IMG/VR virus record: IMGVR_UViG_3300025435_000010
Span: 1-64,000 of that record
Source of the DNA: a virus
Length of the DNA: 64,000 bases
Direction: 5' to 3' (one strand)
Part shown: in pieces, positions 1 to 64,000 of the stretch
Layout: each line of letters begins with the position of its first letter
How positions within the stretch are numbered: the first letter of the stretch is position 1
Position numbers and translations under genes: made by a program
Notes under the pieces: model-generated
Database searches by the model: none
The model's input: the letters and a program-made list of their open reading frames with translations, nothing else
What the model was told of the DNA's origin: nothing

Positions 1-154
1 GTCAGAGTTTGCTATTCAGGATACTGACCCTGGTCACTTTGATACTGATCCTAAGCCTTGTACAAAGATTATCTTTGATAACTGTAACTTAGATGCTATC
101 ATTCATGCTCTCTTAATTTATCAGGATAATCTTAAGTCTATTAACAATCAATAA
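1..154 (+). CDS. 3' end of a hypothetical protein (partial)
   Basis: Open frame from base 2 (SEFAIQDTDPG...NNQ*) ending TAA at 154, 1 nt before the next ATG. Confidence 0.6.
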   Translation, partial: SEFAIQDTDPGHFDTDPKPCTKIIFDNCNLDAIIHALLIYQDNLKSINNQ

Positions 155-155
155 T

Positions 156-380
156 ATGAAAGTAAAAGAACTAATCGAGAAGCTTCAGAAGTTTGACTCA
201 GAGCTTGAAGTCTATGTAGATGGTTACGAGGGAGGTTATGATACCCCTCAAGAACCTTTTCAATCTCCTATGAAGCTAAATGTACACAGTAAAGAGTTTT
301 GGTATTATGGATTACATGAGCTTCATAGAGTAACGGATAATGGTCAACCTGATGCCGAAGCTATAATCATTTCTAGGTAA
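156..380 (+). CDS. Small phage protein, MKVKELIEKLQ family
   Basis: ORF track; N-terminus typical of a widespread small phage family; similar starts at 5946 and 8271. Confidence 0.75.
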   Translation: MKVKELIEKLQKFDSELEVYVDGYEGGYDTPQEPFQSPMKLNVHSKEFWYYGLHELHRVTDNGQPDAEAIIISR

Positions 381-381
381 T

Positions 382-615
382 ATGCTGCAATATATCTTTT
401 GGTCTTCGGTTCTAGGTGATGATGATAAACCAGTTGTTCATCATGGTCATATTACCACATCACCTCCACATTCTACTGATCCTTATATGGCAATTTGGTT
501 TTTTAGCATTATATTTGCAGTAGTCTTTTTAGTTATTAGTATACCTATTCTATCAATCTGGTGGGATATAAAGAAACATCCTAATAAACCGGTAAGGAGA
601 GTGGCAAAGAAATGA
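382..615 (+). CDS. Hypothetical membrane protein
   Basis: One hydrophobic helix followed by a basic tail; tightly packed with neighbours. Confidence 0.65.
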   Translation: MLQYIFWSSVLGDDDKPVVHHGHITTSPPHSTDPYMAIWFFSIIFAVVFLVISIPILSIWWDIKKHPNKPVRRVAKK

Positions 616-716
616 AATTTCTATTCTGTTTAATCTTTGGACACGATTACGAAGTCAGACATTACTATGAAGATCCACATCTTCATTGTACAAGGTGTAA
701 CTATAAGAAGTTCTAA
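612..716 (+). CDS. Small Zn-binding protein (DUF1660-like, C..FGH...CxxC)
   Basis: Hand translation MKFLFCLIFGHDYEVRHYYEDPHLHCTRCNYKKF*; ATGA overlap with the upstream stop. Confidence 0.6.
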   Translation: MKFLFCLIFGHDYEVRHYYEDPHLHCTRCNYKKF

Positions 717-721
717 GGGAC

Positions 722-1207
722 TTACTTCTTCTTATTAGCTTTAGCCTTAGCAGCGCCAGCAATCTTCTCAGCTACCTTTTTACTATAACCAGCCTTTTCA
801 GCAGCTTTCTCTACCTTTGTAAAGACGTGCTTTTCTTTCTTCTCTTCAATGAGACCTAACTCAGGGAGAATATTCTCGCTAACAAAACCCTTAATGCTAT
901 CATCATAAAAACCAGTCATAACATACTCAAGAAATGTTTCAACAGCCTTGTTATTATGTGTACGAGCACGGTCTAATGTCCTCTCCAAGAGGGCCTTATT
1001 AATCTTACCCTCATACCACTTATAGGCAATGAACTTAACTGTACCTTCCTGAATAGGATTATAAGCAGGAGACATAAAAGTAAAACTCGATGTAATTCTA
1101 GAAACAATATCCATCATAAGATCACTATCTCCTACAGTAAGTTGTTCTTCAGGTTGGTTATAGATGCTAGCATAAGCTTCACCTAAGATCTTGTATTCAT
1201 CACGCAT
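722..1207 (-). CDS. Late hypothetical protein, putative internal head protein with Lys/Ala-rich tail
   Basis: TAAATA 6 nt upstream of ATG; N-terminal DEYKILGEAY motif. Confidence 0.7.
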   Translation of the reverse strand: MRDEYKILGEAYASIYNQPEEQLTVGDSDLMMDIVSRITSSFTFMSPAYNPIQEGTVKFIAYKWYEGKINKALLERTLDRARTHNNKAVETFLEYVMTGFYDDSIKGFVSENILPELGLIEEKKEKHVFTKVEKAAEKAGYSKKVAEKIAGAAKAKANKKK

Positions 1208-1238
1208 ATAGATTATTTAGTCATATTAGTTAGTTTTA

Positions 1239-1580
1239 TTAGTGGCAGGAGTGAAGAAGACAGGTTATACAAATAAAAGCTATTGTAAATCCTCCAATTT
1301 TAATATACAAACTAGTCTGCTTTTCGATCTTTTCTTTCTCTTCTAGTTCTCTAGCTCGTTGCTCTCTCCACGCTCTTGTTATCTCTTCTTGATGCTGTTC
1401 CTCTTCTATTCTTTCTCGCTCTACTTTTTCTTCTCTCTCCCATAGTCCTGGTTGATCTCTATAATAGACATTCAAGCACTTACGGCAGCAGAATAGATTG
1501 ATAGGATTAGCACCTCTAAGACCTGAAGACGGTGCCACTAATCTTCCACACTCTAAACAATTATTCATGTTTCTATACAT
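1239..1580 (-). CDS. Zn-finger / coiled-coil / C-terminal TM hypothetical protein
   Basis: CLEC...CCRKC, Glu/Arg-rich helix, hydrophobic C-terminus. Confidence 0.6.
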   Translation of the reverse strand: MYRNMNNCLECGRLVAPSSGLRGANPINLFCCRKCLNVYYRDQPGLWEREEKVERERIEEEQHQEEITRAWREQRARELEEKEKIEKQTSLYIKIGGFTIAFICITCLLHSCH

Positions 1581-1696
1581 TGTAAAGATATTTACAATCT
1601 ATAAAATTAAGGCAAATCTAATCGTTGTTTTGATCTAATAAACTTGTTTATTTTTATACTTGCCTACTGAAGATAACACTGTAATATATTTACATC

Positions 1697-1897
1697 ATGC
1701 ACTTATGGCCTAATCCATCAATTATTCGCGCATCTAAAAAATGGGATGTAAACAATATTCTAGCTAATCGCCCTAAGGGATTATCTGATGAGGAATGGAA
1801 AACTATCGTAGCTGAACATAAGCTTAATAAAAAGATTATGCTTAATATTGTTCCTAAGGAGTCCAAGAAGATCATTAAGCAATCAGATAGAAAGTAA
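1697..1897 (+). CDS. Hypothetical protein
   Basis: ORF track; TTGCCT...TAATAT promoter-like sequence upstream. Confidence 0.5.
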   Translation: MHLWPNPSIIRASKKWDVNNILANRPKGLSDEEWKTIVAEHKLNKKIMLNIVPKESKKIIKQSDRK

Positions 1898-1933
1898 TTT
1901 CGGAGGGAAGCGAGTTTAGCTACGGTAATTTAT

Positions 1934-2010
1934 TCCTCGGTGGGCTAAAGGTAAGCCAACAAACTGTTAATTTGTTCATCATGGAAGTTCGAATCTTCCC
2001 CGGGGAGCCA
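1934..2010 (+). tRNA. tRNA-Asn (GTT)
   Basis: Acceptor TCCTCGG/CCGGGGA, anticodon arm ACAAA-CTGTTAA-TTTGT, T arm GGAAG-TTCGAAT-CTTCC, encoded CCA. Confidence 0.93.
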
Positions 2011-2028
2011 TTTTTAAAATAATTTAAC

Positions 2029-2100
2029 TCCCTTGTAGTGTAATAGGTAACACTTCAGAATTTGGATCTGACATTTGTCGTTCGAGCCGACACGAGGGAA
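2029..2100 (+). tRNA. tRNA-Gln (TTG), no encoded CCA
   Basis: Acceptor TCCCTTG/CGAGGGA, anticodon arm TCAGA-ATTTGGA-TCTGA, T arm TGTCG-TTCGAGC-CGACA. Confidence 0.88.
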
Positions 2101-2756
2101 GTTTTTTTATTAATAATACCTGTAATAATAACCAAGTAAGGAAGAGCGTTTTGCTCTTTAAAATAACCAAGTGAGGAAGCATCAATTATACAGAGTTCAA
2201 TACCTCTCTCAATACAGGCTTGGAACTTTCTGTTATCGTTGTTTTGTATTTTTGAAAGAAGTTCTATTCCGTGTATTGGCTCATAATGGTATATGCCGTT
2301 GAGCTCGAACGCAAGCTTTAACGACGGAATGTAAATATCTAACTCTGAATCAATCGCATCCTTTTTATTAAAATGTAATTCTATATCAGAGTATTGCTCT
2401 GTTAATTTTTTTTCTAACCATACTTCAAGTTTTGAGCGCCTGTTACCAGTTGTTTTATGGGTGTTATTATATTTTGCTGCACATGATTTTGTACAAAATA
2501 TGTTTTTGTATTCTTTAAATTTTCTATTGCTAACCCTATCTTTAGCTTTATTGTATGGTACAGTAGCTGTACAATGCGTACATATTAGAGGAGAAGAGTA
2601 GTAATTTCGCTCGTTTTGTATTCTTTTTTGCTTATTTCTTTCTATTGCTTTTTGAATCTCAATACCTGATCGAGGTTTTTTAGAATGTACTCTCTGATGA
2701 CCGCCACGCGCGTGAGCAGTCTCAAAAACTCTTTCACAATAATCGCATTTATACAT
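2055..2756 (-). CDS. Free-standing homing-type endonuclease: N-terminal Zn fingers plus Vsr/DUF559-like PD-(D/E)XK domain
   Basis: CDYC..H...H finger, CTHC/FCTKSC, ELDIYIPSLKLAFELNGIYHY nuclease motif. Confidence 0.8.
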   Translation of the reverse strand: MYKCDYCERVFETAHARGGHQRVHSKKPRSGIEIQKAIERNKQKRIQNERNYYSSPLICTHCTATVPYNKAKDRVSNRKFKEYKNIFCTKSCAAKYNNTHKTTGNRRSKLEVWLEKKLTEQYSDIELHFNKKDAIDSELDIYIPSLKLAFELNGIYHYEPIHGIELLSKIQNNDNRKFQACIERGIELCIIDASSLGYFKEQNALPYLVIITGIINKKTSLVSARTTNVRSKF

Positions 2757-2781
2757 ATATTTATTTATTCGAATATATGTT

Positions 2782-2817
2782 TTCGACTCCTACTCAAGGA
2801 GCTTTTCCCTCGTAGCC
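2782..2817 (+). pseudogene. Possible tRNA remnants (T-loop plus 3' acceptor half, followed by a tRNA-like 5' start)
   Basis: TTCGACTCCTACTCAAGGAGC resembles a tRNA 3' end; TCCCTCGTAGCC resembles a tRNA 5' end. Confidence 0.35.
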
Positions 2818-2822
2818 AGAAA

Positions 2823-2912
2823 TTAACGGTCGTTCTTATTGTATAACATTCGAGCAATAACTAGTGAGGTTAACAAACAAACAGCTAACAATAAACAATC
2901 GTTCTGATTCAT
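2823..2912 (-). CDS. 29-aa hydrophobic peptide
   Basis: MNQNDCLLLAVCLLTSLVIARMLYNKNDR*, preceded by TTGATA...TATAAT on the minus strand. Confidence 0.45.
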   Translation of the reverse strand: MNQNDCLLLAVCLLTSLVIARMLYNKNDR

Positions 2913-2995
2913 ACAAAAATATTATAGATACTTAAAAAGTTATCAAGCAGAAAATTCTGCTTGTGGTTCCTATTTGTTTGAGCCATAATAATAGT

Positions 2996-3466
2996 ATGAA
3001 AAATAAAAACAACGTCAACGATATTATTCTAACTTTTACTAATACTGGAAAGCTTCCGACAAAGTATATTACCTGTACAAAGTGTAACGCCGAAGTTACA
3101 GCCTTTGGAAGTAACCTTGAAGGTAAGATTAAGAAGTTCGGAACTCTCTTTAATCTTCTTACAACTTTTGAGTGCCGGAAGTGTGTGTCAGCTTCCAAAC
3201 CTAAGAAGGAGAAGAAGATCTCTGTTCGGATTATGAAGCGGGAGAAGAAAGAGGAGATTAAGAACTATGAGATTCCTAAGATGAAGTGGAGTATCCCGCG
3301 GAACGTTTTTCTTAAAGACGCTCCTGATCTTATCGAGGATCATACAAAGCATAGTTGCGCTGCTCCTCAGCTCTTTCTCAACAACGGACGGAATTGCGAT
3401 GGATGCGCTTTTTGGAATAACTGTCAGTGTCCGATTAAGACTGCTAACGAATTTGCTGCAAAATAA
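2996..3466 (+). CDS. Early Cys-rich (Zn-binding) protein, paralog of 12296
   Basis: Start corrected to the promoter-linked ATG (MKNKNN); CTKC, CRKC, CDGC motifs. Confidence 0.75.
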   Translation: MKNKNNVNDIILTFTNTGKLPTKYITCTKCNAEVTAFGSNLEGKIKKFGTLFNLLTTFECRKCVSASKPKKEKKISVRIMKREKKEEIKNYEIPKMKWSIPRNVFLKDAPDLIEDHTKHSCAAPQLFLNNGRNCDGCAFWNNCQCPIKTANEFAAK

Positions 3467-3467
3467 T

Positions 3468-3629
3468 ATGCAATACAAACTCGCTTATTTTATTATTTGG
3501 TCCTACAGACTTCTCTTTAAGGTAGGTACATACGATCATTATAGGCTTACGTACTTACTTGAGGATATTAACGAAGAAGAGTATCGTTATAGTATTTCTA
3601 AACTTCTAAATAGAACCTGGGACATTTAA
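3468..3629 (+). CDS. Hypothetical protein
   Basis: ATG 1 nt after the upstream stop. Confidence 0.55.
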   Translation: MQYKLAYFIIWSYRLLFKVGTYDHYRLTYLLEDINEEEYRYSISKLLNRTWDI

Positions 3630-3630
3630 T

Positions 3631-4017
3631 ATGAACAGATACAAAGTATATATTGCTAAACTAAAGAGAACAAATACTATTCCCCGTGTTGTTCTAAAGA
3701 TAGGCATTACATCCTCTTCGGATGCTATGGATAGGCTTACTTACAAGGGAGCTGATGAATTATATCCTATTTCCAATTACTTTTCTGATATTAAGATTAT
3801 GAAAACATCTCAGAGAATTTACTCTAAAGAAGAGGCAGAGAGTATTGAAGCCTATATTATGCAAAGTATTAAGGGATCTGATTTATATTTTCATAATTGG
3901 AGAGAACCAGATCAAATCTCTGGTATTACAGAGATGCGTACTTGGAACTACGATGAGTTTCTCAAGGCAGTAGATCTACTAAAACAAGCTTGTAGTTCCC
4001 AGCCTGTTCATACATAA
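3631..4017 (+). CDS. GIY-YIG-superfamily-like protein (T5orf172/MUG113-like)
   Basis: YKVYI...LKIGITS...DRL and a downstream E..E motif. Confidence 0.55.
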   Translation: MNRYKVYIAKLKRTNTIPRVVLKIGITSSSDAMDRLTYKGADELYPISNYFSDIKIMKTSQRIYSKEEAESIEAYIMQSIKGSDLYFHNWREPDQISGITEMRTWNYDEFLKAVDLLKQACSSQPVHT

Positions 4018-4036
4018 TCCTTTTATCAATTAAATT

Positions 4037-4369
4037 ATGGGTGCGTACATCTACAGACTAAAAGGAACAAAAGCTTTTGAAGAGCTTACTATTGAAGGTA
4101 AGAAGGAAAAGGTCTACGATTACGTTTACTGGTACAAGCCCTATTACACAGGTCTTTACGAGAAGGAACCTAAATGGATGAAGCCTATTAAGATGCTTGA
4201 TGCCAGACTCCGTAAGGCTTTTGAGAAGGTCGAGCCTGTCAAGTGGGTTCGTCATGTTAATGAAGGGGGCGTTAAGGATGACGAGATCATTGAATGGCCT
4301 GGTGGTATTTGTATTAGTGATTACAACGAGCGTTATCAGACTGCTCGGAGAATTTCGATTAAAAAATAA
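4037..4369 (+). CDS. Early hypothetical protein
   Basis: ORF downstream of the repeat promoter at 3990. Confidence 0.75.
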   Translation: MGAYIYRLKGTKAFEELTIEGKKEKVYDYVYWYKPYYTGLYEKEPKWMKPIKMLDARLRKAFEKVEPVKWVRHVNEGGVKDDEIIEWPGGICISDYNERYQTARRISIKK

Positions 4370-4370
4370 T

Positions 4371-4790
4371 ATGTTAAAGAGAGATAATTGGACTACAGCT
4401 GAAGCAATCAACATTATTAAAGGTGGGACAATTGCATGGTGTAGTGAAGGTGGAGACATAGAAGACAATCCAGACTATTACGCAAACCTTGATCGTAACA
4501 AAGGTATCTATAAAGTTATTGAGAGTGTTAAAGGGTGGGATAGGGAGATTTGGACTAATGACGAATTGATTGAATTTCTTGATGAAGCAAAAATTCGTGT
4601 CAAGATGGATGATGCAAAAACTTGGTCCAAAGCTGAATATGACTCTGTAGTAGAGTACAATCATGGTCTTGAATGTAGTATTATTCAACTCTGGGATCTT
4701 AAAGCAAATCCAGAAGAGTCTTATAGTGCTATGGCTTTAGATACAGAGACAGGACAAATTGTAGTTATCAGTTCACCGCTTCCTCAATAA
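4371..4790 (+). CDS. Early hypothetical protein
   Basis: Start corrected to MLKRDNW, 1 nt after the upstream stop. Confidence 0.7.
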   Translation: MLKRDNWTTAEAINIIKGGTIAWCSEGGDIEDNPDYYANLDRNKGIYKVIESVKGWDREIWTNDELIEFLDEAKIRVKMDDAKTWSKAEYDSVVEYNHGLECSIIQLWDLKANPEESYSAMALDTETGQIVVISSPLPQ

Positions 4791-4870
4791 TCTTCTTGCA
4801 CTATTCAGCTCGTTCATACATAATACTTGTATGAAGAATAAATCAACCCTAACCCCAACTAAGTAACCCC

Positions 4871-5044
4871 ATGTCAACATACTCAAAAATTATTGCTTTT
4901 ACCTCGTTCTTTAACATCCTATTCTGTACCTTTGAACTCGGTCGGATCTCAGCAGGTGGTCAAATGTCCTTGCTTTCAACTCTTATCATTGCTGTAATCT
5001 CTATAGCTTCAATGGTCGATGCCTTCTCTACTCCATCAAAGTAA
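4871..5044 (+). CDS. Small two-helix membrane protein
   Basis: Hand translation MSTYSKIIAFTSFFNILF...LIIAVISIASMVDAFSTPSK*. Confidence 0.6.
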   Translation: MSTYSKIIAFTSFFNILFCTFELGRISAGGQMSLLSTLIIAVISIASMVDAFSTPSK

Positions 5045-5045
5045 T

Positions 5046-5216
5046 ATGGAACCAACACTACTAACCGAAACTATAGATCCTAATAAATGTGTAGGAGCTG
5101 TACATGATTGTAAGAATCCTGCTACCTGCTCCGTTAATCATCGTACTCTTGGTGATATAAGAGTATGTGAAGCCTGTAAAGTTATTGTAGAGAATCTAAA
5201 CTATGAATCTAACTGA
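5046..5216 (+). CDS. Small Cys-rich protein
   Basis: C..C...C...CEAC; start MEPTLL directly after the upstream stop. Confidence 0.6.
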   Translation: MEPTLLTETIDPNKCVGAVHDCKNPATCSVNHRTLGDIRVCEACKVIVENLNYESN

Positions 5217-5454
5217 ACCAACTCTCCGTAGATCGGAGTTTCGTAAACTATTAAACATTCGTTGCTGTAATGAATTTGGGCTAGGTTTAATGGATCTTCC
5301 TGATATTATCTGTATTGATGATGTTTATTGGGAGGGTATTACTCTCAAAGAAGCTAATCAAATGATTGATGGATGTATAGATGATATTAAGGACGAGCTT
5401 GGATATACTACTGTACATACGGTTAACGCACCTGTTTACGATATAAACGAATAA
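5203..5454 (+). CDS. Early hypothetical protein
   Basis: ORF track, operon packing. Confidence 0.65.
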   Translation: MNLTEPTLRRSEFRKLLNIRCCNEFGLGLMDLPDIICIDDVYWEGITLKEANQMIDGCIDDIKDELGYTTVHTVNAPVYDINE

Positions 5455-5457
5455 ACT

Positions 5458-5679
5458 ATGAGGACAATTAAACTAAAGGCAACTATCAACTACACTGTTA
5501 ATATCGAACAGATTGTTGAAGTCTCTGAAGAGGATAATCGTAATACACTTCATGAGAAGGCAAAAGAACTAGCTCTAATTGGCATTGAGTCTAATCCTAA
5601 TGTCAGTAGTGAGGTGAGGGAGCTGTACATTGCTGATATCGATTCTGAAGGTAATCCTATTGTCTGGGTTCGACCATAA
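5458..5679 (+). CDS. Early hypothetical protein
   Basis: ORF track, operon packing. Confidence 0.65.
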   Translation: MRTIKLKATINYTVNIEQIVEVSEEDNRNTLHEKAKELALIGIESNPNVSSEVRELYIADIDSEGNPIVWVRP

Positions 5680-5719
5680 TAGGCTTGCTACTTCCTTAAA
5701 ATCTATCTATACTAATAGT

Positions 5720-5944
5720 ATGGAAAATAAGACATATACAAAGAAGCAAATCAACAACTACAAGAATTACGAGATCATTCGTAAGTCTGGAGCATATAAT
5801 ATGTTCTCCTCTCAAGCTCGGCTCTCTACAGGATTAACTAAAGATGAGTATCTATTTGTAATGGAGAACTATAAAGAGCTTAAAGATGTTGCTGCAAGCT
5901 TTGATGCTGATAACTATCTTCTCAAACAAGTAGATCATAACTAA
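5720..5944 (+). CDS. Early protein, DUF5049-like (IRKSGAYNMF)
   Basis: Leaderless start MENKT after the repeat promoter; IRxSGxxNMF motif. Confidence 0.65.
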   Translation: MENKTYTKKQINNYKNYEIIRKSGAYNMFSSQARLSTGLTKDEYLFVMENYKELKDVAASFDADNYLLKQVDHN

Positions 5945-5945
5945 T

Positions 5946-6134
5946 ATGACATACCAAGATCTCATAGATAAGATTCATCTTCTTGGATGTTACAAAGATC
6001 CAGTTAAGCTCATGTCTATGCATACCAATGATGTGTTTAAGATTTCTACTTGGCATGAAGCGAAAGAAAATATACCATATGAAGATATTGAGAAAGATCA
6101 AATTATCTTTGATATTGAACTAAACAACTACTAA
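5946..6134 (+). CDS. Early hypothetical protein
   Basis: ORF track. Confidence 0.65.
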   Translation: MTYQDLIDKIHLLGCYKDPVKLMSMHTNDVFKISTWHEAKENIPYEDIEKDQIIFDIELNNY

Positions 6135-6277
6135 CATTTTATAAACGATCTAGAAATAGAATGCAAGGAGAGCTTGCTCGGGTCTTTTTTAACATAAAAG
6201 TTAATTTTATTAACCTCATTGAACATCTAGATTGTTTTTTTCTTGTTGATTCCTAAAACTAAAGCCATAATAAGCGT

Positions 6278-6430
6278 ATGAAAAATGAAATACCAGAACA
6301 AGTAAAAGCTGAAATCGAAGCTCTCTATATGGAGATTGAAGGCCTAAAGGAGGTCGTTAATAACAATAAAGCTGTTCTTCATGATTTAATTGAAATTCTC
6401 AAGAACGTAAAAATTCCCTATCATGCTTAA
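6278..6430 (+). CDS. Early 50-aa coiled-coil protein
   Basis: Leaderless MKNEIPEQ... after the promoter at 6243. Confidence 0.65.
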   Translation: MKNEIPEQVKAEIEALYMEIEGLKEVVNNNKAVLHDLIEILKNVKIPYHA

Positions 6431-6635
6431 TCTACAGCCATACGTTGATAAGGTCTGGGCTGCTTCAGACCGAGAGGAGAAGATTAAAGCTCTTACGGAG
6501 ATGGTTAATGCTTCTACAGCTAAGAAACTCACAAAGATTAAAACCCTCCGTGATATGGTTCACATGAGCAATACTCAGTTAGATTTTCTAGCGAGTAACT
6601 ATTCAATGTCTGGAATGGGTATGAAGGTTATTTAA
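6423..6635 (+). CDS. Early hypothetical protein
   Basis: ORF track. Confidence 0.7.
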   Translation: MLNLQPYVDKVWAASDREEKIKALTEMVNASTAKKLTKIKTLRDMVHMSNTQLDFLASNYSMSGMGMKVI

Positions 6636-6855
6636 GATGATTAAATACCTATGTGCAGGAACAACCTAAGGTAGAACAACTTATAAGCATACTTGAGCAG
6701 ATAGGAAAACCTCCGCTCGTAATCATAGATATTCTATCTAACATAATTAAACAACAAATGATGTATGGAGGTTCTTTAGAAGATAAACTTCAATATCATA
6801 TTGAAACAAATAAAAAAAGCTTGTAACTTCCGATAGAAGCATTCATAATGAATGT

Positions 6856-7050
6856 ATGAAAAATAAAGATACAGAAATTGTTGCTGAATACATTCACGAT
6901 CTTATCATCGAGCATGATGGTAAGGATATTGATACTGCTATCTTTGGCGGTGAAGAATGGATGGTAAAGATGTCAGCTCTTGATCATTCCGCTGTTACTC
7001 TCTCCGGAGGTGAAGGGCGAGTGTTTAGGATTACAGTTGAGGAGATTTAA
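6856..7050 (+). CDS. Early cassette protein (MKNKD)
   Basis: Repeat promoter 6 nt upstream. Confidence 0.8.
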   Translation: MKNKDTEIVAEYIHDLIIEHDGKDIDTAIFGGEEWMVKMSALDHSAVTLSGGEGRVFRITVEEI

Positions 7051-7051
7051 T

Positions 7052-7330
7052 ATGTACCGCAGATCATTTAAGCACAAGTATTGGTATCCGATATCAGTAG
7101 ACATTGAGAGAACTTTGCGGAAGTTTCGCAGACTTGTAGATCGAACTTATCGAAAGATCTGGCCTTATATTTTTACTGCTTTTATTCTCTTCTGGCTTTT
7201 TATTGCCTATACACGAATGAAGTATGATTACTCACTCATTCATAATTACGCTAATCTTGATACTCCTTTCTCTGACTACTATACAAAGTGGAACACAGAA
7301 GGTAAGCCTGGACAGGACCCTCCAAAGTAA
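7052..7330 (+). CDS. Early membrane protein
   Basis: Start MYRRSF after the upstream stop; one TM helix. Confidence 0.65.
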   Translation: MYRRSFKHKYWYPISVDIERTLRKFRRLVDRTYRKIWPYIFTAFILFWLFIAYTRMKYDYSLIHNYANLDTPFSDYYTKWNTEGKPGQDPPK

Positions 7331-7368
7331 TTCTTGTAATTCCTTTTCGATTTCTTTATACTGAATGT

Positions 7369-7587
7369 ATGAAAATTGAAACTGACGAAGACATGGTAAC
7401 TACTGATGATATTGTTGAAACTCTCATGGATGCGTATGAAGGATATGCAGACATCAATGATATGAACGCTAAGATTCAAGGAACGTTTGAGGGTCTAGGT
7501 TACCTCACTCGAAATAAAGGATTCACTATTAGGGTTGGTTCTAGGCCTAATGTTCAGGAGTTTCAAGTCACAGTAACACCTCGTTAA
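7369..7587 (+). CDS. Early cassette protein
   Basis: Repeat promoter; TFEGLGYLTRNKGF motif. Confidence 0.8.
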   Translation: MKIETDEDMVTTDDIVETLMDAYEGYADINDMNAKIQGTFEGLGYLTRNKGFTIRVGSRPNVQEFQVTVTPR

Positions 7588-7588
7588 T

Positions 7589-7756
7589 ATGACTGAAAAG
7601 ACATTTGAAAAGAAGCACAAACTTCTCTGGTCTCAATATAAGAAGGCTTACACAAAGTCGATTAAACAACAGCAAAAAGCTGACCTTCTTAGGGATGAAG
7701 CTAATAAACTTCACGTCAAAGTCTGGGAGTTAGAAGCGAAATTTGCCAATCAATAA
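7589..7756 (+). CDS. Early 55-aa helical protein
   Basis: Hand translation MTEKTFEKKHK...EAKFANQ*; fills the gap between cassettes. Confidence 0.6.
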   Translation: MTEKTFEKKHKLLWSQYKKAYTKSIKQQQKADLLRDEANKLHVKVWELEAKFANQ

Positions 7757-7793
7757 GCTTGAAATTCCTATAGGATTTCTTTATCATAAGAGT

Positions 7794-7982
7794 ATGAAAA
7801 ATAAAAACGAAGAGTTCATCAGTTGGATTGCCGATTACTTGCATGAGTTGGAATACAAGTACTCTGAGACTTCAGCAGATAGAGAGAAGTTTCTACTAGT
7901 TAATGAGATTTCTGATACCATTAACGAGAAGTATAGTGAGATGGTTCTAGGTCTTCCGTCAGAGTCTGAAGAAGAAGCTTGA
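7794..7982 (+). CDS. Early cassette protein (MKNKN)
   Basis: Repeat promoter; its TGA stop is part of the next -35 box. Confidence 0.8.
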   Translation: MKNKNEEFISWIADYLHELEYKYSETSADREKFLLVNEISDTINEKYSEMVLGLPSESEEEA

Positions 7983-8013
7983 AATTCCTAAGGGATTACC
8001 TTATACTGGTAGT

Positions 8014-8265
8014 ATGAAAATTAAGGCATACGAATACAAACAAATGACAGAGGAAGAGCGTTCGATGACTCTCTTCTATACGATCGAGGGAATGGTTGAA
8101 TCTCTTCAAATTATTGGAAATGAGTTAGATACTGAATCTTCGACTGGATGTTCACGCCTAGCTCTTATCTCTGAACTTGAAGAGAAAATTGAAGCCCTTT
8201 ACTCTAGAGTTCACAAGGACTTTGTAGATAACAAAACCAAAAATACAATCACCTACTCCATCTAA
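8014..8265 (+). CDS. Early cassette protein
   Basis: Repeat promoter. Confidence 0.8.
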   Translation: MKIKAYEYKQMTEEERSMTLFYTIEGMVESLQIIGNELDTESSTGCSRLALISELEEKIEALYSRVHKDFVDNKTKNTITYSI

Positions 8266-8270
8266 AACAT

Positions 8271-8462
8271 ATGACATACAAAGAACTAATCGAAGAACTG
8301 CAGAAGATTCCAGCAGATAGACTTGGAGATACAATTACTGTATACGATCCGGATAGGGATGACTATTGTGGGGTTAATCATATGTCAGTAGCCCTAGATA
8401 ATAACAACGATGTATTGGATGAAGGACATGCCTATTTGGTTCTTCGTTCATATGGATTCTAA
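8271..8462 (+). CDS. Small phage protein (MTYKELIEELQ family)
   Basis: Similar N-terminus to 156..380. Confidence 0.7.
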   Translation: MTYKELIEELQKIPADRLGDTITVYDPDRDDYCGVNHMSVALDNNNDVLDEGHAYLVLRSYGF

Positions 8463-8533
8463 CATGAACGAAGACTTTGATGGACTAGGTCTTTAGACTT
8501 GAAATTCCTTTTTGATTCCTTTATACTAATAGT

Positions 8534-8800
8534 ATGAAAAAAGCTAAGATTGAGGATGTACTCAATACAATCTCCGAACTTAGTAGAAGGAGGGAAGAAG
8601 GAGACAATCCTTACCGTAAAGTAAACGAACTTCAATCTATTATAGGAAGTACATTAAATGGTGTATATCCTAGCCTTCAGGAAGCTATTAACATTAGATA
8701 CAAGAAGATTAAAGAAGAAGTTGATGGACTAAAACCTATTCGTAAACCTTTTAGTAGCGGGATGGAGGATGAGATGCTCGTAAGAGAGTATGATTGGTAA
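8534..8800 (+). CDS. Early cassette protein
   Basis: Repeat promoter. Confidence 0.8.
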   Translation: MKKAKIEDVLNTISELSRRREEGDNPYRKVNELQSIIGSTLNGVYPSLQEAINIRYKKIKEEVDGLKPIRKPFSSGMEDEMLVREYDW

Positions 8801-8844
8801 TAGTAAAGCTTGAATTCCTAATAGAATTCCCATATACTCATAGT

Positions 8845-9096
8845 ATGAAAAATAACAACGACGTTACACACAATTGTAAGAGTGAACTAGTTCTCTGGTT
8901 GGATAACGATCCGTTCTTTCACCAGGAATGGAGAACGACTATTAGAACAGGTAACCTCACATATATTAAAGATGCATTTGAGGAGGCGGGATTTAAGTAC
9001 AGGAAAGATCAGTGGGAAGAGGTAGTGGATCAATTTGAATTTGAACTGAAGGAAGAGGAAGAAAGATTAGATTCCTATTGCAGTATCCTTCAATAG
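8845..9096 (+). CDS. Early cassette protein (MKNNN)
   Basis: Repeat promoter; ELVLWLDND motif. Confidence 0.8.
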   Translation: MKNNNDVTHNCKSELVLWLDNDPFFHQEWRTTIRTGNLTYIKDAFEEAGFKYRKDQWEEVVDQFEFELKEEEERLDSYCSILQ

Positions 9097-9112
9097 CCTG
9101 TATACTAATAGT

Positions 9113-9322
9113 ATGAAAAATAAAGCAACCCTGAAGTCCGACGGCTGGTATATTATCTTTGTTAATGGTGTGGAGGAAGAGCTCCATCTAGCAGCTAACA
9201 CCAATCTTTTCATCTTTGACGAAGAACATGATGGGGAGGGACATGTTGATATGTATCACTGTGAATCTGATGAATTTCAAGGCTCTATTTCACTTGAGCC
9301 TCATCAACTAATTCTAGCTTGA
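9113..9322 (+). CDS. Early acidic cassette protein
   Basis: Repeat promoter. Confidence 0.8.
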   Translation: MKNKATLKSDGWYIIFVNGVEEELHLAANTNLFIFDEEHDGEGHVDMYHCESDEFQGSISLEPHQLILA

Positions 9323-9353
9323 AATTCCTTTAAGATTCCATCATAATAATAGT

Positions 9354-9545
9354 ATGAAAAATAAGAACACATCAGTAAACGAATACTACGAGAACGTAAC
9401 AACGGCTGCTAAGGTCCTGGAGGAGTACTACGGGAGGCTAACGAAGTTCACTTCTAGTGAAGAGCGAAAGAAGGAGTATAATACCTTTAGACGTGAGATG
9501 AGAGATTTGTGGAAGACTCATGCGTCGTACGCCTTAGAACAATAA
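9354..9545 (+). CDS. Early cassette protein (MKNKN)
   Basis: Repeat promoter. Confidence 0.8.
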   Translation: MKNKNTSVNEYYENVTTAAKVLEEYYGRLTKFTSSEERKKEYNTFRREMRDLWKTHASYALEQ

Positions 9546-9582
9546 GCTTGAAATTCCTTTTGAATTCCTTTATACTGATAGT

Positions 9583-9834
9583 ATGAAAAATAAGAACACC
9601 CTAGTAAAAGAATACTTCTTCGGATATGATTTGAAGAATGTTAAAGCAGTTCAAGACTATGTTCAAAAGACATATAAGGACGAAGTAGATTATGAGATGT
9701 ATGTTGGGTATGGAGACGATGTAATGAACGCTCTAGAAGTCTATAACGAGAGTCTTACTAAGGATATAACATTCCTAGGGCTAGTAAATGAATGCGAAGG
9801 AAGAGGAGAGTTTGAAAGCGAAGACGAGGAATAA
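9583..9834 (+). CDS. Early acidic cassette protein (MKNKN)
   Basis: Repeat promoter. Confidence 0.8.
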   Translation: MKNKNTLVKEYFFGYDLKNVKAVQDYVQKTYKDEVDYEMYVGYGDDVMNALEVYNESLTKDITFLGLVNECEGRGEFESEDEE

Positions 9835-9871
9835 GCTTTAAGTTCCAATCAAATTACAATATACTAATAGT

Positions 9872-10093
9872 ATGAAAATTAACGGATACAAGAAAGAGTT
9901 CATGAAAGTAGTAACCTATAGAGTTGAAGACGTCCCGGGTGTAGGAACAGTTATGTATTCAGATTACTACGATGATAACGATAAGATTGTAGATAGTATT
10001 ATGAGAACGGAGGAAGGGTATACAATTGAAGTACCATCAGTTCTAGAAGAAGTTCAGAACTTTATTGATGAAGAGATGAACGTAAAGATCTAA
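9872..10093 (+). CDS. Early acidic cassette protein
   Basis: Repeat promoter. Confidence 0.8.
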   Translation: MKINGYKKEFMKVVTYRVEDVPGVGTVMYSDYYDDNDKIVDSIMRTEEGYTIEVPSVLEEVQNFIDEEMNVKI

Positions 10094-10099
10094 ACAAAC

Positions 10100-10354
10100 A
10101 TGGAATACAAATTGATTCAATACAAGGATAAGGATCTAGATCTCTTCAATAAAGAGGTTAACGAGTTACTAAAAGATAATTGGAAACTCGAAGGAGACTA
10201 TAGGATTACAACCATTAAGTCAAAGGTAGTAGATAGCTATCTTATCTATAGTCAGGTACTAACTAAGGAAGAAGAGAAGAAAGCTCTAGGATTTAACGTA
10301 CATCTATTAGAGGAAGAGAATAAAAACATAGAGAAAAAGAAGAAAAAGAGTTAG
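10100..10354 (+). CDS. DUF1737-like small protein
   Basis: YKLI...F.KEVNELL.D.WKL.G...YSQ pattern. Confidence 0.6.
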   Translation: MEYKLIQYKDKDLDLFNKEVNELLKDNWKLEGDYRITTIKSKVVDSYLIYSQVLTKEEEKKALGFNVHLLEEENKNIEKKKKKS

Positions 10355-10780
10355 TTTTTACTAAAAAGAAAAGAAAAGACTAAGAAAGTTAGTCTAGACT
10401 AACATTTAAGTACGAGGAAAGGTAACAATAAGTCGTAGAAGTTCAAACAACGATTAGCCCCGGTTAGTTATTAAAAGCGGGCGGGATTAAAAGAACCCCT
10501 TAGGGAGAACCTGTTGTCCCTAGTCGATAGATAGAGTAGATAGAATATAGAAGGGGATAGAGAAATATAGAAATCCCTAGGAATCTCCAAAGAAAGAGGG
10601 AAAGAGCTGTTAGAGCTTGTTTATAGCCGTTCAAAGCCGTTCGAGCTCGTATAAACTGTAGCACATCCCACCTCCGTTCAGGAACTTCTAGCGTTATCTC
10701 CGAGCTACAAACTGCAACATCTACGGCAAAAACGGTTTCTTCTTGCGTTCCAGCCCAGAAACCCATATACTGTATAGATA

Positions 10781-10993
10781 ATGACGACTACACCCAACTA
10801 CTACGATTGTTTTATTGACTCCGTTCTTAGTCTTCCACCGAAGCTCCGAATGAGCATCCTTAAGGGTGCAGGTACCGGGTGTACGGACAACAACCCCTAT
10901 CTCTACCTCTGGAACCACTATAGTGATCTAGATAGTGAGATCGGTCAATTCCTCCATGCTATTCTAGATGAGTACAACCTTGCCCTTGACTAA
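10781..10993 (+). CDS. Early hypothetical protein
   Basis: Promoter TTGCGT-17-TATACT upstream. Confidence 0.7.
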   Translation: MTTTPNYYDCFIDSVLSLPPKLRMSILKGAGTGCTDNNPYLYLWNHYSDLDSEIGQFLHAILDEYNLALD

Positions 10994-10994
10994 G

Positions 10995-11171
10995 ATGAAG
11001 AAATTTATTAAAAATCCCTATGCTTACTTCCTATCTAAACTCGGATATAAGTACGTTCCTAACTCACCAATTTTAACCTACTTAACTCGATTTTCTAACT
11101 CTACTTACTTTGAAGATAGAATGAATAACAATGACCTAGATAGGTATACTTACAAGCTTTATTCTCTATAG
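10995..11171 (+). CDS. Hypothetical protein
   Basis: Start MKKFIKNP after the upstream stop. Confidence 0.5.
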   Translation: MKKFIKNPYAYFLSKLGYKYVPNSPILTYLTRFSNSTYFEDRMNNNDLDRYTYKLYSL

Positions 11172-11365
11172 TTATTATCCATACTCCTCTAGAAGGTGCT
11201 AGCAGGAACTTTGTTAAGCCGATGTTAAATTAATCAAAGTTCCTGACGTTAGATTGATGTTAGTGCATCTAGGTAGGGTCAGCTAACAAACGTAGCAAAG
11301 TATTACCTTCTCTTCGAGCTGTTTTCCTCTCCTAGGTCCCTGCTCAACGACCTCTTCTTTATTAT

Positions 11366-11402
11366 CCATTCAGTATATAGAGATTCAGAAGGAACTACAA
11401 GC
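11366..11402 (-). promoter_or_regulatory. Inverted copy of the early promoter repeat
   Basis: Minus strand reads gcTTGTAGttccttctgaatctctaTATACTgaatgg. Confidence 0.8.
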
Positions 11403-11458
11403 GGAATCTGAAAAACTTTCCTCTTGAGTTCCTCTGAATGTTCCGCCATAATGAATGT

Positions 11459-11554
11459 ATGAAAAATAAGAACAGCACAACCAAGATCAAGAATCAGAAA
11501 ACCGGAAAATATGTTGATATCAACAAAGTTCCGGTTTCAGCGTTCTTTGAATAG
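11459..11554 (+). CDS. 31-aa cassette peptide (MKNKNSTTK...)
   Basis: Repeat promoter at 11424; hand translation. Confidence 0.6.
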   Translation: MKNKNSTTKIKNQKTGKYVDINKVPVSAFFE

Positions 11555-11591
11555 GCTTGAATGTTTCTAATCCTTCCATCATAATAAAATT

Positions 11592-11858
11592 ATGAAAAAT
11601 ACAATAGAGGAACAGAATTATTCAATTGCAAGCAAAGAGGCTATTAATGCAGGTGATGATGTAGCTTTTTACAGTTTTCAGCTATCTCATCTCACTGAGA
11701 ACTTACCTATTAAAATTGTTTTGAAAAAGATTGGCAATCTTGAAATTCTTAACAAGATTGATAAGGCTAAGAAACAACTTAAACAAGCTGAAAAGCTGCT
11801 AGTTCTTGCTAAAGCCAAAGAGAGAGCAGCTTGGGCAGCTTTGCAAATGCAGGCTTGA
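11592..11858 (+). CDS. Early cassette protein
   Basis: Repeat promoter. Confidence 0.75.
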   Translation: MKNTIEEQNYSIASKEAINAGDDVAFYSFQLSHLTENLPIKIVLKKIGNLEILNKIDKAKKQLKQAEKLLVLAKAKERAAWAALQMQA

Positions 11859-11889
11859 AGTTCCTTTTAGAATCCCTTATACTAATGGT

Positions 11890-12069
11890 ATGAAACTTGA
11901 TAGAATGATTGGCAATTGTACTATGGAAGATGTTGTAGAAGATATCTTTGGAAGCGTTAGTGAGTTCGCCCGCCTTGTAGAAGAGAACGGAGATGAATTT
12001 CTATATAAGAATTCTATAGTTGTCAAATACGACGAAGATAATGATGTTCATTATTTCTTCGAGCTTTAA
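11890..12069 (+). CDS. Early acidic cassette protein
   Basis: Start corrected to MKLDR after the repeat promoter. Confidence 0.75.
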   Translation: MKLDRMIGNCTMEDVVEDIFGSVSEFARLVEENGDEFLYKNSIVVKYDEDNDVHYFFEL

Positions 12070-12107
12070 GCCTTGAAGTTCCAACCAAAATCAAATATAC
12101 TAATAGT

Positions 12108-12215
12108 ATGAAAAATAAGAACATCGTAACTAACCCAATCAACCTTCCCTTCCTCTTTGCTACGACTTTGATTGTAGTGATTAACGTAATAGCGTTCGCT
12201 TTGATGCCTCGATAA
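12108..12215 (+). CDS. 35-aa membrane peptide, paralog of 13277
   Basis: MKNKNIVTNPINLPFLFATTLIVVINVIAFALMPR*. Confidence 0.75.
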   Translation: MKNKNIVTNPINLPFLFATTLIVVINVIAFALMPR

Positions 12216-12295
12216 AAGGCTTGAGGTTCCTTTAAAGATCAGACATAATAGAAGAGTAGAATAAGTCAAACAACAACAACCAACAACAAACTAAA

Positions 12296-12640
12296 ATGAA
12301 CAAAAATACAACCCCAATTGAAGTCATCGAGTATCTTACTAACTACTTCGAGACGTTTGGCAACTTGCCTGTTCCAGTCATCGAATGCCAGGCTTCAGGT
12401 ACTGCCTTCACCTGCTTCGGAACTAACCTCAAAAATAAGATTGAGAAGTTCGGCGGAATTAAGGAGCTTCTTACCACGTTTACTGGACGTGGAGTAGTGA
12501 AGAAGACTACGACTAAGGTCGAGGTTAAGGAGGAGACTCCAACTACTGTAGAGGCAACGATCACTAAGCGTTCACGTCCTAGCCGTTCGAAGGCTGCAAT
12601 TGCCGAGCGTCAAGCAGCTCAGGTCGAAGTCCAAGCCTAA
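12296..12640 (+). CDS. Early protein, paralog of 2996
   Basis: Shared FG(S/T)NL..KI.KFG....LLTTF motif. Confidence 0.8.
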   Translation: MNKNTTPIEVIEYLTNYFETFGNLPVPVIECQASGTAFTCFGTNLKNKIEKFGGIKELLTTFTGRGVVKKTTTKVEVKEETPTTVEATITKRSRPSRSKAAIAERQAAQVEVQA

Positions 12641-12666
12641 AACCTAACCCATTAACATATACTAAT

Positions 12667-12888
12667 ATGAAGATTGATTATCGTAAAGGCCCGATGGCTA
12701 AGTCACCAAAGCTTGCCAACATTCTCCACGACTTAACAATTGGTGAGACGTTTGTAACTTCAAATCCTGATGCCCGAAGGATGGCAAACTCCCTCTCCAG
12801 GGCTTCAAAGAAGTACGGAACCAGACTTACTACACTGTCGTTAGGTAATGGATTTACGCTTGTAGAAGCGATTCGTTACAATAGTTAA
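12667..12888 (+). CDS. Small basic putative DNA-binding protein
   Basis: L.IGETF...A...SR.SKKYG pattern. Confidence 0.65.
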   Translation: MKIDYRKGPMAKSPKLANILHDLTIGETFVTSNPDARRMANSLSRASKKYGTRLTTLSLGNGFTLVEAIRYNS

Positions 12889-12982
12889 TTCAGGCTTGGG
12901 ATAAGGAGGTGGAGGTGTTTTGGCCCTCCACCTCCAAACCTTTCCGCTTGTAGTTCCCTTCAAATTCCCTTATACTAATAGT

Positions 12983-13237
12983 ATGAAAAATAAGAACAAC
13001 GCAATGTACATACTGGCTGGCAACTTGGGTTATGATGGAGATGTTACCTTGGGAGTTTACTCCTCGGAAGCTGGAGCTAAAGAGGCTGCAGTTAACTATG
13101 AGAAGGCTCTAAAGAATGATACGGAGAATGACTTAACTGACTTCAACGGTGAGTATCTGATTACAGTAATGAATTTGGATAATGCTGCAACTGATGAGAA
13201 GTTTTTGAGGTCTTCTAACATTAACTTCAAGCTGTAA
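12983..13237 (+). CDS. Early cassette protein (MKNKNN)
   Basis: Repeat promoter; LGVYSSE..AKEA motif. Confidence 0.8.
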   Translation: MKNKNNAMYILAGNLGYDGDVTLGVYSSEAGAKEAAVNYEKALKNDTENDLTDFNGEYLITVMNLDNAATDEKFLRSSNINFKL

Positions 13238-13276
13238 AGGCTTGACCATCCCCAGAAGTTCCTTTATACTGATTGT

Positions 13277-13384
13277 ATGAAAAATAAGAACAACGTAAAC
13301 AATCCAATCAATCTCTGGATCCTGGCTGCTAGCTCACTAGTGGTTGTAATTAACATAGTAGCTTTTGCTTTGATGCCTAGATAG
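13277..13384 (+). CDS. 35-aa membrane peptide, paralog of 12108
   Basis: MKNKNNVNNPINLWILAASSLVVVINIVAFALMPR*. Confidence 0.75.
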   Translation: MKNKNNVNNPINLWILAASSLVVVINIVAFALMPR

Positions 13385-13426
13385 AAGAGACTTGAAGTTC
13401 CAATCAAATTCCCTTATACTGATAGT

Positions 13427-13684
13427 ATGAAAAATAAGAACAACGTAACGAACAGAACGGTATCAGAGCTTGTAGACCTCATTTGTGAGCTCCAGACAAA
13501 GAAGGGTAATGGAGACTTCAAACATTCATATGCATTGGGTACAGTGCAGGCCATCTTAGATTGGCACGTTAAGGGCTATACAACTGACCTTCAGGGAACG
13601 ATTAACGATTCATATAACAATGTAAAGAAAGAGATGGATACTTTTGAACCGCTAACAGCAGTCACCGACTACCCAACAGACTAA
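13427..13684 (+). CDS. Early cassette protein (MKNKNN)
   Basis: Repeat promoter. Confidence 0.8.
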   Translation: MKNKNNVTNRTVSELVDLICELQTKKGNGDFKHSYALGTVQAILDWHVKGYTTDLQGTINDSYNNVKKEMDTFEPLTAVTDYPTD

Positions 13685-13685
13685 T

Positions 13686-13871
13686 ATGAAAAAGAGATAC
13701 ATCATTCTATTCATCCTAGCACTCGTTACCATTACCTATCTAACCGATAGCTTCTAACATATGAACATATTCATCCTAGCTCTTGTAATACTATTGGCTG
13801 TATATACCATACCATTCCATCTGATCATAGTAGCTCTCTTAGTAGCGTTACTTGTTAAAGCTCTAAACTAA
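13686..13871 (+). CDS. Two tiny hydrophobic peptides (13686-13757 and 13761-13871)
   Basis: MKKRYIILFILALVTITYLTDSF* and MNIFILALVILLAVYTIPFHLIIVALLVALLVKALN*. Confidence 0.5.
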
Positions 13872-13878
13872 TTAACAT

Positions 13879-14034
13879 ATGAATAAACTACAAGAGTATA
13901 TCTTACAGATAGAACGTATTAAGTTACTACAGACTTTGGATTGGGAGAACAAATACACTTCCGAATACAAAGGTGAGAAGGAAGTACTCTACATGCTCCT
14001 AAAGCCTTTACTTAAACAATCTTCTGAGACGTAA
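13879..14034 (+). CDS. 51-aa hypothetical protein
   Basis: Hand translation MNKLQEYILQIERIKLLQ...SSET*. Confidence 0.55.
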   Translation: MNKLQEYILQIERIKLLQTLDWENKYTSEYKGEKEVLYMLLKPLLKQSSET

Positions 14035-14059
14035 GTGACTGTATAGATAGGGATGATAG

Positions 14060-14120
14060 GTGGGGGTTCTAGAACAGAGGTGGTGTTCTAAAATCACATA
14101 GTGGGTTCTAGAACCCCCAC
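14060..14120. repeat. Perfect 16-bp inverted repeat containing three GTTCTA(G/A)AA units
   Basis: GTGGGGGTTCTAGAAC (14060-75) / GTTCTAGAACCCCCAC (14105-20). Confidence 0.85.
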
Positions 14121-14468
14121 GGGGATATAACCCTAAGTACGGGAATTTATAGATGTGAGAAAAGGGGTTGGGGAATTGGATAGACCCATGCCAAAATTTG
14201 TTCGCGGAAAAATTTTTTTAGCGCTTTTTTGGGGAGTTCTCTATATAGGCCTTTTTAAAGCTAAGTATCTATATATGAACGAGTGTACAAGGTTCTGGGT
14301 ACTGTGGTTTATTATATTAAACAATCTAGCCTGGCTTGTTTGGGTAGCCTATACATTCTATGATTTTAGAGTGATAACTATACCGTAACCTCTACCTGGG
14401 GGTGTTCAGCTTCTTTAGAGCTATTAGCTATTGCATTCTTTTTATTCATTCATTATAATAGGACCTAT

Positions 14469-14723
14469 ATGAAGTCTAATACTCTAGTTTTCCTATTACT
14501 CACTATGCTTCTAAGTGCCTGCACGTCAGCCCGAGTAGCTAAGTTCCAATCATTAGGCTCTAAACATAAGATCATTCTCTATAGTGGAGGTGTAGTAGTG
14601 GGTACTTGGCATTCCTCCGGCTATATTCAAAATGAAGAGAAGTCCGATGGCTATTACTTTAAGGATGATAGTACTGGGAAGCTCATTAGTGTATCTGGTA
14701 CAGTGGTAATTGAACAGGAATAA
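14469..14723 (+). CDS. Lipoprotein
   Basis: Signal peptide with LSAC lipobox; TTGCAT-17-TATAAT promoter. Confidence 0.75.
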   Translation: MKSNTLVFLLLTMLLSACTSARVAKFQSLGSKHKIILYSGGVVVGTWHSSGYIQNEEKSDGYYFKDDSTGKLISVSGTVVIEQE

Positions 14724-14726
14724 ACT

Positions 14727-14999
14727 ATGGCTACTATTCTAATACCTACCCCTCTTCGGAGACTTACTAACAATGTAGATACTATCCATTGTTCTGGTTC
14801 TACTATTGAAGAGATTATCGATAACCTGGAATTCGGCTATCCAGATATTAAAGAACGTATCTGTAATCCCGATGGTCAGATCCGTTCATTTGTTAATATC
14901 TATTTGAATAACGAAGATGTTCGATTTAGTTCCGGGACGGCTACGCCAGTAAAGGATTCTGATGAAGTCTCTATTGTACCTGCTATTGCCGGCGGTTAG
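14727..14999 (+). CDS. MoaD/ThiS/CysO-family ubiquitin-like (beta-grasp) protein
   Basis: IPTPLRR...FVNIYLNNEDVRF...DEVSIVPAIAGG with C-terminal Gly-Gly. Confidence 0.9.
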   Translation: MATILIPTPLRRLTNNVDTIHCSGSTIEEIIDNLEFGYPDIKERICNPDGQIRSFVNIYLNNEDVRFSSGTATPVKDSDEVSIVPAIAGG

Positions 15000-15036
15000 A
15001 CTATTGATAAAGTTCTATAACGTACTAAGTACCTAT

Positions 15037-15237
15037 ATGTCTGTAAGATTCTATGATAGCTTTGTTAAGCGTTTAACCCGGGATCAGGTTCCGGGACCTA
15101 CGGGGGAAGGATCAACCCCTTCTACCGATAGATATATGAAAGATGAAGGTAAGATGAACCCTGAGCTTAAGAACAACCTTCCTAAGCTTACGGACTATAA
15201 GGATAAGTCCGATTCCGGGCCGGGCTCAGAGGCATGA
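15037..15237 (+). CDS. Late hypothetical protein
   Basis: TAAGTA immediately upstream of MSVRFY. Confidence 0.55.
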   Translation: MSVRFYDSFVKRLTRDQVPGPTGEGSTPSTDRYMKDEGKMNPELKNNLPKLTDYKDKSDSGPGSEA

Positions 15238-15257
15238 AGGATTAGCTTTTTTTCTCT

Positions 15258-15524
15258 ATGAAAGCAGAAGACCTAATTGAAACATTTAATAATCTTAAAG
15301 AAGCCTATAGCAAGGCTATTCTACCGGAGAATATGGAGAGACAGAAAAAGCTTCAAGAATTAGTTGATAATCATAGAGAGAATCTAGAGATATTAACCCA
15401 GCGATTTCAGAATAATAAAATAAGCGCTAATACGTTTAATAAGAAACTTCAAGAGGTAACTGATGAGTATCTAAAGAATTTTAATCTTCTTAATAATACT
15501 AGTATTGATATTAAAGAAGAATAA
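15258..15524 (+). CDS. Helical hypothetical protein
   Basis: ORF track. Confidence 0.6.
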   Translation: MKAEDLIETFNNLKEAYSKAILPENMERQKKLQELVDNHRENLEILTQRFQNNKISANTFNKKLQEVTDEYLKNFNLLNNTSIDIKEE

Positions 15525-15541
15525 TCTATAATACTCTGTCT

Positions 15542-16636
15542 ATGGGACACATACTTGACTGGGTTAACTGGTCATATCTAGAAGACGAGATCTATCTGTT
15601 CGTACTCGGTGCGATTATGATTGTATCTGGAATCATTAAGGACAATGGTATCTTCACCGACATTTACGGGTACCTAAAGTCAAAGTTCAAGAGTAACCGT
15701 GCTGTTATCTCTGTGCTTTCCTTCATCAGTGGAGTACTTCCTCTAGAGGGCCGGGCCACAGTGTCTGCAGGTATCCTGGATACAGCTACTTCAAATTGTA
15801 ATTGTGTAGGACATGAAGAGAGTAATAACGAGAGTCGTAAGAAGCTAGGGATTGTTGACTTTTTAACCACCCATCACTTCTATATGTGGTCACCATTGGA
15901 GAAGCCAGTCATACTCCCTATGGCCGCTTTCGGCATTGGCTATACTGCTTGGTTGGGTATGATGTGGCCGTTAATCATTGTTTCAGCTCTCTTCATTGGA
16001 TCTTATATCTGGCTTGGGGTTAGTGAGAATGAAGTTCAGATTCAAGAACAACCTAAGTTTAAACTCTGGGGATTTATTAAGAATGTAGCTCCATTCCTTA
16101 CCGCTATTGTTGGTTACATTCTTATGGGCGGGGAAGGGGTAACCCCTGTTCTTACTATCTTCGGTGCTTTAACTGCCTATTACATTCTTCTCACAAAGAC
16201 ATTCAGTCTTAAGAAGCTTAATAGCTATATCAATTGGACAACAATGCTTATTATCGGTGTTGTCTTCTTTGCTTCCGGCTATATGCAGGAACACCGTGAT
16301 TGGATTGAGAACACTGTACGTCACATTGGTCTTGATATGCATACGTTTAAAGGTGTTGCTATTATTAGTCTTATTACCTTTATTGCTTCCTTCTCTATGG
16401 GATCTGATGGTAAGTTCGCCGCCCTCACCGTCCTCATGAGTTCAATCTTTGGTAAAGAGTATCTCCTTTGGTTCTTTGCTTTAGATTATGCTGGCTATCT
16501 TGTTACCCCGATGCATGAGTGTGTTATGATAGGTAAGCGGTACTTTGGTACAAGCCTTAGGACTTACTATACAGCATTAATTGCTTGGGCTTTACTCTTG
16601 ATTTCCGTCGCCGGTGCCTTTACATTCATCAAGTAA
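15542..16636 (+). CDS. Polytopic inner-membrane transporter (ion-transporter superfamily, DUF401/CitMHS-like)
   Basis: About 10 TM helices; SGVLPLEG, WSPL.KP, GYLVTPMHEC motifs. Confidence 0.75.
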   Translation: MGHILDWVNWSYLEDEIYLFVLGAIMIVSGIIKDNGIFTDIYGYLKSKFKSNRAVISVLSFISGVLPLEGRATVSAGILDTATSNCNCVGHEESNNESRKKLGIVDFLTTHHFYMWSPLEKPVILPMAAFGIGYTAWLGMMWPLIIVSALFIGSYIWLGVSENEVQIQEQPKFKLWGFIKNVAPFLTAIVGYILMGGEGVTPVLTIFGALTAYYILLTKTFSLKKLNSYINWTTMLIIGVVFFASGYMQEHRDWIENTVRHIGLDMHTFKGVAIISLITFIASFSMGSDGKFAALTVLMSSIFGKEYLLWFFALDYAGYLVTPMHECVMIGKRYFGTSLRTYYTALIAWALLLISVAGAFTFIK

Positions 16637-16644
16637 TTTAACAT

Positions 16645-17298
16645 ATGAAACATACAAACAAATACATCGCACTAATTACAGCAATACTACTCACAGTTAC
16701 AGCTTATGCTGGTAATGAGAATAAAGCCGTACTCGTGAGTACAAATGAGCCAATTGAATTCAACATCGAACCACACTGGACAGGAATGTATCAGCGTACA
16801 AAGTCTGACGGTCAATGGGGACCATATCAGTGGAATAACACCGAACAACTCTCTATGGGTGCTAACTTTAAGAACGGTTGGGATATAGAAGCTGAAACTG
16901 GTGTTTCGCGTAATACCGGGCTTGATCAACAAACCGGTGGATATACAGAGCTCAAACTTCGCTATACATGGGATCTTGGTAAAGATTGGGCGTTTAGTCT
17001 ACGTGGTGGTCTTGGTGATAGTTATAGCTACACTGATCCCTCGGCACCTAATATTGGTTATTGGCTTGCACAAGTTAAACTCGAGCGTAAGCTTAGTGAA
17101 AGATGGAGTACCTTTGTACGATATGAGCCTGGTAGTCTTCTCAATAGTCAATATGGTGATACATTTGTCAATACCTTTAAGCTTGGTCTAACCTATAAGG
17201 TTTCAAAGAGCGTAGAGCTTGGTACACGGTATATTACCGCCTTTGGACAAAACTATCAGGGTAACGGTGTGGAGACGACTCTTGGCTATTCTTTTTAG
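16645..17298 (+). CDS. Outer-membrane beta-barrel protein
   Basis: Sec signal peptide (AYA), amphipathic strands, C-terminal GYSF. Confidence 0.75.
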   Translation: MKHTNKYIALITAILLTVTAYAGNENKAVLVSTNEPIEFNIEPHWTGMYQRTKSDGQWGPYQWNNTEQLSMGANFKNGWDIEAETGVSRNTGLDQQTGGYTELKLRYTWDLGKDWAFSLRGGLGDSYSYTDPSAPNIGYWLAQVKLERKLSERWSTFVRYEPGSLLNSQYGDTFVNTFKLGLTYKVSKSVELGTRYITAFGQNYQGNGVETTLGYSF

Positions 17299-17338
17299 GA
17301 ATTCATTAAAACTCATATAGAGATAATAAATACTCTAT

Positions 17339-17785
17339 ATGAGTTCAAGAGATTATCAGCGTATTGATGAAGTCTATCACAATATGTATAGGAATAGGTT
17401 TCATAGAGAAGAGCCTTTTACAATAAATGAAGATGATGCGGCTGCTATGGCCGAAGATGAAGAATATAAGTCAAAAGCTAAATCACATATGCCTGAAGCT
17501 GCTAAGGTGATTATGCACAAGCTTAAGCTTGAATACGGTGACAAGTATAATCCAGAGAAGGCTAAAGCTGCTGTAAAGCATGCCCTTGCTTCAACAACAG
17601 AAGAGGATTGTGAGGAGTGGATGTTAAAACAAGACTACTCACATACACCTGATCAAAAGCAGAACGCTGTAAAGTATTTAAAGAGTGACGAAGAGAATGC
17701 TGAAGAAAAGCATTGTAAATGGGCTGCCCAGGGATGTGATTGCGGAGAGTGTGAGGAGTGTCAAGATAACGCAATAAAGGGCTAA
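17339..17785 (+). CDS. Late acidic protein with Cys-rich C-terminus; putative internal head protein
   Basis: TAAATA 6 nt upstream; RDYQRIDEVY N-terminus; CDCGECEEC. Confidence 0.7.
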   Translation: MSSRDYQRIDEVYHNMYRNRFHREEPFTINEDDAAAMAEDEEYKSKAKSHMPEAAKVIMHKLKLEYGDKYNPEKAKAAVKHALASTTEEDCEEWMLKQDYSHTPDQKQNAVKYLKSDEENAEEKHCKWAAQGCDCGECEECQDNAIKG

Positions 17786-17790
17786 GATAG

Positions 17791-18051
17791 ATGAACCAAG
17801 ATACTAATTATATCTTTAAAGCTTACGGTAAGGTTTTAGTAAAAGAAGATATAGAGCAAGAGCTTGGAGTTGATCCAAAGGATGTAGCTGAGTACGACCA
17901 GTTAAAGAAAGATATTTGCTATGATAACTACCCGTTCTGGGACGCATATCATGCAGTAAAAGAAGGAGCTTGGTCAGAGGAAGACTTTCATCAGTGGGCT
18001 TCTTCGGTATGGGCAGCTGGAGCCGACGAAAGCCAAAACTATCATTCCTAA
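17791..18051 (+). CDS. Putative internal head protein
   Basis: MNQDTNYIFKAY N-terminus shared with 18057. Confidence 0.7.
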   Translation: MNQDTNYIFKAYGKVLVKEDIEQELGVDPKDVAEYDQLKKDICYDNYPFWDAYHAVKEGAWSEEDFHQWASSVWAAGADESQNYHS

Positions 18052-18056
18052 ATTTT

Positions 18057-18494
18057 ATGAATAAAGATTCGAATCTCATTTTTGAAGCTTATAAAAAGAA
18101 ACTCGTTAATGAGTCTCAAGATCGAGATTACGTACCTTCTTTAGAGGAGATTAAAGCTACTCTGGAAGATGAGTATAAGAAAAGAATAGCCTCTTATGGC
18201 AGTAGAGGTAGTGAGTTAGGTTACGCGGTAAGAAATGCACAAGCAAAACTTAATAACATCGATCAAGAAGCAGCAGAGCTTAAGAAGATTATTGATAATG
18301 AAAAAGAGCAGATAGATAAATGGAATGCTGAAGTAGCAGGTACAGGTAGAACAACTTATACACTTTGGGATGCCCTCTATAGTTTTGTATCTGATACATC
18401 GAAAGATGTAGACGGTTATAGATTCCGTACAACATTTGAAAAGACACCAACTATTCAAATGGCTGAGCTTTATAAAAAGTACCTAAGCAGATAA
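18057..18494 (+). CDS. Putative internal head protein
   Basis: Start corrected to MNKDSNLIFEAY. Confidence 0.7.
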   Translation: MNKDSNLIFEAYKKKLVNESQDRDYVPSLEEIKATLEDEYKKRIASYGSRGSELGYAVRNAQAKLNNIDQEAAELKKIIDNEKEQIDKWNAEVAGTGRTTYTLWDALYSFVSDTSKDVDGYRFRTTFEKTPTIQMAELYKKYLSR

Positions 18495-18496
18495 TA

Positions 18497-18628
18497 CTAC
18501 TTTCTTTTCTTACCGGCGTCTGAGCGTTGAGCACGTGACTTGATACCAGCAGCTCGATGATATGAAGCCATAAACTTTTGTGCTTTAGGTGATCCGTTTT
18601 TAATAATATTGTTCTTTGTTGTTGCCAT
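18497..18628 (-). CDS. 43-aa basic peptide with RSDAGKKR motif (putative DNA-binding)
   Basis: Hand translation MATTKNNIIKNGSPKAQKFMASYHRAAGIKSRAQRSDAGKKRK*. Confidence 0.6.
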   Translation of the reverse strand: MATTKNNIIKNGSPKAQKFMASYHRAAGIKSRAQRSDAGKKRK

Positions 18629-18659
18629 AATACCAAACATAATATAAACTAATTATTAT

Positions 18660-18947
18660 ATGATTTGCAAGAATGTAATAAGAGATATTTCAGGTGCAGT
18701 AATGGCTCTATCGTTCATGATGTGCTATGTTCCGCAGATTATTAAGATTATAAAAACAAAATCTAGTTCCGATATTTCCCCTGCTATGATTTTTCTCGGT
18801 CTTTCAGGTTATATTTTTGGTATGATTTACATGTTCCTTAATGTATTCGGAACCTGGTGGTTACTTAATTACCTGACCGGAATCATAAGTTCCTTAGTTC
18901 TTTTATACTATTGGTACGTTCATAGGAACGATCCTGAGGAACCTTAG
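18660..18947 (+). CDS. PQ-loop / SemiSWEET-family 3-TM transporter
   Basis: YVPQIIKIIKTKSSSDIS motif and three TM helices. Confidence 0.85.
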   Translation: MICKNVIRDISGAVMALSFMMCYVPQIIKIIKTKSSSDISPAMIFLGLSGYIFGMIYMFLNVFGTWWLLNYLTGIISSLVLLYYWYVHRNDPEEP

Positions 18948-19001
18948 TGCTAGACGTGCCTTGTTCCGAGGAACCCTATGTTTATTAGGAACGAAACTAA
19001 A

Positions 19002-19931
19002 TTAACCTTGTGCCGCGGAACCAGTTCCTTGAGTAAATATATTCATGTTAATGTACAGTGCTGCATTACTTGCAAATACATTACTGAGAATGGTACCTGT
19101 ATCCATATTCTTAATAGCCTTTTCATCTACATAATAGAATTCGGCATGTCCATCTGCTGTGATATTAACAATATAACCGCCAAATCTAGGTTTCGTCGCA
19201 AGCTTTGTAACAAGGAACAACTTAAGAACAGCAGCAGCGCCTTCCTCGGCTGTAAATTTATTAGGGGATAGTCCTAAAGCTGTTATTGTTGAATCAATTT
19301 GCTGATATAGTGTCTGTATAGGAACGAATTGCGGCGCAAGGGATCTAAGCTGCTTATTGCTTATAAACTCTTTTATTGTATTAAAAGCATCAACCAATTC
19401 ATTTTCTCTAAATGACATTAGTGAAGGTGGTCCTTGTTTACGCTTCTTAAGTGTTGTTTCGCTTGCAGTTCCAAGAAGTACTTGTATACCGAATATAATT
19501 GACAGAAGCTTGAGATTCTCGCCTTGTGATTCAAATCTGCCCAATGGTATTAAAGAGGCACCTGGCTTAAAGGATTTCACTTCCACACCATGACCATCTA
19601 CAGTGAGATCAGGATGATCTTTACCACGTGTATCGGATACAGTATAATTTTTAGATAGAAGCCAGTAAAGAGCTATTTCACCGTTACCGGATGCTTTTGT
19701 ACCTGCTGTATAGCTCTGAACAGTCTCACCTTTCTTAGGCGGTGTGACAGGAAATAAAAGTTTAAAAATATTAAAATCCTTTTTATCGACAGTAAAATCA
19801 ACGCCGAGTTTGTAATTACCAAATGGTGTCGGTACACTATCAGTACCGAGATGTTTAATTATTACCTGGTTATATTGCTCAGATCCATTTTCTACAGCCT
19901 CGTATAATTCATGATACTCTCTAAAATTCAT
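19002..19931 (-). CDS. PD-(D/E)XK restriction-endonuclease-like protein
   Basis: GNGEIAL...PDL...VEVKS catalytic pattern; late promoter. Confidence 0.65.
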   Translation of the reverse strand: MNFREYHELYEAVENGSEQYNQVIIKHLGTDSVPTPFGNYKLGVDFTVDKKDFNIFKLLFPVTPPKKGETVQSYTAGTKASGNGEIALYWLLSKNYTVSDTRGKDHPDLTVDGHGVEVKSFKPGASLIPLGRFESQGENLKLLSIIFGIQVLLGTASETTLKKRKQGPPSLMSFRENELVDAFNTIKEFISNKQLRSLAPQFVPIQTLYQQIDSTITALGLSPNKFTAEEGAAAVLKLFLVTKLATKPRFGGYIVNITADGHAEFYYVDEKAIKNMDTGTILSNVFASNAALYINMNIFTQGTGSAAQG

Positions 19932-19964
19932 AGTATATAGATATTTATATGCATAAATAATAAT

Positions 19965-20285
19965 ATGCTTAGAGATTCGAGAATAATTGCAGAGATTGCA
20001 TATAATAGTACAGATGCTATGATACCTGGAAGAGGTATTGCTACATCGCAGACTATACCTAATATGCCATCGGTTGCAAATGAAGAGCCTAAGAAAGAGG
20101 TAAAGTCTGCTGTTAAGGATTGGATTAGACTAGAACCCGGGCTTTGTCCTATTGATACTGTTCGCAAGGCTGACCATACAGCTCACATGATTCTTCAATT
20201 CATTTATTCTGTCTGTGCAAGTCCTGACGCCGTAAGCCGCGTACTTAAAACAATTAATAAGGCTTATAAGCAAGACCATAAGTAA
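19965..20285 (+). CDS. Late hypothetical protein
   Basis: TAAATA upstream; MLRDSRIIAE N-terminus. Confidence 0.65.
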   Translation: MLRDSRIIAEIAYNSTDAMIPGRGIATSQTIPNMPSVANEEPKKEVKSAVKDWIRLEPGLCPIDTVRKADHTAHMILQFIYSVCASPDAVSRVLKTINKAYKQDHK

Positions 20286-20345
20286 GAGCTTGATACTTTA
20301 ATTCGTAGGCTTAAAATACCTATACGAATAAAGGAATAAATAATT

Positions 20346-20558
20346 ATGGCAATGACAACAACTAATAAGAAAGGTCAGCCGCAAAAAGTCGAAGCAAGAA
20401 CATCGACGTTTATTACTTCAGATATGGTCTTAGACCTTTATGCAAAGGCTAAGAAAACAAAAGGCAAGGAAAAGAAAGCTTTAATGGATAAAGTTATTTT
20501 TCTCAGTCAGCATCTAAATCGATATACTCCAATTGTTGTGAGTCAATATCTCGCTTAA
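20346..20558 (+). CDS. Small basic protein
   Basis: ORF track; TTGATA...TAAAAT upstream. Confidence 0.6.
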   Translation: MAMTTTNKKGQPQKVEARTSTFITSDMVLDLYAKAKKTKGKEKKALMDKVIFLSQHLNRYTPIVVSQYLA

Positions 20559-20763
20559 ATTTAGCTTCATACTTAGATACTATTGTATCAATAATTCTCT
20601 TTCGATTTTCATCGAATCGGTAACCGCGACATTTTGGACAAAATATTGCTGAGAACATAGCCGGGTGCTCACAGCCCTCACAAACCTTATACCAAAACCA
20701 AGTAAGCTTTATTTCCTTTTTAATATCTTCTATTGTTATTCCCTTAGGCTTTTCATCACTCAT
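20503..20763 (-). CDS. Zn-ribbon protein (YKVCEGC...CPKC.GYRFD)
   Basis: Two CxxC pairs. Confidence 0.7.
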   Translation of the reverse strand: MSDEKPKGITIEDIKKEIKLTWFWYKVCEGCEHPAMFSAIFCPKCRGYRFDENRKRIIDTIVSKYEAKFKRDIDSQQLEYIDLDAD

Positions 20764-20779
20764 TTACTAAATAGTATAT

Positions 20780-21106
20780 ATGGTTAATGACATGTATGCC
20801 ATCTATGAGTCGTATAAACAGCTAAGTGAGGATCGAGCTGACTTGAGCGGATTATCTACTGGTTCAAGTCTTCCAGCTCAGGCCAATAACACTAATAGAT
20901 TTGGTGGTAATATACCTTCTGGGGCTATAGCAACAGTTGATCAGGGTGTGAGTCAGGATAATGAGGAAAAGAATATTCCAAAAGATATCTTAAGACTTTT
21001 ACAGAGTATAACAAACGGTGCACATAAAGCAGATCACGGTAGTGTTATCGTAGATTGCAAACGGTTGAGAAAGGTATTATCCAAATATAATATAAATCGT
21101 AATTGA
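20780..21106 (+). CDS. Putative internal head protein
   Basis: TAAATA upstream; NDMYAIYESY N-terminus. Confidence 0.65.
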   Translation: MVNDMYAIYESYKQLSEDRADLSGLSTGSSLPAQANNTNRFGGNIPSGAIATVDQGVSQDNEEKNIPKDILRLLQSITNGAHKADHGSVIVDCKRLRKVLSKYNINRN

Positions 21107-21137
21107 TTAATAAAAAGCATTATATTATAATGCTTAC

Positions 21138-21599
21138 ATGAACAAAGATATATCTTGGTCGGATATTTTTTATGGTGTTACAAGCCTTGAAGAGTTACTT
21201 CGTGGTGATGATTTTGTACCCGATGTTGTTGTAACTATTGGACGTGGTGGTATGATTCCCGGTACGCTTTTAGCCTATCGTCTTGACGTAAAGATTATAC
21301 ATAATTTTTCTGTACAAACATATAACGAGAAAAATATAAAATCAGGTTTCATTATTGCTATTCAAGAACCTGGTCATAGTTTAACTGTTAAGCACCGGGA
21401 TCATAAGGTACTTGTTGTTGATGATATCTCTGACGGCGGAAGTACACTCGAGTATATTAAGCACGAGCTTGTTGAAAACTATGGTCTTAATAACCTAAGG
21501 TTTGCAACTCTTTACACAAAACCTCATACTACCTTTGTACCTGACTATTATGTTACTGAATATCCTAACGATTCTTGGATAATCTTTCCCTGGGAATAA
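21138..21599 (+). CDS. Type I purine phosphoribosyltransferase (Gpt/Hpt-like)
   Basis: IGRGG, PRPP-binding VLVVDDISDGGSTL, WIIFPWE. Confidence 0.9.
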   Translation: MNKDISWSDIFYGVTSLEELLRGDDFVPDVVVTIGRGGMIPGTLLAYRLDVKIIHNFSVQTYNEKNIKSGFIIAIQEPGHSLTVKHRDHKVLVVDDISDGGSTLEYIKHELVENYGLNNLRFATLYTKPHTTFVPDYYVTEYPNDSWIIFPWE

Positions 21600-21798
21600 A
21601 CTTCTTACGCTTTAATCTTTTTATATCTTTTTTATTAGGTAAGAGCTTCCCGCTTAATTGCTCCTGTCTTGATGGAAATGAACCGTTAATATCACCTCTT
21701 GTTGTACCTATATCAGGTCCATTATTAGAGGTATTTTGATATTGCGGGGAGATATTAAAATCCTCTAATAGTCGATTTATTTCATCATTAAATTTCAT
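21565..21798 (-). CDS. Late hypothetical protein
   Basis: MKFNDEINRLLE N-terminus. Confidence 0.55.
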   Translation of the reverse strand: MKFNDEINRLLEDFNISPQYQNTSNNGPDIGTTRGDINGSFPSRQEQLSGKLLPNKKDIKRLKRKKFIPRERLSKNR

Positions 21799-22129
21799 CT
21801 GGTTTAGGGTATTTAGCTTTTACAGCTCTACACTGTTCAATATACTTATTAATTTGATCTTGATCATTCTTTACTATACCGTCGATAATATCGTATATTG
21901 GTGGGTACTCCCTTGCACGTAACTCCTGATATCTTGGCGTAATGTCAATAATACACCATTCATCTCTTTCTTCGTTAAACTGAGCTAGCTCGTATTTTTT
22001 TAATTTGGGCGGAGCTTTTAAAGTAGCATGAGCAGGTACTAACCACCTACCGGGTATCAAAGGATCTTCATCAGCGAATTCTTCGTTAATGAAAGTCTTT
22101 GTTATTCTGTCGTAATTATATACCTTCAT
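21788..22129 (-). CDS. Tail fibre assembly chaperone-like protein
   Basis: VYNYD..T..F...DP...WLVPAHAT..PP; R..EYP motif; follows the tail-collar gene. Confidence 0.75.
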   Translation of the reverse strand: MKVYNYDRITKTFINEEFADEDPLIPGRWLVPAHATLKAPPKLKKYELAQFNEERDEWCIIDITPRYQELRAREYPPIYDIIDGIVKNDQDQINKYIEQCRAVKAKYPKPDEI

Positions 22130-22143
22130 CGGTATATTATATC

Positions 22144-22821
22144 TTAGTACTTGATACAGGCAAGTAAAGCAACGTTGTAAGGACGAGTTTCTGTGTCTCC
22201 GGTTGTATTTGTTGTTATAGGACCAGTTGATGTACTTAATTCGTAATTAGTATAATTACCTGATGAAACAAGAGAATATGCATAACCTGGATTGTGCGAA
22301 AGCCCATTAACGACTGTTGCTGTATGCGTATGGGATTTAAAAGCGTCCGTTTGATATGAACCAAACGCTCTACCAATATTATCATGAGACGAAATATCAG
22401 TAATACCGGATGGTGGATTGGTATCAGGGTTACCTGCAGCTACGTTTGTTAAACCATCGTTCCACCCGCGTACAAACACACCGCGAAGATCTGGTATACG
22501 GAAATAGCCAGGTGTATCACCAGCTTGAGTCCAGGGTGTTTGAATTGAATTCTGTAACCTCAACGCTGTATAAAGATTAGCGTATGTTGAGGTGCTAATT
22601 AATGCACCGTTTGCCTTTAACCAGCCTGCTGGAGCCGTAGGAGCTGAATTAGCATATGTCGTTGCAAAGAAAGCAACCATACCAACAGGTACAAAGTAAT
22701 TAGCAGAAAGACTATTAACATAGCTTGTTAAGTAGGATAAATTAACAGCATCGGTACCGAGAATAGGTCCTCTCGGTAGATATACTCCCTGATCAATAAC
22801 TTGTGTAATGTGTGGTGCCAT
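22144..22821 (-). CDS. Tail fibre protein with phage tail-collar domain
   Basis: VPVGMV...APAGWLKANG...FRIPDLRGVFVRG...ETRPYNVALLACIKY. Confidence 0.9.
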   Translation of the reverse strand: MAPHITQVIDQGVYLPRGPILGTDAVNLSYLTSYVNSLSANYFVPVGMVAFFATTYANSAPTAPAGWLKANGALISTSTYANLYTALRLQNSIQTPWTQAGDTPGYFRIPDLRGVFVRGWNDGLTNVAAGNPDTNPPSGITDISSHDNIGRAFGSYQTDAFKSHTHTATVVNGLSHNPGYAYSLVSSGNYTNYELSTSTGPITTNTTGDTETRPYNVALLACIKY

Positions 22822-22826
22822 AATAA

Positions 22827-24638
22827 TTAGAAGTATGATACTACTGTTATCGCAGCACCAGAGTATGGAGCTTTTGTAAACGATATATTACCTGCTGTGG
22901 GTATTGTGTAATCAACTGTAGGTGCTTGTAGTACACCATTTAAATCTACTCTATAGGCTGCAGCATTAGTTGTTGTACCGCCGTTCAATGCAAAAGATGT
23001 CGTTGTTCCGTTACCGGTTAGACCTGTATAGACAGGATTGAATGCATTCGTATTAGCAACTGCTATTGTACCGCTACCATTGTCACTAATGCTTATACCT
23101 GTACCGGCACTTAAAGATTTAAACGCAAGGTTACTTGCTGTCGAACCACCGCTATAATAAACACTAGTACCTGTGCCAGCATTTGATGCAGTCTGTACTG
23201 TACCGGATCCACCACTACCGCTTAGTGATAAAAGACTAACTGAATTACCATTGGATATTGTAAGCTGTGCGTTATTTTGATTGTATGATAAGGTCTGCGC
23301 TCCGGCTGGTGTTGGTAGAGCTGCTGTAACCGTCTTTAGGTATGTGAGATTTATAACATCATTAGGACTTGTCGGTGTAGTGCTAGTAGTAAATTTATAC
23401 GGCGAAAGAGCGTTTAAATTACCTGCTAAATTACCACCGCTAAACGGTACATACTTACCGTCAGTATATGTCTTGTTTGTAAGATCATATGCTCCAACAG
23501 GTGCAGCTACGACTATAACTTTATTAGCTGTAAGTGTATTTGATGTGCTGATACTACCGTCGTAGTTAAGATTGAATTGTGCTACGTTAGTATTATCAAG
23601 AACCCGTAATACGGTACCATCTACTTGCTGCAGAGTAATTGCTGGTGTAGAGCCAGATGAAGAGATTTTTGAGGTAATCGGTCCAGTTAGTGTGCTGTTA
23701 CCAGATAGAGGTAAATAGTTAGCAAGCACTGAAAGATTAACAGGAAGACCCGTCCCGGTAGCCGATTGTAAGAATGTTAGATTAATAACATCGTAGGGAT
23801 TTACAGGTGTTGTGCTGGTAACAAATTTAACACCATTGAATGCACTTAAATTACCAGTTAAGCTACCACCACTTACAGGTAGTAACCCAGGATTACTAAA
23901 ATTAAATTGAAAGGTATTTTGGTTCGCACTGAGTGAGATACCTGTACCGGCTGCAAGAGTAACACCTCCAAGTGACCCACCAGTACTCGATGAATAACCA
24001 AATACCTGACCTGCAGCAATTTGAACATCCTGTATTGCTGTCCCGGTACTATTTGTTGTTTTAACACTGTTTGCCGGTCCTGTGGTAATGTATGCGTTAC
24101 CAATACTACCCACTCTAACACCGATCTGGGACCCACTACCGCCGGAGAGTATGTTTTGTGCTGTGTTTAGGGCAGTACTGTTAATCTCGGTTGAAGTCAC
24201 GCCACCCGCTTTAATGTTTAATGTACCACCTGGGCTAGTAAATTGAGAGCTATTATATTTTATCGACGCAGGATATGAAACAAAATTAGATAAGTTTGGT
24301 GTTAAGTTTGAGGCAGTTAACGTGTAGATAGATGATGTAGCTTGATCGTAAACAATGTCACCAACGAGAGCTGAGCTTAGTAGTTGATATGCAGTTTGTG
24401 TTAAACCACTGTTTAGATAAGAACCAGAGAGTGCAGAAAGTAGTCCAAAGTTTACAATACCAACAGGTGTACCGCCGTATGTAGTACCATCACCTACAAA
24501 TAAACGCTTAGTGTCAATTGTATAAGCAGGTTCACCTGAGTTAAATATAACACCAGGATTTAAATTAGTTGCCGTAGCGCTTATTCTCTGTACATTTGTA
24601 CCTTGACGGAATAGAATCTTAGTGATATTGTTAGCCAT
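22827..24638 (-). CDS. Tail fibre / adhesin with Mtd-N-like N-terminus and internal repeats
   Basis: GEPAYTIDTKRLFVGDG; repeated (Y/L)xPxSGGxLxG and DVINLxxL. Confidence 0.75.
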   Translation of the reverse strand: MANNITKILFRQGTNVQRISATATNLNPGVIFNSGEPAYTIDTKRLFVGDGTTYGGTPVGIVNFGLLSALSGSYLNSGLTQTAYQLLSSALVGDIVYDQATSSIYTLTASNLTPNLSNFVSYPASIKYNSSQFTSPGGTLNIKAGGVTSTEINSTALNTAQNILSGGSGSQIGVRVGSIGNAYITTGPANSVKTTNSTGTAIQDVQIAAGQVFGYSSSTGGSLGGVTLAAGTGISLSANQNTFQFNFSNPGLLPVSGGSLTGNLSAFNGVKFVTSTTPVNPYDVINLTFLQSATGTGLPVNLSVLANYLPLSGNSTLTGPITSKISSSGSTPAITLQQVDGTVLRVLDNTNVAQFNLNYDGSISTSNTLTANKVIVVAAPVGAYDLTNKTYTDGKYVPFSGGNLAGNLNALSPYKFTTSTTPTSPNDVINLTYLKTVTAALPTPAGAQTLSYNQNNAQLTISNGNSVSLLSLSGSGGSGTVQTASNAGTGTSVYYSGGSTASNLAFKSLSAGTGISISDNGSGTIAVANTNAFNPVYTGLTGNGTTTSFALNGGTTTNAAAYRVDLNGVLQAPTVDYTIPTAGNISFTKAPYSGAAITVVSYF

Positions 24639-24698
24639 ATCTTATACCAAATTATTTATCATATTAGCATAAATTACCATAGTATCATAAATACTATT

Positions 24699-24932
24699 AT
24701 GGCAAAGATCTATTCTGCTGTTGCTTCAGGTAAAAACATGTTAGCTGTATTTGATATAACTAATGGTATTACAAGCTACAAGATTAACCTAGGTAATGTT
24801 GAAATCGTTAATGGCCCTGTTGTTACACAGGATAAAATGACTGTTGTTGTTAAGGATAACCAAGGAAAATTACAAGGTAAGGTATATTCTTTACCAAAGG
24901 GTATTCTTTCTTATTCTTTTCAGATTAAATAA
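24699..24932 (+). CDS. Late small beta-rich protein
   Basis: TAAATA 6 nt upstream. Confidence 0.7.
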   Translation: MAKIYSAVASGKNMLAVFDITNGITSYKINLGNVEIVNGPVVTQDKMTVVVKDNQGKLQGKVYSLPKGILSYSFQIK

Positions 24933-24950
24933 TTCAAATTTTTAAGTATT

Positions 24951-25340
24951 ATGGCTGCAATATCTAAGACATCGGAATTAGCAAACTTAAGAGATGAAGT
25001 AGAACATTTATATAAAACCGTCTATCAGGGTAACGGTAAACCGTCAATTGTCAATCAAATTACTAGTATTGATCACAGGTTAACATCTCTCGAGGAAAAA
25101 TTAGATACAAGCTTTAAGACAATGGAAACAGAGATGTCGTTAAAGTTTGATAATATTACAGAGATAGTAAACGAACGCTTTAACCATATATCATATCAAA
25201 TCTCACGTGAGTTTGAAACCGAAAAAGTTCATACAGCAGGCAAACACCAATTAAAAGCAAGTCTTATTGCTGCTGTAATAGCAACAGTCACCACATTTGG
25301 TGCTCTTCTTATAAATCACGCGATAGCTGCTACACGTTAA
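24951..25340 (+). CDS. Coiled-coil protein with C-terminal TM (holin-like topology)
   Basis: GNGKPS motif, coiled coil, hydrophobic C-terminus. Confidence 0.55.
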   Translation: MAAISKTSELANLRDEVEHLYKTVYQGNGKPSIVNQITSIDHRLTSLEEKLDTSFKTMETEMSLKFDNITEIVNERFNHISYQISREFETEKVHTAGKHQLKASLIAAVIATVTTFGALLINHAIAATR

Positions 25341-25384
25341 TAAAATAGTAGATTTATCAATAACTTAGTCATATAATGTTAGGT

Positions 25385-25924
25385 ATGACTTTAGTTGATG
25401 TAAATAGTACAGCAGATCCGTTGCAGTTGGATAATTTTTATGTTATACCGAAAACTGACTACCCATACTGTTTGTTTGGCTTTCAATTAAAAAATTCATA
25501 CGATCAAGAGCGTATTAAAATTAAGTCAAAGTATAAGGTAAAGGACGTTATCCATCTTCTCCCGACATCAGAAATGTCTCCGATGTGTTTTAGAGGTATT
25601 AAATTACAATTAAATAAAAAATTAGATTCGCTTATTAGACATTTGCAGACATATAATATATCTCTAAAGGCTAATATTAGTGTTGACGAATACAAGAAAT
25701 TACTCAGTAAATATAATTTAACATGTAACGATAGTTATGCTTATCTACGTAAAGGTGTTTATCCAGTTGACGGTAGTTGCATTGAGAGTATAACAGATCT
25801 AAAATGGTCTATAGAGGAGCTCTATGAGGACGCTTTTGATAATAGTGTACCGTTTTTTCAATCTTTTAGTTGTTTTACTATATTCATTCTCTGTAATGAA
25901 TCAATTTTTCCAAGATTAGAATAA
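25385..25924 (+). CDS. Hypothetical protein
   Basis: ORF track; TATAAT 7 nt upstream of this ATG. Confidence 0.65.
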   Translation: MTLVDVNSTADPLQLDNFYVIPKTDYPYCLFGFQLKNSYDQERIKIKSKYKVKDVIHLLPTSEMSPMCFRGIKLQLNKKLDSLIRHLQTYNISLKANISVDEYKKLLSKYNLTCNDSYAYLRKGVYPVDGSCIESITDLKWSIEELYEDAFDNSVPFFQSFSCFTIFILCNESIFPRLE

Positions 25925-25932
25925 ATATGTAT

Positions 25933-26109
25933 ATGGCACTTCTTATAGAACAGATGTTATTCTATAAGAAGTATATGGAAGAAAAGGAACATATACTTAG
26001 AAATAAATGGTATATGTCCGAACGAGCCGGCAAAGATGTAGGATATGAAAAAGCTCTTCTTGATTGGATAATTAATAAGAAGAAGTATTTAGCATTAAGC
26101 AGTCGGTAA
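25933..26109 (+). CDS. Stand-alone DUF4032-like protein
   Basis: ILRNKWYMSERAGKDVGYEKALLDW. Confidence 0.7.
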   Translation: MALLIEQMLFYKKYMEEKEHILRNKWYMSERAGKDVGYEKALLDWIINKKKYLALSSR

Positions 26110-29043
26110 CTGTAATGCTTGTAATACCATATTTGTACCAAGCGAGTTAACTGTCTTGGGTGCAGAGAAGTCATCGTTTTCTAGAGCTGCAAGACTGCCC
26201 ATACCAATCTGACGTATAGCCATATGTGAACCCACTTCACCTTCATCGTGACTATGGGAGTGTTTAGCCATAACGTGACTATCAGCATGAGCACCAACAC
26301 CAAGATTCATAACCGGGAAAGGTATAGCACCAGCACCTGCTACAGATCCATTTGCTAATCCAACAAATTTTGCTACTTCAAGAGGCGGTAAACCACGTAG
26401 GGTAACTTGTGAGGTGATATCCATTGGAACAGGTGACGCAGTGGGTACTTTAGGTGATACATAATTTGGTGTAAATTGCAGGGTACCGGTTGTACCGATA
26501 GGCCCGGTACCAGCAACGCAGAAGCCTGTCGGTGTTATAACTGGAGCTAGACTAGGTGTTGGCGTACCAGCGGTTACAGTAATAAACGCAACAGGTACAT
26601 TTAATTCACCTGAAACCTCACCTGTTGTAAGATTTGCTACAAGACCTGGACCTACCGGTCCGGATATCACTGCCGTAATTACTGTAGGTAAGAATCCAAC
26701 AGTTGTTCCAAGTGGTGTAAAGCCTACATATCTACCTTGATCCGTATATCCCATATGTACAGGGGCACCGGCTCCAAGGGACGGTGAAAGTTCTCTTGTT
26801 ATAGGATTAATTACAAGTCCAGTTGTGTCGACAGGTAGACCGACACCTGTACATTGATTTGCTGTCGGGCTTCCAGATACAACAACGGGGTCAGTTTGTT
26901 TCTTATGCTGTGGTGTATCTGTAGATTGAGCTGCAAGATTACCTTCAATATAAACACCACCCTTAATGTAGAGGTTACCGCTAATACCAACGTTACTATC
27001 GAGCATAATTTGCTCATTGTTACGCTGTTTAATATGAACAATGTCACCGGTAAGAGATAGACGTTTACCACCATCGATATTAACCTCGTTGGCGCTACCT
27101 ACGTTAACCTGTTCACCGGCAATATTGGTAATAGCACCAGATACATTAACAACACCATAGGACTTAAGATTCAATCCACCGGCGCCGACCAATACGTTAT
27201 ATCTATTACAAACGTTAAGAGAGTACGTACCACCGGGTAGATCGTCGACATGCACCTGTTCAATAAGAGGTGATGGCTTACGAACAGTTATCGTGGCACC
27301 AGGGTGTATTTGCACATACGCCGGTTCCATCTTACCCTTAGGGTCAACTCTTATAGCACCCCAATCATTCATAACGGTACCAATTGTCTCTACCTTGTGT
27401 TTAGTGATTTCAATTATCTCTGTACCGCCCTGACCCATCTGAGCTTCAATCTTTGCAAGTTGAGGAATAACAGCAGCTATTTGTACAGGTAGTGTTAATT
27501 TTTTTGGTTCTGGTAACCATACACCGTTGAACGAGCTTGGACTCATTCCTGTACCATTACAAGCCGGACAATTATGACCAGCAGGATATCCAGGTCTATT
27601 CTGTAATAACGAGCCATCGGATCCAATAAGTGGAAGACTCGCTGTAATAGCTTTTGGAATACTGGCACCGAATATCTGCAATAGACCAGATAAAAAGCTA
27701 CCTACAAATCCTGTACCGGGAATACTTGAACCTCTACCCCATTGAGGTAGAGCGAATAGATTTTGCTTACCAGTGGAATCACCATCTACAACACCGGTAT
27801 GACCGACGTTTGCGTATGCTCTATAGCCAGGAGCAAAAGAATTATTGAGTGCCATTGTTGTAGCGCCTCCCGCGCAAACCGGGCATAGAGCCGGATTACC
27901 GTTTTTAGATTGGCCTGTACCGTTAAGTTTTAATAGTTTGGTTACATCATCAACCGCGCCTGATGTTCTTTGAATATCAAATAACTGCTTAATATCAGCA
28001 ATAGGATCCATTAATGATTTCCATTTTTGATATAAAGCTACATTTAGATCACCAACCTTACGATAATGGTCTCCTGCAATAACGCTATCATAATCACGTT
28101 GAGTGAATTCATTACGAGTACCTCTTATAGTCTCAAACATGTCACCGAGAACAAGCTTTTGATCATTGTTAGTGGCTAGTTCGATATTAGCTTGGTTATT
28201 AAACTCTTTAAAGGATCCACTATAGTGAGTGAGTTTTAAAATCTCTCTATTATCGGTATTAACAAACGCAAGTGTACCGCCTTTTTGATTGATAACATAT
28301 TTGTTACGGTATGTCTCAGAATTAATTGTATTGGAACTTGTAGCGCTATTCTCCCATTCACCTGGGTAATCTAAACCTGGTTGATCTTTAGTAGCGTCAA
28401 AGATACTATTCCATTCTGATGCCCCGTGTGATACGCTAAATACAACCGGATGTAAGGGGTCACCTGCATTAAAGAATACCCAAACATGTGAACCTACATT
28501 AGGTACAGCGAATGAACCTTTACCACTGTTACTATAACACTCAGGGGTATAATTATAACTTAGCTTATTAACATTATTGACGTTTGTAAGTTGAGGGTTG
28601 TTAAAGGCATCACTTAAATTTACTGTTGCCATATCAAAGATATGGCCTGGTTTTTCAGCAATGTTATCTGTGTTTTGTGCGTAATTTGTAGGAGGTGCTC
28701 CGAAGAGATATGAAAAATTGCTACCGTCACTTGTTGTGGCTTTCTTAGAAGAAGCATGATATCTTCCAGCACTTGATTCACCAGTGATGGGAGAAGCTAC
28801 TTCTGACCATGGGAGAATTAATTTTAAATCTTCTAAAATATCTGTTAAATCGCTTCCAACATTGGTGCCAATAAATTTAAAAATTCTGTCTACAGCAGGT
28901 TTATTGTCACTATTTTCGATCCAATTCTTATATACAGTAGGAGTTACATGCGGTACAAAAACCTTTACTCTACCACGATATTGCGGGTCGTTGTTCTGTA
29001 CAACGATGCCCATATAATTGCCAAAATATTTTGGATAATCCAT
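26095..29043 (-). CDS. Baseplate hub / central spike protein (T4 gp5 / VgrG-like)
   Basis: N-terminal OB fold GIVVQNNDP..RGRVKV, VPNVGSHVWVFF..GD, beta-helix repeats, C-terminal HSHSH. Confidence 0.85.
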   Translation of the reverse strand: MDYPKYFGNYMGIVVQNNDPQYRGRVKVFVPHVTPTVYKNWIENSDNKPAVDRIFKFIGTNVGSDLTDILEDLKLILPWSEVASPITGESSAGRYHASSKKATTSDGSNFSYLFGAPPTNYAQNTDNIAEKPGHIFDMATVNLSDAFNNPQLTNVNNVNKLSYNYTPECYSNSGKGSFAVPNVGSHVWVFFNAGDPLHPVVFSVSHGASEWNSIFDATKDQPGLDYPGEWENSATSSNTINSETYRNKYVINQKGGTLAFVNTDNREILKLTHYSGSFKEFNNQANIELATNNDQKLVLGDMFETIRGTRNEFTQRDYDSVIAGDHYRKVGDLNVALYQKWKSLMDPIADIKQLFDIQRTSGAVDDVTKLLKLNGTGQSKNGNPALCPVCAGGATTMALNNSFAPGYRAYANVGHTGVVDGDSTGKQNLFALPQWGRGSSIPGTGFVGSFLSGLLQIFGASIPKAITASLPLIGSDGSLLQNRPGYPAGHNCPACNGTGMSPSSFNGVWLPEPKKLTLPVQIAAVIPQLAKIEAQMGQGGTEIIEITKHKVETIGTVMNDWGAIRVDPKGKMEPAYVQIHPGATITVRKPSPLIEQVHVDDLPGGTYSLNVCNRYNVLVGAGGLNLKSYGVVNVSGAITNIAGEQVNVGSANEVNIDGGKRLSLTGDIVHIKQRNNEQIMLDSNVGISGNLYIKGGVYIEGNLAAQSTDTPQHKKQTDPVVVSGSPTANQCTGVGLPVDTTGLVINPITRELSPSLGAGAPVHMGYTDQGRYVGFTPLGTTVGFLPTVITAVISGPVGPGLVANLTTGEVSGELNVPVAFITVTAGTPTPSLAPVITPTGFCVAGTGPIGTTGTLQFTPNYVSPKVPTASPVPMDITSQVTLRGLPPLEVAKFVGLANGSVAGAGAIPFPVMNLGVGAHADSHVMAKHSHSHDEGEVGSHMAIRQIGMGSLAALENDDFSAPKTVNSLGTNMVLQALQLPTA

Positions 29044-29079
29044 ACTTGATATATTATTATTTACACGTATAATTCATAT

Positions 29080-29898
29080 ATGCTAATTAAAGTATCACAC
29101 GAATCTCCGATTTCTATACTTCAAACATCAACTCTTTATAACGATTTCGATTACGCATTAGTCCATTTATTCGAATCGCATCCAAAGTATTATCATTACT
29201 TTAAGTCAGCTCGAGATGTCTATAATCGCGAAGTACTCCTCGATAATTCTATTTTTGAACTTGGTCATGCTTTTGATAGCGATAAGTTCTTAAAGGCAGC
29301 TATTGATCTTAAGCCTAATATGTTTATCGTTCCAGACGTTTTAGAGGATAGTGATCAAACAAGACGTAGTTTTGTTAACTGGATTGCTGAAGGTAAAATC
29401 AATGAAGTAAAGCAACACTGCATAACAAAAGCAATTGGAGCTGTACAGGGTAAGACTTGGCAGGAGCTTATTGATTGTTATAAGTTTATGTCAGATCATG
29501 CTGATATGATTGCTATTAGCTTTGATTTCTCGTACTACGAGACAACAGGTGAAGGGTACGCAAAGCTTGATAAATGGTGCTCAGGTCGTCAACGGTTTAT
29601 TAGTCAGCTTATTGATAAGGGTATCTGGAACTGGAATAAACCGCATCATCTTTTAGGATGTTCCCTAGCTAAGGAATTCCGGTATTATGTTAGTCATAAT
29701 ATCTTTAATATTGTAAGTTGTGATACGAGTAACCCTATTGTTGCAGCTCTTCATAATATGCGGTATGATGCTGATTATGGTCTACCTATCAAGCCCTCAA
29801 CTAAGCTTGCTGATCTTATTGATCACCAGGTGACAAAAGATGAGATGGAAATTATCGATTATAATACTAAAATGTTTAAGAAAATTTTATGCCGATAG
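29080..29898 (+). CDS. dpdA: TGT/DpdA-like 7-deazaguanine transglycosylase (TIM barrel)
   Basis: LLDNS.FE, PDV, AVQG, HHLLG, SCDTS motifs; operon with queF. Confidence 0.7.
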   Translation: MLIKVSHESPISILQTSTLYNDFDYALVHLFESHPKYYHYFKSARDVYNREVLLDNSIFELGHAFDSDKFLKAAIDLKPNMFIVPDVLEDSDQTRRSFVNWIAEGKINEVKQHCITKAIGAVQGKTWQELIDCYKFMSDHADMIAISFDFSYYETTGEGYAKLDKWCSGRQRFISQLIDKGIWNWNKPHHLLGCSLAKEFRYYVSHNIFNIVSCDTSNPIVAALHNMRYDADYGLPIKPSTKLADLIDHQVTKDEMEIIDYNTKMFKKILCR

Positions 29899-30446
29899 AT
29901 CAAAATTGGGTCACATTTTTTAGTCGTTCTGGTTCTGAGATAAGTAATATTATCTATCAGACTAATAGAGTACCTGCTGCTGTGATAACTAATAGACAGG
30001 ATGATAAGGGATTGAATCCTTATCTTAAGGAACTAAAAGATGCAGGACTTAAGTGGATAATTTTACCTAAGAATCCTGAGCTTAAGGATTATAGAAAAGC
30101 TCTTAAACCGTATAAAGATCCTCTTATTACCTTGCATGGTTATTTGAGAATTATACCAAAGGAGATTTGTAAAAAATATAAAAATATTTACAACCTACAT
30201 CCTGGTCTTATTACAGAATATCCAGAACTTAAAGGTAAAGATCCACAAGTACGCGCTGTACAGCTAGGGCATAAAACCGCTGGTGCTGTAATACATAAAG
30301 TGATTCCTGAAGTTGATGAAGGTGAAATCATCGCTTCACACGCTATTAATATACCTGGCTTAAATGAGGAGGAGGTAATTGAACATTTGCATTCCCTTGC
30401 TAGCGTTATGTGGTACAACTTTTTTGAAACTTATGAGCATAGATGA
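29889..30446 (+). CDS. PurN-like formyltransferase (DpdN-like)
   Basis: FSRSGS, LHGYLRII, NLHPG, HKV..EVDEG catalytic motifs. Confidence 0.8.
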   Translation: MPIDQNWVTFFSRSGSEISNIIYQTNRVPAAVITNRQDDKGLNPYLKELKDAGLKWIILPKNPELKDYRKALKPYKDPLITLHGYLRIIPKEICKKYKNIYNLHPGLITEYPELKGKDPQVRAVQLGHKTAGAVIHKVIPEVDEGEIIASHAINIPGLNEEEVIEHLHSLASVMWYNFFETYEHR

Positions 30447-30780
30447 AATAGTAAACGCAATTGAAACCCAGTATCCATCGACTTGCGCTGAATTTAAAAA
30501 GATTCAGCACGATCACTATCTTACATTTTGTAAGAAACAGTTCGATTATGGACCAGGTAATATCTCCCTTGGTTCGTCGTTGAATACAGCGGAAGAGAGA
30601 AAGGCATCGATTTCAGCTATTGTTGTTAGACTTAATGATAAGCTTCAACGATTGATTAATCTTGTCTTGAGAAAGAATAGTCTTGAGTCAGCTAACGAAT
30701 CTGTCTTTGATGCGTTTCTTGATATTTCAGTTTACAGTATTATTGCTGAGATTGTTAATCGTGGCAAGTGGGCGAAGTAA
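30433..30780 (+). CDS. DUF1599 / nucleotide-modification-associated domain 1 protein
   Basis: KKQFDYG..N...VRLNDK.QR...ESV.D..LD...Y.II. Confidence 0.8.
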   Translation: MSIDEIVNAIETQYPSTCAEFKKIQHDHYLTFCKKQFDYGPGNISLGSSLNTAEERKASISAIVVRLNDKLQRLINLVLRKNSLESANESVFDAFLDISVYSIIAEIVNRGKWAK

Positions 30781-30795
30781 TAGTATAATAGTAAT

Positions 30796-31344
30796 ATGAT
30801 TATTAGTTTCTCAGGTGTTCAAAGCTCAGGTAAGACTACGCTACTAAAGGGTTGTAAGGAGATCTATAGCGACCGGTTTGAGTTTGTAGATGAAGTAACG
30901 AGATTAGTAAAGCGGGAGTTTAATGTACCTATTAATGAACAAGGTACAGGTTTGACTCAATGTTTAATTACTAATAAACATATTGAGAATGTATTACGGT
31001 ATAGAGAGAAGAGTGCGATACTCGATCGTTGTATTCTAGATGGGTTATGTTATACGGGTTATTTACATCTAGAGGGTAGTGTACCTGGATGGGTATTTGA
31101 TTATACGAAGAATGTTTTTAAGAAACTTATTACACAATATGATGTAATCTTTTATACAGATCCATACGACGTAGCTCTTGTTGATGATGGTGAGAGAAGT
31201 ACAGATATTGTGTTTAGAGATAAGATGATCGAAACGTTTGAACAGGCTATTATCTCGTATAGTGATTTATTAGAAAATAAACTCGTTCGGCTAAAAGGAA
31301 CAGTTGAAGAACGAATGGAAGCTATTAAAATAAAACTACAATAA
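30796..31344 (+). CDS. P-loop nucleotide kinase (AAA_28 / dNMP-kinase-like)
   Basis: GVQSSGKTT Walker A, LDRCILD, DDGER. Confidence 0.8.
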   Translation: MIISFSGVQSSGKTTLLKGCKEIYSDRFEFVDEVTRLVKREFNVPINEQGTGLTQCLITNKHIENVLRYREKSAILDRCILDGLCYTGYLHLEGSVPGWVFDYTKNVFKKLITQYDVIFYTDPYDVALVDDGERSTDIVFRDKMIETFEQAIISYSDLLENKLVRLKGTVEERMEAIKIKLQ

Positions 31345-31347
31345 TTT

Positions 31348-32256
31348 ATGACAACAAACCTAACTGATATTGCATCCAAAACTCTTGGCTCATCAGCATC
31401 ATATGCTGTATACACTGAACAGTATGATCCTTCACTACTCAATCCTATGCCTCGAATTCTTGCTCGTGAAGGCTGGGGTATTAAGGGTGATGAGTTTGTA
31501 GGGTTCGATACATGGCATTGTCATGAAGCTACATTTCTTTTGAATAACGGTGTACCTATTGCAGGTACTGTTAAGTTTGTTTATTCATCTGATTCTGAGT
31601 TTATGGTTGAGTCTAAGTCAGCTAAGCTTTATATGAATTCATTTGATATGTGTAAGATGGGTGATACCGTTGATGAGGCTATTGCTAACTATGAGAAACA
31701 GATTGCTCTAGATCTCACTAATGCAATTGGTAAAGATGTTAAAGTTATGTTCTTTAAATCTGGTTCATCGGGCCTCTTTCCTCTTAATAATTATATTGAT
31801 CTATACGATATTGTAAATAAAACGTCAAATGTAGAGATAACTGATTATGATGCTAAGGAGAATCATCTCAAATTTATTGAACGGGTTAATAGCGGTACAC
31901 TTACCGATAACAAGTATTTTACTAACGCATTAAGATCACGTTGTCGTCATACTAAGCAGAAGGATACCGGTGCTGCTTATATTAATATTATTACTAAAGG
32001 TACCACTGTTGACCCTGTATCGCTTTTTAAGCAGATTGTATCATTGCGTGAAGTTAACGAATTCCATGAGTTCTGCGCTGAAAAGCTTCTTACTAGTATT
32101 ATGGAGCATAAAGAAGTTGTTGATTGCGTTGTAACACTTCTTTATTCACGCCGTGGTTCGTTAGATATTAACCCGTCTCGTGCTACCAATCGTCATCTTC
32201 TTCCAGTATTGCTTAGTGATACAAACGCTTATACCGAAAAAGCAATGGGTCAATAG
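31348..32256 (+). CDS. queF: NADPH-dependent preQ0 reductase, two-domain type
   Basis: ESKSAKLYMNSF, catalytic RSRC...D, EFHE, RRGSLDINP. Confidence 0.9.
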   Translation: MTTNLTDIASKTLGSSASYAVYTEQYDPSLLNPMPRILAREGWGIKGDEFVGFDTWHCHEATFLLNNGVPIAGTVKFVYSSDSEFMVESKSAKLYMNSFDMCKMGDTVDEAIANYEKQIALDLTNAIGKDVKVMFFKSGSSGLFPLNNYIDLYDIVNKTSNVEITDYDAKENHLKFIERVNSGTLTDNKYFTNALRSRCRHTKQKDTGAAYINIITKGTTVDPVSLFKQIVSLREVNEFHEFCAEKLLTSIMEHKEVVDCVVTLLYSRRGSLDINPSRATNRHLLPVLLSDTNAYTEKAMGQ

Positions 32257-32280
32257 TTTAGTTCGTTAGTTGTTGTTACA

Positions 32281-32312
32281 AAAAAAAAGCCTCGACTATG
32301 TCGAGGCTTTTT
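32281..32312. terminator. Bidirectional rho-independent terminator
   Basis: A-tract-GCCTCGAC-TAT-GTCGAGGC-T-tract between convergent genes. Confidence 0.85.
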
Positions 32313-32331
32313 AAATTTATTTATATAGATA

Positions 32332-32856
32332 TTAACCGAGGTATGATACGAGTCTTGAATTGCCGAATGTTGTACGGACTTGATGATTAACATCAGGGCT
32401 ACCTGTAAGATAGAAGAAATTGTCAAGGTTTGATGTCTTTGTAGGATCAAGGACAATTGTCGATGCGTTTGAAGAAAGACTAATAACAGTATTCCATAAG
32501 CTACTTGCAACACCAGCAGCAGGTGGCCAATAAACAGTGAAAGTACTACTAACAGCACTCTTATATGTTGAACCGGGTTGAATCTGTCCGGGCCAGACTT
32601 GTGGTGTCGTTAATACTGAAGGTGAACTAAGGGTAAGGTTAATACTTGTATTACCAGCGGTAGCGCTAAGACCTGTACCTGTACTATCAGGATCAGTATT
32701 AATTGTAAGTTTTGCAACTAAGTCGCTGTACTTTGCACCAAGTGTTGTATTTGCTGCACTGAGTACAAGAACCACATCTACGCCTGCGTTAGCGACAAAG
32801 CCAATAGGTGTACCGGAAAGAATTGGAGTAACTGTTAAAGCTGTTTCGTATGCCAT
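32332..32856 (-). CDS. Late virion protein (possible capsid decoration)
   Basis: TAAATA promoter; S/T/A-rich; immediately after the capsid gene. Confidence 0.6.
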   Translation of the reverse strand: MAYETALTVTPILSGTPIGFVANAGVDVVLVLSAANTTLGAKYSDLVAKLTINTDPDSTGTGLSATAGNTSINLTLSSPSVLTTPQVWPGQIQPGSTYKSAVSSTFTVYWPPAAGVASSLWNTVISLSSNASTIVLDPTKTSNLDNFFYLTGSPDVNHQVRTTFGNSRLVSYLG

Positions 32857-32900
32857 ATACTATTATTTATTCATCATGACATCTTTTTTTATAACATTAT

Positions 32901-32938
32901 AAAAGGGAAAACCCGGTCTTTCGACCGGGTTTTCTTTA
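32901..32938 (-). terminator. Terminator after the major capsid gene
   Basis: GAAAACCCGGTC-GAAA-GACCGGGTTTTC-CCTTTT on the minus strand. Confidence 0.85.
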
Positions 32939-32965
32939 TTGATCTTTTGCGGATCGTTATACTTC

Positions 32966-34513
32966 TTAGAAGTAAACAGACTGAGTAGCCGGTGTGAAGG
33001 CAGTACTGAGACCCTGGAGAACGATAACGTGATAATAAAGGTTTGCACCAAAGATATTATCAACGACACCGTAACGGGTGAGTAAGCCAACACGGGGACT
33101 GAAGTCGTTAGGACCGATAGTACGCTGAACCATAACAGGGATGTATGGGCAGTAGATGATACCGGTGTCGTAGAATTCAGGTCCCTTGTAACCGAGAAGC
33201 GCGTAGTCAAGGCGAGTTGAGCGAGTTGAGGCGGATGCACCACCGGTTGCACCGGGGAAACCACCTTTACCGCCGAAGTTACCTCCAGCGTTTGCTTCGA
33301 ACTGAGCCTCTGTACGTGTATCACGATAAACATTGAAGCGACCAGCTAAGGAGCCTACTTTTGCAACACCGACGGGCTGTGTATTGACAGAGCCTTGAAC
33401 GGGTACCCACTGGAATTCAGGGAGCATTTCAAGGATCGCGCAAACGCGAGGTGTACCAACAACGAAGTTGGCGGAACCACGGCGGTTACGGACGGCAATA
33501 CGATTAGCCTCAACGATGAGTCTCTGATAGAAGTCACGATTACGCTCAACGAGCCAGCGACCATCGGCTGAAGCAGGATTCCAGATGGAGTACCCAACGC
33601 CGTAACCGGCATTGAGAGCTGTCTGGATCATACGAATGATCATTTCACGGTCGATTTCGGCCTGAAGCTCATACGACATAGCGTTAGTGAGCTCAGTATC
33701 GATATCGATACCGTTCATGTTCTTAAGATCCTGTTCAAGTTCAACGGACCAGCGAGCTGCAAGACGGCGGGTACCGGCTTCAACTGCTGTCTTTTCAAAC
33801 GAAACGACGATCTGAGGAATATTGCTGGACAACTCAAACTGGCTGAGAAGTGCGGCAACACCCTGATCTTCAGGAACGAATGTAAAGGCTGAACCTGCGC
33901 CGAGACCGGAGAGAGCTGAAGAGCTAGCACCGGTGAAGGCTGTGTTGAGGTACTGATAACCTAATTCAGGGTTACCGGAGAGAGTGGATACACCAGTGGT
34001 GGCTCCACCGAGAGCGCCGCCAGGGTACTGTGTAGTACCGGAAGCGTCGAGACCGGTTGTCTGGTTCTGATAACCAAGAGCGGTAGGTTCGTACTTATAA
34101 CGGAGAGCAAAAGCAAGACCGACTGGACCACTCATAGGCTGAACGCCAACGATTTCGTTGGTGATCAACTCAGGGAATGTACGTCTGATCATCGGAATGA
34201 GGATCTTAGGAAGACGAGCATCACCAGCAGCATAAGCGGAGTCGTTCTGTGAAGGGAACTGGTTACCATAAGCACCAGCACCAGCAGCAGGACCACCGAA
34301 TACACCACCTGTACCACCTTCGGAGTTTGAGGCTTCGAAGCACCACTTCTCTTGGTTTTCAAGGAGGATGGCTGTGTTTAAACGGGTGTGATCATCTTCA
34401 ATCGGGCGGACGTTGTTGGAGGTGTAATCCAAAACTGGATTCCACTTTTCAAGCAATGTCTTTGCGCTTCTCTCATCGATGTAAGACTGTGAAGGACGGA
34501 TTGATTTTGACAT
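32966..34513 (-). CDS. gp23: Major capsid protein, T4 gp23 family
   Basis: LLENQ, IRRTFP.LI..EIVGVQPMSGP.GL.FALR, ELEQDLK, YCPYIP, TRYG. Confidence 0.97.
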   Translation of the reverse strand: MSKSIRPSQSYIDERSAKTLLEKWNPVLDYTSNNVRPIEDDHTRLNTAILLENQEKWCFEASNSEGGTGGVFGGPAAGAGAYGNQFPSQNDSAYAAGDARLPKILIPMIRRTFPELITNEIVGVQPMSGPVGLAFALRYKYEPTALGYQNQTTGLDASGTTQYPGGALGGATTGVSTLSGNPELGYQYLNTAFTGASSSALSGLGAGSAFTFVPEDQGVAALLSQFELSSNIPQIVVSFEKTAVEAGTRRLAARWSVELEQDLKNMNGIDIDTELTNAMSYELQAEIDREMIIRMIQTALNAGYGVGYSIWNPASADGRWLVERNRDFYQRLIVEANRIAVRNRRGSANFVVGTPRVCAILEMLPEFQWVPVQGSVNTQPVGVAKVGSLAGRFNVYRDTRTEAQFEANAGGNFGGKGGFPGATGGASASTRSTRLDYALLGYKGPEFYDTGIIYCPYIPVMVQRTIGPNDFSPRVGLLTRYGVVDNIFGANLYYHVIVLQGLSTAFTPATQSVYF

Positions 34514-34609
34514 AGTTTTAAAAAATTTCTTTCTTTGTGTCGACCTTAATTTCTATTCAGGGGAAATCCCTCAACAATAAATCTTCTATTCTTTAGAAGA
34601 AAATAAAAC

Positions 34610-35488
34610 TTAGTACTTATGAAGCTCGTTCAAGTAAAGATTGAATGTACGATCTCCACTTGCAGGTGTCTCAACGGACTCCTCGATTACAGGACGGTCA
34701 ATTGCTGTTGCAATTGTTTCTTCCCTAGCTTCGGTAACAAGATTGTTGAACCGCTCTTCTTCGGATTTTTCAAAAAGACCGAGTGTATAATCAAAGTTTT
34801 CTGCGATGAATTTAGCGGACTTAGAACCAAGCATCTTTTTCATATACTTCTTCTTGTCCTCATCAAGAGAAGAAACCTTCTTCTCGAGAATTAAACTCGC
34901 ATTGACATTGTTTAGTTGCTCGGTCAATGTGGCAACCCGCTTATTGGCGGTTTCAAGCTGCTGTGCAGCTTCATCAATCTTTGTTTTACCGTCAATAACG
35001 GCATCACGAATACTCTCTTGTGCGAGAGCCATGTCAACTGAGAGCATGTTGCGCATATCGGTTAAGACGTTTGCAGCACGCTTGTTGTTAACAGCTTCTT
35101 GAATATCGGCTACGGGGAGCTTCTCTTCAAGATAAAGTTCAAGGTAATTGCTTACCTGGTCAATCATTTGATTTTTAAAATTAGCAGCTTCAGTTGTAAG
35201 AGCATTTTCATACTTCTCAATAACAACTCTAAGCTTATTAGCACGATCAGCATCAATAGCGGCTACAACCTTATTGAGCTTACCGACATGATCAGCATCA
35301 ACAGCCTCTAAGAGAGTCTCAAGTTTCTTAGCATAATCTTCATCCTGTTCGTTAAGAGCCTTTTCTACATGAAGTCTTACTTTAGCGTCAACTGAAGCTT
35401 CGTAAGCTGATTCAATTTCCTTAAGAACGTCTTCTGTGAGAATGTCCTTTGTGGCGGCCTTGAGGAGTTCGGAGATATTGTTTTGCAT
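34610..35488 (-). CDS. gp22: Prohead core scaffold protein, gp22-like
   Basis: Acidic coiled coil, VSNYLE motif, position upstream of gp23. Confidence 0.8.
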   Translation of the reverse strand: MQNNISELLKAATKDILTEDVLKEIESAYEASVDAKVRLHVEKALNEQDEDYAKKLETLLEAVDADHVGKLNKVVAAIDADRANKLRVVIEKYENALTTEAANFKNQMIDQVSNYLELYLEEKLPVADIQEAVNNKRAANVLTDMRNMLSVDMALAQESIRDAVIDGKTKIDEAAQQLETANKRVATLTEQLNNVNASLILEKKVSSLDEDKKKYMKKMLGSKSAKFIAENFDYTLGLFEKSEEERFNNLVTEAREETIATAIDRPVIEESVETPASGDRTFNLYLNELHKY

Positions 35489-35493
35489 ATAAA

Positions 35494-35997
35494 TTATTTA
35501 GAATTTTGGATGGCTTTGTTAATAGCAGCTTTGAGCTTGCTTTCGACTGTACCCTGTAAATACTTATCGGCCTGGGCATAATTTTTCTGAGAAATGGCCT
35601 TTAAAAAGTTAGCAATGTTTGTTGATTCTTTACGTATATCTGATGTAGTTTTACTTGTACCTCTTGACTGAAGATAGGATTGAATAACATTTTTGATCTC
35701 GTCATAGTAATGCTCAAAAAGTGATTTAGCATTACTTCCGCCTTGAGCATGGAGGGTACGATCTGGCTCTTCTAAGATAACTATAACTTTACCGTTAATA
35801 TTAACCTCAAAATGTTCATTATCATCCTGATCGTAACCAAGACTATTAACAACAAAAATACCATGCTTTGTTTCAGCATCTTCCTCTTCAACGGGTTGAT
35901 TACTTTGAAGCTTCTTAAGCTTATCCTGAGCAGCTTGAATTTTTAATTTCGTAATATCCTGCTCTTTAGCTCTAATAGTCTGTGTGAGATCGGCCAT
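35494..35997 (-). CDS. Putative prohead core protein
   Basis: Late promoter; between gp21 and gp22. Confidence 0.6.
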   Translation of the reverse strand: MADLTQTIRAKEQDITKLKIQAAQDKLKKLQSNQPVEEEDAETKHGIFVVNSLGYDQDDNEHFEVNINGKVIVILEEPDRTLHAQGGSNAKSLFEHYYDEIKNVIQSYLQSRGTSKTTSDIRKESTNIANFLKAISQKNYAQADKYLQGTVESKLKAAINKAIQNSK

Positions 35998-36013
35998 ATA
36001 TAATTTATTTATG

Positions 36014-36676
36014 TTAGAGTTTAGATAAAAACGTTAAAATCTGTTCCTTTAAAAAGCTAGCAACATCATGTTTAGGTAAGCCACGAATACTCTTTTCAAA
36101 AGATTCGTATACTTCTTCAAACTTTCCATCCATACCGAGGACATATTGTTTGGATTCAAGAATACCATTGACAAATGCCTTAGGGCAACTTGGATCAGCT
36201 ACACAGTCAACAGCAATAAGACGCATTTCATTGACGCGGTTAATACCATCAGATTGCTCTTCAAGTTGACCAAGGGCACGACTCGACATACCAACCTTAA
36301 CACCGTCATTAATAAGTGAGCGGACAATTTGACCAACAGGAGTGGAAAGAACAATTGATTCACCGATAATAATATTACCATCCTTGCGTAAAGAGGTTAC
36401 CATGTGACAGGCTCTTTCGAGGTCAACTTCAGCTGAAGCAGGGTGATTTAATTCACCTAAAGCACGCTTTGGAATAACCATTTCTTGAACATAACGGTTA
36501 ACCTCGCGCTCCATGTCACTCTCTGTATAGATTCTTTTGTTCTTATTAACCTCTTCGCACGCCATATAAGGGCCACGAATTTTCATTACTGATTGACCTT
36601 TGAGGTTTTTTTGTTCTTCGATATATTCGAATTGCTCTTCTGAAGCTGGTGTTTCAACTAGTAATCTAAGTGACAT
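36014..36676 (-). CDS. gp21: Prohead protease, gp21 family
   Basis: NKNKRIY, ALGELNHP, GMSSRALG, DCVADPS. Confidence 0.95.
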   Translation of the reverse strand: MSLRLLVETPASEEQFEYIEEQKNLKGQSVMKIRGPYMACEEVNKNKRIYTESDMEREVNRYVQEMVIPKRALGELNHPASAEVDLERACHMVTSLRKDGNIIIGESIVLSTPVGQIVRSLINDGVKVGMSSRALGQLEEQSDGINRVNEMRLIAVDCVADPSCPKAFVNGILESKQYVLGMDGKFEEVYESFEKSIRGLPKHDVASFLKEQILTFLSKL

Positions 36677-36699
36677 ACAGATATTTATTGTCCGAATAG

Positions 36700-37158
36700 T
36701 TATTTATCTATACCTAATTCTTTTTCTGTTAAAATTAAGAAGTTATAACCATACTTCTGACACCACTTTCTAGCTGCTTCCCACTTTGCTTGATTTTGAG
36801 CAAAGCGAGCGGTTTCATAAACCATTGTCGACATACGCTTTCTACCTTTTACCGGTAATACGGTTTGAGCACTCGGCTTAATCTCAATGATATATTTTTT
36901 TATTATATTGCCCTCTTTTATTGCAACAACACCATCGGTGTGGTAGCGGTGTACCTTGCGATCTAGTGGACTGACATAAGGTATAATTACAGCTTCTGAC
37001 GCCCATTCAACAACGTTATCGTTATCATCACACCATCTAAAAAATTTCAACTCCCAGCCTGAACGATATACAGGATCTTCTTTACCGATATATTTTGCTT
37101 GGTTCTTTGGCTTAAAGACACCTTGTTTAAATTTACCCTTACCGTTGAGAGGGATCAT
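36700..37158 (-). CDS. gp4: Head completion nuclease, gp4 family
   Basis: YRSGWE..F..WCD, WASE, IPY.SP, EIKP, NQAKWEAA. Confidence 0.92.
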   Translation of the reverse strand: MIPLNGKGKFKQGVFKPKNQAKYIGKEDPVYRSGWELKFFRWCDDNDNVVEWASEAVIIPYVSPLDRKVHRYHTDGVVAIKEGNIIKKYIIEIKPSAQTVLPVKGRKRMSTMVYETARFAQNQAKWEAARKWCQKYGYNFLILTEKELGIDK

Positions 37159-37160
37159 AA

Positions 37161-38243
37161 TTAACCAACGAAGAACATCGGAGGCATAGCATCGCCCATA
37201 CCGGGAGAGGCACCTGTAAAGAGTTGATCTTCGAGTTTTTTCTTCTCTTCTAAACCTTGATTTAAAATATCGTTGTAGTTAATTGAGCCACCTCCAAAGA
37301 GAGTCGTGCCGGTATACTTGCCTCTAACATTACTAATGGCAATCTTACTCAATGCTAGAGCATATTGGTATACCCACGGCTCCTTAATAACATCCCTTAA
37401 AGGTCTTTCAACATAACATGCAACAGTGCCCCAGAATTGACCACTTGATCCAGAGATATGCGGTGGTGGATAGAAAGTAAGAAGTTGTGTACGCGGATCA
37501 AAAGTAAACGCACGACGTGTAGCTAATAATTTATCTCTTACCTCAAGCCAGTTTTTTAATGTATACCAACTAATAAGATCGAATCCATAATTACCCATCG
37601 CGTAGCTAAAATATGTCTGCTGGGCAAGAGTCTGTTCAATAGTAAATAACGAATTAATACCATCTGATGTACCTTCTTCAAAATTATAGATATCAATGAC
37701 TTTTCTATAATCCATTGTATCATAATCAAAACTGTTTACGTATTTGGTCTGATCAGTTGTCGATGGGTTGAAATATTGAGTTAATGTACTGTTAAAGTTT
37801 AATACGCTAAGATATGCTGATGTTGTTAAGAGTTGATTCTGAAATATTCCTGTCGCGTAAATGCTTGAAAGTGTTGACGACGTGCTAAATGTTGCTGCAG
37901 GTATTGTTGATGTTGCGGCGTAAACAGTCGATGCAATAGGTGGATTAGTACGTGAGAAGTTTGGTGTTATGCTGAATAAGTCGTCAAGCTTAATACCAAC
38001 ACCATCAACATATAAATTAGAATTAAAGACGATATACTCCTCTGTATAACCGGCGTACTTAGTGAATAATTCACAGGCTTGTGATATAAATTCAAATAAT
38101 TGATCTTGATGAATTTCTATATTAATCATTGGTGCTCCAAGAGCACGTGTAATACGATCACCTAATCTACTAAAAGAATTAATTCTACTAGTTAAATTAG
38201 TACTTTGAAAAGCAGAAATTGGTGTTACGGCAGAGCAATCCAT
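37161..38243 (-). CDS. gp13: Neck protein, gp13 family
   Basis: RALGAPMINIEI..DQ, WVYQYALAL, GKY.G..L.GG, FFVG. Confidence 0.88.
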   Translation of the reverse strand: MDCSAVTPISAFQSTNLTSRINSFSRLGDRITRALGAPMINIEIHQDQLFEFISQACELFTKYAGYTEEYIVFNSNLYVDGVGIKLDDLFSITPNFSRTNPPIASTVYAATSTIPAATFSTSSTLSSIYATGIFQNQLLTTSAYLSVLNFNSTLTQYFNPSTTDQTKYVNSFDYDTMDYRKVIDIYNFEEGTSDGINSLFTIEQTLAQQTYFSYAMGNYGFDLISWYTLKNWLEVRDKLLATRRAFTFDPRTQLLTFYPPPHISGSSGQFWGTVACYVERPLRDVIKEPWVYQYALALSKIAISNVRGKYTGTTLFGGGSINYNDILNQGLEEKKKLEDQLFTGASPGMGDAMPPMFFVG

Positions 38244-38254
38244 AACATTATTTA

Positions 38255-40018
38255 TTAAGCAGGAGGCGCCTCAGCGGCAGGAGCTGCAGCGCCAGCTTCA
38301 GGTGCTGCCCCAGCTTCAGGAGGTGCTTCCTCGCCACCTGTCGGACCTGGACCGAATGCTGGTGGTGTACCGGAGGGGGCACTTCCTCCTCCACCAGCGG
38401 TAGCTCCAGTTCCGGGAGCTGCAAGAGATCCAGCTTCACGCCAATCAGGCCCGGTATTTTCAATTTGAGCTAATTCCCACATAAGTTCTTTATCCTTACG
38501 TAAGAACTCTCTATTTGCCATAACTTCGGAATCTGACCAACCGAGATATTTCTTTTGAGCGTACGTCTTTGAAACAAAATCACTCTGAGTGATAGTATTA
38601 AAATTTTCAGCTCTAAGTTGAAATTTTTGTTGCTCTCTTAATTCGTAAAAATTTGTTGGGACGTTAAAGGTGAGGTCAATATGAACATCTCTCAACTTCA
38701 TCTCCTCATAAATGCCTTTAAGCTTGAGATGAGTTACAAATCCATTCTTTAAACCTGATGCAAATCGTTGTTGTTGACGAATAACAAAGCGTGCGAATTT
38801 AAGCTCTTCTCTTAAAATATCAGCTCCATCTTTGTATGGATCCTCTGGATTAAGACGAGAGGAAGGTACTTTAAGAGACTTATAAAGCTTCTTAACAAAG
38901 TACATTAAATCAGTAAGCTCACCAAGGTTAGCACCACCGGCAAGTTGTGTAACTGATGTCCCCTCTGAGCCTGCACGCTTGGCAAACCAAAAGCTATCAA
39001 GCATGGATTGGGGATTAAACTTCTGTACTGTAGCTCCTTGATTAGCATCATACGTTCTCTTTGACCAGTAGTTGGTCATGAGTTTGCGTAGATAAGCCTC
39101 GGCCTTAGGGGGAGCCATATTACCAACATCAACATTAAAGACAAGACGTTCAGGCGCCCTGACCAAGCGATAGATTACAATTGAATCTTCAATTAAGCTT
39201 AGCTGACGATAAGCACGTCTTGCATTTTCAATAAATGGTAGTCTTAAATTTTTATTTTCATTCCAGATACCAGAATTGACATATGTAACCTGATTGATAT
39301 CCATTGGTACGAGCTCTGTTCTCGCTATTTTGCCAGGATTTTTAGCATCATAAATAGGCTTTCTAAGAAGATAGCCTTTTACGATCATATTCTGTACATT
39401 TTCAAATACCGGATCAATTACGTCTGACGGAATCGAGACAACACCTAGAATACCTTCTTTTGTATGTTGTTTGTGAATGATATGCTCCCAATAAATCTCA
39501 GCATCAACAAGCATTTGACGGACATATTCCCAGCCTTTATGTTCAAGATCAAAATAACCAATATACTTTTGAAATTCTCTTTTAACTTTTGCTTTTTGTG
39601 TTTCAGATAATCCAGAATCAACAAAATTAAGCTTAACTATTTCGCCCTGATCGTCTTTATTAATAAATTCATCGCAGATTTCATCTAATGCGTCAGCAAC
39701 CTCTGAATAGGCAGCCATAACACGGTAATCCATGAGTCGACGACCTTTATCCGGTTGGATATTGGCGTACATGAAGTCATGATAATCCTTATTCTGTAGA
39801 ATACTTGCATACTGATCATCTGTCATCGAGATCGATGACGAGACAGACTGGCGTGTGAGAGCGCCTATCCTATCAGTACCTTTACCGTAGAAGTTTTCAT
39901 ACTTTGGGTTAAGAGATTTAATCTTATCGTTTATATCATAAGACTGGTATGGGAGTTTTGAAGAAACATACTTCATTAACTCCCTTCCAAATGTACTTTC
40001 TCTATTAGAATCTACCAT
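38255..40018 (-). CDS. gp20: Portal protein, gp20 family
   Basis: LIEDSIVIYRLVRAPER.VF.VDVGNM...KAE.Y, SLKVP.SRL, REELKF. Confidence 0.96.
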   Translation of the reverse strand: MVDSNRESTFGRELMKYVSSKLPYQSYDINDKIKSLNPKYENFYGKGTDRIGALTRQSVSSSISMTDDQYASILQNKDYHDFMYANIQPDKGRRLMDYRVMAAYSEVADALDEICDEFINKDDQGEIVKLNFVDSGLSETQKAKVKREFQKYIGYFDLEHKGWEYVRQMLVDAEIYWEHIIHKQHTKEGILGVVSIPSDVIDPVFENVQNMIVKGYLLRKPIYDAKNPGKIARTELVPMDINQVTYVNSGIWNENKNLRLPFIENARRAYRQLSLIEDSIVIYRLVRAPERLVFNVDVGNMAPPKAEAYLRKLMTNYWSKRTYDANQGATVQKFNPQSMLDSFWFAKRAGSEGTSVTQLAGGANLGELTDLMYFVKKLYKSLKVPSSRLNPEDPYKDGADILREELKFARFVIRQQQRFASGLKNGFVTHLKLKGIYEEMKLRDVHIDLTFNVPTNFYELREQQKFQLRAENFNTITQSDFVSKTYAQKKYLGWSDSEVMANREFLRKDKELMWELAQIENTGPDWREAGSLAAPGTGATAGGGGSAPSGTPPAFGPGPTGGEEAPPEAGAAPEAGAAAPAAEAPPA

Positions 40019-40062
40019 AGGTCAACACGATTACTTAATGAGTATTTAGTAGAATATCAAAT

Positions 40063-40893
40063 TTATAAATATAAATTTGCATTCGCATTTGATGTTGTGT
40101 ATGTTACACTTGGTGTTATTTGCGGATACGCGTATGTTGATAGCTTCTCCACCTCTGTAACCAGTCCTGAGCTAGTATAAGTGAAGTTAGTAGCTGTAAG
40201 TTGATTAACAGATGTAAGCACATCTACAGCATAGAAATTACTATCAATATAAAAGATATTACCAACGGGATCTTGAGCTGCGGGGAACAACCACCCTTTA
40301 ATAGTAAATGAAGTATCACCGGAAATTTTATATTTTTCATTTGCTGTTATATCTGTAGGGTAGTTTAAATTAACGGATCCACTCCAGAGTACCTCACTAC
40401 GAATTTCTTGCGGAATAGCAAAGCCGGATGATGATAAGTCAAGAGGTACTTTCCACGATATAATAATATATGGATTATTGTAGGGGATAAAATTAGATAA
40501 AATTTGATCCATGTCAGTCTGAAATTTTGTCAAAATAGACATATTAACAGTAATATTGACTGGTACGGGACTGTTATAATGAATAGAAGTACTACCGTCA
40601 GTAGCTTCGCTTGTTCCACTTGAAAAGTAATAACCGTTTATCTTGTTAAAAACACGTGTTTCATCTCTCGAGACATTGCTAATGCTGACAGAAACGACAG
40701 GTACAGTAATATTTTGAGCTAAATTGACAAGATCGTAAAGCACACGTTGCTTTGGTGCATATACGTATCGAACTTGTACTTTATTCTGAGCTACACGGTT
40801 TTTATCATACCTATTAATAATGATATTATCAAACGCAGTGACGAACTGCGTTAAGAGGTCCTTAATTTCAAAATGATAGGTCTGAAGCTTCAC
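40063..40893 (-). CDS. gp15: Tail sheath stabiliser / terminator, gp15 family
   Basis: YAPKQR, PVPVNI...SI..K...D..QIL..FIPY.NP, FTIKGWLF; GTG start. Confidence 0.82.
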   Translation of the reverse strand: MKLQTYHFEIKDLLTQFVTAFDNIIINRYDKNRVAQNKVQVRYVYAPKQRVLYDLVNLAQNITVPVVSVSISNVSRDETRVFNKINGYYFSSGTSEATDGSTSIHYNSPVPVNITVNMSILTKFQTDMDQILSNFIPYNNPYIIISWKVPLDLSSSGFAIPQEIRSEVLWSGSVNLNYPTDITANEKYKISGDTSFTIKGWLFPAAQDPVGNIFYIDSNFYAVDVLTSVNQLTATNFTYTSSGLVTEVEKLSTYAYPQITPSVTYTTSNANANLYL

Positions 40894-40905
40894 TATAGAT
40901 ATTTA

Positions 40906-42528
40906 TCAATGAATACGCTCGATAAAATATTTTGGTAACTTAGACTTGGCTCTTTTAACAGTATTAATAAAATTACCATCAAGTATATATGTACTCGAGT
41001 AATCATCTTTATTACGTGTAGCACGGCCTGAGGCTTGAACCACGGCATTAAGCATTTTGTTTTCGTACCAGTCCTTATCTAATTCAAATAACTTTTTAAT
41101 ACGCTTTGACGAGAGAGGTAAGAAAGGTGATTTAACAATAATTTGAAATCTAGCTAGATTATCTTTAAGATCGATACCATACACCAGGGAAGGTGAAACG
41201 AGAATAGTGGGGTCATTATTCTCAGTATGTATCTTCAATATATCTTCATTAGTATTATTTGTATCTCTGCAGAGTAAACGGTCATTCTTTATTCTTTCCT
41301 TAATGAAGGATGTTATATCGTTAGAGTGTGTATGTATAATGCCTTTGTCAGCTTTATGATGCTCAATAATAGTTTTAATTTGATCGCAAATACCAGGTAA
41401 TGCATTAGCTAGAGTTTTGTAATTAAGTTTATATTTTGAAGAAATATAAATTGGTGACTTTGCTGGTTCAAATGTACTATCTACTTCAATATACTCATAG
41501 TCAGTAATACCGAGAGATTTTGCAAAATGCTTGTGATCAATAATAGTCGCAGACATTAATACAACTCTTTCTCCGTGATTGAAAATATATTTTGATAGAG
41601 AGTAAGCTCTAAGCGGGGTAAGAATAACACGCTTTGAATCAATATCGATTACAAATTCACAATCCTGCCAGTGAGAATTTATAATCGTAAGGGACCGGTG
41701 TATGTTCTTAAGAAATTGATACTTTATTTTTTCGGTCTGCGTTATTAACTTTTTATTTGACCTATTCAAGAAAATATTAAGCTCGTCAGATATTTTTTCA
41801 ATTAAATTACTAGTCCAAATATGAGCACGGTCTCTGTTATCAGTTACCAGTACTTCATAGGGTATGTTATAATTGCTTAGCTTTTCATAACTAATTTCTG
41901 CAGAAAATTGACGAATGAGCTCATCTTCAAGTTCTGACGCTTCATCGCATATCAAAAAATTCTTTTGCTTAATATGAGATGGTAGTGATAAGAACATTTT
42001 ATAATTAAGAACGGCAAACTGCGATAACATCGCTTCATTACGTGCATTATAATAAGGACATCTATTTTCCACCCAACAACTATCACGCAACGTAGGTGCA
42101 AACGTGCAGGGAGCTAACTCCGCATCGTAGTTCTTATCAATATCGCAGATGTAATTTGTCTTTCCCTTTAGTGCATCTGTACCCTTAAACAGTTCTTGAT
42201 ATTGATCTTGTAATGATTTGGTTATAGTTAAAGCAAATGTACCAAAAGCGGGTTCATCTTTACATTCTTTTTCATAAGAATAATTCCCGTCAAAGTCGAC
42301 CCTATATGCATCGTAATTGCGAATTAATTGCTTAAACGTTTCACTAGGTAAATCGCTTGTATTAGCAAGAGTCTTAGCTAAAAAGCTCTTGCCCGAGCCT
42401 GTAGGGGCACAGCAAATAACAAACTTCTTACCCCCGCTAAAAGCTTTCTCTATCTTATTAATTAAATTTACCTGAAGCTTACTCGGGGTAAAATCACTAG
42501 GAAACTGCGATATATAACTAGTCGTCAC
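40906..42528 (-). CDS. DinG/Rad3-like SF2 helicase with putative Fe-S cluster
   Basis: APTGSGKS, four Cys, DEAS, MSAT, GID, QASGRATR. Confidence 0.88.
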   Translation of the reverse strand: MTTSYISQFPSDFTPSKLQVNLINKIEKAFSGGKKFVICCAPTGSGKSFLAKTLANTSDLPSETFKQLIRNYDAYRVDFDGNYSYEKECKDEPAFGTFALTITKSLQDQYQELFKGTDALKGKTNYICDIDKNYDAELAPCTFAPTLRDSCWVENRCPYYNARNEAMLSQFAVLNYKMFLSLPSHIKQKNFLICDEASELEDELIRQFSAEISYEKLSNYNIPYEVLVTDNRDRAHIWTSNLIEKISDELNIFLNRSNKKLITQTEKIKYQFLKNIHRSLTIINSHWQDCEFVIDIDSKRVILTPLRAYSLSKYIFNHGERVVLMSATIIDHKHFAKSLGITDYEYIEVDSTFEPAKSPIYISSKYKLNYKTLANALPGICDQIKTIIEHHKADKGIIHTHSNDITSFIKERIKNDRLLCRDTNNTNEDILKIHTENNDPTILVSPSLVYGIDLKDNLARFQIIVKSPFLPLSSKRIKKLFELDKDWYENKMLNAVVQASGRATRNKDDYSSTYILDGNFINTVKRAKSKLPKYFIERIH

Positions 42529-42545
42529 GACTTGATTATACTATA

Positions 42546-42893
42546 TCAATTAAAATTAGCAATTACCTTTTTATTAAAAAATTTAGATGTCTTGAGTAAT
42601 TTAATTTTGTTTGTCTGCTCTCTTATTGCGCTATTAGATAAGCAGAATGCATCTAAAGTATAATCAAATTCAATGCTAGTATCTGTACTTGAGATAGCAA
42701 AAGGATACGGGAGTTCATATAAAACTTTTTTATTTTCTTTCTCTAAGCCAAGAAGAGTGAAAATACAAAAGAAATCTTTAATACAAAAAAGTTGCAATTT
42801 CCCTTGCTTTACTGTCTTATTATCAACAGTAAACGAAGCCTTTAGTAAGAGAAAGGGCTTTATAATTTGTTCGATTTCTTCTATAGATGTCAT
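42546..42893 (-). CDS. Hypothetical protein
   Basis: ORF track; overlaps the upstream stop. Confidence 0.7.
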   Translation of the reverse strand: MTSIEEIEQIIKPFLLLKASFTVDNKTVKQGKLQLFCIKDFFCIFTLLGLEKENKKVLYELPYPFAISSTDTSIEFDYTLDAFCLSNSAIREQTNKIKLLKTSKFFNKKVIANFN

Positions 42894-43268
42894 GAGTTCA
42901 TAAAGCTTACTTTTTGTGGAGCTGAAAGTCCAGCAAGCTTTTCATTAAAAAAATTCCAAAATGTCTTATTTGCAGGTATAACCTGTATAAGATCGCAAGC
43001 TATCATATTAATACATCGATAGTCTTGCATAAAAATGTCCCAAGTGATAATGAGATCTTTCATATTAGGGTCAAACTTAGGTATATTAATGGCACGTTTA
43101 TAGTTTAACGCTAATCTACCCTCAGGGCTATTAAGCAAAGTTAAAGAATTCGTACAAAGCATTCGTCTTGTTAATCCAGCGCCCGGTTTCAGACGGCGGC
43201 GATTAAACTTTATTTCGACGACGTTGTTTAGCAGCAGACTTTTTAAGGTGGGCAGCGACGCTTTCATT
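42890..43268 (-). CDS. WYL_2 / SH3-like barrel protein (DUF2693-like)
   Basis: V.IKF.R...R.MLCT...WD....YR motif; start approximate (MKASLP). Confidence 0.6.
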
Positions 43269-43676
43269 ATCATCTCCTCGTAGTGAACAGATACCAAAGA
43301 TACGTTGCTCGTTTAAGAAAATACCTTTCTTAAGAGTGCCGTAACCCTCAATATCGATATTAGCAACCGGGACACCTAGATTGTTAGGAAAACAGACATA
43401 TTCACCTTTCTTTGCATATCTAACATTAGGCCCTGCGAGGATTACCTCGCCAATTCTCCACGCTTTTGTATCAGTATTAACGGGAACATGTAGACCATTT
43501 CTAATAATACTAGATCCGTCTTCTGTTTCGTCAACAAAAGTACAGAGTAAAATATCATCAAGAACTGTCTTGAGGTTATACCCGTAAAACACAGAATTAA
43601 AAGAGTTTTTTGGGAGTGAAGAAAAGTCAATTAAACTCTTCGGGAGAGGTCCAAGCATGTCGATATCGGCTACCAT
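43203..43676 (-). CDS. GroES-like co-chaperonin (T4 gp31 analogue)
   Basis: DDILL...GL..P...IGEVILAGP...KKGEYV.F...LNEQRIFG. Confidence 0.75.
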   Translation of the reverse strand: MVADIDMLGPLPKSLIDFSSLPKNSFNSVFYGYNLKTVLDDILLCTFVDETEDGSSIIRNGLHVPVNTDTKAWRIGEVILAGPNVRYAKKGEYVCFPNNLGVPVANIDIEGYGTLKKGIFLNEQRIFGICSLRGDDNESVAAHLKKSAAKQRRRNKV

Positions 43677-43682
43677 ATACGT

Positions 43683-44054
43683 TTAATTAGATAGGTTTTC
43701 TGAAAATGCAATGTATTGATTTATTTCTCTCTTTGAAAGCTCAAGATTATTAGCAAGCATTTCAATGTCATTATTTTCTTCTTTTTTTTCTTCTTTAACT
43801 TTCTTTATATAAGATATTCGCTTTGAGGTGACTCTTGGCATTACCGCGACAAATAAGCTATACAGATCTTTTTTGTCGTTAAAAACGCCAATGTATTTGT
43901 TTAGTATATTGCTAAATGTAGCAATAGATGGCGAGTACATGCTACACCATCTATTGAGCATATAGGGCGAAAAGTTGCTCTCTTCGTCTACAGAGTTAAA
44001 ACAAGTTTTCTTTTTAGAAAAGAGTGTACTCGATATAAAATCAAATATCGTCAT
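43683..44054 (-). CDS. Clamp-loader small subunit-like (gp62)
   Basis: FDFI...FSPYMLNRW.S...YIKK...LS.RE pattern. Confidence 0.65.
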   Translation of the reverse strand: MTIFDFISSTLFSKKKTCFNSVDEESNFSPYMLNRWCSMYSPSIATFSNILNKYIGVFNDKKDLYSLFVAVMPRVTSKRISYIKKVKEEKKEENNDIEMLANNLELSKREINQYIAFSENLSN

Positions 44055-44638
44055 TAACTAATGACTTTTGTAGTTGCAAGAAAGATATCTTCTACCATTG
44101 CATAGAAGATTTCGATAATATCTCTCATAAACTGCTCAGCTTCTGTATCACCTAACTTAGTCGAAAAAGCAAATGCTGGGGCTTTCTTACCAGCTTCTAT
44201 ATTAATACCGGTATGACCGAGTGCTACATTATTCTTCGAATAGGTAATACTAACACTACACTTACCCTTCATCTGTGTAACGCCGCCTTGGTTATGCTCC
44301 TTATGAACCATGAGGTCGTCTCCGTCAACTTCAATAGGTGCTCTAAGATACTTGCTACTAAGGATATTAGCAATCTGCGTATTAAGAAGACGTTGAAACG
44401 CTACAGCGCCAAAAGGGTCTAAGTTAGGGATCTCCCAACAGAAGTTAATTGCATCGTCACTGTAGATATAATCAGCATTAAGGATATCTTCATTGTCAAT
44501 CATACCTTCAGCCTCCACTTTCATAGGAGCTCTAAAAGCTACAATGTTACCAATGGGCAATGTATTCTTACGAAAATATTTGTAAGCAAAGCGATTGTGA
44601 ATGAGATCTCCGTCGTATAATGGTACGTTAATAATCAT
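44054..44638 (-). CDS. DUF366-family protein (lipoate/biotin-ligase-like fold)
   Basis: YDG..I...FAY, IVAFR, D.ED, QRL, GDDL, K.SVSI, H.GIN. Confidence 0.75.
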   Translation of the reverse strand: MIINVPLYDGDLIHNRFAYKYFRKNTLPIGNIVAFRAPMKVEAEGMIDNEDILNADYIYSDDAINFCWEIPNLDPFGAVAFQRLLNTQIANILSSKYLRAPIEVDGDDLMVHKEHNQGGVTQMKGKCSVSITYSKNNVALGHTGINIEAGKKAPAFAFSTKLGDTEAEQFMRDIIEIFYAMVEDIFLATTKVIS

Positions 44639-44670
44639 ATGCTATAATAATAACTGGTTAACTTGATTAA

Positions 44671-46272
44671 TCAAGAGGTATATGGATGCCACTCACACTT
44701 TTTAAAGAAATCACGCCAGTAGTTATACACACGGTAATCGTTAGGTGTTCCCCAGCAGATATAATTCTTTACTTCAAATACTTTTACATTGAGACCTGCT
44801 TCTATATTCTGGTTAATAACATCATCAACGTAAAATTCTTCGTTCGTACGAATATCTTTACTATAGCAACCTTGCAAGCCACTTATAAAATATTCTGCTT
44901 TTCTATAAAACATTGTACCGATAATAGCGTGCGTTTTAAGAGGATCGTCAAAGACAAACTTTTTACAATATACATGTTTTATATTATTATCATCATCAAC
45001 GTCTAACCAAGAATACATATTAGGATTAACTTTACTCGTTTGATTATTTCTAAACGACCAAACAATAACATCAACACTCTGATCGTCTAATAATTTCTTA
45101 TATTCTTCGGTATCATAAAATACACCGTTATCGCAAGCAGAAATTAATATAGGCTTATCTAAGTCTATATTTCCGTCACGTACTCCGATTTCGCAGGTAC
45201 AGGCTTGACCAGAGGTAACACCTGTTAAACAAACGATACTTGTACCACTAAAATACTTCGGTAGTATTGAGTCCAGCTTAAATTGCTGTACATGATCATC
45301 CTGAGCGACGAATATATTGTGCCTAGATTGCGGTAAGCACTTCACTGCCTGTACTATCATAGGCAAACCGTCTACATCTAAAAGAGGTTTTGGAGTTGTA
45401 TAACCTTCATCAGCAAAACGGCTACCTCGACCTGCCATAGGCAGTATAAGCGTTACGTCGTTATCATGCTCAAGTATAGGTTGTTTAACGGATATATTTT
45501 TAAAATAATTTGACCAGCCTTTATAAATCTCTAAATCGTACGGTGTACCCCATTGTAGCATTTTCTCAATTTCAAATATACCAACCTTTAAACCATCTTC
45601 TACAAGTAGGTTATATACAAGGCTGACATAATACTCACCTTTCAAGTTAATATCACGATCTATAAGCTCTTGAAAATATTTCTTTAGAATAGCGCCGTTC
45701 TTAAAATAATATGTACCGTTCGATGCATACTCGTTCATCTTGTTATCGGTAAATGATTCTTTTTCCTTTATCTGAAGAAGTGTTTTATTCTCTTCTTTGC
45801 AGAAAGCGTAATTGTCACCGCCAAGCATATGGGGATGAAATCCGGTGTAACACGGTATCATGCCGTCGTATATACCATTAGCTGTCTGTTTTAAGAATTG
45901 GTTAAAATTCCAAACTGTACTGTAATCACAATAGCTTACAATAATCTCTGCGTCGTCGTTTATATGGTCTTTTATTTGATATATAGCATCAACAGGACCT
46001 TTTCTATTTTCATTCGAAACACTTATAATTTTACCGGTAGGAGCAATATTTGTAAGAATATTACGCATATCCGTTTCAGCTAAATGTCTTTCATTACAGA
46101 TAAACGTAATATCCTTAATGCCGGAAAACATATTTACCACATGTTCGATAATTGGTTTTCCATCAACGTTTATTAGAGGCTTCGGATCCGTGTAACCGGC
46201 TTCAATAAATCTTCGACCAATACCTGACATCGGTATTATTAATTGTATGTTTCTACCCTGCATATTATACAT
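44671..46272 (-). CDS. Tandem two-domain sugar/polyol-phosphate nucleotidyltransferase
   Basis: I(I/L)PMxG.G.RF...GY..PKPL..VDG twice; WGTP twice. Confidence 0.85.
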   Translation of the reverse strand: MYNMQGRNIQLIIPMSGIGRRFIEAGYTDPKPLINVDGKPIIEHVVNMFSGIKDITFICNERHLAETDMRNILTNIAPTGKIISVSNENRKGPVDAIYQIKDHINDDAEIIVSYCDYSTVWNFNQFLKQTANGIYDGMIPCYTGFHPHMLGGDNYAFCKEENKTLLQIKEKESFTDNKMNEYASNGTYYFKNGAILKKYFQELIDRDINLKGEYYVSLVYNLLVEDGLKVGIFEIEKMLQWGTPYDLEIYKGWSNYFKNISVKQPILEHDNDVTLILPMAGRGSRFADEGYTTPKPLLDVDGLPMIVQAVKCLPQSRHNIFVAQDDHVQQFKLDSILPKYFSGTSIVCLTGVTSGQACTCEIGVRDGNIDLDKPILISACDNGVFYDTEEYKKLLDDQSVDVIVWSFRNNQTSKVNPNMYSWLDVDDDNNIKHVYCKKFVFDDPLKTHAIIGTMFYRKAEYFISGLQGCYSKDIRTNEEFYVDDVINQNIEAGLNVKVFEVKNYICWGTPNDYRVYNYWRDFFKKCEWHPYTS

Positions 46273-46276
46273 CTAC

Positions 46277-46738
46277 TTAAATTTTACACTTATATTTGCA
46301 ATATGTGACATAGTCAGTGCAAATACCATGAACAATATCGCCAGGATATGTATCAATATCTTCTTTTGATAAAAGCGGTATTATACAGCTTTCAGTCAAC
46401 GGTAATGTTAAATCATGTACCCAAAGATGTCGAGTACTAGTAAGTACGTATGTATCTATTGAATGGCAGAAATATTTTGCTGCTGTAAATTCTTTTAATT
46501 TGTAAGCCGCAGCAACATCCTTACAGTGGAGCCAGAGATACTTTAACCGTGGTTCTAACCACTCACGATTAATTTTATAGTCGGGTGTATCGTGACCTAA
46601 CCAGAACTGATTATTGATATAGCGTATATCGATTTCAACTTCATATCCTAGCTGTATTGCGCAATCAATATACGACGGTCTGTTTTCCTTATCAGGTATA
46701 GGTCCGATAATATTACCTCTATGTGATATTAATTTCAT
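46277..46738 (-). CDS. GDPD/PLC-like phosphodiesterase
   Basis: ISHRGN, EN, VEID, GHD.P, ICTD. Confidence 0.75.
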   Translation of the reverse strand: MKLISHRGNIIGPIPDKENRPSYIDCAIQLGYEVEIDIRYINNQFWLGHDTPDYKINREWLEPRLKYLWLHCKDVAAAYKLKEFTAAKYFCHSIDTYVLTSTRHLWVHDLTLPLTESCIIPLLSKEDIDTYPGDIVHGICTDYVTYCKYKCKI

Positions 46739-47028
46739 AGTTCTTCAATTCGTAATGTTTTATCATCAATAAAACGGTCATAGTAAGGTTTATCAACACG
46801 AAGTTCGTGATACTTTACGCCCCATTCATCTAATTGATTTTTTGTTAAATCATACCAGTTGATCTGTTTTCTACTACCTCGTGACGTCCAATAAACGATC
46901 GTATTACCTGCTGCATATAGTTTGTTTATTTTTTCTATATTTTCCTTTATAGGAATTGCGTCATGGTAATTTCGAGAAGCTGGCGAAGTGCATATCGTTT
47001 CATCAATATCTACGTAATATATTTTCAT
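46735..47028 (-). CDS. Minimal HAD phosphatase (capsule-biosynthesis type)
   Basis: DIDETI, TSRG, KP, IDDK. Confidence 0.8.
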   Translation of the reverse strand: MKIYYVDIDETICTSPASRNYHDAIPIKENIEKINKLYAAGNTIVYWTSRGSRKQINWYDLTKNQLDEWGVKYHELRVDKPYYDRFIDDKTLRIEEL

Positions 47029-47042
47029 ACTTAACGTATAAA

Positions 47043-47771
47043 TTAAAAGTCTGTCTTGTAGAGATAGGCGGTAGGCGCAATCCAATCAGTACTCTTGAGT
47101 TCAAATTTTATATTCTTCTCTCTCAAGAATCTCTCGACACCGCAGCTTTCTGTAAACTTACCATACTCAAATTCATCAAAAATAACGACACCACCAGGTA
47201 ATATTCTATCCCAGAGATGTTTGAGTGCAAAATAGGTCGGTCTTTCTAAATCAACATCTATGTACAGCATAGAAATTCTAAAGCCAGGATTTTCCTCTAC
47301 ATAGCCTGGTATTGTCTGCTCCACATCACCCTGTACAAGCTCGTACCGATCTTTGCAAATACCAGCTCCATCGAGCCTCTTTATTACAGACTCGTACGTT
47401 AATTCATCGCTATTAACCCTATTATAAACGATGTTCATACACTCTTTATCGAGTTCACTGTCTTTATTAAGAATCTTGTTTGCATGAGCAGTGTCAAATA
47501 TATCAAACCCGATAATTTTCTTATTAGAATTAGGACAGAATACGTTAACAAATTTTGCAAATGTTGCGATGCCAGAGCCTTTGAAAACACCGATTTCAAC
47601 AATATCGCCAGGGAGATGTCTGGTATTAAGAAAGTGATTAAAGCGATGAAGCAGCTTACCTGTAAGTTTTATATCTTTCGAAAAGATAAAATCATTAAAT
47701 GCTGCGTAATGTTCATCTTTTGGATTGTTTATGGTGTTCTTATTTGTTATATCGTGTATATTGTAATTCAT
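47043..47771 (-). CDS. TylF/MycF-family sugar O-methyltransferase
   Basis: PGDIVEIGVFKG, GFD.F, IDVDL, PGGVVIFDE. Confidence 0.85.
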   Translation of the reverse strand: MNYNIHDITNKNTINNPKDEHYAAFNDFIFSKDIKLTGKLLHRFNHFLNTRHLPGDIVEIGVFKGSGIATFAKFVNVFCPNSNKKIIGFDIFDTAHANKILNKDSELDKECMNIVYNRVNSDELTYESVIKRLDGAGICKDRYELVQGDVEQTIPGYVEENPGFRISMLYIDVDLERPTYFALKHLWDRILPGGVVIFDEFEYGKFTESCGVERFLREKNIKFELKSTDWIAPTAYLYKTDF

Positions 47772-47826
47772 AAAACCGTTAAAATACTATTATAAACTAC
47801 ACCATAACAGTAGTCAAGTCTACTTC

Positions 47827-48597
47827 TTAACGTTGTGTATTAAACTCTCTGGATGTATTCTTTAAAAAATTTTCGCAGATATACTGATATTCATCTCTCA
47901 GTTCGTTAGTAAAATTAGTTTCTTGTACGGGGAGATACTTTCCACCATGTGTGAGATGTAGGAATTGAAAGAACTTATGACAGCAGTAATATCCGCAGAC
48001 AAGCTGCTCAGTACCGTGTATCTTGTACATCGATAATTTACTACAGGTGTTTTGTATTGAAGATGTTTCTATCGAACGATATGTTTCACCACTATGAAGC
48101 CCCATAACGTTAAGTAACGTACTCACTTTCCATATAGATGGATTAACGTTGTAGATGTAGGTGCTTGGATCCTCGGCCTTATAGAGAGATGCGGTGCAAT
48201 CATCTGTTATACGGATATTATTTTCGTTATCTGATGTATAGTTAAGATTACTCTGTAAATCTATTCGATCAATAGAATTATTAACGGCTATAGAATGAAG
48301 ACAGTCCATAATGATAGCATCTTGTGACACTAAAATATCCATATCATGGAGAAGCAGCATGTAGTCGTCTTTTAATTCACTGAGTGCTAACAACCTACTT
48401 GCATACGGTAAACTGTCATCATAAAAAATTATTTGCGTGTAATTCGTGGATAAATTGTTTAAAATTTCACTCTCTATATTTTTATTAATAAGGAGAATTT
48501 TCCTCTCATATTCAGCTATGTAGCTAGTTTGTACGTTGAGAATATCAATGTATTCGGAATGAGAATACACAACAATAGGTAATATACTTTTATTCAT
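47827..48597 (-). CDS. Putative glycosyltransferase (GT-A-like)
   Basis: HDMD motif, NPSIW; cluster context. Confidence 0.5.
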   Translation of the reverse strand: MNKSILPIVVYSHSEYIDILNVQTSYIAEYERKILLINKNIESEILNNLSTNYTQIIFYDDSLPYASRLLALSELKDDYMLLLHDMDILVSQDAIIMDCLHSIAVNNSIDRIDLQSNLNYTSDNENNIRITDDCTASLYKAEDPSTYIYNVNPSIWKVSTLLNVMGLHSGETYRSIETSSIQNTCSKLSMYKIHGTEQLVCGYYCCHKFFQFLHLTHGGKYLPVQETNFTNELRDEYQYICENFLKNTSREFNTQR

Positions 48598-50024
48598 TTT
48601 TTATAGAGCGATAATATGAAGAACATAATATAGTCGTAATAATTGTTATGACATATATTATATTTTTCAAGCAATTTTGTTCGCTGGTATTGTTTAAATG
48701 TAATACTATTAAATGTCGGCTCACACTCGTAATTTACTTCATAAGATATATTATGACGTGTAAATTCATTAAGCATTTCCGCTATGTTGTATTTTTTATT
48801 AATTAAAATAGATAACTGTAAATCGTCGTTTCCTTCGATAGATGAAAAACTAATTACTATATCTGATAATTCACGTTGAGGGTATATGTATTTTTCGTAA
48901 TCTTTTTTTCGCCCATCTATTTGCTTTTGTATTTGCTCTGGTGTATAGTTTCTCGACGCTGTATCTCTAGCTATCTTCCATCTTGTTTTTAATTCTATAT
49001 CAGTATCAATAAAGATCTTTAAATTGTATAATTCGTTGTTGTGATGATAAAGACTATGTAACCCGCAAACAATAACATTATCAGAATTATTAATTTGCTC
49101 GGTTTCAGTAAATTTACCATTCTTGTGATCATAGTTAACGTGATACACCTTCTTACCAACTTTAAGATCGAAGATGTCTTTGTTCATCTTCGCAATATAA
49201 TTCGCATCCGGGTTTAAATGAGTGTATTTTTTCCAATTTTCGTCACCACGTTCCCATTTATGATACCTATCACATTCAAGTGTAAAGGAATTAGAAAAAT
49301 ACTGTTTTAATATATTACTGAGAGTTGTTTTACCTGATCCAGAGTCACCACAAATAGCGAATACGTTGCATGAAGATAATATTACGTTGTATTCGATATT
49401 AAGTGATTTGTATTTTATTTTATTATCGTTTAAATGATGAAATAGTAATGTTTCTGATACATGGCCGTGTTGTGAAATGAGATCTTCAATCTTTGTAAAT
49501 ATATCAAAATACGAATCCATTACAGCTGATTGACCGTAAGCAAAAATATCGCATAAAACAGGATCGTTGGGATTTTCTAATCTCGATGTATCGATAACGC
49601 TTTCTTCTGGAATGTAAATTATATCTTCCTCAATTTTTGCGCTAAAGATGTCATTAGTTATGATGTTAAGATCAGGTCGATATTTTATAACGAGATCGTA
49701 TTTTTTATTATTAATATCTTCGTTTATTTTTTTTATTTTATTAAGCTTATAATATTTTTGCCAAGTATTGATGATATCATCTCTTACATCACCATATTTT
49801 ATAATATTGCTTTCCTTTAAAGTTGCAATAGGGGAGAGTATTTTTTCAATATTATCAATTGCATTGTCATATGAATTTAGATATCTATCATCTTGGTATT
49901 CATTTTCTGTTATATGCAAATATACATCTACATTTTCAAACGCATCAAGTATCTTCTCTTTAATGAGAGGTATATTGTCGCCGAAAGATCTAAAATAACC
50001 TGATATGAGAAGAGCGACGTTCAT
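48594..50024 (-). CDS. Fusion of a GT-like N-terminal domain and a phosphoribulokinase/uridine-kinase domain
   Basis: ISGYFR...RPD...DIFAYG; GDSGSGKTT, DRYHKWER, HLNP.AN, YDH..GKF, WKI.RD. Confidence 0.8.
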   Translation of the reverse strand: MNVALLISGYFRSFGDNIPLIKEKILDAFENVDVYLHITENEYQDDRYLNSYDNAIDNIEKILSPIATLKESNIIKYGDVRDDIINTWQKYYKLNKIKKINEDINNKKYDLVIKYRPDLNIITNDIFSAKIEEDIIYIPEESVIDTSRLENPNDPVLCDIFAYGQSAVMDSYFDIFTKIEDLISQHGHVSETLLFHHLNDNKIKYKSLNIEYNVILSSCNVFAICGDSGSGKTTLSNILKQYFSNSFTLECDRYHKWERGDENWKKYTHLNPDANYIAKMNKDIFDLKVGKKVYHVNYDHKNGKFTETEQINNSDNVIVCGLHSLYHHNNELYNLKIFIDTDIELKTRWKIARDTASRNYTPEQIQKQIDGRKKDYEKYIYPQRELSDIVISFSSIEGNDDLQLSILINKKYNIAEMLNEFTRHNISYEVNYECEPTFNSITFKQYQRTKLLEKYNICHNNYYDYIMFFILSLYKK

Positions 50025-50848
50025 ACGTTAGACTTCAAATGCTCTTCAACCATATGTAAGAAATGTGTAGGGTCGAAGCTCTTTTTAAAAAAGTTTTTAT
50101 TATTCATAAAATGAAATAAGTGTATATCTACAGTTGTAAGTGAAAGTAAATTGTTACATAGTGCGAAAATTTTTAATCCTCCGCCCTCTCCTATATGAAT
50201 ATTAAAGTTAGATTTTCTCAGTATATTGAGGTTTCTTGTTATTATTTCTTTACTATATAATTTTATAGTATCATCAACAGTCAAGTCAATAATGTTTGTT
50301 AGTCGACTGTTTATAATGTCTTCATATATACAAAAGGTATTATGTATTCTATATTCATGACAGTCAGAATAGTTCTTTTCGCCAATTAGAATGACTCTTG
50401 TGTTGTAGCGATGTAGTAAATCGATTAAATTGTTTTTAATATGTTCATTCCAAGGTGTACGTATATCACCGTCGTTTCCAGATATAACTTTTGTATTAAT
50501 TACAATATAGTTATTGTATAATGCTGCTTCGTCATTAAACGAGTCAACTATATCCATAGAGTGCGGAGCGACTTCAAGTGCTGCAGCGATGACATGTGGT
50601 AAAACGTGTGGTAGATCGTCTCCCGGTATAACTCTTACGTTATTCATACTTGCAATCGAGGTTAACAAGTAGTCTCGAAGCAATTCGTAGTATTCTTCAC
50701 TATATTCGTTTCTCAATTCTTTAATTAACTTATCATTAAACTGAATCTCGAAATCAACGTGCTTGTTATTAGCAAATATGGTAACATACTCCCAGAGCAA
50801 CGAAAGTCCGAAAAGTAATGATATTCTCACTGTTGGTCTTGTTGTCAT
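50021..50848 (-). CDS. Putative glycosyltransferase (GT-B-like)
   Basis: YIVINTK, ILIGEK, IG.GG; context. Confidence 0.45.
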   Translation of the reverse strand: MTTRPTVRISLLFGLSLLWEYVTIFANNKHVDFEIQFNDKLIKELRNEYSEEYYELLRDYLLTSIASMNNVRVIPGDDLPHVLPHVIAAALEVAPHSMDIVDSFNDEAALYNNYIVINTKVISGNDGDIRTPWNEHIKNNLIDLLHRYNTRVILIGEKNYSDCHEYRIHNTFCIYEDIINSRLTNIIDLTVDDTIKLYSKEIITRNLNILRKSNFNIHIGEGGGLKIFALCNNLLSLTTVDIHLFHFMNNKNFFKKSFDPTHFLHMVEEHLKSNV

Positions 50849-51648
50849 ATCAATATGTGCCAGTTAGAAGGCTGTTGAGGCTCGATGTTTTGTATACGTC
50901 TATCACGTAAACAACCACCGCTTCTATGATCAGGTAAAAATGGATGTAGATAAATTGAACGGTTCTCTAGTAGACCGGTTCTACAATCTAATAGATAACA
51001 AAGCGAGCACCATACAGAGTCTATTACATGTATATCTCCTGTCGAGTGTTCTATGACCTTTATCATCTCTAGCATATTAGGTGTGCTCAAGTTAAGATTT
51101 ATATAGGGTGTATTATTTTGCTTATTGAAAGTAATCTCCCTATGAGAGATACCAGGTGTCGGGTTGTCGTGATATACTGCGTAGTTTGACCCGTGCTTTG
51201 TAACAAATTCGTCATATATTTTTTGCTCGTGTACATCATCTCTCTTAAAATCAAAGCAGTCTATTCGGGTATTGTAAGGTATATCGTATGCTGTATAAAA
51301 AAGCTCTATAAAATGGTCACGGCAAGGGTCATATAATTTACCGAAAGCTTCTCTGTAAGGGTCACTGGGAGGACGATAGTAATCGAGGTGACCATGAAAA
51401 AGAAAATCATACTCGCTAGATGAAAAGGATTTAAGTATGTTTTCAAAATTATGTGTCAATTCACTTAAACTATAAAACACACCTTTCACCCCTTGCTTAT
51501 CAGCGACGTAATAATCAAAAAGATCCTTTGAATCTGTTCTCATTATCACAGTCATGTCACTGTATCGAGGTAAGTAAAAATTAATTAAGGGTAGACAGTT
51601 CATTATATCTGTCATTCCTTGATGGAAATATAGTAACCCTTTTTTCAT
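50845..51648 (-). CDS. Putative glycosyltransferase (GT9-like)
   Basis: HQG..D...C N-terminus, IHVIDS motif. Confidence 0.5.
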   Translation of the reverse strand: MKKGLLYFHQGMTDIMNCLPLINFYLPRYSDMTVIMRTDSKDLFDYYVADKQGVKGVFYSLSELTHNFENILKSFSSSEYDFLFHGHLDYYRPPSDPYREAFGKLYDPCRDHFIELFYTAYDIPYNTRIDCFDFKRDDVHEQKIYDEFVTKHGSNYAVYHDNPTPGISHREITFNKQNNTPYINLNLSTPNMLEMIKVIEHSTGDIHVIDSVWCSLCYLLDCRTGLLENRSIYLHPFLPDHRSGGCLRDRRIQNIEPQQPSNWHILI

Positions 51649-51653
51649 TTTCG

Positions 51654-52877
51654 TTATTTAAATCGGTTCAAGTTAATTTTCCAGGCACTGTTCAAACCGT
51701 TATCGATTAAAACGCATTCGCTTTTGTTAAAGTTTTTAGTAGTAAATCCCATTTCACTATTCCATCCCGCTACACTTTTATCGGAATATGATACATCAAT
51801 AGTATCATCATACGTCTCAACTATTTCGCCAATTATACCTTCCGATGGTACTTTAACGCGTATATATTTTTTCCAAGGCGATGCTTCAACGTGTTCCGTT
51901 TTTGTAAAAAACGTGACATTTTTATTAAAAAAGCTATATTCAAATCGCTTATTAATATCGAGAAATGTTGGCGATACTATTACCGTTATCGGAGTGTCAT
52001 TTTGCGCAAATAATACATTGCACATCCCACCGCCGATGGCACCGGTAATTTGTTTTGCATTGTAGAACAATAGTATCTTCTCTTTTGTTGTGAGAGTTTC
52101 GGTAAAAACTTCTTTATATCCAGATGCTATTAGCTTGTCAACAAGACAATCTTCATTAACTAAAAGTCTACGTGTTGTGTAATTCGTCCCTATGTTCTCT
52201 AGGTTATTATGCTTCCACGTCCTCCTGGATATGTATATCTGCTCTGGTGTGCTTGTAACTGAACTCGATGAAACAACGGTCTCAACTATATTACGGTAAA
52301 AGTCGTATATTTCTTTTCTCGGCGGTAAGTTAGAATCGATATCATGGGTAAAGGAGTTTGAAATATATACGTCGCGATAAAGTACATCCTCACGTGTAAG
52401 AATAATATCCTTATCAACATCGATTCCTGCAATTTGCAGGAATTCCTTTACAAAAGTATAAAAATCGTGCTTAACAGCGTTAGGATAATTCATTAGTAAT
52501 TTTAAATTACTAATACGTTTTTTAAGGTAAAAAAAGGAAAGTAAAATAGGTAGAGTGTCGTATATAAAATGATAATAATTATCCGTATTGTAAACAAAGA
52601 AAAATACCGGTGTATCTTCTATCGTACTATATGAACTAGAAAAAATTTGATCATACTCACTGACTATATCTTCGTTCTTAAGAGACATTGCTCTTTCTTT
52701 CAATGGGGTATAGAGCTGTTTATCCTTTATACTATACAAAAGGAGATTCGGATAAACAAGAGATTTACCAACAATGACACTGTCATCTAAATGATAGATG
52801 TTAATTATGCGCCCGTTTTCATCTACAGGTAAAAACGTCTCCTTATCTTGAATGAGATTAAAATCGTTTATTTTCAT
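51654..52877 (-). CDS. GT61 / DUF563 glycosyltransferase
   Basis: NYYHF..D.LP, IYISRR, R.LVNE, G..GGG..N.LF. Confidence 0.8.
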   Translation of the reverse strand: MKINDFNLIQDKETFLPVDENGRIINIYHLDDSVIVGKSLVYPNLLLYSIKDKQLYTPLKERAMSLKNEDIVSEYDQIFSSSYSTIEDTPVFFFVYNTDNYYHFIYDTLPILLSFFYLKKRISNLKLLMNYPNAVKHDFYTFVKEFLQIAGIDVDKDIILTREDVLYRDVYISNSFTHDIDSNLPPRKEIYDFYRNIVETVVSSSSVTSTPEQIYISRRTWKHNNLENIGTNYTTRRLLVNEDCLVDKLIASGYKEVFTETLTTKEKILLFYNAKQITGAIGGGMCNVLFAQNDTPITVIVSPTFLDINKRFEYSFFNKNVTFFTKTEHVEASPWKKYIRVKVPSEGIIGEIVETYDDTIDVSYSDKSVAGWNSEMGFTTKNFNKSECVLIDNGLNSAWKINLNRFK

Positions 52878-53692
52878 ATACTAGTGATCCAAGATACATG
52901 CACGTCGTTATGTCTGAGAAACTGATACACGCCTCTCGCGTGACCTCTTAATAAAACAGCCCACATACCGCAATTACCTGAGTGTGTGACTATATATTTA
53001 GCCTTTGAGAGACAATATGTCATACCAAGCATCCGTATACCAAATTTCGGTCTATCTGTCTTATCAATTACATGATGCATAACGAGACCTTGATTTCGAT
53101 TTATTAAAGGCATTTCTCGTACTGCAAAACTGTTTGTAAATGTTGCACAAAAAGCTTCTTTAAATTCTAATTCGTCTGTCTGTACTAAAAATTGTATGGA
53201 AGGGTTTTGCGATTGTATTTCGCTACATTTTTCAAAAAAATCATTATATGAAGCAATGCCCGTCTCTGTACATTTATCATTACCTCTATAAAATACAGCA
53301 GCGGTGTTATTATAGTCGATATCATATTTTTGCTCAATTTTATTTACAAATTCTTCTACCACATCGCCTATAGTAAAGTATTGCTTTATAAAAGCATTTA
53401 TATTATTAAAATCGAGATCCTTGTAGGGTGCAAATTGATAATCATGATGAAAATCTATCGGCGGTACCGGTAGCATTACCTCGCCTTGCTGCATAGCTTC
53501 TTTAAAGAAGAGGTTATTTACATCTTCATTAAGATCTAATGGATCGATCTTGTAATTATAAAATTGTTTCGAGGCGTCAATCTTTACAGGTAATTGCTTA
53601 TACCGGTTATAATACTGAATTATATCAAATAGCTTGACCGAGCAGCAAGAAAAAAAACCAGCATTATGATCTACTACAAGAGTATCTGTCAT
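52874..53692 (-). CDS. NodZ/GT23-like fucosyltransferase
   Basis: AGFFS, YRG.DK, QTD, SGN motifs. Confidence 0.65.
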   Translation of the reverse strand: MTDTLVVDHNAGFFSCCSVKLFDIIQYYNRYKQLPVKIDASKQFYNYKIDPLDLNEDVNNLFFKEAMQQGEVMLPVPPIDFHHDYQFAPYKDLDFNNINAFIKQYFTIGDVVEEFVNKIEQKYDIDYNNTAAVFYRGNDKCTETGIASYNDFFEKCSEIQSQNPSIQFLVQTDELEFKEAFCATFTNSFAVREMPLINRNQGLVMHHVIDKTDRPKFGIRMLGMTYCLSKAKYIVTHSGNCGMWAVLLRGHARGVYQFLRHNDVHVSWITSI

Positions 53693-54555
53693 ACATCAAT
53701 TGTATTAAAATATCTTGCAACCGCCACATAAAAGTTATATTTTGTCAAAAGTAATTTTTTATTATTTGTCTGTAGGGCTGATTTGCTCTGTAAGAATTGT
53801 TTAAGTTCATCGACATTATCTAATGTCGTAAGCTGATAGACATTATCAAAGAAGCGAGACACATCAGGGCATCCATAATAGATAGGTGTCGTGTCTGTTA
53901 AGATACAGTCAGTGAGTTTTTCTGAGAAGTAATCCGATTCAACAGAATTTTCAATAGCTATAGAAAATTCATAATCTAACAATCCATCCTTTTTATTAAT
54001 TAATGTACCCTTAATGCGTTCATCATTAATACCACTCTTCTCCCATTCATTACCGTAGATATCTATATCTAAATCTGTATCGAGTATCTGTTTTACAAAA
54101 TTAACTCGTTTTGAGTATATAGCCTGTGGATAAGAATCAACACTATTATAGGAAGTTATAATGCTACACTTTTTTGTTTTTGTAAAACTATTATTAATAT
54201 AATAATCTAAATTTTCACCGTTATAATAATCGAAGTGAGGAGCTAGTAGCCCGGGATAATATATATATTGCGGGTTATCGTGCTTTACATGGTGAATAAT
54301 ATGTTGACAACGAGCTTGTAAGTATTGCTCAAAATAACAAGCCCAGGTTGGTTCAAGCATTACCCCTAGTGTCTTTTCACGAGGAAAATCAAGATGTTTT
54401 TGCGAAAAATTTACAACAACAAGAAAATCAAAATTATCTTCAATAGTAAATTGAAAGTCTTTATTTTGATTTTCACTTGTAATAAAGACTCTACTAAATC
54501 GCTCAAAAATTTGCTCGTCTGTGCACCAGTTACAGGTTAGTCTTATCTTTTTCAT
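53689..54555 (-). CDS. GT10 fucosyltransferase-like
   Basis: YEFSIAIENS...YFSEKL.D....PIYYG. Confidence 0.85.
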   Translation of the reverse strand: MKKIRLTCNWCTDEQIFERFSRVFITSENQNKDFQFTIEDNFDFLVVVNFSQKHLDFPREKTLGVMLEPTWACYFEQYLQARCQHIIHHVKHDNPQYIYYPGLLAPHFDYYNGENLDYYINNSFTKTKKCSIITSYNSVDSYPQAIYSKRVNFVKQILDTDLDIDIYGNEWEKSGINDERIKGTLINKKDGLLDYEFSIAIENSVESDYFSEKLTDCILTDTTPIYYGCPDVSRFFDNVYQLTTLDNVDELKQFLQSKSALQTNNKKLLLTKYNFYVAVARYFNTIDV

Positions 54556-55390
54556 TTATAAAAGGACTCCATGTAGTAATATACTGCTCAAGTTCGGATT
54601 TATTCATTTTATCTACCTTGTCAGCTTCAATAAAATTATGGTTGTAATAAGGGTGATTATTTCTTACAGCATTCTGGTGAAAGAGATGAAAACAAATCGA
54701 ATAGTCTTTTGTATCTCTATAATCTTTTAATTCAAGTTTGAGAATTCTGTTAATAATTTCGTTGTCTTCAGCTCCCCAAGCAATAAAATTTGGATTATAT
54801 CCGCCTATTTTATAGAAGAGCTCACGATTAAACATAGCAATACCACCGACACTTGTATGTCTTGTAGGTGTACATCTTACCCCGAAATAATCATCACCGT
54901 AGCCGAGTTCAAGTTTTTCAAGTGGTGGTAATTCTTCAAGAAGTGAATTATAGTTATATACTGCATCAATAAATTTTTGATGTAATTGATATGAGGTATC
55001 GATGAAGAAGCCGTTATACGGGAACGCAATTACACAATCTTTCTGCGTTATAAGCGCATTATAACACTCGTCAATAGATTCCTTTGGTACAATTGCATCT
55101 GTATCAATTTGTATCAATACATCTGTTGTAGCAAATTTTGCGGCTGTATTGAGCCCCCAAGGCTTACGGTAGTAACTATTATTTGATATAAAATAAAAAC
55201 TTGTATTCTTTGGCCACTTTATATTATTAAGTTTTAGACAATGTACCACGTCATCTTCAACAATAATAAATTTAGCACCTATATACAAATTACTATAGTA
55301 ATTGAGAATTGTTTGGAGATTACGTACACGATCATCACTATCGTAACGAAAATGCATTATGAATGTAATGTTTGTATTAATATCGTTCAT
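54530..55390 (-). CDS. GT7/GT2 galactosyltransferase-like
   Basis: DTD, GGYNPNF..WGAED.E, HL.H. Confidence 0.8.
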   Translation of the reverse strand: MNDINTNITFIMHFRYDSDDRVRNLQTILNYYSNLYIGAKFIIVEDDVVHCLKLNNIKWPKNTSFYFISNNSYYRKPWGLNTAAKFATTDVLIQIDTDAIVPKESIDECYNALITQKDCVIAFPYNGFFIDTSYQLHQKFIDAVYNYNSLLEELPPLEKLELGYGDDYFGVRCTPTRHTSVGGIAMFNRELFYKIGGYNPNFIAWGAEDNEIINRILKLELKDYRDTKDYSICFHLFHQNAVRNNHPYYNHNFIEADKVDKMNKSELEQYITTWSPFINEKDKTNL

Positions 55391-55983
55391 TTTATTATAA
55401 CTCCAATACCTTTCTCTTGATTTTGTTCAAATAAAAATTCTTTATACTCAGCAAACTCGCCTTGTTGCTTAATTTCTTGCCATAAATCATGTACCCCGCC
55501 TTCCTCATTTTTGCCAATATCATGAAAAGCAACAATACCACCCTTACGAACAAGTGAGCCATACATTTCGTAATCTCTCTTTACACCATGATAAGTATGG
55601 TCACCATCGATAAAAAGAAAATCAATTTGTTCATTCTTAAATATATCTTTTGCTTTATCAAAGGTAGATTGTTTTTGTGAAGCATCAGGAATTAGATATA
55701 ATTTTGTTTTTTTTGCTTTTGCCCAAGCCGGCCAAGCATTTTTATAATTATCTTCCTGCTTAGCTACACGCCAATCATGAGGCCCTACGAAATTACGTAC
55801 TGGTAAATCGATTGATAAAACCGTAGAGCCTTCTTGACTATAATGAATAAAGTGTTGCAATGTCCATCCATATAGAGATCCAATCTCTATAATTTTAGAT
55901 GGGTTGAGGTTTTTATACTCATTAAGTAAACCTTCAAATTCTTGAAAATTTTGACTGTTAAGTTCATTTTCTGCTATAATCAT
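55387..55983 (-). CDS. Class I SAM-dependent methyltransferase (Methyltransf_24-like)
   Basis: IEIGS..G, FIDGDH.Y, GG...FHD. Confidence 0.85.
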   Translation of the reverse strand: MIIAENELNSQNFQEFEGLLNEYKNLNPSKIIEIGSLYGWTLQHFIHYSQEGSTVLSIDLPVRNFVGPHDWRVAKQEDNYKNAWPAWAKAKKTKLYLIPDASQKQSTFDKAKDIFKNEQIDFLFIDGDHTYHGVKRDYEMYGSLVRKGGIVAFHDIGKNEEGGVHDLWQEIKQQGEFAEYKEFLFEQNQEKGIGVIIK

Positions 55984-56812
55984 TTTTTATTTGTTTTAGG
56001 GTTTTTATTACTTGCTCTTGACTAATATATGGTGGTTGATTTGGATAATGACCGTGTTTTTTAAGATATAACTCCCGGCCACCGTATACATTTTTCTCCC
56101 ACTGTTCAGATTTATTTGCAATTGAAGAATTATCAATAGCACCTGGTGCCTCAGTTAATAGCTCATGACTATTTGCAAGATCTGCAAACCACCAAAAAGG
56201 AGGATGATAGCCTGCCTTAATGATGCAATATGTATGATCTACGTGCTCCCAAGCGTTGTAAAATTGCTCGTCAATATACCCGACTTCTTCAATTACTTTT
56301 CTTGTAAAGAAAGAAAACATAGCCACTGTATGCTCATATAATGCAATCTTAACCGTCTTATAATCAATTATAAGTTTAGGATTTGGCTCTGTATCTTGAC
56401 TTAGAAGATGTCGATTATGCAGATCAAAATTCTGAATTGATTGCTTACGATTAAAAGGTGAACCAGGTCCATAGTTGAAATGCTGTATTCCTGATACTTT
56501 ACTCGCTTCAATATATTGCTTAAAAATTGAAGAATCTTTAATAAGCATATCATCTTCAATAATAAAAATATAATCGCATCCTTTTTCAAAAAGATCTTGT
56601 ATTGCTAGGTTTTTTGCTTTACCGACACCTATTCTCCCACTAGTGTGTTTTACAAAATTGACTTTTGGATGCGTATGTATAGTTTTCTTATCACCATCGT
56701 CAATAATGATGAGTTCGCTAATATTGGCGCTTACTCTATCAATGGTATCTAGTAAATTATTAAGATACTCAGGCCTTTCACATGTAATTATACCAACTCC
56801 TATTTTATCCAT
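55964..56812 (-). CDS. GT2 glycosyltransferase
   Basis: GIIT..R, IIDD, AKN, EDD, GYIDE; start corrected to MDKIG. Confidence 0.85.
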   Translation of the reverse strand: MDKIGVGIITCERPEYLNNLLDTIDRVSANISELIIIDDGDKKTIHTHPKVNFVKHTSGRIGVGKAKNLAIQDLFEKGCDYIFIIEDDMLIKDSSIFKQYIEASKVSGIQHFNYGPGSPFNRKQSIQNFDLHNRHLLSQDTEPNPKLIIDYKTVKIALYEHTVAMFSFFTRKVIEEVGYIDEQFYNAWEHVDHTYCIIKAGYHPPFWWFADLANSHELLTEAPGAIDNSSIANKSEQWEKNVYGGRELYLKKHGHYPNQPPYISQEQVIKTLKQIKNDYSRK

Positions 56813-56846
56813 GGTTAATTTATATATTGTATCATAAATATAATCA

Positions 56847-57827
56847 ATGGCAACAAATCCATCCAATAGTACTTCAGTTAGTATAGTTAATTTACCGCAA
56901 GCGCAGCTTGCTACTGCTACAGATTATTTGATCTTACAAACATCAAATGGTACACAAATCATTCCTTTTGGTAATTTTAATGTCGTACGTACAGATATTA
57001 ACGGAAATGCGACTATTGTAGGTAATGTTACTGGTTCAAATGCATATTTTACGGGTAATGTTGGTGTTAATTCGTTGACAGCATCAAGCTTTTATACATC
57101 GAATCCATCATATGGCGTTGATATCGGTTGGACGGATTTAGCTCCAATATTAGGTATTAATAGCAATAATTATTATGACAGTTTTACTGTTGTTAATGGA
57201 CTGGTAATAAGCGCTACACCAACGAGTGTTGATTATTTTAATAACCCTATTTATACATCTTTAAATGTACAGCTCACTGCTCTTTCTGCACAAACTGTTG
57301 GTGTTGGTGGTACTGTATACTCAGCATTAACAAGCTTATCATCAACAACAAGTACAAATCTTTATAATACGTCAGCAGCACTTACAACACAAACACAAGC
57401 AGGTACAGCATATGCCTATGCACTTAATAATACAAACCTGCAGTTAATGACTGCTTATGCTACAGCTTTTTATGATAGCACGACCACTGGTACCATCTAC
57501 CAATTAGTAGGTAACCCAGCTGGTGCCGTTGGTGCCGCGACAATAACTTTTCCAAACTTTTTTGTAAATAGTGCTCTTAAAGCAAATAATATTCAAGCAT
57601 CAAATTTCATTATAACACCTAATGCAACAACGTATGCACAGGCTTCAGCGTTTTCAGTTATTTCACCGTTTGTATCAGCAGGTACAATTAATACAGATCC
57701 GAGCGGAAAGAATTTATTAGTTACTATTGCTGCTATTTCTAATACGAGTACGTGGCCTGCCGGATTTACAAGTAATCCAATTCCCATTAACGTGCGCATA
57801 CTCGCAACGTATAATGGTTATTATTAA
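56847..57827 (+). CDS. Late S/T/N-rich virion protein (fibre/baseplate-like)
   Basis: TAAATA promoter; SI.NLP....DYLI N-terminus typical of fibre proteins. Confidence 0.6.
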   Translation: MATNPSNSTSVSIVNLPQAQLATATDYLILQTSNGTQIIPFGNFNVVRTDINGNATIVGNVTGSNAYFTGNVGVNSLTASSFYTSNPSYGVDIGWTDLAPILGINSNNYYDSFTVVNGLVISATPTSVDYFNNPIYTSLNVQLTALSAQTVGVGGTVYSALTSLSSTTSTNLYNTSAALTTQTQAGTAYAYALNNTNLQLMTAYATAFYDSTTTGTIYQLVGNPAGAVGAATITFPNFFVNSALKANNIQASNFIITPNATTYAQASAFSVISPFVSAGTINTDPSGKNLLVTIAAISNTSTWPAGFTSNPIPINVRILATYNGYY

Positions 57828-57828
57828 T

Positions 57829-58578
57829 TTATTCGCCTAAATTTTTAGCACGAATAATTCCAGTACGGAATTTCTCTTCATTAACTTCAGCCTGTTGCGT
57901 ATCTTTCTGATCAGTTATCAACTTAGCCATTAAATCTAAATTTTTTTCATCAAGAATACTTGTCTCATCAACAACTGCATTACCTTCGCTATTAATATAA
58001 AGTTCGATCATCGCAATACGTTCTTCTCTTGATCCAAATACTTCAATGACAGGCGGACGATCTTCATCAGGAAAGAACGGTGATGTACCGGTGCGTGTAT
58101 AAGTATGCTCGATAGCTTTAAATAGATTATCAATTTCCTTAATATACTCTTCGTTAATATTTCGCGATTCGCGAGCTTCTTTAGGAATAGGTGAAAACTT
58201 AGTAATAGGTGTAAAGAAAATAATATCAAGTGAATGCATTGTTTCTTTTATAAGAGGTATACACTTCTTAATAAATTCATCACTTATTTGTGATGAATTT
58301 TTGCTATTAGCCCAGAGCGAATATACAAGATTATCTAATGGGCATCGATCGAAGAGTACATAATCATCTTTTGATGTTTTCTGAATATCATTAAGAAGAC
58401 AATTGAGAATGCGCCATTGACCGTCTTCTGTTACTTGATCGTTAAGTGGTATATTTTCTTCTTTAATTATTTTACGATACGATTCATCCGACCTCTTGTA
58501 CATTGGCCATTTTTTAATAATATCATCAATTAGTGTACTTTTACCTTGACAGGCTGAACCGGAAATCGCAATACGCAT
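57829..58578 (-). CDS. P-loop nucleotide kinase (AAA_28-like), paralog of 30796
   Basis: GSACQGKST, FDRCPLD, G..EER. Confidence 0.8.
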   Translation of the reverse strand: MRIAISGSACQGKSTLIDDIIKKWPMYKRSDESYRKIIKEENIPLNDQVTEDGQWRILNCLLNDIQKTSKDDYVLFDRCPLDNLVYSLWANSKNSSQISDEFIKKCIPLIKETMHSLDIIFFTPITKFSPIPKEARESRNINEEYIKEIDNLFKAIEHTYTRTGTSPFFPDEDRPPVIEVFGSREERIAMIELYINSEGNAVVDETSILDEKNLDLMAKLITDQKDTQQAEVNEEKFRTGIIRAKNLGE

Positions 58579-58613
58579 ATAGTCTATTTAATAATAAATT
58601 TTATTTTATCAAA

Positions 58614-59366
58614 TTACACACGCAGTGCTTTATCCCAAATTACCAATTGCAAACGAGGACTAAAATTCACGCAGAGCGCTTTTGCATACTCTGCTACTGC
58701 TACACTACGCTCAACGTGCTCGTTTCGCGACCCGCAACACGGCATAAACCAAATATGACTCTTCGGTATATTAATACCGTGCTTATCATCAACATACTTC
58801 TCCCAAATCTCATTAATATCCTCAGCAACATTAATAACAAACTTAAAACCCGAATGGTGAGCTTTATGCCATTTAAGAACTTCAGGCTTATAAGTTTTTT
58901 CCTCTGGATCGCCATTAGAGCGAAGCTTAGGGGATGTAGTAAACGTTGCCTTAAATTCTGTTACCCAACGTTCGTCTGGTAAAATTGTCGCGTTTGTCTC
59001 AAAGTCGATACGCGGTATAAAACCATAACGCTCTCTAAATGCTTCCATAAAGCGTAAAAGTGGTTCTTGTCTAAGCATCGGTTCACCGCCGGTGATTTTT
59101 AAAATAGCTCTGTCCTTAAGATGTTTAATAAAGTTATTTTTTTCATAAAATTCAAACATATCCTCGAAACTCCATTTATTTCTTTTCGACCATGAGATAT
59201 ATGAGTCACAGCCATGAGGCGAGTCTGGGCTTGCAAACGCTTTACAGGTTAAGTTACAACCGAAAAGTCTCAAGAATACTGATGGTTGACCTATAAACAT
59301 ACCTTCACCTTCGATAGTAAGGAATCCGGGCCCATCGTCACTGATTAGCAAATAATTTTCATCCAT
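58614..59366 (-). CDS. queE: 7-carboxy-7-deazaguanine synthase (radical SAM)
   Basis: TIEGEG...FLRL.GCNLTC...CD, TGGEP, ETN, SPKL, RLQ. Confidence 0.92.
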   Translation of the reverse strand: MDENYLLISDDGPGFLTIEGEGMFIGQPSVFLRLFGCNLTCKAFASPDSPHGCDSYISWSKRNKWSFEDMFEFYEKNNFIKHLKDRAILKITGGEPMLRQEPLLRFMEAFRERYGFIPRIDFETNATILPDERWVTEFKATFTTSPKLRSNGDPEEKTYKPEVLKWHKAHHSGFKFVINVAEDINEIWEKYVDDKHGINIPKSHIWFMPCCGSRNEHVERSVAVAEYAKALCVNFSPRLQLVIWDKALRV

Positions 59367-59440
59367 AAAAATATTATGTATGCTATTATAGCGATTTCAA
59401 CTTTTTACTTAAATCCATTACAAATTATATAAATATTAAT

Positions 59441-60112
59441 ATGACATATAACGGCTTTGTTTATATATGGTTTGATACTTATAGAAAGATGTTTTATATT
59501 GGTTCGCATAAAGGTAGCGTTGATGACAAATATATTTGCTCGAGTAGACGGATGTATCGTGCTTATAAAGCGCGATCGATGGATTTTAAGCGTCGTATTT
59601 TGAAATATGTAGAAGATAAAAGTGATATAATATACTGGGAGCAATATTATCTAAATATGATTAAGGATACCGAGCTACTATATAAGGGTGGTAAGTATTA
59701 TAACGTAAAACGAATTGCTGCTGGCGGTGATACAACCGCTCATTTACCGGATCGCGAGGAAGTTATTAAGCGAAGGTACGGTAAAAAGCACAGTGAATCA
59801 ATAAAACGTGCTATAAAAAATAGAAGTATTGAGATTAAAACATTGCATCAACAACGACGAAAAATATCTTTACAAAAAACCTTTTCTAATCCTTGCTATA
59901 GTAACTATCAAGATAAGCCGTTTGACGTTTTTTTGAATAACGTATTTTATAAAAGATACAGAAATAAAGAGCAGTTTATATGCGAGCAACAATGCGAACG
60001 AACGAACTTTAATCAAAATTTTCGTAAGGGTATCTGGATAATTAAGCAAAAGCGTAAGCATAACTTTGTACCTGGTGATGTTCTTACATTTAAGTATGTT
60101 GTGTTTGATTAA
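59441..60112 (+). CDS. GIY-YIG (Seg-like) homing endonuclease
   Basis: GFVY...YIGSH.G...Y..SS, E..L, YYN. Confidence 0.8.
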   Translation: MTYNGFVYIWFDTYRKMFYIGSHKGSVDDKYICSSRRMYRAYKARSMDFKRRILKYVEDKSDIIYWEQYYLNMIKDTELLYKGGKYYNVKRIAAGGDTTAHLPDREEVIKRRYGKKHSESIKRAIKNRSIEIKTLHQQRRKISLQKTFSNPCYSNYQDKPFDVFLNNVFYKRYRNKEQFICEQQCERTNFNQNFRKGIWIIKQKRKHNFVPGDVLTFKYVVFD

Positions 60113-60122
60113 ATATTAATAG

Positions 60123-60959
60123 ATGAAAAAAACAAAACGCACTGCGAAAGCAGCCGCCGTTGTAACATCTAAAATTAATGATAATACATTAGTTAAGGAT
60201 AATTCACCCTATGTAGCCCAGAGAGAAAAAATTGATTTTACTCTTAATGTTCGAGAGCTTCCTTGGACAGATAAACAGAAAGAGATTATAAGTCTTTTTC
60301 TTGATAAGAATACAAAACTTATGATTCTCAAGGGACCAGCTGGTACATCGAAAACTATTCTGTCGATGTATCTCGGTTTACAGCTTCTGAATTTAAAGAA
60401 AGTATCTGATATTGTTCTTGTGCGTTCAGCGGTAGAGAGTTCAGATTCAAAGCTTGGTTATCTACCTGGTGATATTAATGAAAAGGTTAATGTTTATATG
60501 ACGCCATTTAATGAAAAATTTTCTGAACTCGTCACAGAGCCTCAAATTCATCGCTTACATAAAGATAATCGCATTACAATTTGCCCTATTAATTTTGCAC
60601 GCGGTCTTCACTTTGCTGTAAAGTTTGTATGTTGCGATGAGAGTCAAAATCTTACAATTCGTGAACTTCAGACACTCTTCACCCGTATGGGTGAATTCAG
60701 TAAAATGATTATATGCGGTGACCCAGATCAATCCGATTTACCATATGGTAAATCAGGCTTTAATACTGTATATAAGGCTTTTGATAATGACGATGCTAAA
60801 GCTCATGGTGTACATTGCGTAGAATTAACAGAGGACCATATTGTTCGCTCTGAGCTCTGCCGTTATGTTACCCATGTATTCAAGGGAATTATACCTATAA
60901 CAAATACAAAAGAAATAAATTCTAAAGAATACAGACCATCAGAGTTTAAATCTCATTAA
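60123..60959 (+). CDS. phoH: PhoH-family ATPase
   Basis: GPAGTSKT, LGYLPG, RG, DESQN, TR.G, GDPDQSD, IVRS. Confidence 0.93.
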   Translation: MKKTKRTAKAAAVVTSKINDNTLVKDNSPYVAQREKIDFTLNVRELPWTDKQKEIISLFLDKNTKLMILKGPAGTSKTILSMYLGLQLLNLKKVSDIVLVRSAVESSDSKLGYLPGDINEKVNVYMTPFNEKFSELVTEPQIHRLHKDNRITICPINFARGLHFAVKFVCCDESQNLTIRELQTLFTRMGEFSKMIICGDPDQSDLPYGKSGFNTVYKAFDNDDAKAHGVHCVELTEDHIVRSELCRYVTHVFKGIIPITNTKEINSKEYRPSEFKSH

Positions 60960-61350
60960 GAGCTTTTAGTTCTGCAAGTGCTCTAATAACTGCATCATTA
61001 GCTTGTTGTATATCGCTTGCAGATTGATCTTTTAATGTTGGTTTAAAATTAATATTTGTTTGACTATCAGACGTAAGTCCGTATTCTTGAGCTATTTTTG
61101 ACAATGTTATTTGTAATTGATCTACAAGGGGATCTGGCTGTCTCTCAATAAGAGCATCCATGCTTATATTAGCCGGTGATGCTGTTACTGCTACATGCCC
61201 GATTGGCTTAACTTGTGTATTATATATAGTTTCAAGTTTTTGATCATTATTAAAAAAAGAATCAACAAAATCAGGAGCTAACTTACCTTGAATTTTTAAA
61301 TGGTCTGATATTTCACCGCCATAAAGCTGGTGAGTAAACTCTGCGTTCAC
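60946..61350 (-). CDS. Hypothetical protein
   Basis: GTG start overlapping the queD stop. Confidence 0.6.
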   Translation of the reverse strand: MNAEFTHQLYGGEISDHLKIQGKLAPDFVDSFFNNDQKLETIYNTQVKPIGHVAVTASPANISMDALIERQPDPLVDQLQITLSKIAQEYGLTSDSQTNINFKPTLKDQSASDIQQANDAVIRALAELKALNEI

Positions 61351-62024
61351 CGACTTCCCCAGCTAATGTTATCAAATAACCCTGAATAACCATTTGTTAC
61401 ATTATTACGTAGTGGGACAGGCTGATTATTAGGTGTAGGGTTAGTTGTTGTTACAGTAGTTTGTGTGATTTGTTCAAGTTCCTCAACAGGGATATGTGTC
61501 GAAGCAGCTTGTTCGTTGACAGTTGTCGGTGTTTCGGTTATCTGTTTGTCAGAACTATTAACAATCGACCAAGCTGTTGTTCTGACTGATTCAGAATAAA
61601 TTGCTGAATTCGCTTCATGCTCAAATACTTCTACTTTTTCTACCCAACAACGATCACCATACTTTTCATTAAGATATGTTTGAGCTGCTTTGTAGCACCA
61701 TTCAGCTGTTTTTTCAATTCCAACAGCATCCATGACACGTAGATCGCATCCACCAGCATCATGTAATTGATGAAATAATGGTAATAATGGATCATCTTTT
61801 GAGATGCAAAGTGTATGATCGAATTGTTTATTAAGAATAGCTTTAAGGTCCTTTAATCCACCGAAATCAACTGACCAGTTATTACTGTCGAGTTCGCGAC
61901 ATTCAAAATGGAATTTTGCCTTAAGTTGATAACCGTGAACTAGATGACAATGACTATGGGTAGCTCCAAATTGTCTGAAGGCACAAGATCCAAGATCGAT
62001 AAGTTTAGTACTCTGATAACTCAT
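61347..62024 (-). CDS. queD: 6-carboxy-tetrahydropterin synthase with low-complexity C-terminal extension
   Basis: HCHLVHGY, VDFGGLK, FDH, E.FEH..NSA. Confidence 0.9.
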   Translation of the reverse strand: MSYQSTKLIDLGSCAFRQFGATHSHCHLVHGYQLKAKFHFECRELDSNNWSVDFGGLKDLKAILNKQFDHTLCISKDDPLLPLFHQLHDAGGCDLRVMDAVGIEKTAEWCYKAAQTYLNEKYGDRCWVEKVEVFEHEANSAIYSESVRTTAWSIVNSSDKQITETPTTVNEQAASTHIPVEELEQITQTTVTTTNPTPNNQPVPLRNNVTNGYSGLFDNISWGSR

Positions 62025-62140
62025 AAAGATAGTATGACACGGAAAAGTTGAAAATCAACAGAAAAAGTTATTATTTGTCCACCGTTCCTCTTCTCAACTC
62101 CATATTCTCTATTAGTTATTCCGCGTGAAAAATAAATCAA

Positions 62141-62338
62141 CTAGGAGAGTAGCGTTTTCAATAAATTATTTACCCTCTGATTAAAACTTTCATGAGCGTG
62201 TTTGCTTATCTCAATGGCTGCAATACGTTTTTGAGCTTTTTCCTTAGATGATGAAGCCCCGGGTACTGTATGCATCTTACCGTTTTTCTTATAACGTACC
62301 TTATAACCTGCTTTGGATTTTTGTATATTATATGGCAT
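62141..62338 (-). CDS. Small basic late protein
   Basis: MPYNI.K...S.EKA.KR..AI pattern. Confidence 0.65.
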   Translation of the reverse strand: MPYNIQKSKAGYKVRYKKNGKMHTVPGASSSKEKAQKRIAAIEISKHAHESFNQRVNNLLKTLLS

Positions 62339-62341
62339 AAT

Positions 62342-63196
62342 TTATCGTCTTCTGTTAGGTGGTGTCCTATTAGTTAATGGATGAGATGGTAGTTTCATTT
62401 CTAATTCATCCTTTCTTGTTGGTGGTTTAACAGGTACACCTGTCTTTGTATGTGTAGCACCTTTTGTTACCGGTACAGCAGGGGTCATAACTTTAGGTGC
62501 CTGTTGTGTGGTATTAGTTGTTGATGCTGATTGTTGAGTAGCAGTAGTTTTTTGTACTTCAGGTGTTTTACCGGCTAAAAGATCTTGAACTACAGGGTCT
62601 TCTTTCTTACTATCCGCTTGTCGATAAAATAATGTAGAGTTTCTGCTAATATCTCTATCTGTAAGCCCTGGTACTGCTTTTTTGAGTGCCTTGTTGACAC
62701 CATTCATATCATTAGCAATGTCAATCTCACGCCTTTGATTTGCTGATAGCTTTGGATATTTTGTTTTAATAAATTCGCGGTACGGGTTTAAATATTTTTG
62801 TTTGAATTCATAGCTTTGACCGTATCTTCTAATAGCATTATCAATTCTTTCAGGTGTAGCAGCGATTGTCTTTCCTACACTTGCAACAGCTCCACCAATA
62901 TTCGTCACCGCACCACCAACTCTATTAGCTATAGCAGCACCTTGCGTACCTCCTAACGCGCCATAAACCTTCCCAGCACCTTGTATTGCTTTACCTGCTA
63001 GTTGTCCTAATTTACCTAATCCTTGAACTGCTCGACCTGGAGCCTGAGCAGCACCCTTTATAATACCTTTAGCTATTTTCTTACCGATGGGCTTTTTTGA
63101 AGCTGCATCAGATGCGCGCTTTGCAGCATTCATATAATCGGATAACGTACCTTCATTTAAAGCAAGTTTTGCTAAATTATTAAAATTATTATTCAT
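62342..63196 (-). CDS. Basic Ala/Gly/Lys-rich late protein (putative internal/ejection protein)
   Basis: TATAAATA upstream; start MNNNFNNLAKLALNE. Confidence 0.65.
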   Translation of the reverse strand: MNNNFNNLAKLALNEGTLSDYMNAAKRASDAASKKPIGKKIAKGIIKGAAQAPGRAVQGLGKLGQLAGKAIQGAGKVYGALGGTQGAAIANRVGGAVTNIGGAVASVGKTIAATPERIDNAIRRYGQSYEFKQKYLNPYREFIKTKYPKLSANQRREIDIANDMNGVNKALKKAVPGLTDRDISRNSTLFYRQADSKKEDPVVQDLLAGKTPEVQKTTATQQSASTTNTTQQAPKVMTPAVPVTKGATHTKTGVPVKPPTRKDELEMKLPSHPLTNRTPPNRRR

Positions 63197-63617
63197 TGGC
63201 AATATAATATTTATAGAGATTTGTAATATCTTCATCCGTTAAACCTCTATCTTTTAGAAAGACCTCTACGTCATCAATGGATTCAGCTGCTTGAAGAATT
63301 TGTAATAAAGGATCATCTATTGTTACATCAAGAGCTAGTAAGATAAATTCCTTTAAACCGTTGAGATTATTATTAATATTGGCAAGTCTTTCAAGATGCT
63401 CATTCGGAATATCCATTACTGACATATTACCTTCATGATCTGGTACTACAACGAGTACTTTTGTAAATTCTTGATCTTCAGCTAAAACATATCCTTCATA
63501 ACCATTACAGTTTGAAAGATCAGCACTTTGACTGACGCTAATAGGGTCAACTTTGATACGTACTTTTTTTAAAGTTACCTTCTGTAAACTCTCTAAAATG
63601 ACTTGATTATACTTCAT
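63189..63617 (-). CDS. Late hypothetical protein
   Basis: TAAATA 6 nt upstream; MKYNQVILE. Confidence 0.7.
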   Translation of the reverse strand: MKYNQVILESLQKVTLKKVRIKVDPISVSQSADLSNCNGYEGYVLAEDQEFTKVLVVVPDHEGNMSVMDIPNEHLERLANINNNLNGLKEFILLALDVTIDDPLLQILQAAESIDDVEVFLKDRGLTDEDITNLYKYYIANE

Positions 63618-63665
63618 CCTTATTATTTATGTTGAATTAAGCTAAGTCGCTAGTATAATAAGCAT

Positions 63666-64000
63666 ATGTCTGAATATACAAAAGAGTATAAACTTAAATT
63701 TGCTAACGGAAATCATCCTCATTCATCTGAAGAGAGACAAGCTATTATCGATAACGCTTCAAAAGCATATGAAGCCTATCTAGACGCTCTTGGCTTTGAT
63801 TGGCGTAACGATCCAAACAGTACCGGTACACCATTGAGAGTAGCTAAAGCATTCGTCAATGATCTTGCAAGTGGTTGTTATGATAACCCTCCGAAGATTA
63901 CATCATTTCCTAGTAATGGATATGATGGAATGGTGTTTCAAGGTGGTATCCCTGTAAAGTCACTCTGTAGCCATCATCACCTTGCTTTTACCGGTGTCGC
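63666..64000 (+). CDS. folE: GTP cyclohydrolase I (5' part, runs off the window)
   Basis: Hand translation ...DPNSTGTPLRVAKA...YDGMV...SLCSHHHLAFTG. Confidence 0.92.
   Translation, partial: MSEYTKEYKLKFANGNHPHSSEERQAIIDNASKAYEAYLDALGFDWRNDPNSTGTPLRVAKAFVNDLASGCYDNPPKITSFPSNGYDGMVFQGGIPVKSLCSHHHLAFTGV

Follow-up and report, generated by a model that had tools for sequence, protein, structure and literature searches.

A candidate array of leaderless early promoter units, associated with cassette shuffling, in a distant T4-like lake myovirus

Integrons are built around an integrase, attC sites and one common promoter, Pc. In the SPO1 host-takeover module and at the T4 internal-protein loci, small early genes stand behind repeated strong early promoters, and at the T4 loci a conserved 5′ end is common to unrelated proteins. 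Phage transcripts may also be leaderless, as is that of lambda cI made from PRM. Promoter-early stem-loops (PeSLs) are described for the T4-type phages RB49/phi1, T4/PST and KVP40/nt-1 (PMC2839356, PMC4122927), and the first of these papers also mentions the T4 internal-protein loci. Leaderless promoters PL1, PR2 and PL2 are reported for Cluster O mycobacteriophages (PMC4351075). In halovirus HF2, intergenic repeats carry archaeal TATA/BRE promoters, and the class I repeats are present in 7 copies whose positions are unchanged among relatives (PMC8707807).

We analysed a stretch of 64,000 nucleotides, hereafter the window, which is the first 64 kb of the 131-kb fragment IMGVR_UViG_3300025435_000010. 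The source of this fragment is an uncultured, distant T4-like freshwater (lake) myovirus. An array of about 41 ORFs occupies 2959..13441 on the + strand, in which some 22 tiny genes of unknown function have one and the same putative promoter, strong and of bacterial type, placed directly against the start codon. The array announced by the original prediction is real, with 23 units instead of about 24: 21 match the strict pattern TT[GT]N3-N17-NAT[AC]NT-N6-ATG, one bears a leader and one is decayed. Between 2901 and 13700 this pattern had 21 + strand matches and a single one on the − strand, and the remaining 120 kb of the contig gave 4 matches; 200 dinucleotide shuffles of the array region gave a mean of 0.08 matches and a maximum of 2. 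With at most one mismatch, ATGAAAAATAARRA had 14 matches in the window, 12 in the array, all on the + strand, against 0.59 expected. Successive units are 133-1835 bp apart from ATG to ATG, roughly the predicted 110-1000 bp apart from two longer gaps, and the intergenic DNA of the array consists of the unit alone.

All units lie on the + strand. The −10 box is CATAAT in units 1 (2959..3010, ATG 2996, starting MKNKN and leading a 156-aa zinc-ribbon-like protein of family F1), 2 (4794..4845, ATG 4831, leading an 11-codon mini-ORF only, with the next ATG at 4871), 4 (6241..6292, ATG 6278), 5 (6819..6870, ATG 6856), 12 (9317..9368, ATG 9354, family F4), 15 (11422..11473, ATG 11459, a 31-aa ORF) and 16 (11555..11606, ATG 11592). 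It is TATACT in units 3 (5683..5734, ATG 5720, MENK, family F7), 6 (7332..7383, ATG 7369), 8 (7977..8028, ATG 8014), 9 (8497..8548, ATG 8534), 10 (8808..8859, ATG 8845, family F19), 11 (9076..9127, ATG 9113, family F20), 13 (9546..9597, ATG 9583), 14 (9835..9886, ATG 9872, family F5, with TTTAAG as −35 box), 17 (11853..11904, ATG 11890, family F21), 18 (12071..12122, ATG 12108, a 35-aa hydrophobic peptide), 19 (12946..12997, ATG 12983), 20 (13240..13291, ATG 13277) and 21 (13390..13441, ATG 13427, family F22). Unit 7 (7757..7808, ATG 7794) has TATCAT; it also forms the left boundary of a block that other strains share at about 98% identity. In the decayed unit (10743..10783), TTGCGT, 17 bp and TATACT (10743-10771) are followed by 9 nt and the ATG, at 10781, of a family F6 gene. 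In the leader-bearing unit (12221..12298), TTGAGG, 17 bp and CATAAT (12221-12249) are separated from the ATG at 12296, which begins a second form of F1, by a 46-nt CAA-rich leader kept in the relatives G004 (two copies) and G005. Ahead of units 8, 12 and 17, the upstream ORFs ending at 7982, 9322 and 11858 do use, as foreseen, the TGA of the unit's TTGA (at 7979, 9319 and 11855). The cassette ORFs might, as the original prediction has it, serve host takeover or anti-defence; no Pfam match above cut-off was found for the 41 of them, and 5 matched PHROGs of unknown function. BLASTP clustering of the 21 unit-led ORFs left as sole paralogous pair the two 35-aa peptides starting at 12108 and 13277, in agreement with the claim that the repeat leads unrelated proteins. 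The array probably represents the early, hyperplastic region of the phage.

Each unit is composed of GC-TTGAAG at −37..−30, a 17-bp spacer and TATACT or CATAAT at −12..−7, with ATG AAA AAT AAG AAC following 6 nt downstream. The predicted distance of 6 nt between −10 box and ATG was exact in all 19 array matches when 5-7 nt were allowed. Because the −10 box ends 6 nt 5′ of the ATG, transcripts should start at the A of ATG; we infer that this A is +1, and that the first gene of each unit is carried by a leaderless mRNA. The units are most likely σ70-type promoters, although their consensus is that of bacteria in general and may not be the host's, and the host RNA polymerase with its primary sigma factor would use each of them. 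This agrees with the original prediction of early-type promoters fused to a putative leaderless start. An alignment was made of 81 units from five genomes, two regex matches judged unrelated having been dropped. Near-invariant among positions left free by the pattern were C-36 (69 of 81), T-28 (73) and C-26 (71), then, 3′ of the −10 box, A-5 (78), G-2 (79) and T-1 (80), and on the coding side A+4..+7 (78-80), T+9 (78), A+10 (73) and A+11 (75). The spacer motif depends on the genome, being TTNCCCCCTAAA in G002 and TTCC..ATTCC in the window. Such a genome-dependent motif, and the conservation of T-28, C-26, C-16 and C-15 beyond the needs of σ70, are what one would expect if a phage-specific transcription factor or polymerase read the units, with TTCC at −29..−26 and CC at −16/−15 as its binding site. 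We consider this decidedly unlikely: −35 box, 17-bp spacer, −10 box and position of +1 fit the primary-sigma consensus unaided, and no candidate factor was identified.

The conserved part of the unit extends into the genes. MKNK begins 12 of the 21 unit-led ORFs and MKNKN 9 of them, so that the MKNK(N) start of the original prediction applies to these and not to the remainder, which start MKN-, MKI-, MEN-, MKK- or MKL-. First residues shared by many unrelated small proteins could be an N-terminal protein tag, for targeting or degradation for example; T4 internal proteins indeed share an N-terminal capsid-targeting sequence. The codons do not fit such a tag. Across the 81 units, which are homologous copies and therefore not independent trials, codon 2 is AAA in 74 and AAG in 2 (background AAA share 0.37, p=3e-29), Asn codon 3 is AAT in 63 and AAC in none, and Asn codon 5 is AAC in 36 and AAT in 2 (background AAC share 0.37, p=8e-14), so that synonymous codons are fixed, at codons 2 and 5 contrary to background usage. 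Codon 3 is ATT (Ile) in 14 of the 81 units, a radical residue change produced by one A-to-T change in the DNA. Furthermore, orthologues in families F7, F19 and F21 function without the tag as coupled second genes, and five residues are very short for targeting. A signal at the peptide level is thus highly improbable.

The identity of the first five codons could also be a functionless footprint of crossover or gene conversion, next to a functional promoter. Recombination at the units is supported (see below), and the spacers carry a genome-specific signature, as conversion among copies predicts: spacer and discriminator sequences show greater similarity inside a genome than between genomes, a difference that 0 of 300 label permutations reached. 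However, unlike the adjacent spacer, +4..+15 is equally conserved between genomes (0.757) and within them (0.748), and orthologues with no more than 65-78% identity in the body of the gene still have it unchanged. Across five genomes, moreover, the two Asn positions are fixed on opposite synonymous codons. We give little credence to this neutral homogenisation, which is the reading of the original prediction. The same facts, synonymous codons fixed and +1..+15 equal between and within genomes where spacers drift, count against the idea that homology across the start codon is a mere by-product of recombination.

On the sequence evidence, MKNKN is shared as a nucleic-acid signal and not as a peptide one. 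In the absence of a leader, codons must carry this signal, which thereby imposes MKNKN on unrelated proteins. The first 15 transcribed bases, AUGAAAAAUAAGAAC, would be part of it. They may act as an initial transcribed sequence favouring promoter escape, or as an unstructured A-rich 5′ end favouring leaderless ribosome loading, and both roles may hold together. Late-type and TATAAT-type leaderless starts on the same contig are without the A-rich stretch; leaderless translation in the host therefore does not require it in general. Compatible with this explanation is a reading in which AUGAAAAAUAAGAAC is a 5′-terminal RNA tag recognised by a phage factor (translational repressor, RNase or antisense RNA), by which the whole early class would be shut off or timed together. 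The specificity of AUGAAAAAUAAGAAC for early-type units, as opposed to the other leaderless-type starts of the contig, and a constraint acting at the nucleotide level are both in line with it, and a precedent exists in T4 RegA, a repressor of many early mRNAs that acts on AU-rich sites around their start codons. Apart from AT-rich matches with 2-3 mismatches, the rest of the 131-kb fragment contained no locus complementary to AUGAAAAAUAAGAAC, and we consider such a tag possible but rather unlikely. RegA (PF01818) and AsiA (PF09010) had no match in any of the five records, the controls likewise matching nowhere.

Folding calculations gave a mean MFE of about −1.7 kcal/mol for +1..+45, compared to about −6.7 for windows taken within these genes; the predicted 5′ end was the less stable of the two in 20 of 21 units. 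The mRNA 5′ ends are thus predicted to be unstructured. Shine-Dalgarno-like words were not enriched 5′ of gene starts (11 of 188, versus 15 of 188 random 17-mers), and genes downstream of the first would be translated by stop/start coupling without Shine-Dalgarno sites. No stem-loop was found in the 21 units (mean z −0.44). Terminator-like sites numbered 10, for 8.4 expected, and the units contain no terminator part.

The units are a feature of the whole clade: the exact 23-nt core was found at 16 loci on 8 IMG/VR contigs, and one-strand arrays of 13-17 copies each are present on four related viral contigs. Any two arrays have only 2-10 gene families in common, with about 47-50 called ORFs per array. 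Cassette content and order differ among relatives, as had been predicted: 6 of 7 adjacencies are kept between the window and G004, against 0 of 8 with G002 and 1 of 10 with G005. Window 9101-9366 corresponds to G004 2-267 (91%), homology ending within unit 12, and window 9829-10017, which opens just ahead of unit 14, to G004 471-659 (85%); between 9366 and 9829 the window has two cassettes and G004 a single, different one. Identity to the window reaches 97.7-97.9% in contigs L055 (over 7783-8503) and L057 (over 7783-9612). Both are devoid of 7349-7782, the two-gene cassette bounded by unit 6 on the left and unit 7 on the right, and have one hybrid unit instead, to the left of which identity is 82%; the cassette is retained in L056. 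Contigs of run X7 show the same joint, 7348 to 7786, with a shorter side of 255 nt. In L056 and L057, the 97.7%-identical block reaches as far as the −35 box of unit 13, beyond which a different cassette, of family F25 as in G004, takes over. Finally, L060 and L066 have the F19, F20 and F4 cassettes in another order, with HSP ends falling in units. Alignments of near-identical strains thus indicate that cassette indels and replacements end inside units.

Orthologous genes were also found with or without a unit (F5, F7, F19 and F21), as expected from the predicted recombination at units. F7, F19 and F21 are unit-led in the window; in G003 and G005, F7 lacks a unit and is a coupled second gene, while F19 is coupled without unit in G003, and F21 in G005. 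F6, behind the decayed unit in the window, is led by a complete one in both G003 and G005, where it starts MKNKN or MQNKN. Different −10 classes occur within 5 of the 13 families having at least two unit-led members.

The prediction that junctions fall in the repeats holds for the two events with the best resolution, both from comparisons of strains sharing about 98% identity: their resolved ends are inside repeats. Over all relatives, gene boundaries are favoured in general, and the preference for unit junctions over coupled junctions is weak (53 versus 31, p=0.08), the endpoints not being independent because related loci share events; for HSPs of at least 80% identity, the numbers are 24 and 8. 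Since intergenic DNA in the array is the unit alone, any gene-wise mosaicism would put junctions in units. The middle of the L055/L057 hybrid unit is unlike either flanking window unit, which does not correspond to a simple crossover between two present copies. The recombination-driven cassette library originally proposed is partly supported. A RecA/UvsX-family gene lies at contig 79969-81099 (75 bits), and no tyrosine or serine recombinase was found on the contig. The mechanism is presumably RecA/UvsX-type homologous recombination, in which the phage's own machinery would act on the homology patches formed by the units, most conserved over about 27 nt (−6 to +15, plus the −35 and −10 boxes). 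Whole ORFs or blocks would be gained, lost, exchanged or moved, the joints lying inside units, and an ORF joined at a unit would gain promoter and start simultaneously. As a whole, we find it probable that these are early leaderless promoter units, with a +1..+15 signal written in codons, and that they drive the shuffling.

Like integron arrays, the locus has small cassettes, mostly of one gene each, which are lined up on one strand and subject to high turnover. The integron analogy of the original prediction nevertheless failed on all three defining features tested: no integrase was found, attC-like structured sites are absent, and every cassette has its own promoter in place of one common Pc. 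The SPO1 module and the T4 internal-protein genes have leaders with ribosome-binding sites, unlike the units here, and the T4 internal-protein N-terminus is a peptide signal, whereas the start here appears to be held at the nucleotide level. With HF2 the locus shares repeated intergenic promoters that relatives conserve and that lie in the early to middle part of a tailed-virus genome, but the available sections of PMC8707807 report no extension of the HF2 repeats into coding sequence. Other phages' leaderless promoters are few per genome, compared to an array of about 20 here, and they are not known to have a shared initial coding sequence or a link to cassette shuffling. The PeSLs, as described in PMC2839356 and PMC4122927, are likewise repeated strong σ70-like early promoters between ORFans in a hyperplastic T4-like region; their relatives likewise differ by indels, replacements and reordering with junctions in the repeats, and for them too homologous recombination through the phage's own enzymes has been proposed. 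Unlike PeSLs, the units are devoid of stem-loop, terminator part and Shine-Dalgarno site, their ATG is probably at +1, and their conserved sequence reaches 15 nt into the coding sequence. We read the array as a leaderless variant of the PeSL cassettes, a shuffling system already known in T4-type phages.

A strict unit pattern, TT[GT]N3-N17-NAT[AC]NT-N6-ATG, was searched for with shuffled sequence as the null. Between positions 2901 and 13700, it was found 21 times on the plus strand and once on the minus strand, for a mean of 0.08 in the shuffles (maximum 2). The recurring promoter-plus-start repeat of the original prediction is therefore real, and the contig-wide count, a check named beforehand, gave only 4 strict matches in the other 120 kb. 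The sequence ATGAAAAATAARRA is present in 12 copies in the array, compared to 0.59 expected over the whole window. When 5 to 7 nt were permitted between the -10 box and the ATG, the distance was exactly 6 nt in 19 of 19 array matches. Consecutive unit ATGs are 133 to 1835 bp apart, and the intergenic DNA amounts to little more than the promoter itself, frequently in the order stop codon, GC, -35 box. In three cases, as predicted, the TGA of the next unit's TTGA is the stop codon of the upstream ORF.

The alignment comprised 81 units of five genomes: 21 units lie in the window, and 18, 17, 10 and 15 in the related viral contigs G004, G002, G003 and G005, respectively; two regex matches judged unrelated were left out. 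The consensus reads GC-TTGAAG, a 17-bp spacer, TATACT or CATAAT, rATmGT, and ATG AAA AAT AAG AAC. Numbering from the A of the ATG as +1, C, as in TATACT, is found at -8 in 51 of the 81 units. Outside the search pattern, C-36, T-28, C-26, A-5, G-2 (79/81) and T-1 (80/81) are near-invariant, and so are, downstream of the ATG, A at +4 to +7, T+9, A+10 and A+11. In TATACT units (for instance at 8522-8535), a 5-bp inverted repeat, ATACT-nnn-AGTAT, spans -11 to +2 and joins the -10 box to the start. As G-2 is invariant whether C or A stands at -8, nothing covaries in this repeat, which may be an operator or a coincidence.

Several places in the array depart from the simple plan. One further promoter of the early type, at 12221-12249 (plus strand), is the only one with a leader: 46 nt, rich in CAA/ACA and poor in G (12250-12295), separate it from the ATG of a second form of gene family F1 at 12296. 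This leader is also kept before orthologues in G004 (two copies) and G005. By sequence reading, a decayed unit copy precedes the ATG at 10781 on the plus strand. The unit at ATG 4831 leads only an 11-codon ORF (MKNKSTLTPTK, stop at 4866), and the ATG of a 57-aa hydrophobic protein (4871) lies 5 nt past that stop; the mini-ORF may be a starter with re-initiation, or a decayed cassette. The first unit is directly preceded, at 2944-2963, by a perfect 8-bp hairpin, CAAGCAGA AAAT TCTGCTTG, which is terminator-like on the minus strand and ends in the TTG of the -35 box. Two non-coding gaps inside the array, 10355-10780 and 11172-11423, are partly conserved in G004, G005 and two loci of further related contigs (L056 and L066). 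Neither gave an Rfam match, and their folding is unremarkable (z of -0.61 and -0.26, respectively); the second contains a 15-bp hairpin near 11202-11246.

In all units, the -10 hexamer occupies -12 to -7 from the A of the ATG. In sigma-70 promoters this is the canonical distance to the transcription start, so that the mRNAs should begin with AUG; from promoter geometry, transcription should start at the A of the ATG itself. A search of RNA data sets for 6000-14000 of the window listed none that carries this DNA. Shine-Dalgarno-like words are not enriched upstream of the gene starts of the contig (11/188, compared to 15/188 for random 17-mers), and the second genes of cassettes show stop/start coupling of the TAATATG type. 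The predicted RNA 5′ ends are unstructured, with a mean of about -1.7 kcal/mol over +1 to +45 against about -6.7 inside the same genes. Leaderless geometry also occurs outside the array. Of the 188 gene starts of the whole contig, 22 have a late-type (A/T)TAAATA motif that ends 5 to 7 nt ahead of the ATG, and 15 more have a TAnnnT box at -12 to -7 (among others 29046, 63632 and 79934 on the plus strand, 59400 and 22163 on the minus strand). It may be that the phage as a whole does without ribosome-binding sites.

Beyond the original prediction, we found that the shared MKNKN start is a signal at the level of nucleotides. Among the 81 units, codon 2 is AAA in 74 and AAG in 2, AAG being the commoner Lys codon regionally (0.63). 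Asn at codon 3 is written AAT 63 times and never AAC, and at codon 5 AAC 36 times and AAT twice, for a background AAC share of 0.37. In 14 of the 81 units codon 3 is ATT (Ile), a radical change of residue that requires a single A-to-T change in the DNA. Because synonymous codons are fixed and Asn is swapped for Ile by one base, we concluded that conservation acts on nucleotides. The N-terminal tag of T4 internal proteins is conserved at the amino-acid level, and the MKNKN start differs from it in this respect.

The homology across the start codon had been taken as a recombination footprint, and this stands only in part. Junctions in units are indeed seen (below), but +4 to +15 is additionally under selection at the nucleotide level. 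Conservation of this stretch is 0.757 between genomes and 0.748 within them, and orthologous cassettes whose coding bodies are just 65 to 78% identical retain an identical start; recombination carry-over alone does not account for this, and selection must hold +4 to +15. For the spacer and discriminator, likeness is higher within a genome, the observed difference being reached in 0 of 300 permutations. The A-rich stretch is missing from the other leaderless-type starts of the same contig, and is thus specific to the early class. It could act in one of three ways: as DNA, being an initial transcribed sequence that aids promoter escape; as RNA, favouring ribosome loading on the 5′-terminal AUG; or as the target of a regulator. 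Profile searches for RegA and AsiA gave zero matches, the control profiles being equally silent, and no antisense locus complementary to +1 to +15 was found.

The source of the array is a single contig of 131,144 bp (36% G+C), of which the window is the first 64 kb; it is annotated as a linear virus record from freshwater metagenomes, with a completeness estimate of 60%. It encodes a T4-type portal, gp20 (PF07230, 1.7e-104), and a gp23-type capsid protein (PF07068, 6e-86), and these Pfam matches mark the genome as T4-like. In capsid protein, no cultured phage exceeds 32.6% identity, and cyanomyoviruses come closest. The array gave zero megablast matches in the phage collection. We conclude that the array belongs to an uncultured, distant T4-like myovirus. 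The cyanophage marker psbA (PF00124) was absent from all five records, and a DUF401-like, host-like protein had no relative in genome_contigs. As a host lead, we considered a contig of a Flavobacteriaceae MAG, the sole match to the 26-nt core in 596 Gb of bacterial and archaeal genomes. It was taken as chance: no unit precedes the match, and the genome yields pattern counts of 11/7, against 11/8 for the reversed-pattern control. The only tRNAs of the 131-kb contig, tRNA-Asn(GTT) and tRNA-Gln(TTG), lie at 1934-2100, directly upstream of the array, whose genes open with two Asn codons.

In IMG/VR, the exact 23-nt core was found at 16 loci on 8 contigs, and four related contigs carry one-strand arrays with 13 to 17 matches each (0 to 1 in reversed-pattern controls). 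A looser motif, TNNNGTATGAAAAATAARRAC, was discarded as an IMG/VR probe for being non-specific, only 3 of the 30 loci listed being true units. A full-text literature search returned no description, for T4-like phages, of leaderless promoter arrays or of a shared MKNKN start.

None of the 41 cassette ORFs matched Pfam above cut-off, and 5 of the 41 matched PHROGs of unknown function; nothing usable on the function of the proteins came from Pfam, PHROGs or the ESM Atlas. Two paralogous 35-aa hydrophobic peptides (12108-12215 and 13277-13384, MKNKN..VVINxxAFALMPR), each with its own unit, have close relatives in G003 and at locus L011. Two ORFs, compared over 8534-8557 of the window and 255-275 of L017, a G004 locus, are led by the same promoter sequence and resemble each other in their first 8 codons (MKKAKIED and MKNKIED), then diverge. 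A junction may thus lie some 24 nt into the coding sequence of otherwise unrelated ORFs.

Cassette order and content were then compared among the relatives, and the turnover that had been predicted is borne out. BLASTP clustering of ORFs gave 37 shared families across the five arrays, any pair of arrays having 2 to 10 families in common out of about 47 to 50 called ORFs. Adjacencies of the window are kept in 6 of 7 cases with G004, 0 of 8 with G002 and 1 of 10 with G005. Homology between the window and G004 runs through the F20 gene and the next unit up to its +13 (9366), and comes back at 9829, 8 nt before the F5 unit; the interval holds two cassettes in the window and a single, unrelated one in G004.

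The clearest events came from 12 loci on metagenome contigs carrying an F3 gene. Loci L055 and L057 are 97.7 to 97.9% identical to the window from 7783 onward and lack 7349-7782 (two genes). At that site they have one unit, whose 5′ part resembles unit 6 and whose coding part resembles the unit 7 gene, and leftward of this hybrid unit identity drops to 82%. L056 is equally near to the window and has retained the 7349-7782 cassette. In L056 and L057, high identity stops at the -35 box of unit 13, after which comes a different cassette, of family F25 as in G004. A block of about 1.8 kb and six units, at about 98% identity between otherwise diverged genomes, therefore has both edges in units. The middle of the hybrid unit is unlike either flanking unit of the window, so this unit is no simple crossover of the present copies. 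The same deletion joint (7348 to 7786) is seen in contigs of sequencing run X7; its shorter flank measures 255 nt, and 12 other letters are interposed. A joint from 7348 to 2981, read as a moved F1 cassette, was dropped: most such joints have just 22 to 43 nt on the shorter side, and so tell us that the unit is present in other contigs but not that a particular cassette has moved.

Elsewhere, at L060 and L066, cassettes F19, F20 and F4 stand in another order, with HSP ends inside units. In the window, families F7, F19 and F21 are each led by a unit; in G003 or G005 they occur as coupled second genes whose N-terminus differs. The -10 class differs between genomes in 5 of the 13 families having at least two unit-led members. 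A lone unit with a window-type spacer is found in G002 (L019, reverse strand, about 12900), and a lone unit with a G002-type spacer in G005 (L021, about 9871). These foreign spacers suggest that a unit can move between lineages along with its gene.

Whether breakpoints fall inside the repeat, as predicted, was assessed with 120 internal ends of HSPs of at least 150 nt at 16 loci, ends that are not independent since related loci share events. Unit-junction windows, 14.8% of the sequence, received 53 of the 120 ends (p=1e-14 compared to random position), and coupled-junction windows, 13.2% of the sequence, received 31. For HSPs of at least 80% identity, the ends split 24, 8 and 3. The prediction holds for the recent events (L055/L057 and L056), but over all relatives the difference between unit and coupled junctions is small (53 versus 31, p=0.08), indicating that junctions favour gene boundaries generally; a preference for units specifically is clear only in recent events and weak otherwise. 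No tyrosine or serine recombinase was found in the 131-kb contig, estimated to be 60% complete, which encodes a RecA/UvsX-family protein at 79969-81099. Homologous recombination on the conserved patch of about 27 to 50 nt would be an economical mechanism.

A broader reading, which we put forward tentatively and hold to be less likely than not, is that the whole T4-like freshwater clade dispenses with ribosome-binding sites. All three promoter classes (early sigma-70-type units, TATAAT-type, and late-type ATAAATA ending 5 to 7 nt before the ATG) would initiate transcription at the A of the AUG. The early class would add a 15-nt 5′-terminal tag, AUGAAAAAUAAGAAC, as a shared handle for expression or shut-off of the entire class, imposing MKNKN on more than 80 unrelated proteins in five genomes. 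If so, recombination could join the promoter-plus-tag module to any ORF, making it a portable "expression adaptor". The array itself is a clean example from nature: dozens of unrelated proteins have their first five codons set by a signal at the transcription or 5′-mRNA level. With synonymous mutants, one could directly test how the initial transcribed sequence affects leaderless expression. At about 52 nt, the unit is compact and could be used as a promoter-plus-start module to express genes that lack a ribosome-binding site.

The array had been likened to an integron, and this likeness does not hold. Searches of the 131-kb contig, of estimated 60% completeness, gave no IntI-type tyrosine recombinase (PF00589), the control being matched in 14 of 14 genomes, and no recurrent attC-like structure was found at the units. 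Moreover, every cassette of the array has its own promoter, whereas integron cassettes are promoterless and depend on a single one. Leaderless promoters are known in phages, for example in Cluster O mycobacteriophages (PMC4351075), but are not known there as arrays sharing an initial coding sequence.

The closest known system is the promoter-early stem-loop (PeSL) of T4-type phages. PeSLs are strong sigma-70-like early promoters with a transcription-terminating stable stem-loop, a Shine-Dalgarno site and a start codon; they are concentrated between the ORFans of hyperplastic regions, where they bring about indels and replacements, and mini-circles can also form (PMC2839356, PMC4122927). The array likewise repeats a sigma-70-like promoter within the hyperplastic part of a T4-like genome, is associated with ORFans, and has indel and replacement junctions between close relatives inside its elements. 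It differs from PeSLs in two respects. Its units have no adjacent stable stem-loop, which in PeSLs is often of the GGGG..CCCC form and acts as a terminator or attenuator: for the 21 units, folds of -70 to -1 average a z of -0.44, and 5 of them score below -2; terminator-like sites (10, compared to 8.4 expected) do not recur with the units. Its ATG also lies 6 nt past the -10 box, with no Shine-Dalgarno site. The idea of early promoters as recombination handles is hereby extended to a distant T4-like branch, whose element has lost the stem-loop and the ribosome-binding site and is fused to the start codon. The best reading of the array is that this uncultured T4-like lake phage carries PeSL-type early-promoter cassettes in a leaderless, stem-loop-free variant.

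What the first reader, a model, noticed from the sequence alone, without database searches (positions are those of the whole stretch)
29080..32256. 7-deazaguanine operon predicting formyl-preQ1 DNA, with extra genes suggesting synthesis at the nucleotide level
Seen: a contiguous cluster of TGT/DpdA-like, PurN-like formyltransferase, DUF1599, P-loop kinase and QueF, with queE, queD and folE at 58.6-64 kb. queC is not in the window. Known: FolE-QueD-QueE-QueC make preQ0 and QueF reduces it to preQ1. DpdA proteins place these bases in phage DNA, and a PurN paralog (DpdN) is linked to formylated dPreQ1. Inference: the embedded kinase and DUF1599 point to a modified dNMP->dNTP route with pool control, allowing extensive G replacement by the polymerase. 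These steps are not biochemically defined to my knowledge.
Basis: partly seen in the sequence, partly recalled or inferred. Interest (0 to 1): 0.75.

Follow-up and report, generated by a model that had tools for sequence, protein, structure and literature searches.

The report
Phage formyl-preQ1 DNA cassette with kinase
An uncultured T4-like phage carries the known gene set for replacing the guanine in its DNA with formyl-preQ1, and the small kinase built into that gene set hints, without proving, that the new base is made as a free nucleotide before the DNA is copied.

Summary
Window 29080-32256 is one operon of five genes: DpdA3-type transglycosylase, DpdN formyltransferase, a DUF1599-like protein, an AAA_28 kinase and QueF. 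It has its own sigma-70-type promoter and a terminator. QueE, QueD and FolE lie at 58.6-64 kb. QueC lies outside the window, at 81.1 kb of the 131-kb record.

This is the same kind of system as in Flavobacterium phage immuto (100% fdPreQ1; Cui et al. 2023), which has the same gene order, kinase included. As a gene set it is a new member of a known kind.

The kinase is not discussed in print. Kin1 homologues occur only in DpdA3-carrying phages among 50,697 records. Kinase-like genes of several unrelated families sit beside DpdA3 in 10 of 11 isolate lineages and beside DpdA1 in 0 of 3. A kinase-DpdA3 fusion exists. NTP-pyrophosphatase-type genes often accompany them.

Against this, in a broader sample only 17 of 80 loci had a kinase within 4 kb. 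Two large predicted-preQ0 clades carry an AT-hook protein next to DpdA3 instead.

I put about 0.5 on pre-replicative synthesis at the nucleoside or nucleotide level and about 0.35 on the published post-replicative exchange. The suggested "pool control" role of DUF1599 has no support. This scan reached the same reading earlier on other DNA.

The parts
29046..29073 (+). Sigma-70-type promoter of the cassette (TTGATA, 16 nt, TATAAT). The -10 box ends 6 nt before the DpdA3 start codon.
   Evidence: It matches 11 of 12 consensus positions. The -35 TTGA and the -10 box are kept in 20 of 20 aligned upstream regions of related loci, together with an invariant TATTTAC between them.
29080..29898 (+). 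DpdA3-type TGT-fold transglycosylase, 272 aa. It is a minimal, acidic TIM barrel with no Cys cluster.
   Evidence: tblastn gives 44-45% identity to immuto DpdA and CP220 gp056. The AF2 model has pLDDT 97. All 50 listed Foldseek hits are tRNA-guanine transglycosylases. VIA Z scores are 17.8 for ArcTGT and 17.2 for DNA preQ0 insertase DpdA 7ui4. D55 and D215 are invariant in 48 sequences. Median pI is 5.6.
29889..30446 (+). DpdN, a PurN-like formyltransferase of 185 aa. It overlaps the DpdA3 gene by 10 nt.
   Evidence: Pfam Formyl_trans_N, E 1.2e-16. 43% identical to immuto DpdN. N102, H104 and D143 are invariant. The best PDB sequence matches are GAR transformylases, E 1.3e-17.
30433..30780 (+). 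DUF1599/Nmad1-like protein of 115 aa, function unknown. It is the most conserved gene of the cassette.
   Evidence: Pfam DUF1599 E 0.017, below cut-off. phrog_1485 E 1e-11. 28 of the 30 nearest ESM-Atlas clusters are DUF1599-type. Mean column identity is 78% over 13 loci. Present in 69 of 80 related loci.
30796..31344 (+). Kin1, an AAA_28 P-loop nucleoside/nucleotide-kinase-like protein of 182 aa.
   Evidence: Pfam AAA_28 E 2.4e-10. AF2 model pLDDT 91. Top fold hits are thymidylate kinases, deoxynucleoside kinases and NadR. The profile against PDB gives NadR ribosylnicotinamide kinase 8.7e-4, dNK 2e-3, TMPK 3e-3. It is present in 71 of 80 related loci. Among 50,697 phage records, homologues occur only in DpdA3-carrying phages.
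31348..32256 (+). Bimodular QueF (preQ0 to preQ1 reductase), 302 aa.
   Evidence: Pfam QueF_N 8.3e-24 and QueF 1.2e-9. TIGR03138 E 2.8e-51, but below its curated cut-off.
32284..32312 (.). Bidirectional intrinsic terminator that closes the cassette.
   Evidence: 13-bp stem with 6 G-C pairs and T runs on both strands.
21138..21599 (+). Xanthine/guanine-type phosphoribosyltransferase, 153 aa. It is probably part of the extended system (guanine salvage).
   Evidence: Pfam Pribosyltran 5.9e-21. NCBIfam XPRT E 3e-23, below cut-off. It keeps the same position in 10 of 80 related loci, where the flank reaches that far. A PRTase sits next to FolE in immuto and in several loci of the second sample.
57829..58578 (-). 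Kin2, a second AAA_28 kinase-like protein of 249 aa, immediately downstream of QueE.
   Evidence: Pfam AAA_28 1.7e-11. 27% identical to Kin1. The QueE-Kin2 pair is kept in 5 of 5 large related virus records.
58614..59366 (-). QueE (7-carboxy-7-deazaguanine synthase).
   Evidence: phrog_2076 E 4.1e-42; Pfam Fer4_12.
61347..62024 (-). QueD (6-carboxytetrahydropterin synthase) with a C-terminal extension.
   Evidence: Pfam PTPS 9.3e-14; phrog_2389 3.9e-34.
63666..64000 (+). FolE (GTP cyclohydrolase I). It is cut by the window end and runs to 64316 in the record.
   Evidence: Pfam GTP_cyclohydroI 8e-9.

Best explanation
**What it is.** The cassette is an early-expressed operon of the DpdA3/DpdN type. 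Together with FolE, QueD, QueE and QueC elsewhere in the genome, it makes the phage replace the guanine of its DNA with 7-(formylamino)methyl-7-deazaguanine (fdPreQ1). This part is close to certain by homology to phage immuto.

**How it most likely works (inferred, not shown).**
1. [quoted passage not shown]
2. DpdA3, a stripped-down TGT barrel, swaps preQ1 for guanine on a free deoxyguanosine nucleotide or nucleoside, not on finished DNA.
3. DpdN, the closest relative of the GAR-ribonucleotide formyltransferase PurN, formylates the aminomethyl group.
4. Kin1, perhaps together with Kin2, phosphorylates the product. Host nucleoside-diphosphate kinase then completes the triphosphate.
5. The phage B-family polymerase writes it into DNA.
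6. The released guanine is returned to GMP by the XGPRT-like enzyme and feeds FolE again.

The role of the DUF1599-like protein is unknown.
For: **Identity of the system**
- The gene order DpdA3-DpdN-kinase-QueF is the same as in immuto. Immuto DNA is 100% fdPreQ1 (PMC10516641, section 18).
- The full preQ1 pathway is present in the record.

**Pre-replicative reading**
1. Kin1 homologues were found in only 21 of 50,697 phage records. All 21 are Campylobacter or Flavobacterium phages that also carry a DpdA3-type gene.
2. A P-loop kinase-like gene lies within 3 genes of DpdA3 in 10 of 11 isolate lineages examined. The kinases belong to different families:
   - AAA_28 in the window clade, immuto, CP220, CC_R7 and Bakedbeans;
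   - AAA_18 in phiST and MA9V-3;
   - T4-gp1-type DNMK in Ahp1 and D479 (weakly also in Bakedbeans);
   - a weak TMPK/dNK-like P-loop in BSTP12 and Youna2.
   These rest. In contrast, 0 of 3 DpdA1 phages (9g, CAjan, phiSM) have one, either among 15 neighbours scanned with Pfam or anywhere in the genome for AAA_28.
3. A natural kinase-DpdA3 fusion, P0258, has both motif sets intact. DpdA3-DpdN and DpdA3-QueF fusions also exist.
4. An NTP/dNTP-hydrolase-type gene is in the same cluster in 7 of 11 lineages: MazG/PRA-PH, HD or DCD/dUTPase-like.
5. DpdA3 is small and acidic and lacks a Cys cluster.
6. The DpdN profile matches PurN over its whole length, including the N-terminal SGxGS-type loop. It matches tRNA formyltransferase only over the C-terminal half.
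7. Kin2 is tied to QueE in 5 of 5 relatives.
8. The promoter is sigma-70-type and conserved, which suggests early expression.
9. From the literature: all three tested DpdA3 phages show complete replacement, against 30% or less for other DpdA classes. DpdA3 could not be made to work in E. coli. The ADG nucleoside was seen in the cytoplasm of infected Campylobacter (PMC10516641, sections 16, 17, 21).
Against: - No TGT-superfamily enzyme is known to act on a free nucleotide. The nearest folds are tRNA and DNA transglycosylases.
- In a second, more diverse sample of 80 DpdA3-family loci, only 17 had a recognisable kinase within about 4 kb. That is 13 of 14 loci with QueF but only 4 of 66 without it.
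- Two large clades of predicted preQ0 type instead keep a protein with a C-terminal AT-hook-like tail next to DpdA3. This would fit action on DNA.
- RHph_I1_18 showed no kinase near DpdA3.
- The kinases and the PRTase could serve guanine salvage instead.
- Early expression fits DNA-modifying enzymes as well.
- The isolate lineages were found by similarity searches, not sampled at random.
- The authors who measured these DNAs propose post-replicative insertion.
Confidence: 0.5

Rival explanations
1. This is the published model. DpdA3 is a DNA transglycosylase that exchanges guanine for preQ1 (or formyl-preQ1) in already replicated phage DNA, and DpdN formylates the free base or the DNA-borne base. 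The kinases and the phosphoribosyltransferase only recycle the large amount of released guanine (guanine to GMP to GDP) back into GTP for FolE, or serve general nucleotide supply.
For: - The nearest solved folds are tRNA and DNA transglycosylases, including DpdA 7ui4 at Z 17.2.
- The only sequence-level PDB hit is DpdA, with an aligned HLLG...D(S/T)xxP motif at E 0.47.
- Cui et al. propose post-replicative insertion for all DpdA classes.
- A PRTase next to FolE recurs, which fits a salvage loop.
- 62 of the 80 loci in the second sample fall into two clades that have almost no kinase within 4 kb and instead carry an AT-hook-type neighbour.
Against: - Salvage does not explain why unrelated kinase families, including a T4-type dNMP kinase, replace each other right beside DpdA3.
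- It does not explain why a kinase is fused to DpdA3, or why dNTP-hydrolase-type genes travel with them.
- DpdA1 phages, which also release guanine, lack such kinases in 3 of 3 cases.
- Complete, sequence-independent replacement of every G in duplex DNA has no precedent among DpdA1, DpdA2 or DpdA4, which replace 30% or less.
- Heterologous DpdA3 expression gave no DNA modification.
Confidence: 0.35
2. Kin1 is not a small-molecule kinase. It is an ATPase partner that powers or loads DpdA3 on DNA, playing the part that the ATPase DpdB plays for bacterial DpdA.
For: There is tight linkage and one natural fusion of the AAA_28 protein with DpdA3. That bacterial DpdA needs an ATPase partner is recalled knowledge and comes from no call here.
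Against: - Kin1 has the fold and motifs of nucleoside/nucleotide kinases: a P-loop, a DR motif aligned with that of a deoxynucleoside kinase, and a lid with conserved arginines.
- In other lineages its place is taken by unrelated kinase families, including the dNMP-kinase family. This argues for a shared catalytic activity and not a specific protein contact.
- DpdB is ParB-like. A ParB_N protein does sit next to DpdA1 in phiSM, but none is seen here.
Confidence: 0.07
3. The TGT-like enzyme modifies tRNA (for example the phage tRNA-Asn GUU) with preQ1 or a derivative, and the DNA stays canonical.
For: tRNA-Asn(GTT) is encoded at 1934-2010. The fold is TGT-like.
Against: - The closest characterised relatives sit in phages whose DNA is fully modified.
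- The protein lacks the Cys cluster of tRNA TGTs.
- tRNA queuosine insertion has no known need for a formyltransferase, two kinases or a phosphoribosyltransferase.
Confidence: 0.03

Closest known systems
[quoted passage not shown]
   Same: The genes are the same and come in the same order: DpdA3, DpdN, AAA_28 kinase (gp203, annotated 'thymidylate kinase'), QueF. FolE, QueD, QueE, QueC and a phosphoribosyltransferase lie elsewhere. Identity is 33-60%. Table DS1 of that paper already lists three genomes with DpdA3 + DpdN + QueF.
   Different: - The window adds a DUF1599-like gene inside the cassette.
- It has no MazG/PRA-PH gene next to DpdA3 (immuto gp208).
- The cassette sits as a self-contained early-type unit between the baseplate hub and the capsid gene of a T4-like phage.
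- The polymerase is B-family, whereas immuto has an A-family polymerase.
- No DNA chemistry is known for this clade.
Other DpdA3 systems with complete replacement: Campylobacter phage CP220 (dADG) and Cellulophaga phage phiST (dDG)
   Same: The DpdA3 homologue (45% identity for CP220) has a P-loop kinase-like gene directly beside it and a dNTP-hydrolase-type gene in the cluster. In CP220 these are an AAA_28 kinase and an HD-AAA_33 protein. In phiST they are an AAA_18 protein and a MazG-like protein.
   Different: These systems have no QueF and no DpdN. The pathway stops at CDG-derived bases. phiST uses DpdL and a kinase of a different family.
T4 hydroxymethylcytosine pathway (dCTPase gp56, dCMP hydroxymethylase gp42, dNMP kinase gp1). 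This is a 'works like' comparison, recalled from textbook knowledge.
   Same: It has the proposed logic: clear the canonical dNTP, modify at the monophosphate level, re-phosphorylate with a phage kinase, and let the polymerase write the base. In Aeromonas phage Ahp1 and Vibrio phage D479, DpdA3 is followed directly by a gp1-family kinase and a DCD/dUTPase-fold protein.
   Different: The modifying enzyme here is a base-exchanging TGT barrel, not a thymidylate-synthase-like enzyme. No dGTPase was identified in this window. Nothing has been shown biochemically.
Bacterial DpdA/DpdB and phage DpdA1/DpdA2 DNA transglycosylases (for example PDB 7ui4; phages 9g, CAjan, phiSM)
   Same: They share the TGT fold (Z 17.2 to 7ui4), the aligned HLLG...D-S/T-x-x-P motif and the same preQ0 supply genes.
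   Different: They are larger (about 240-436 aa). Replacement is partial, 30% or less. No kinase was found in the DpdA1 neighbourhood or genome in the 3 phages tested.

Membership tests
DpdA3 subfamily of TGT/DpdA transglycosylases | Sequence homology to the DpdA3 proteins named in Cui et al. 2023 (immuto YP_010114477, CP220 YP_009169190) | tested here: met
   44-45% identity over 94-97% of the protein, E 1e-49 to 2e-57. The three-way alignment has 64% mean column identity.
DpdA3 subfamily of TGT/DpdA transglycosylases | TGT-type TIM-barrel fold | tested here: met
   The model has pLDDT 97. All 50 listed Foldseek hits are TGTs, best E 5.1e-8. VIA ranks ArcTGT, DpdA and TGT at 1-3 (Z 17.8, 17.2, 16.2), with generic TIM barrels from Z 15.8 downward.
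DpdA3 subfamily of TGT/DpdA transglycosylases | The two catalytic aspartates of TGT enzymes | tested here: inconclusive
   D55 and D215 are invariant in 48 diverse sequences. The D215 motif aligns with DpdA 7ui4 in a weak HMM match, E 0.47. Equating D55 and D215 with the TGT catalytic pair rests on recalled motifs, not on a residue-level structural alignment.
DpdA3 subfamily of TGT/DpdA transglycosylases | Co-encoded 7-deazaguanine synthesis genes | tested here: met
DpdA3 subfamily of TGT/DpdA transglycosylases | Complete replacement of dG in virion DNA | not testable with these tools
   This needs LC-MS of virion nucleosides. It is known only for immuto, CP220 and phiST.
DpdN (preQ1/dPreQ1 formyltransferase) | PurN-type Formyl_trans_N domain with the Asn-His-Asp catalytic residues | tested here: met
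   Pfam E 1.2e-16. N102, H104 and D143 are invariant in 17 sequences. They align with PurN structures at E 1.3e-17. That these are the catalytic residues is recalled knowledge.
DpdN (preQ1/dPreQ1 formyltransferase) | Grouping with immuto DpdN and co-encoding with DpdA plus FolE through QueF | tested here: met
   43% identical to immuto YP_010114479. It lies next to DpdA3 in 79 of 80 related loci. No tree against Cui's groups 2 and 3 was built.
QueF, bimodular type | QueF_N plus QueF domains | tested here: met
   Pfam 8.3e-24 and 1.2e-9. The NCBIfam equivalog TIGR03138 scores 174.7 bits, below its cut-off of 293, so this is a divergent member.
DUF1599 / Nmad1 | Match to PF07659 above the gathering score | tested here: inconclusive
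   E 0.017 at 15.9 bits against a cut-off of 25. tblastn to crAss-phage 'DUF1599' proteins gives E 4e-5. 28 of 30 ESM-Atlas neighbours are DUF1599-type. A relative in another DpdA3 lineage scores 24.3 bits.
Thymidylate kinase (the label given to Kin1 homologues by PHROGs, JGI and RefSeq) | Match to the dTMP-kinase family models | tested here: not met
   TIGR00041 E 0.056 at 13 bits against a cut-off of 83. There is no PF02223 hit. The Pfam family is AAA_28. The fold resembles TMPK, dNK and NadR about equally.
Pre-replicative dNTP-substitution pathways (T4 hmC, S-2L dZ type) | Modified nucleotide made as a free dNMP/dNTP and incorporated by the polymerase, with the canonical dNTP excluded | not testable with these tools
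   Only context evidence exists: kinase, fusions and NTPase-type neighbours. No dGTP-specific hydrolase was identified in this record.

The most novel reading that the evidence does not exclude
DpdA3 is not a DNA-modifying enzyme. It would be the first TGT-fold enzyme that exchanges the base of a free deoxyguanosine nucleotide or nucleoside. Together with a dedicated phage kinase (and, in many lineages, a dNTP pyrophosphatase) it forms a pre-replicative pathway to 7-deaza-dGTP analogues. [quoted passage not shown]
Probability: 0.5. Interest if true: 0.85.

Novelty: new member of a known kind. Interest (0 to 1): 0.6.

Why it matters
Three consequences would follow if the kinase link means what it suggests.
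- The route by which phages fully replace G with 7-deazaguanines is a nucleotide-pool pathway like T4 hmC or S-2L aminoadenine, and not DNA editing.
- The TGT superfamily gains a new substrate class.
- The failure to reconstitute DpdA3 in E. coli has a simple explanation and a simple fix: add the kinase and the hydrolase.

It would also give an enzymatic route to 7-substituted 7-deaza-dGTPs, which are useful reagents.

As a gene set the cassette is ordinary. It shows that the immuto-type fdPreQ1 system is widespread in uncultured T4-like phages (335 IMG/VR relatives found by one scan).

Tried and rejected
- **Megablast.** The cassette found no match in the phage collection, so protein searches were needed.
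- **DUF1599-like protein.**
  - Profile comparison with the immuto MazG-like protein and with the DUF3310 tail of the RHph_I1_18 DpdA3 fusion gave nothing.
  - Its profile found no solved structure.
  - The ESM Atlas holds no model of it.
- **Complex prediction of DpdA3 with Kin1.** The job gave no answer: best score 0.28, mark 0.32. It counts neither way.
- **Walker-A text pattern.** A strict pattern undercounted kinases and was replaced by profile searches.
- **Wrong guess corrected.** I first took the roughly 616-aa neighbour in the second sample for a polymerase. Pfam shows it is a ribonucleotide reductase.
- **'Thymidylate kinase' label for Kin1.** Rejected.
- **Crippen et al. 2019 (J Virol).** This paper first proposed a modified dGTP route for Campylobacter phages. 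It could not be read: three look-ups failed. What I say of it comes from passages in PMC6884629 and PMC10516641.
- **Supplementary PDF of PMC10516641.** It could not be read and may hold text on DpdN or DpdA3.
- **Earlier-findings look-up by place.** It returned nothing.
- **Literature searches.** 'DpdA3', 7-deazaguanine with pre-replicative, with dGMP and kinase and with dGTP or complete replacement found no paper that assigns the kinase a role. 'Kinase' occurs 0 times in the main text and in the spreadsheet supplement of Cui et al..

Full report

| Gene | Coordinates | Key evidence |
|---|---|---|
| DpdA3-type protein, 272 aa | 29080-29898 | no Pfam family; phrog_19058 E 6.7e-55; 44-45% identical to the annotated DNA-guanine transglycosylase of Flavobacterium phage immuto and to CP220 gp056 |
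| DpdN | 29889-30446 | Formyl_trans_N |
| DUF1599-like, 115 aa | 30433-30780 | DUF1599 only marginally: E 0.017, 15.9 bits, cut-off 25; backed by tblastn to crAss-phage DUF1599 proteins and by 28 of the 30 nearest ESM-Atlas clusters |
| Kin1 | 30796-31344 | AAA_28 P-loop protein |
| QueF | 31348-32256 | bimodular QueF |

QueE, QueD and FolE lie where stated, and tRNA-Asn(GTT) is at 1934-2010. QueC is outside the window, at 81099-81812 of the same 131,144-bp IMG/VR virus record. CheckV estimates that record to be 60% complete. It is a T4-like phage with gp23-type capsid, gp20 portal, gp32, UvsY, clamp loader and a B-family polymerase.

**Anatomy of the cassette.**
- The genes overlap or are separated by 15 nt or less.
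- A sigma-70-type promoter (TTGATA, 16 nt, TATAAT; 11 of 12 positions) ends 6 nt before the first ATG.
- A 13-bp-stem bidirectional terminator follows QueF.
- In 20 of 20 aligned upstream regions from related loci, the -35 TTGA, the -10 box and an invariant TATTTAC between them are kept, although the proteins have diverged to 63% identity.
- The cassette is therefore a self-contained unit, probably early-expressed. It is set in the opposite orientation between the baseplate hub gene and the major capsid gene.

**Extended system.** Three more genes belong with the cassette.
- A second AAA_28 protein, Kin2 (57829-58578), lies directly downstream of QueE. The pair is kept in 5 of 5 large related records.
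- An XGPRT-like phosphoribosyltransferase lies at 21138-21599. A PRTase is also adjacent to FolE in immuto and in several other DpdA3 lineages.
- A class-II glutamine amidotransferase lies two genes after QueC. I did not follow it up.

**Conservation.** One scan of IMG/VR found 335 relatives of the DpdA3 protein; the best 80 were kept. Counts among those 80 are.

| Gene | Loci with the gene |
|---|---|
| DpdN | 79 of 80 |
| DUF1599-like | 69 of 80 |
| Kin1 | 71 of 80 |
| QueF | 69 of 80 |
| all five | 66 of 80 |

The nine loci without Kin1 all stop at a contig end shortly after the last cassette gene. Four loci (L081, L082, L085, L089) have Kin1 but no DUF1599-like gene. These 80 loci are close kin, so they count as one lineage.

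**What is known.** From Cui, Hutinet et al. (NAR 2023, PMC10516641) I read the abstract, sections 16-19 and 21, searched passages and sheet DS1 of the spreadsheet supplement.
- Immuto DNA has dG completely replaced by fdPreQ1.
- DpdA3 is the subfamily that 'allows for complete replacement'.
- DpdN is the predicted formyltransferase.
- DpdA3 could not be tested in E. coli.

DS1 already lists three genomes with DpdA3 + DpdN + QueF. The immuto locus has the same order as the window, including the AAA_28 gene, gp203, annotated 'thymidylate kinase'. As a gene set the window is therefore a new member of a known kind. The word 'kinase' occurs 0 times in that paper's main text and spreadsheet supplement. 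Its supplementary PDF could not be read.

**The kinase link in isolate genomes.** Kin1 homologues were detected by tblastn (E up to 1e-3) in only 21 of 50,697 phage records: 17 Campylobacter and 4 Flavobacterium. All 21 belong to phages in which a DpdA3-type gene is found. For vB_CcoM-IBB_35 the two genes lie on different contig records.

I then read the neighbourhood of every DpdA3-type hit I could find in isolate genomes.

| Lineage | Kinase-like gene | NTP/dNTP-hydrolase-type gene |
|---|---|---|
| window clade | AAA_28 | none identified |
| immuto | AAA_28 | PRA-PH/MazG-like |
| CP220 | AAA_28 downstream; AAA_33 half of the upstream HD-AAA_33 fusion | HD half of that fusion |
| CC_R7 (QueC-DpdA3-kinase-polymerase) | AAA_28 | none seen |
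| phiST | AAA_18 (CGPG_00066) | MazG-like |
| Chryseobacterium MA9V-3 | AAA_18 | DCD-like |
| Bacillus BSTP12 / Weizmannia Youna2 | weak TMPK/dNK-like P-loop protein with a DR motif (followed by polymerase A) | none seen |
| Aeromonas Ahp1 | T4-gp1-family dNMP kinase, E 1.7e-17 | DCD/dUTPase-fold protein |
| Vibrio D479 | T4-gp1-family dNMP kinase | DCD/dUTPase-fold protein |
| Vibrio Bakedbeans | AAA_28 plus a weak DNMK-like protein | none seen |
| Rhizobium RHph_I1_18 (DpdA3 fused to DUF3310) | none seen | DCD/dUTPase-like protein |

That is a kinase-like gene within three genes of DpdA3 in 10 of 11 lineages, and an NTP/dNTP-hydrolase-type gene in 7 of 11. As controls I used three DpdA1 phages with partial replacement (9g, CAjan, phiSM). 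They had no kinase or hydrolase family among 15 neighbours scanned and no AAA_28 anywhere in their genomes, 0 of 3. The lineages were found by similarity, not sampled at random, and three controls are few.

**Fusions.** The representative search counted 1,406 cluster representatives at E up to 1e-3 and listed the best 150. Of 10 long proteins on that list that I scanned:
- one (P0258, 473 aa) is an AAA_28 kinase fused to DpdA3, with the motifs of both halves intact;
- two are DpdA3-formyltransferase fusions.

A search for longer forms found three DpdA3-QueF fusions.

**A broader sample cuts the claim down.** I ran a second IMG/VR scan seeded with distant representatives (80 loci, about 4 kb of flank). 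I annotated it with local profiles and one Pfam run on 126 cluster representatives.
- Only 17 of 80 loci have a recognisable kinase in the flank. That is 13 of 14 loci with QueF but 4 of 66 without it.
- At 55% DpdA3 identity the loci form six groups. The two largest (37 and 25 loci; QueC present, QueF absent, so predicted preQ0) are almost kinase-free.
- Those two groups instead tend to keep a family of about 170 aa with no Pfam match and a basic KRGRP-type tail, next to DpdA3 or one gene away (39 members, 31 of them at position -1 or -2).
- They often sit among ribonucleotide reductase, thymidylate synthase, dUTPase and thioredoxin genes.
- In 4 of 5 large records of these clades a true Kin1 homologue is encoded elsewhere in the genome (26-30% identity, E 1e-12 to 1e-16). 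The fifth record is 51% complete.

The kinase thus co-occurs with DpdA3 more widely than it neighbours it. Adjacency is a property of the preQ1-type and CDG-type lineages, which include all three phages with measured complete replacement.

**Protein features.**
- *DpdA3.* The model is confident (pLDDT 97). All 50 listed Foldseek hits are tRNA-guanine transglycosylases. VIA ranks ArcTGT (Z 17.8, rmsd 2.9, 234 aligned), DpdA 7ui4 (Z 17.2) and TGT (Z 16.2) first, with generic TIM barrels from Z 15.8 downward. The family is short (about 260-290 aa) and acidic (median pI 5.6, median net charge -7, n = 48). It has no conserved Cys cluster.
- *DpdN.* The profile matches GAR transformylases best (E 1.3e-17). 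The match covers the whole domain, including the N-terminal S..G(S/T) loop that aligns with the SGxGS loop of PurN. tRNA formyltransferase matches only the C-terminal half. That this loop holds the 5'-phosphate of the PurN substrate is recalled knowledge.
- *Kin1.* The model (pLDDT 91) resembles thymidylate kinases, deoxynucleoside kinases and NadR about equally. Its DR motif aligns with that of a deoxynucleoside kinase. I cannot tell whether it acts on a nucleoside or on a monophosphate.

**Reading.**
- *Shown by homology:* this is an immuto-type fdPreQ1 system.
- *Inferred:* the modified base enters DNA through the nucleotide pool. DpdA3 would exchange preQ1 for guanine on a free deoxyguanosine nucleotide or nucleoside. 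DpdN would formylate it. Kin1 and Kin2 would phosphorylate it. The polymerase would incorporate it. The PRTase would salvage the released guanine.

I put this at about 0.5. The published post-replicative model, with the kinases serving salvage, stays at about 0.35. It is favoured by the known substrates of the superfamily and by the AT-hook clades. An ATPase-helper role for Kin1 gets about 0.07 and tRNA modification about 0.03. The 'pool control' role for the DUF1599-like protein has no support, and no dGTP hydrolase was identified in this 60%-complete record.

**Priority.** Hutinet et al. 2019 (PMC6884629, passages only) mention that some phages might make a modified dGTP, 'as proposed for Campylobacter phages' by Crippen et al. 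2019. I could not read that paper. The searches found no paper that links DpdA3 with a kinase. Earlier agents of this scan reached the same reading on other DNA. I list five of those notes. They agree with my reading but are not independent evidence.

Noticed in passing
window 44054-56812 (- strand): A run of about 13 genes sits between the structural genes and encodes sugar- and nucleotide-sugar-type enzymes: DUF366, NTP_transferase, TylF and Methyltransf_24 methyltransferases, a PRK/uridine-kinase-like protein, and GT61, GT10 and GT2 glycosyltransferases. It could decorate the virion, the host surface or the DNA.
   Followed up: no
L112-L188 (for example L134:3452-3964, L127:2526-3056): A family of about 170 aa (39 members) has no Pfam match, a conserved NYN(R/Q)F.WWR motif and a basic KRGRP-type (AT-hook-like) tail. 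It sits next to DpdA3, or one gene away, in the clades that lack QueF and a nearby kinase. It may be a DNA-binding partner or a regulator.
   Followed up: partly
window 29046-29082 and 20 related loci (alignment A6): The -10 box ends a constant 6 nt before the ATG, so the transcript may be leaderless. An invariant TATTTAC lies between the -35 and -10 boxes.
   Followed up: partly
G000 82764-83447 (L006:18764-19447): A stand-alone class-II glutamine amidotransferase domain lies two genes after QueC (GATase_6, E 1.1e-10). Phage 9g and BSTP12 carry Gat-QueC-type genes. Its role beside QueF is unclear.
   Followed up: no
window 59441-60112; also related loci such as L031:9388-10346: A GIY-YIG homing-endonuclease-like gene lies between QueE and PhoH. 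Many related loci carry an extra stretch of about 1 kb between DpdN and the DUF1599-like gene. I did not annotate it.
   Followed up: no
L099:4001-5269 (Rhizobium phage RHph_I1_18); P0271-P0273; P0127, P0186: DpdA3 occurs fused to DUF3310 (422 aa), to QueF (531-568 aa) and to the formyltransferase (447 aa).
   Followed up: partly
window 15542-18947 and 36700-37158: Transporter-like genes (DUF401/CitMHS-like, PQ-loop) lie in the early region. A TnsA-like endonuclease gene lies between the prohead protease gene and the gene next to the portal gene.
   Followed up: no
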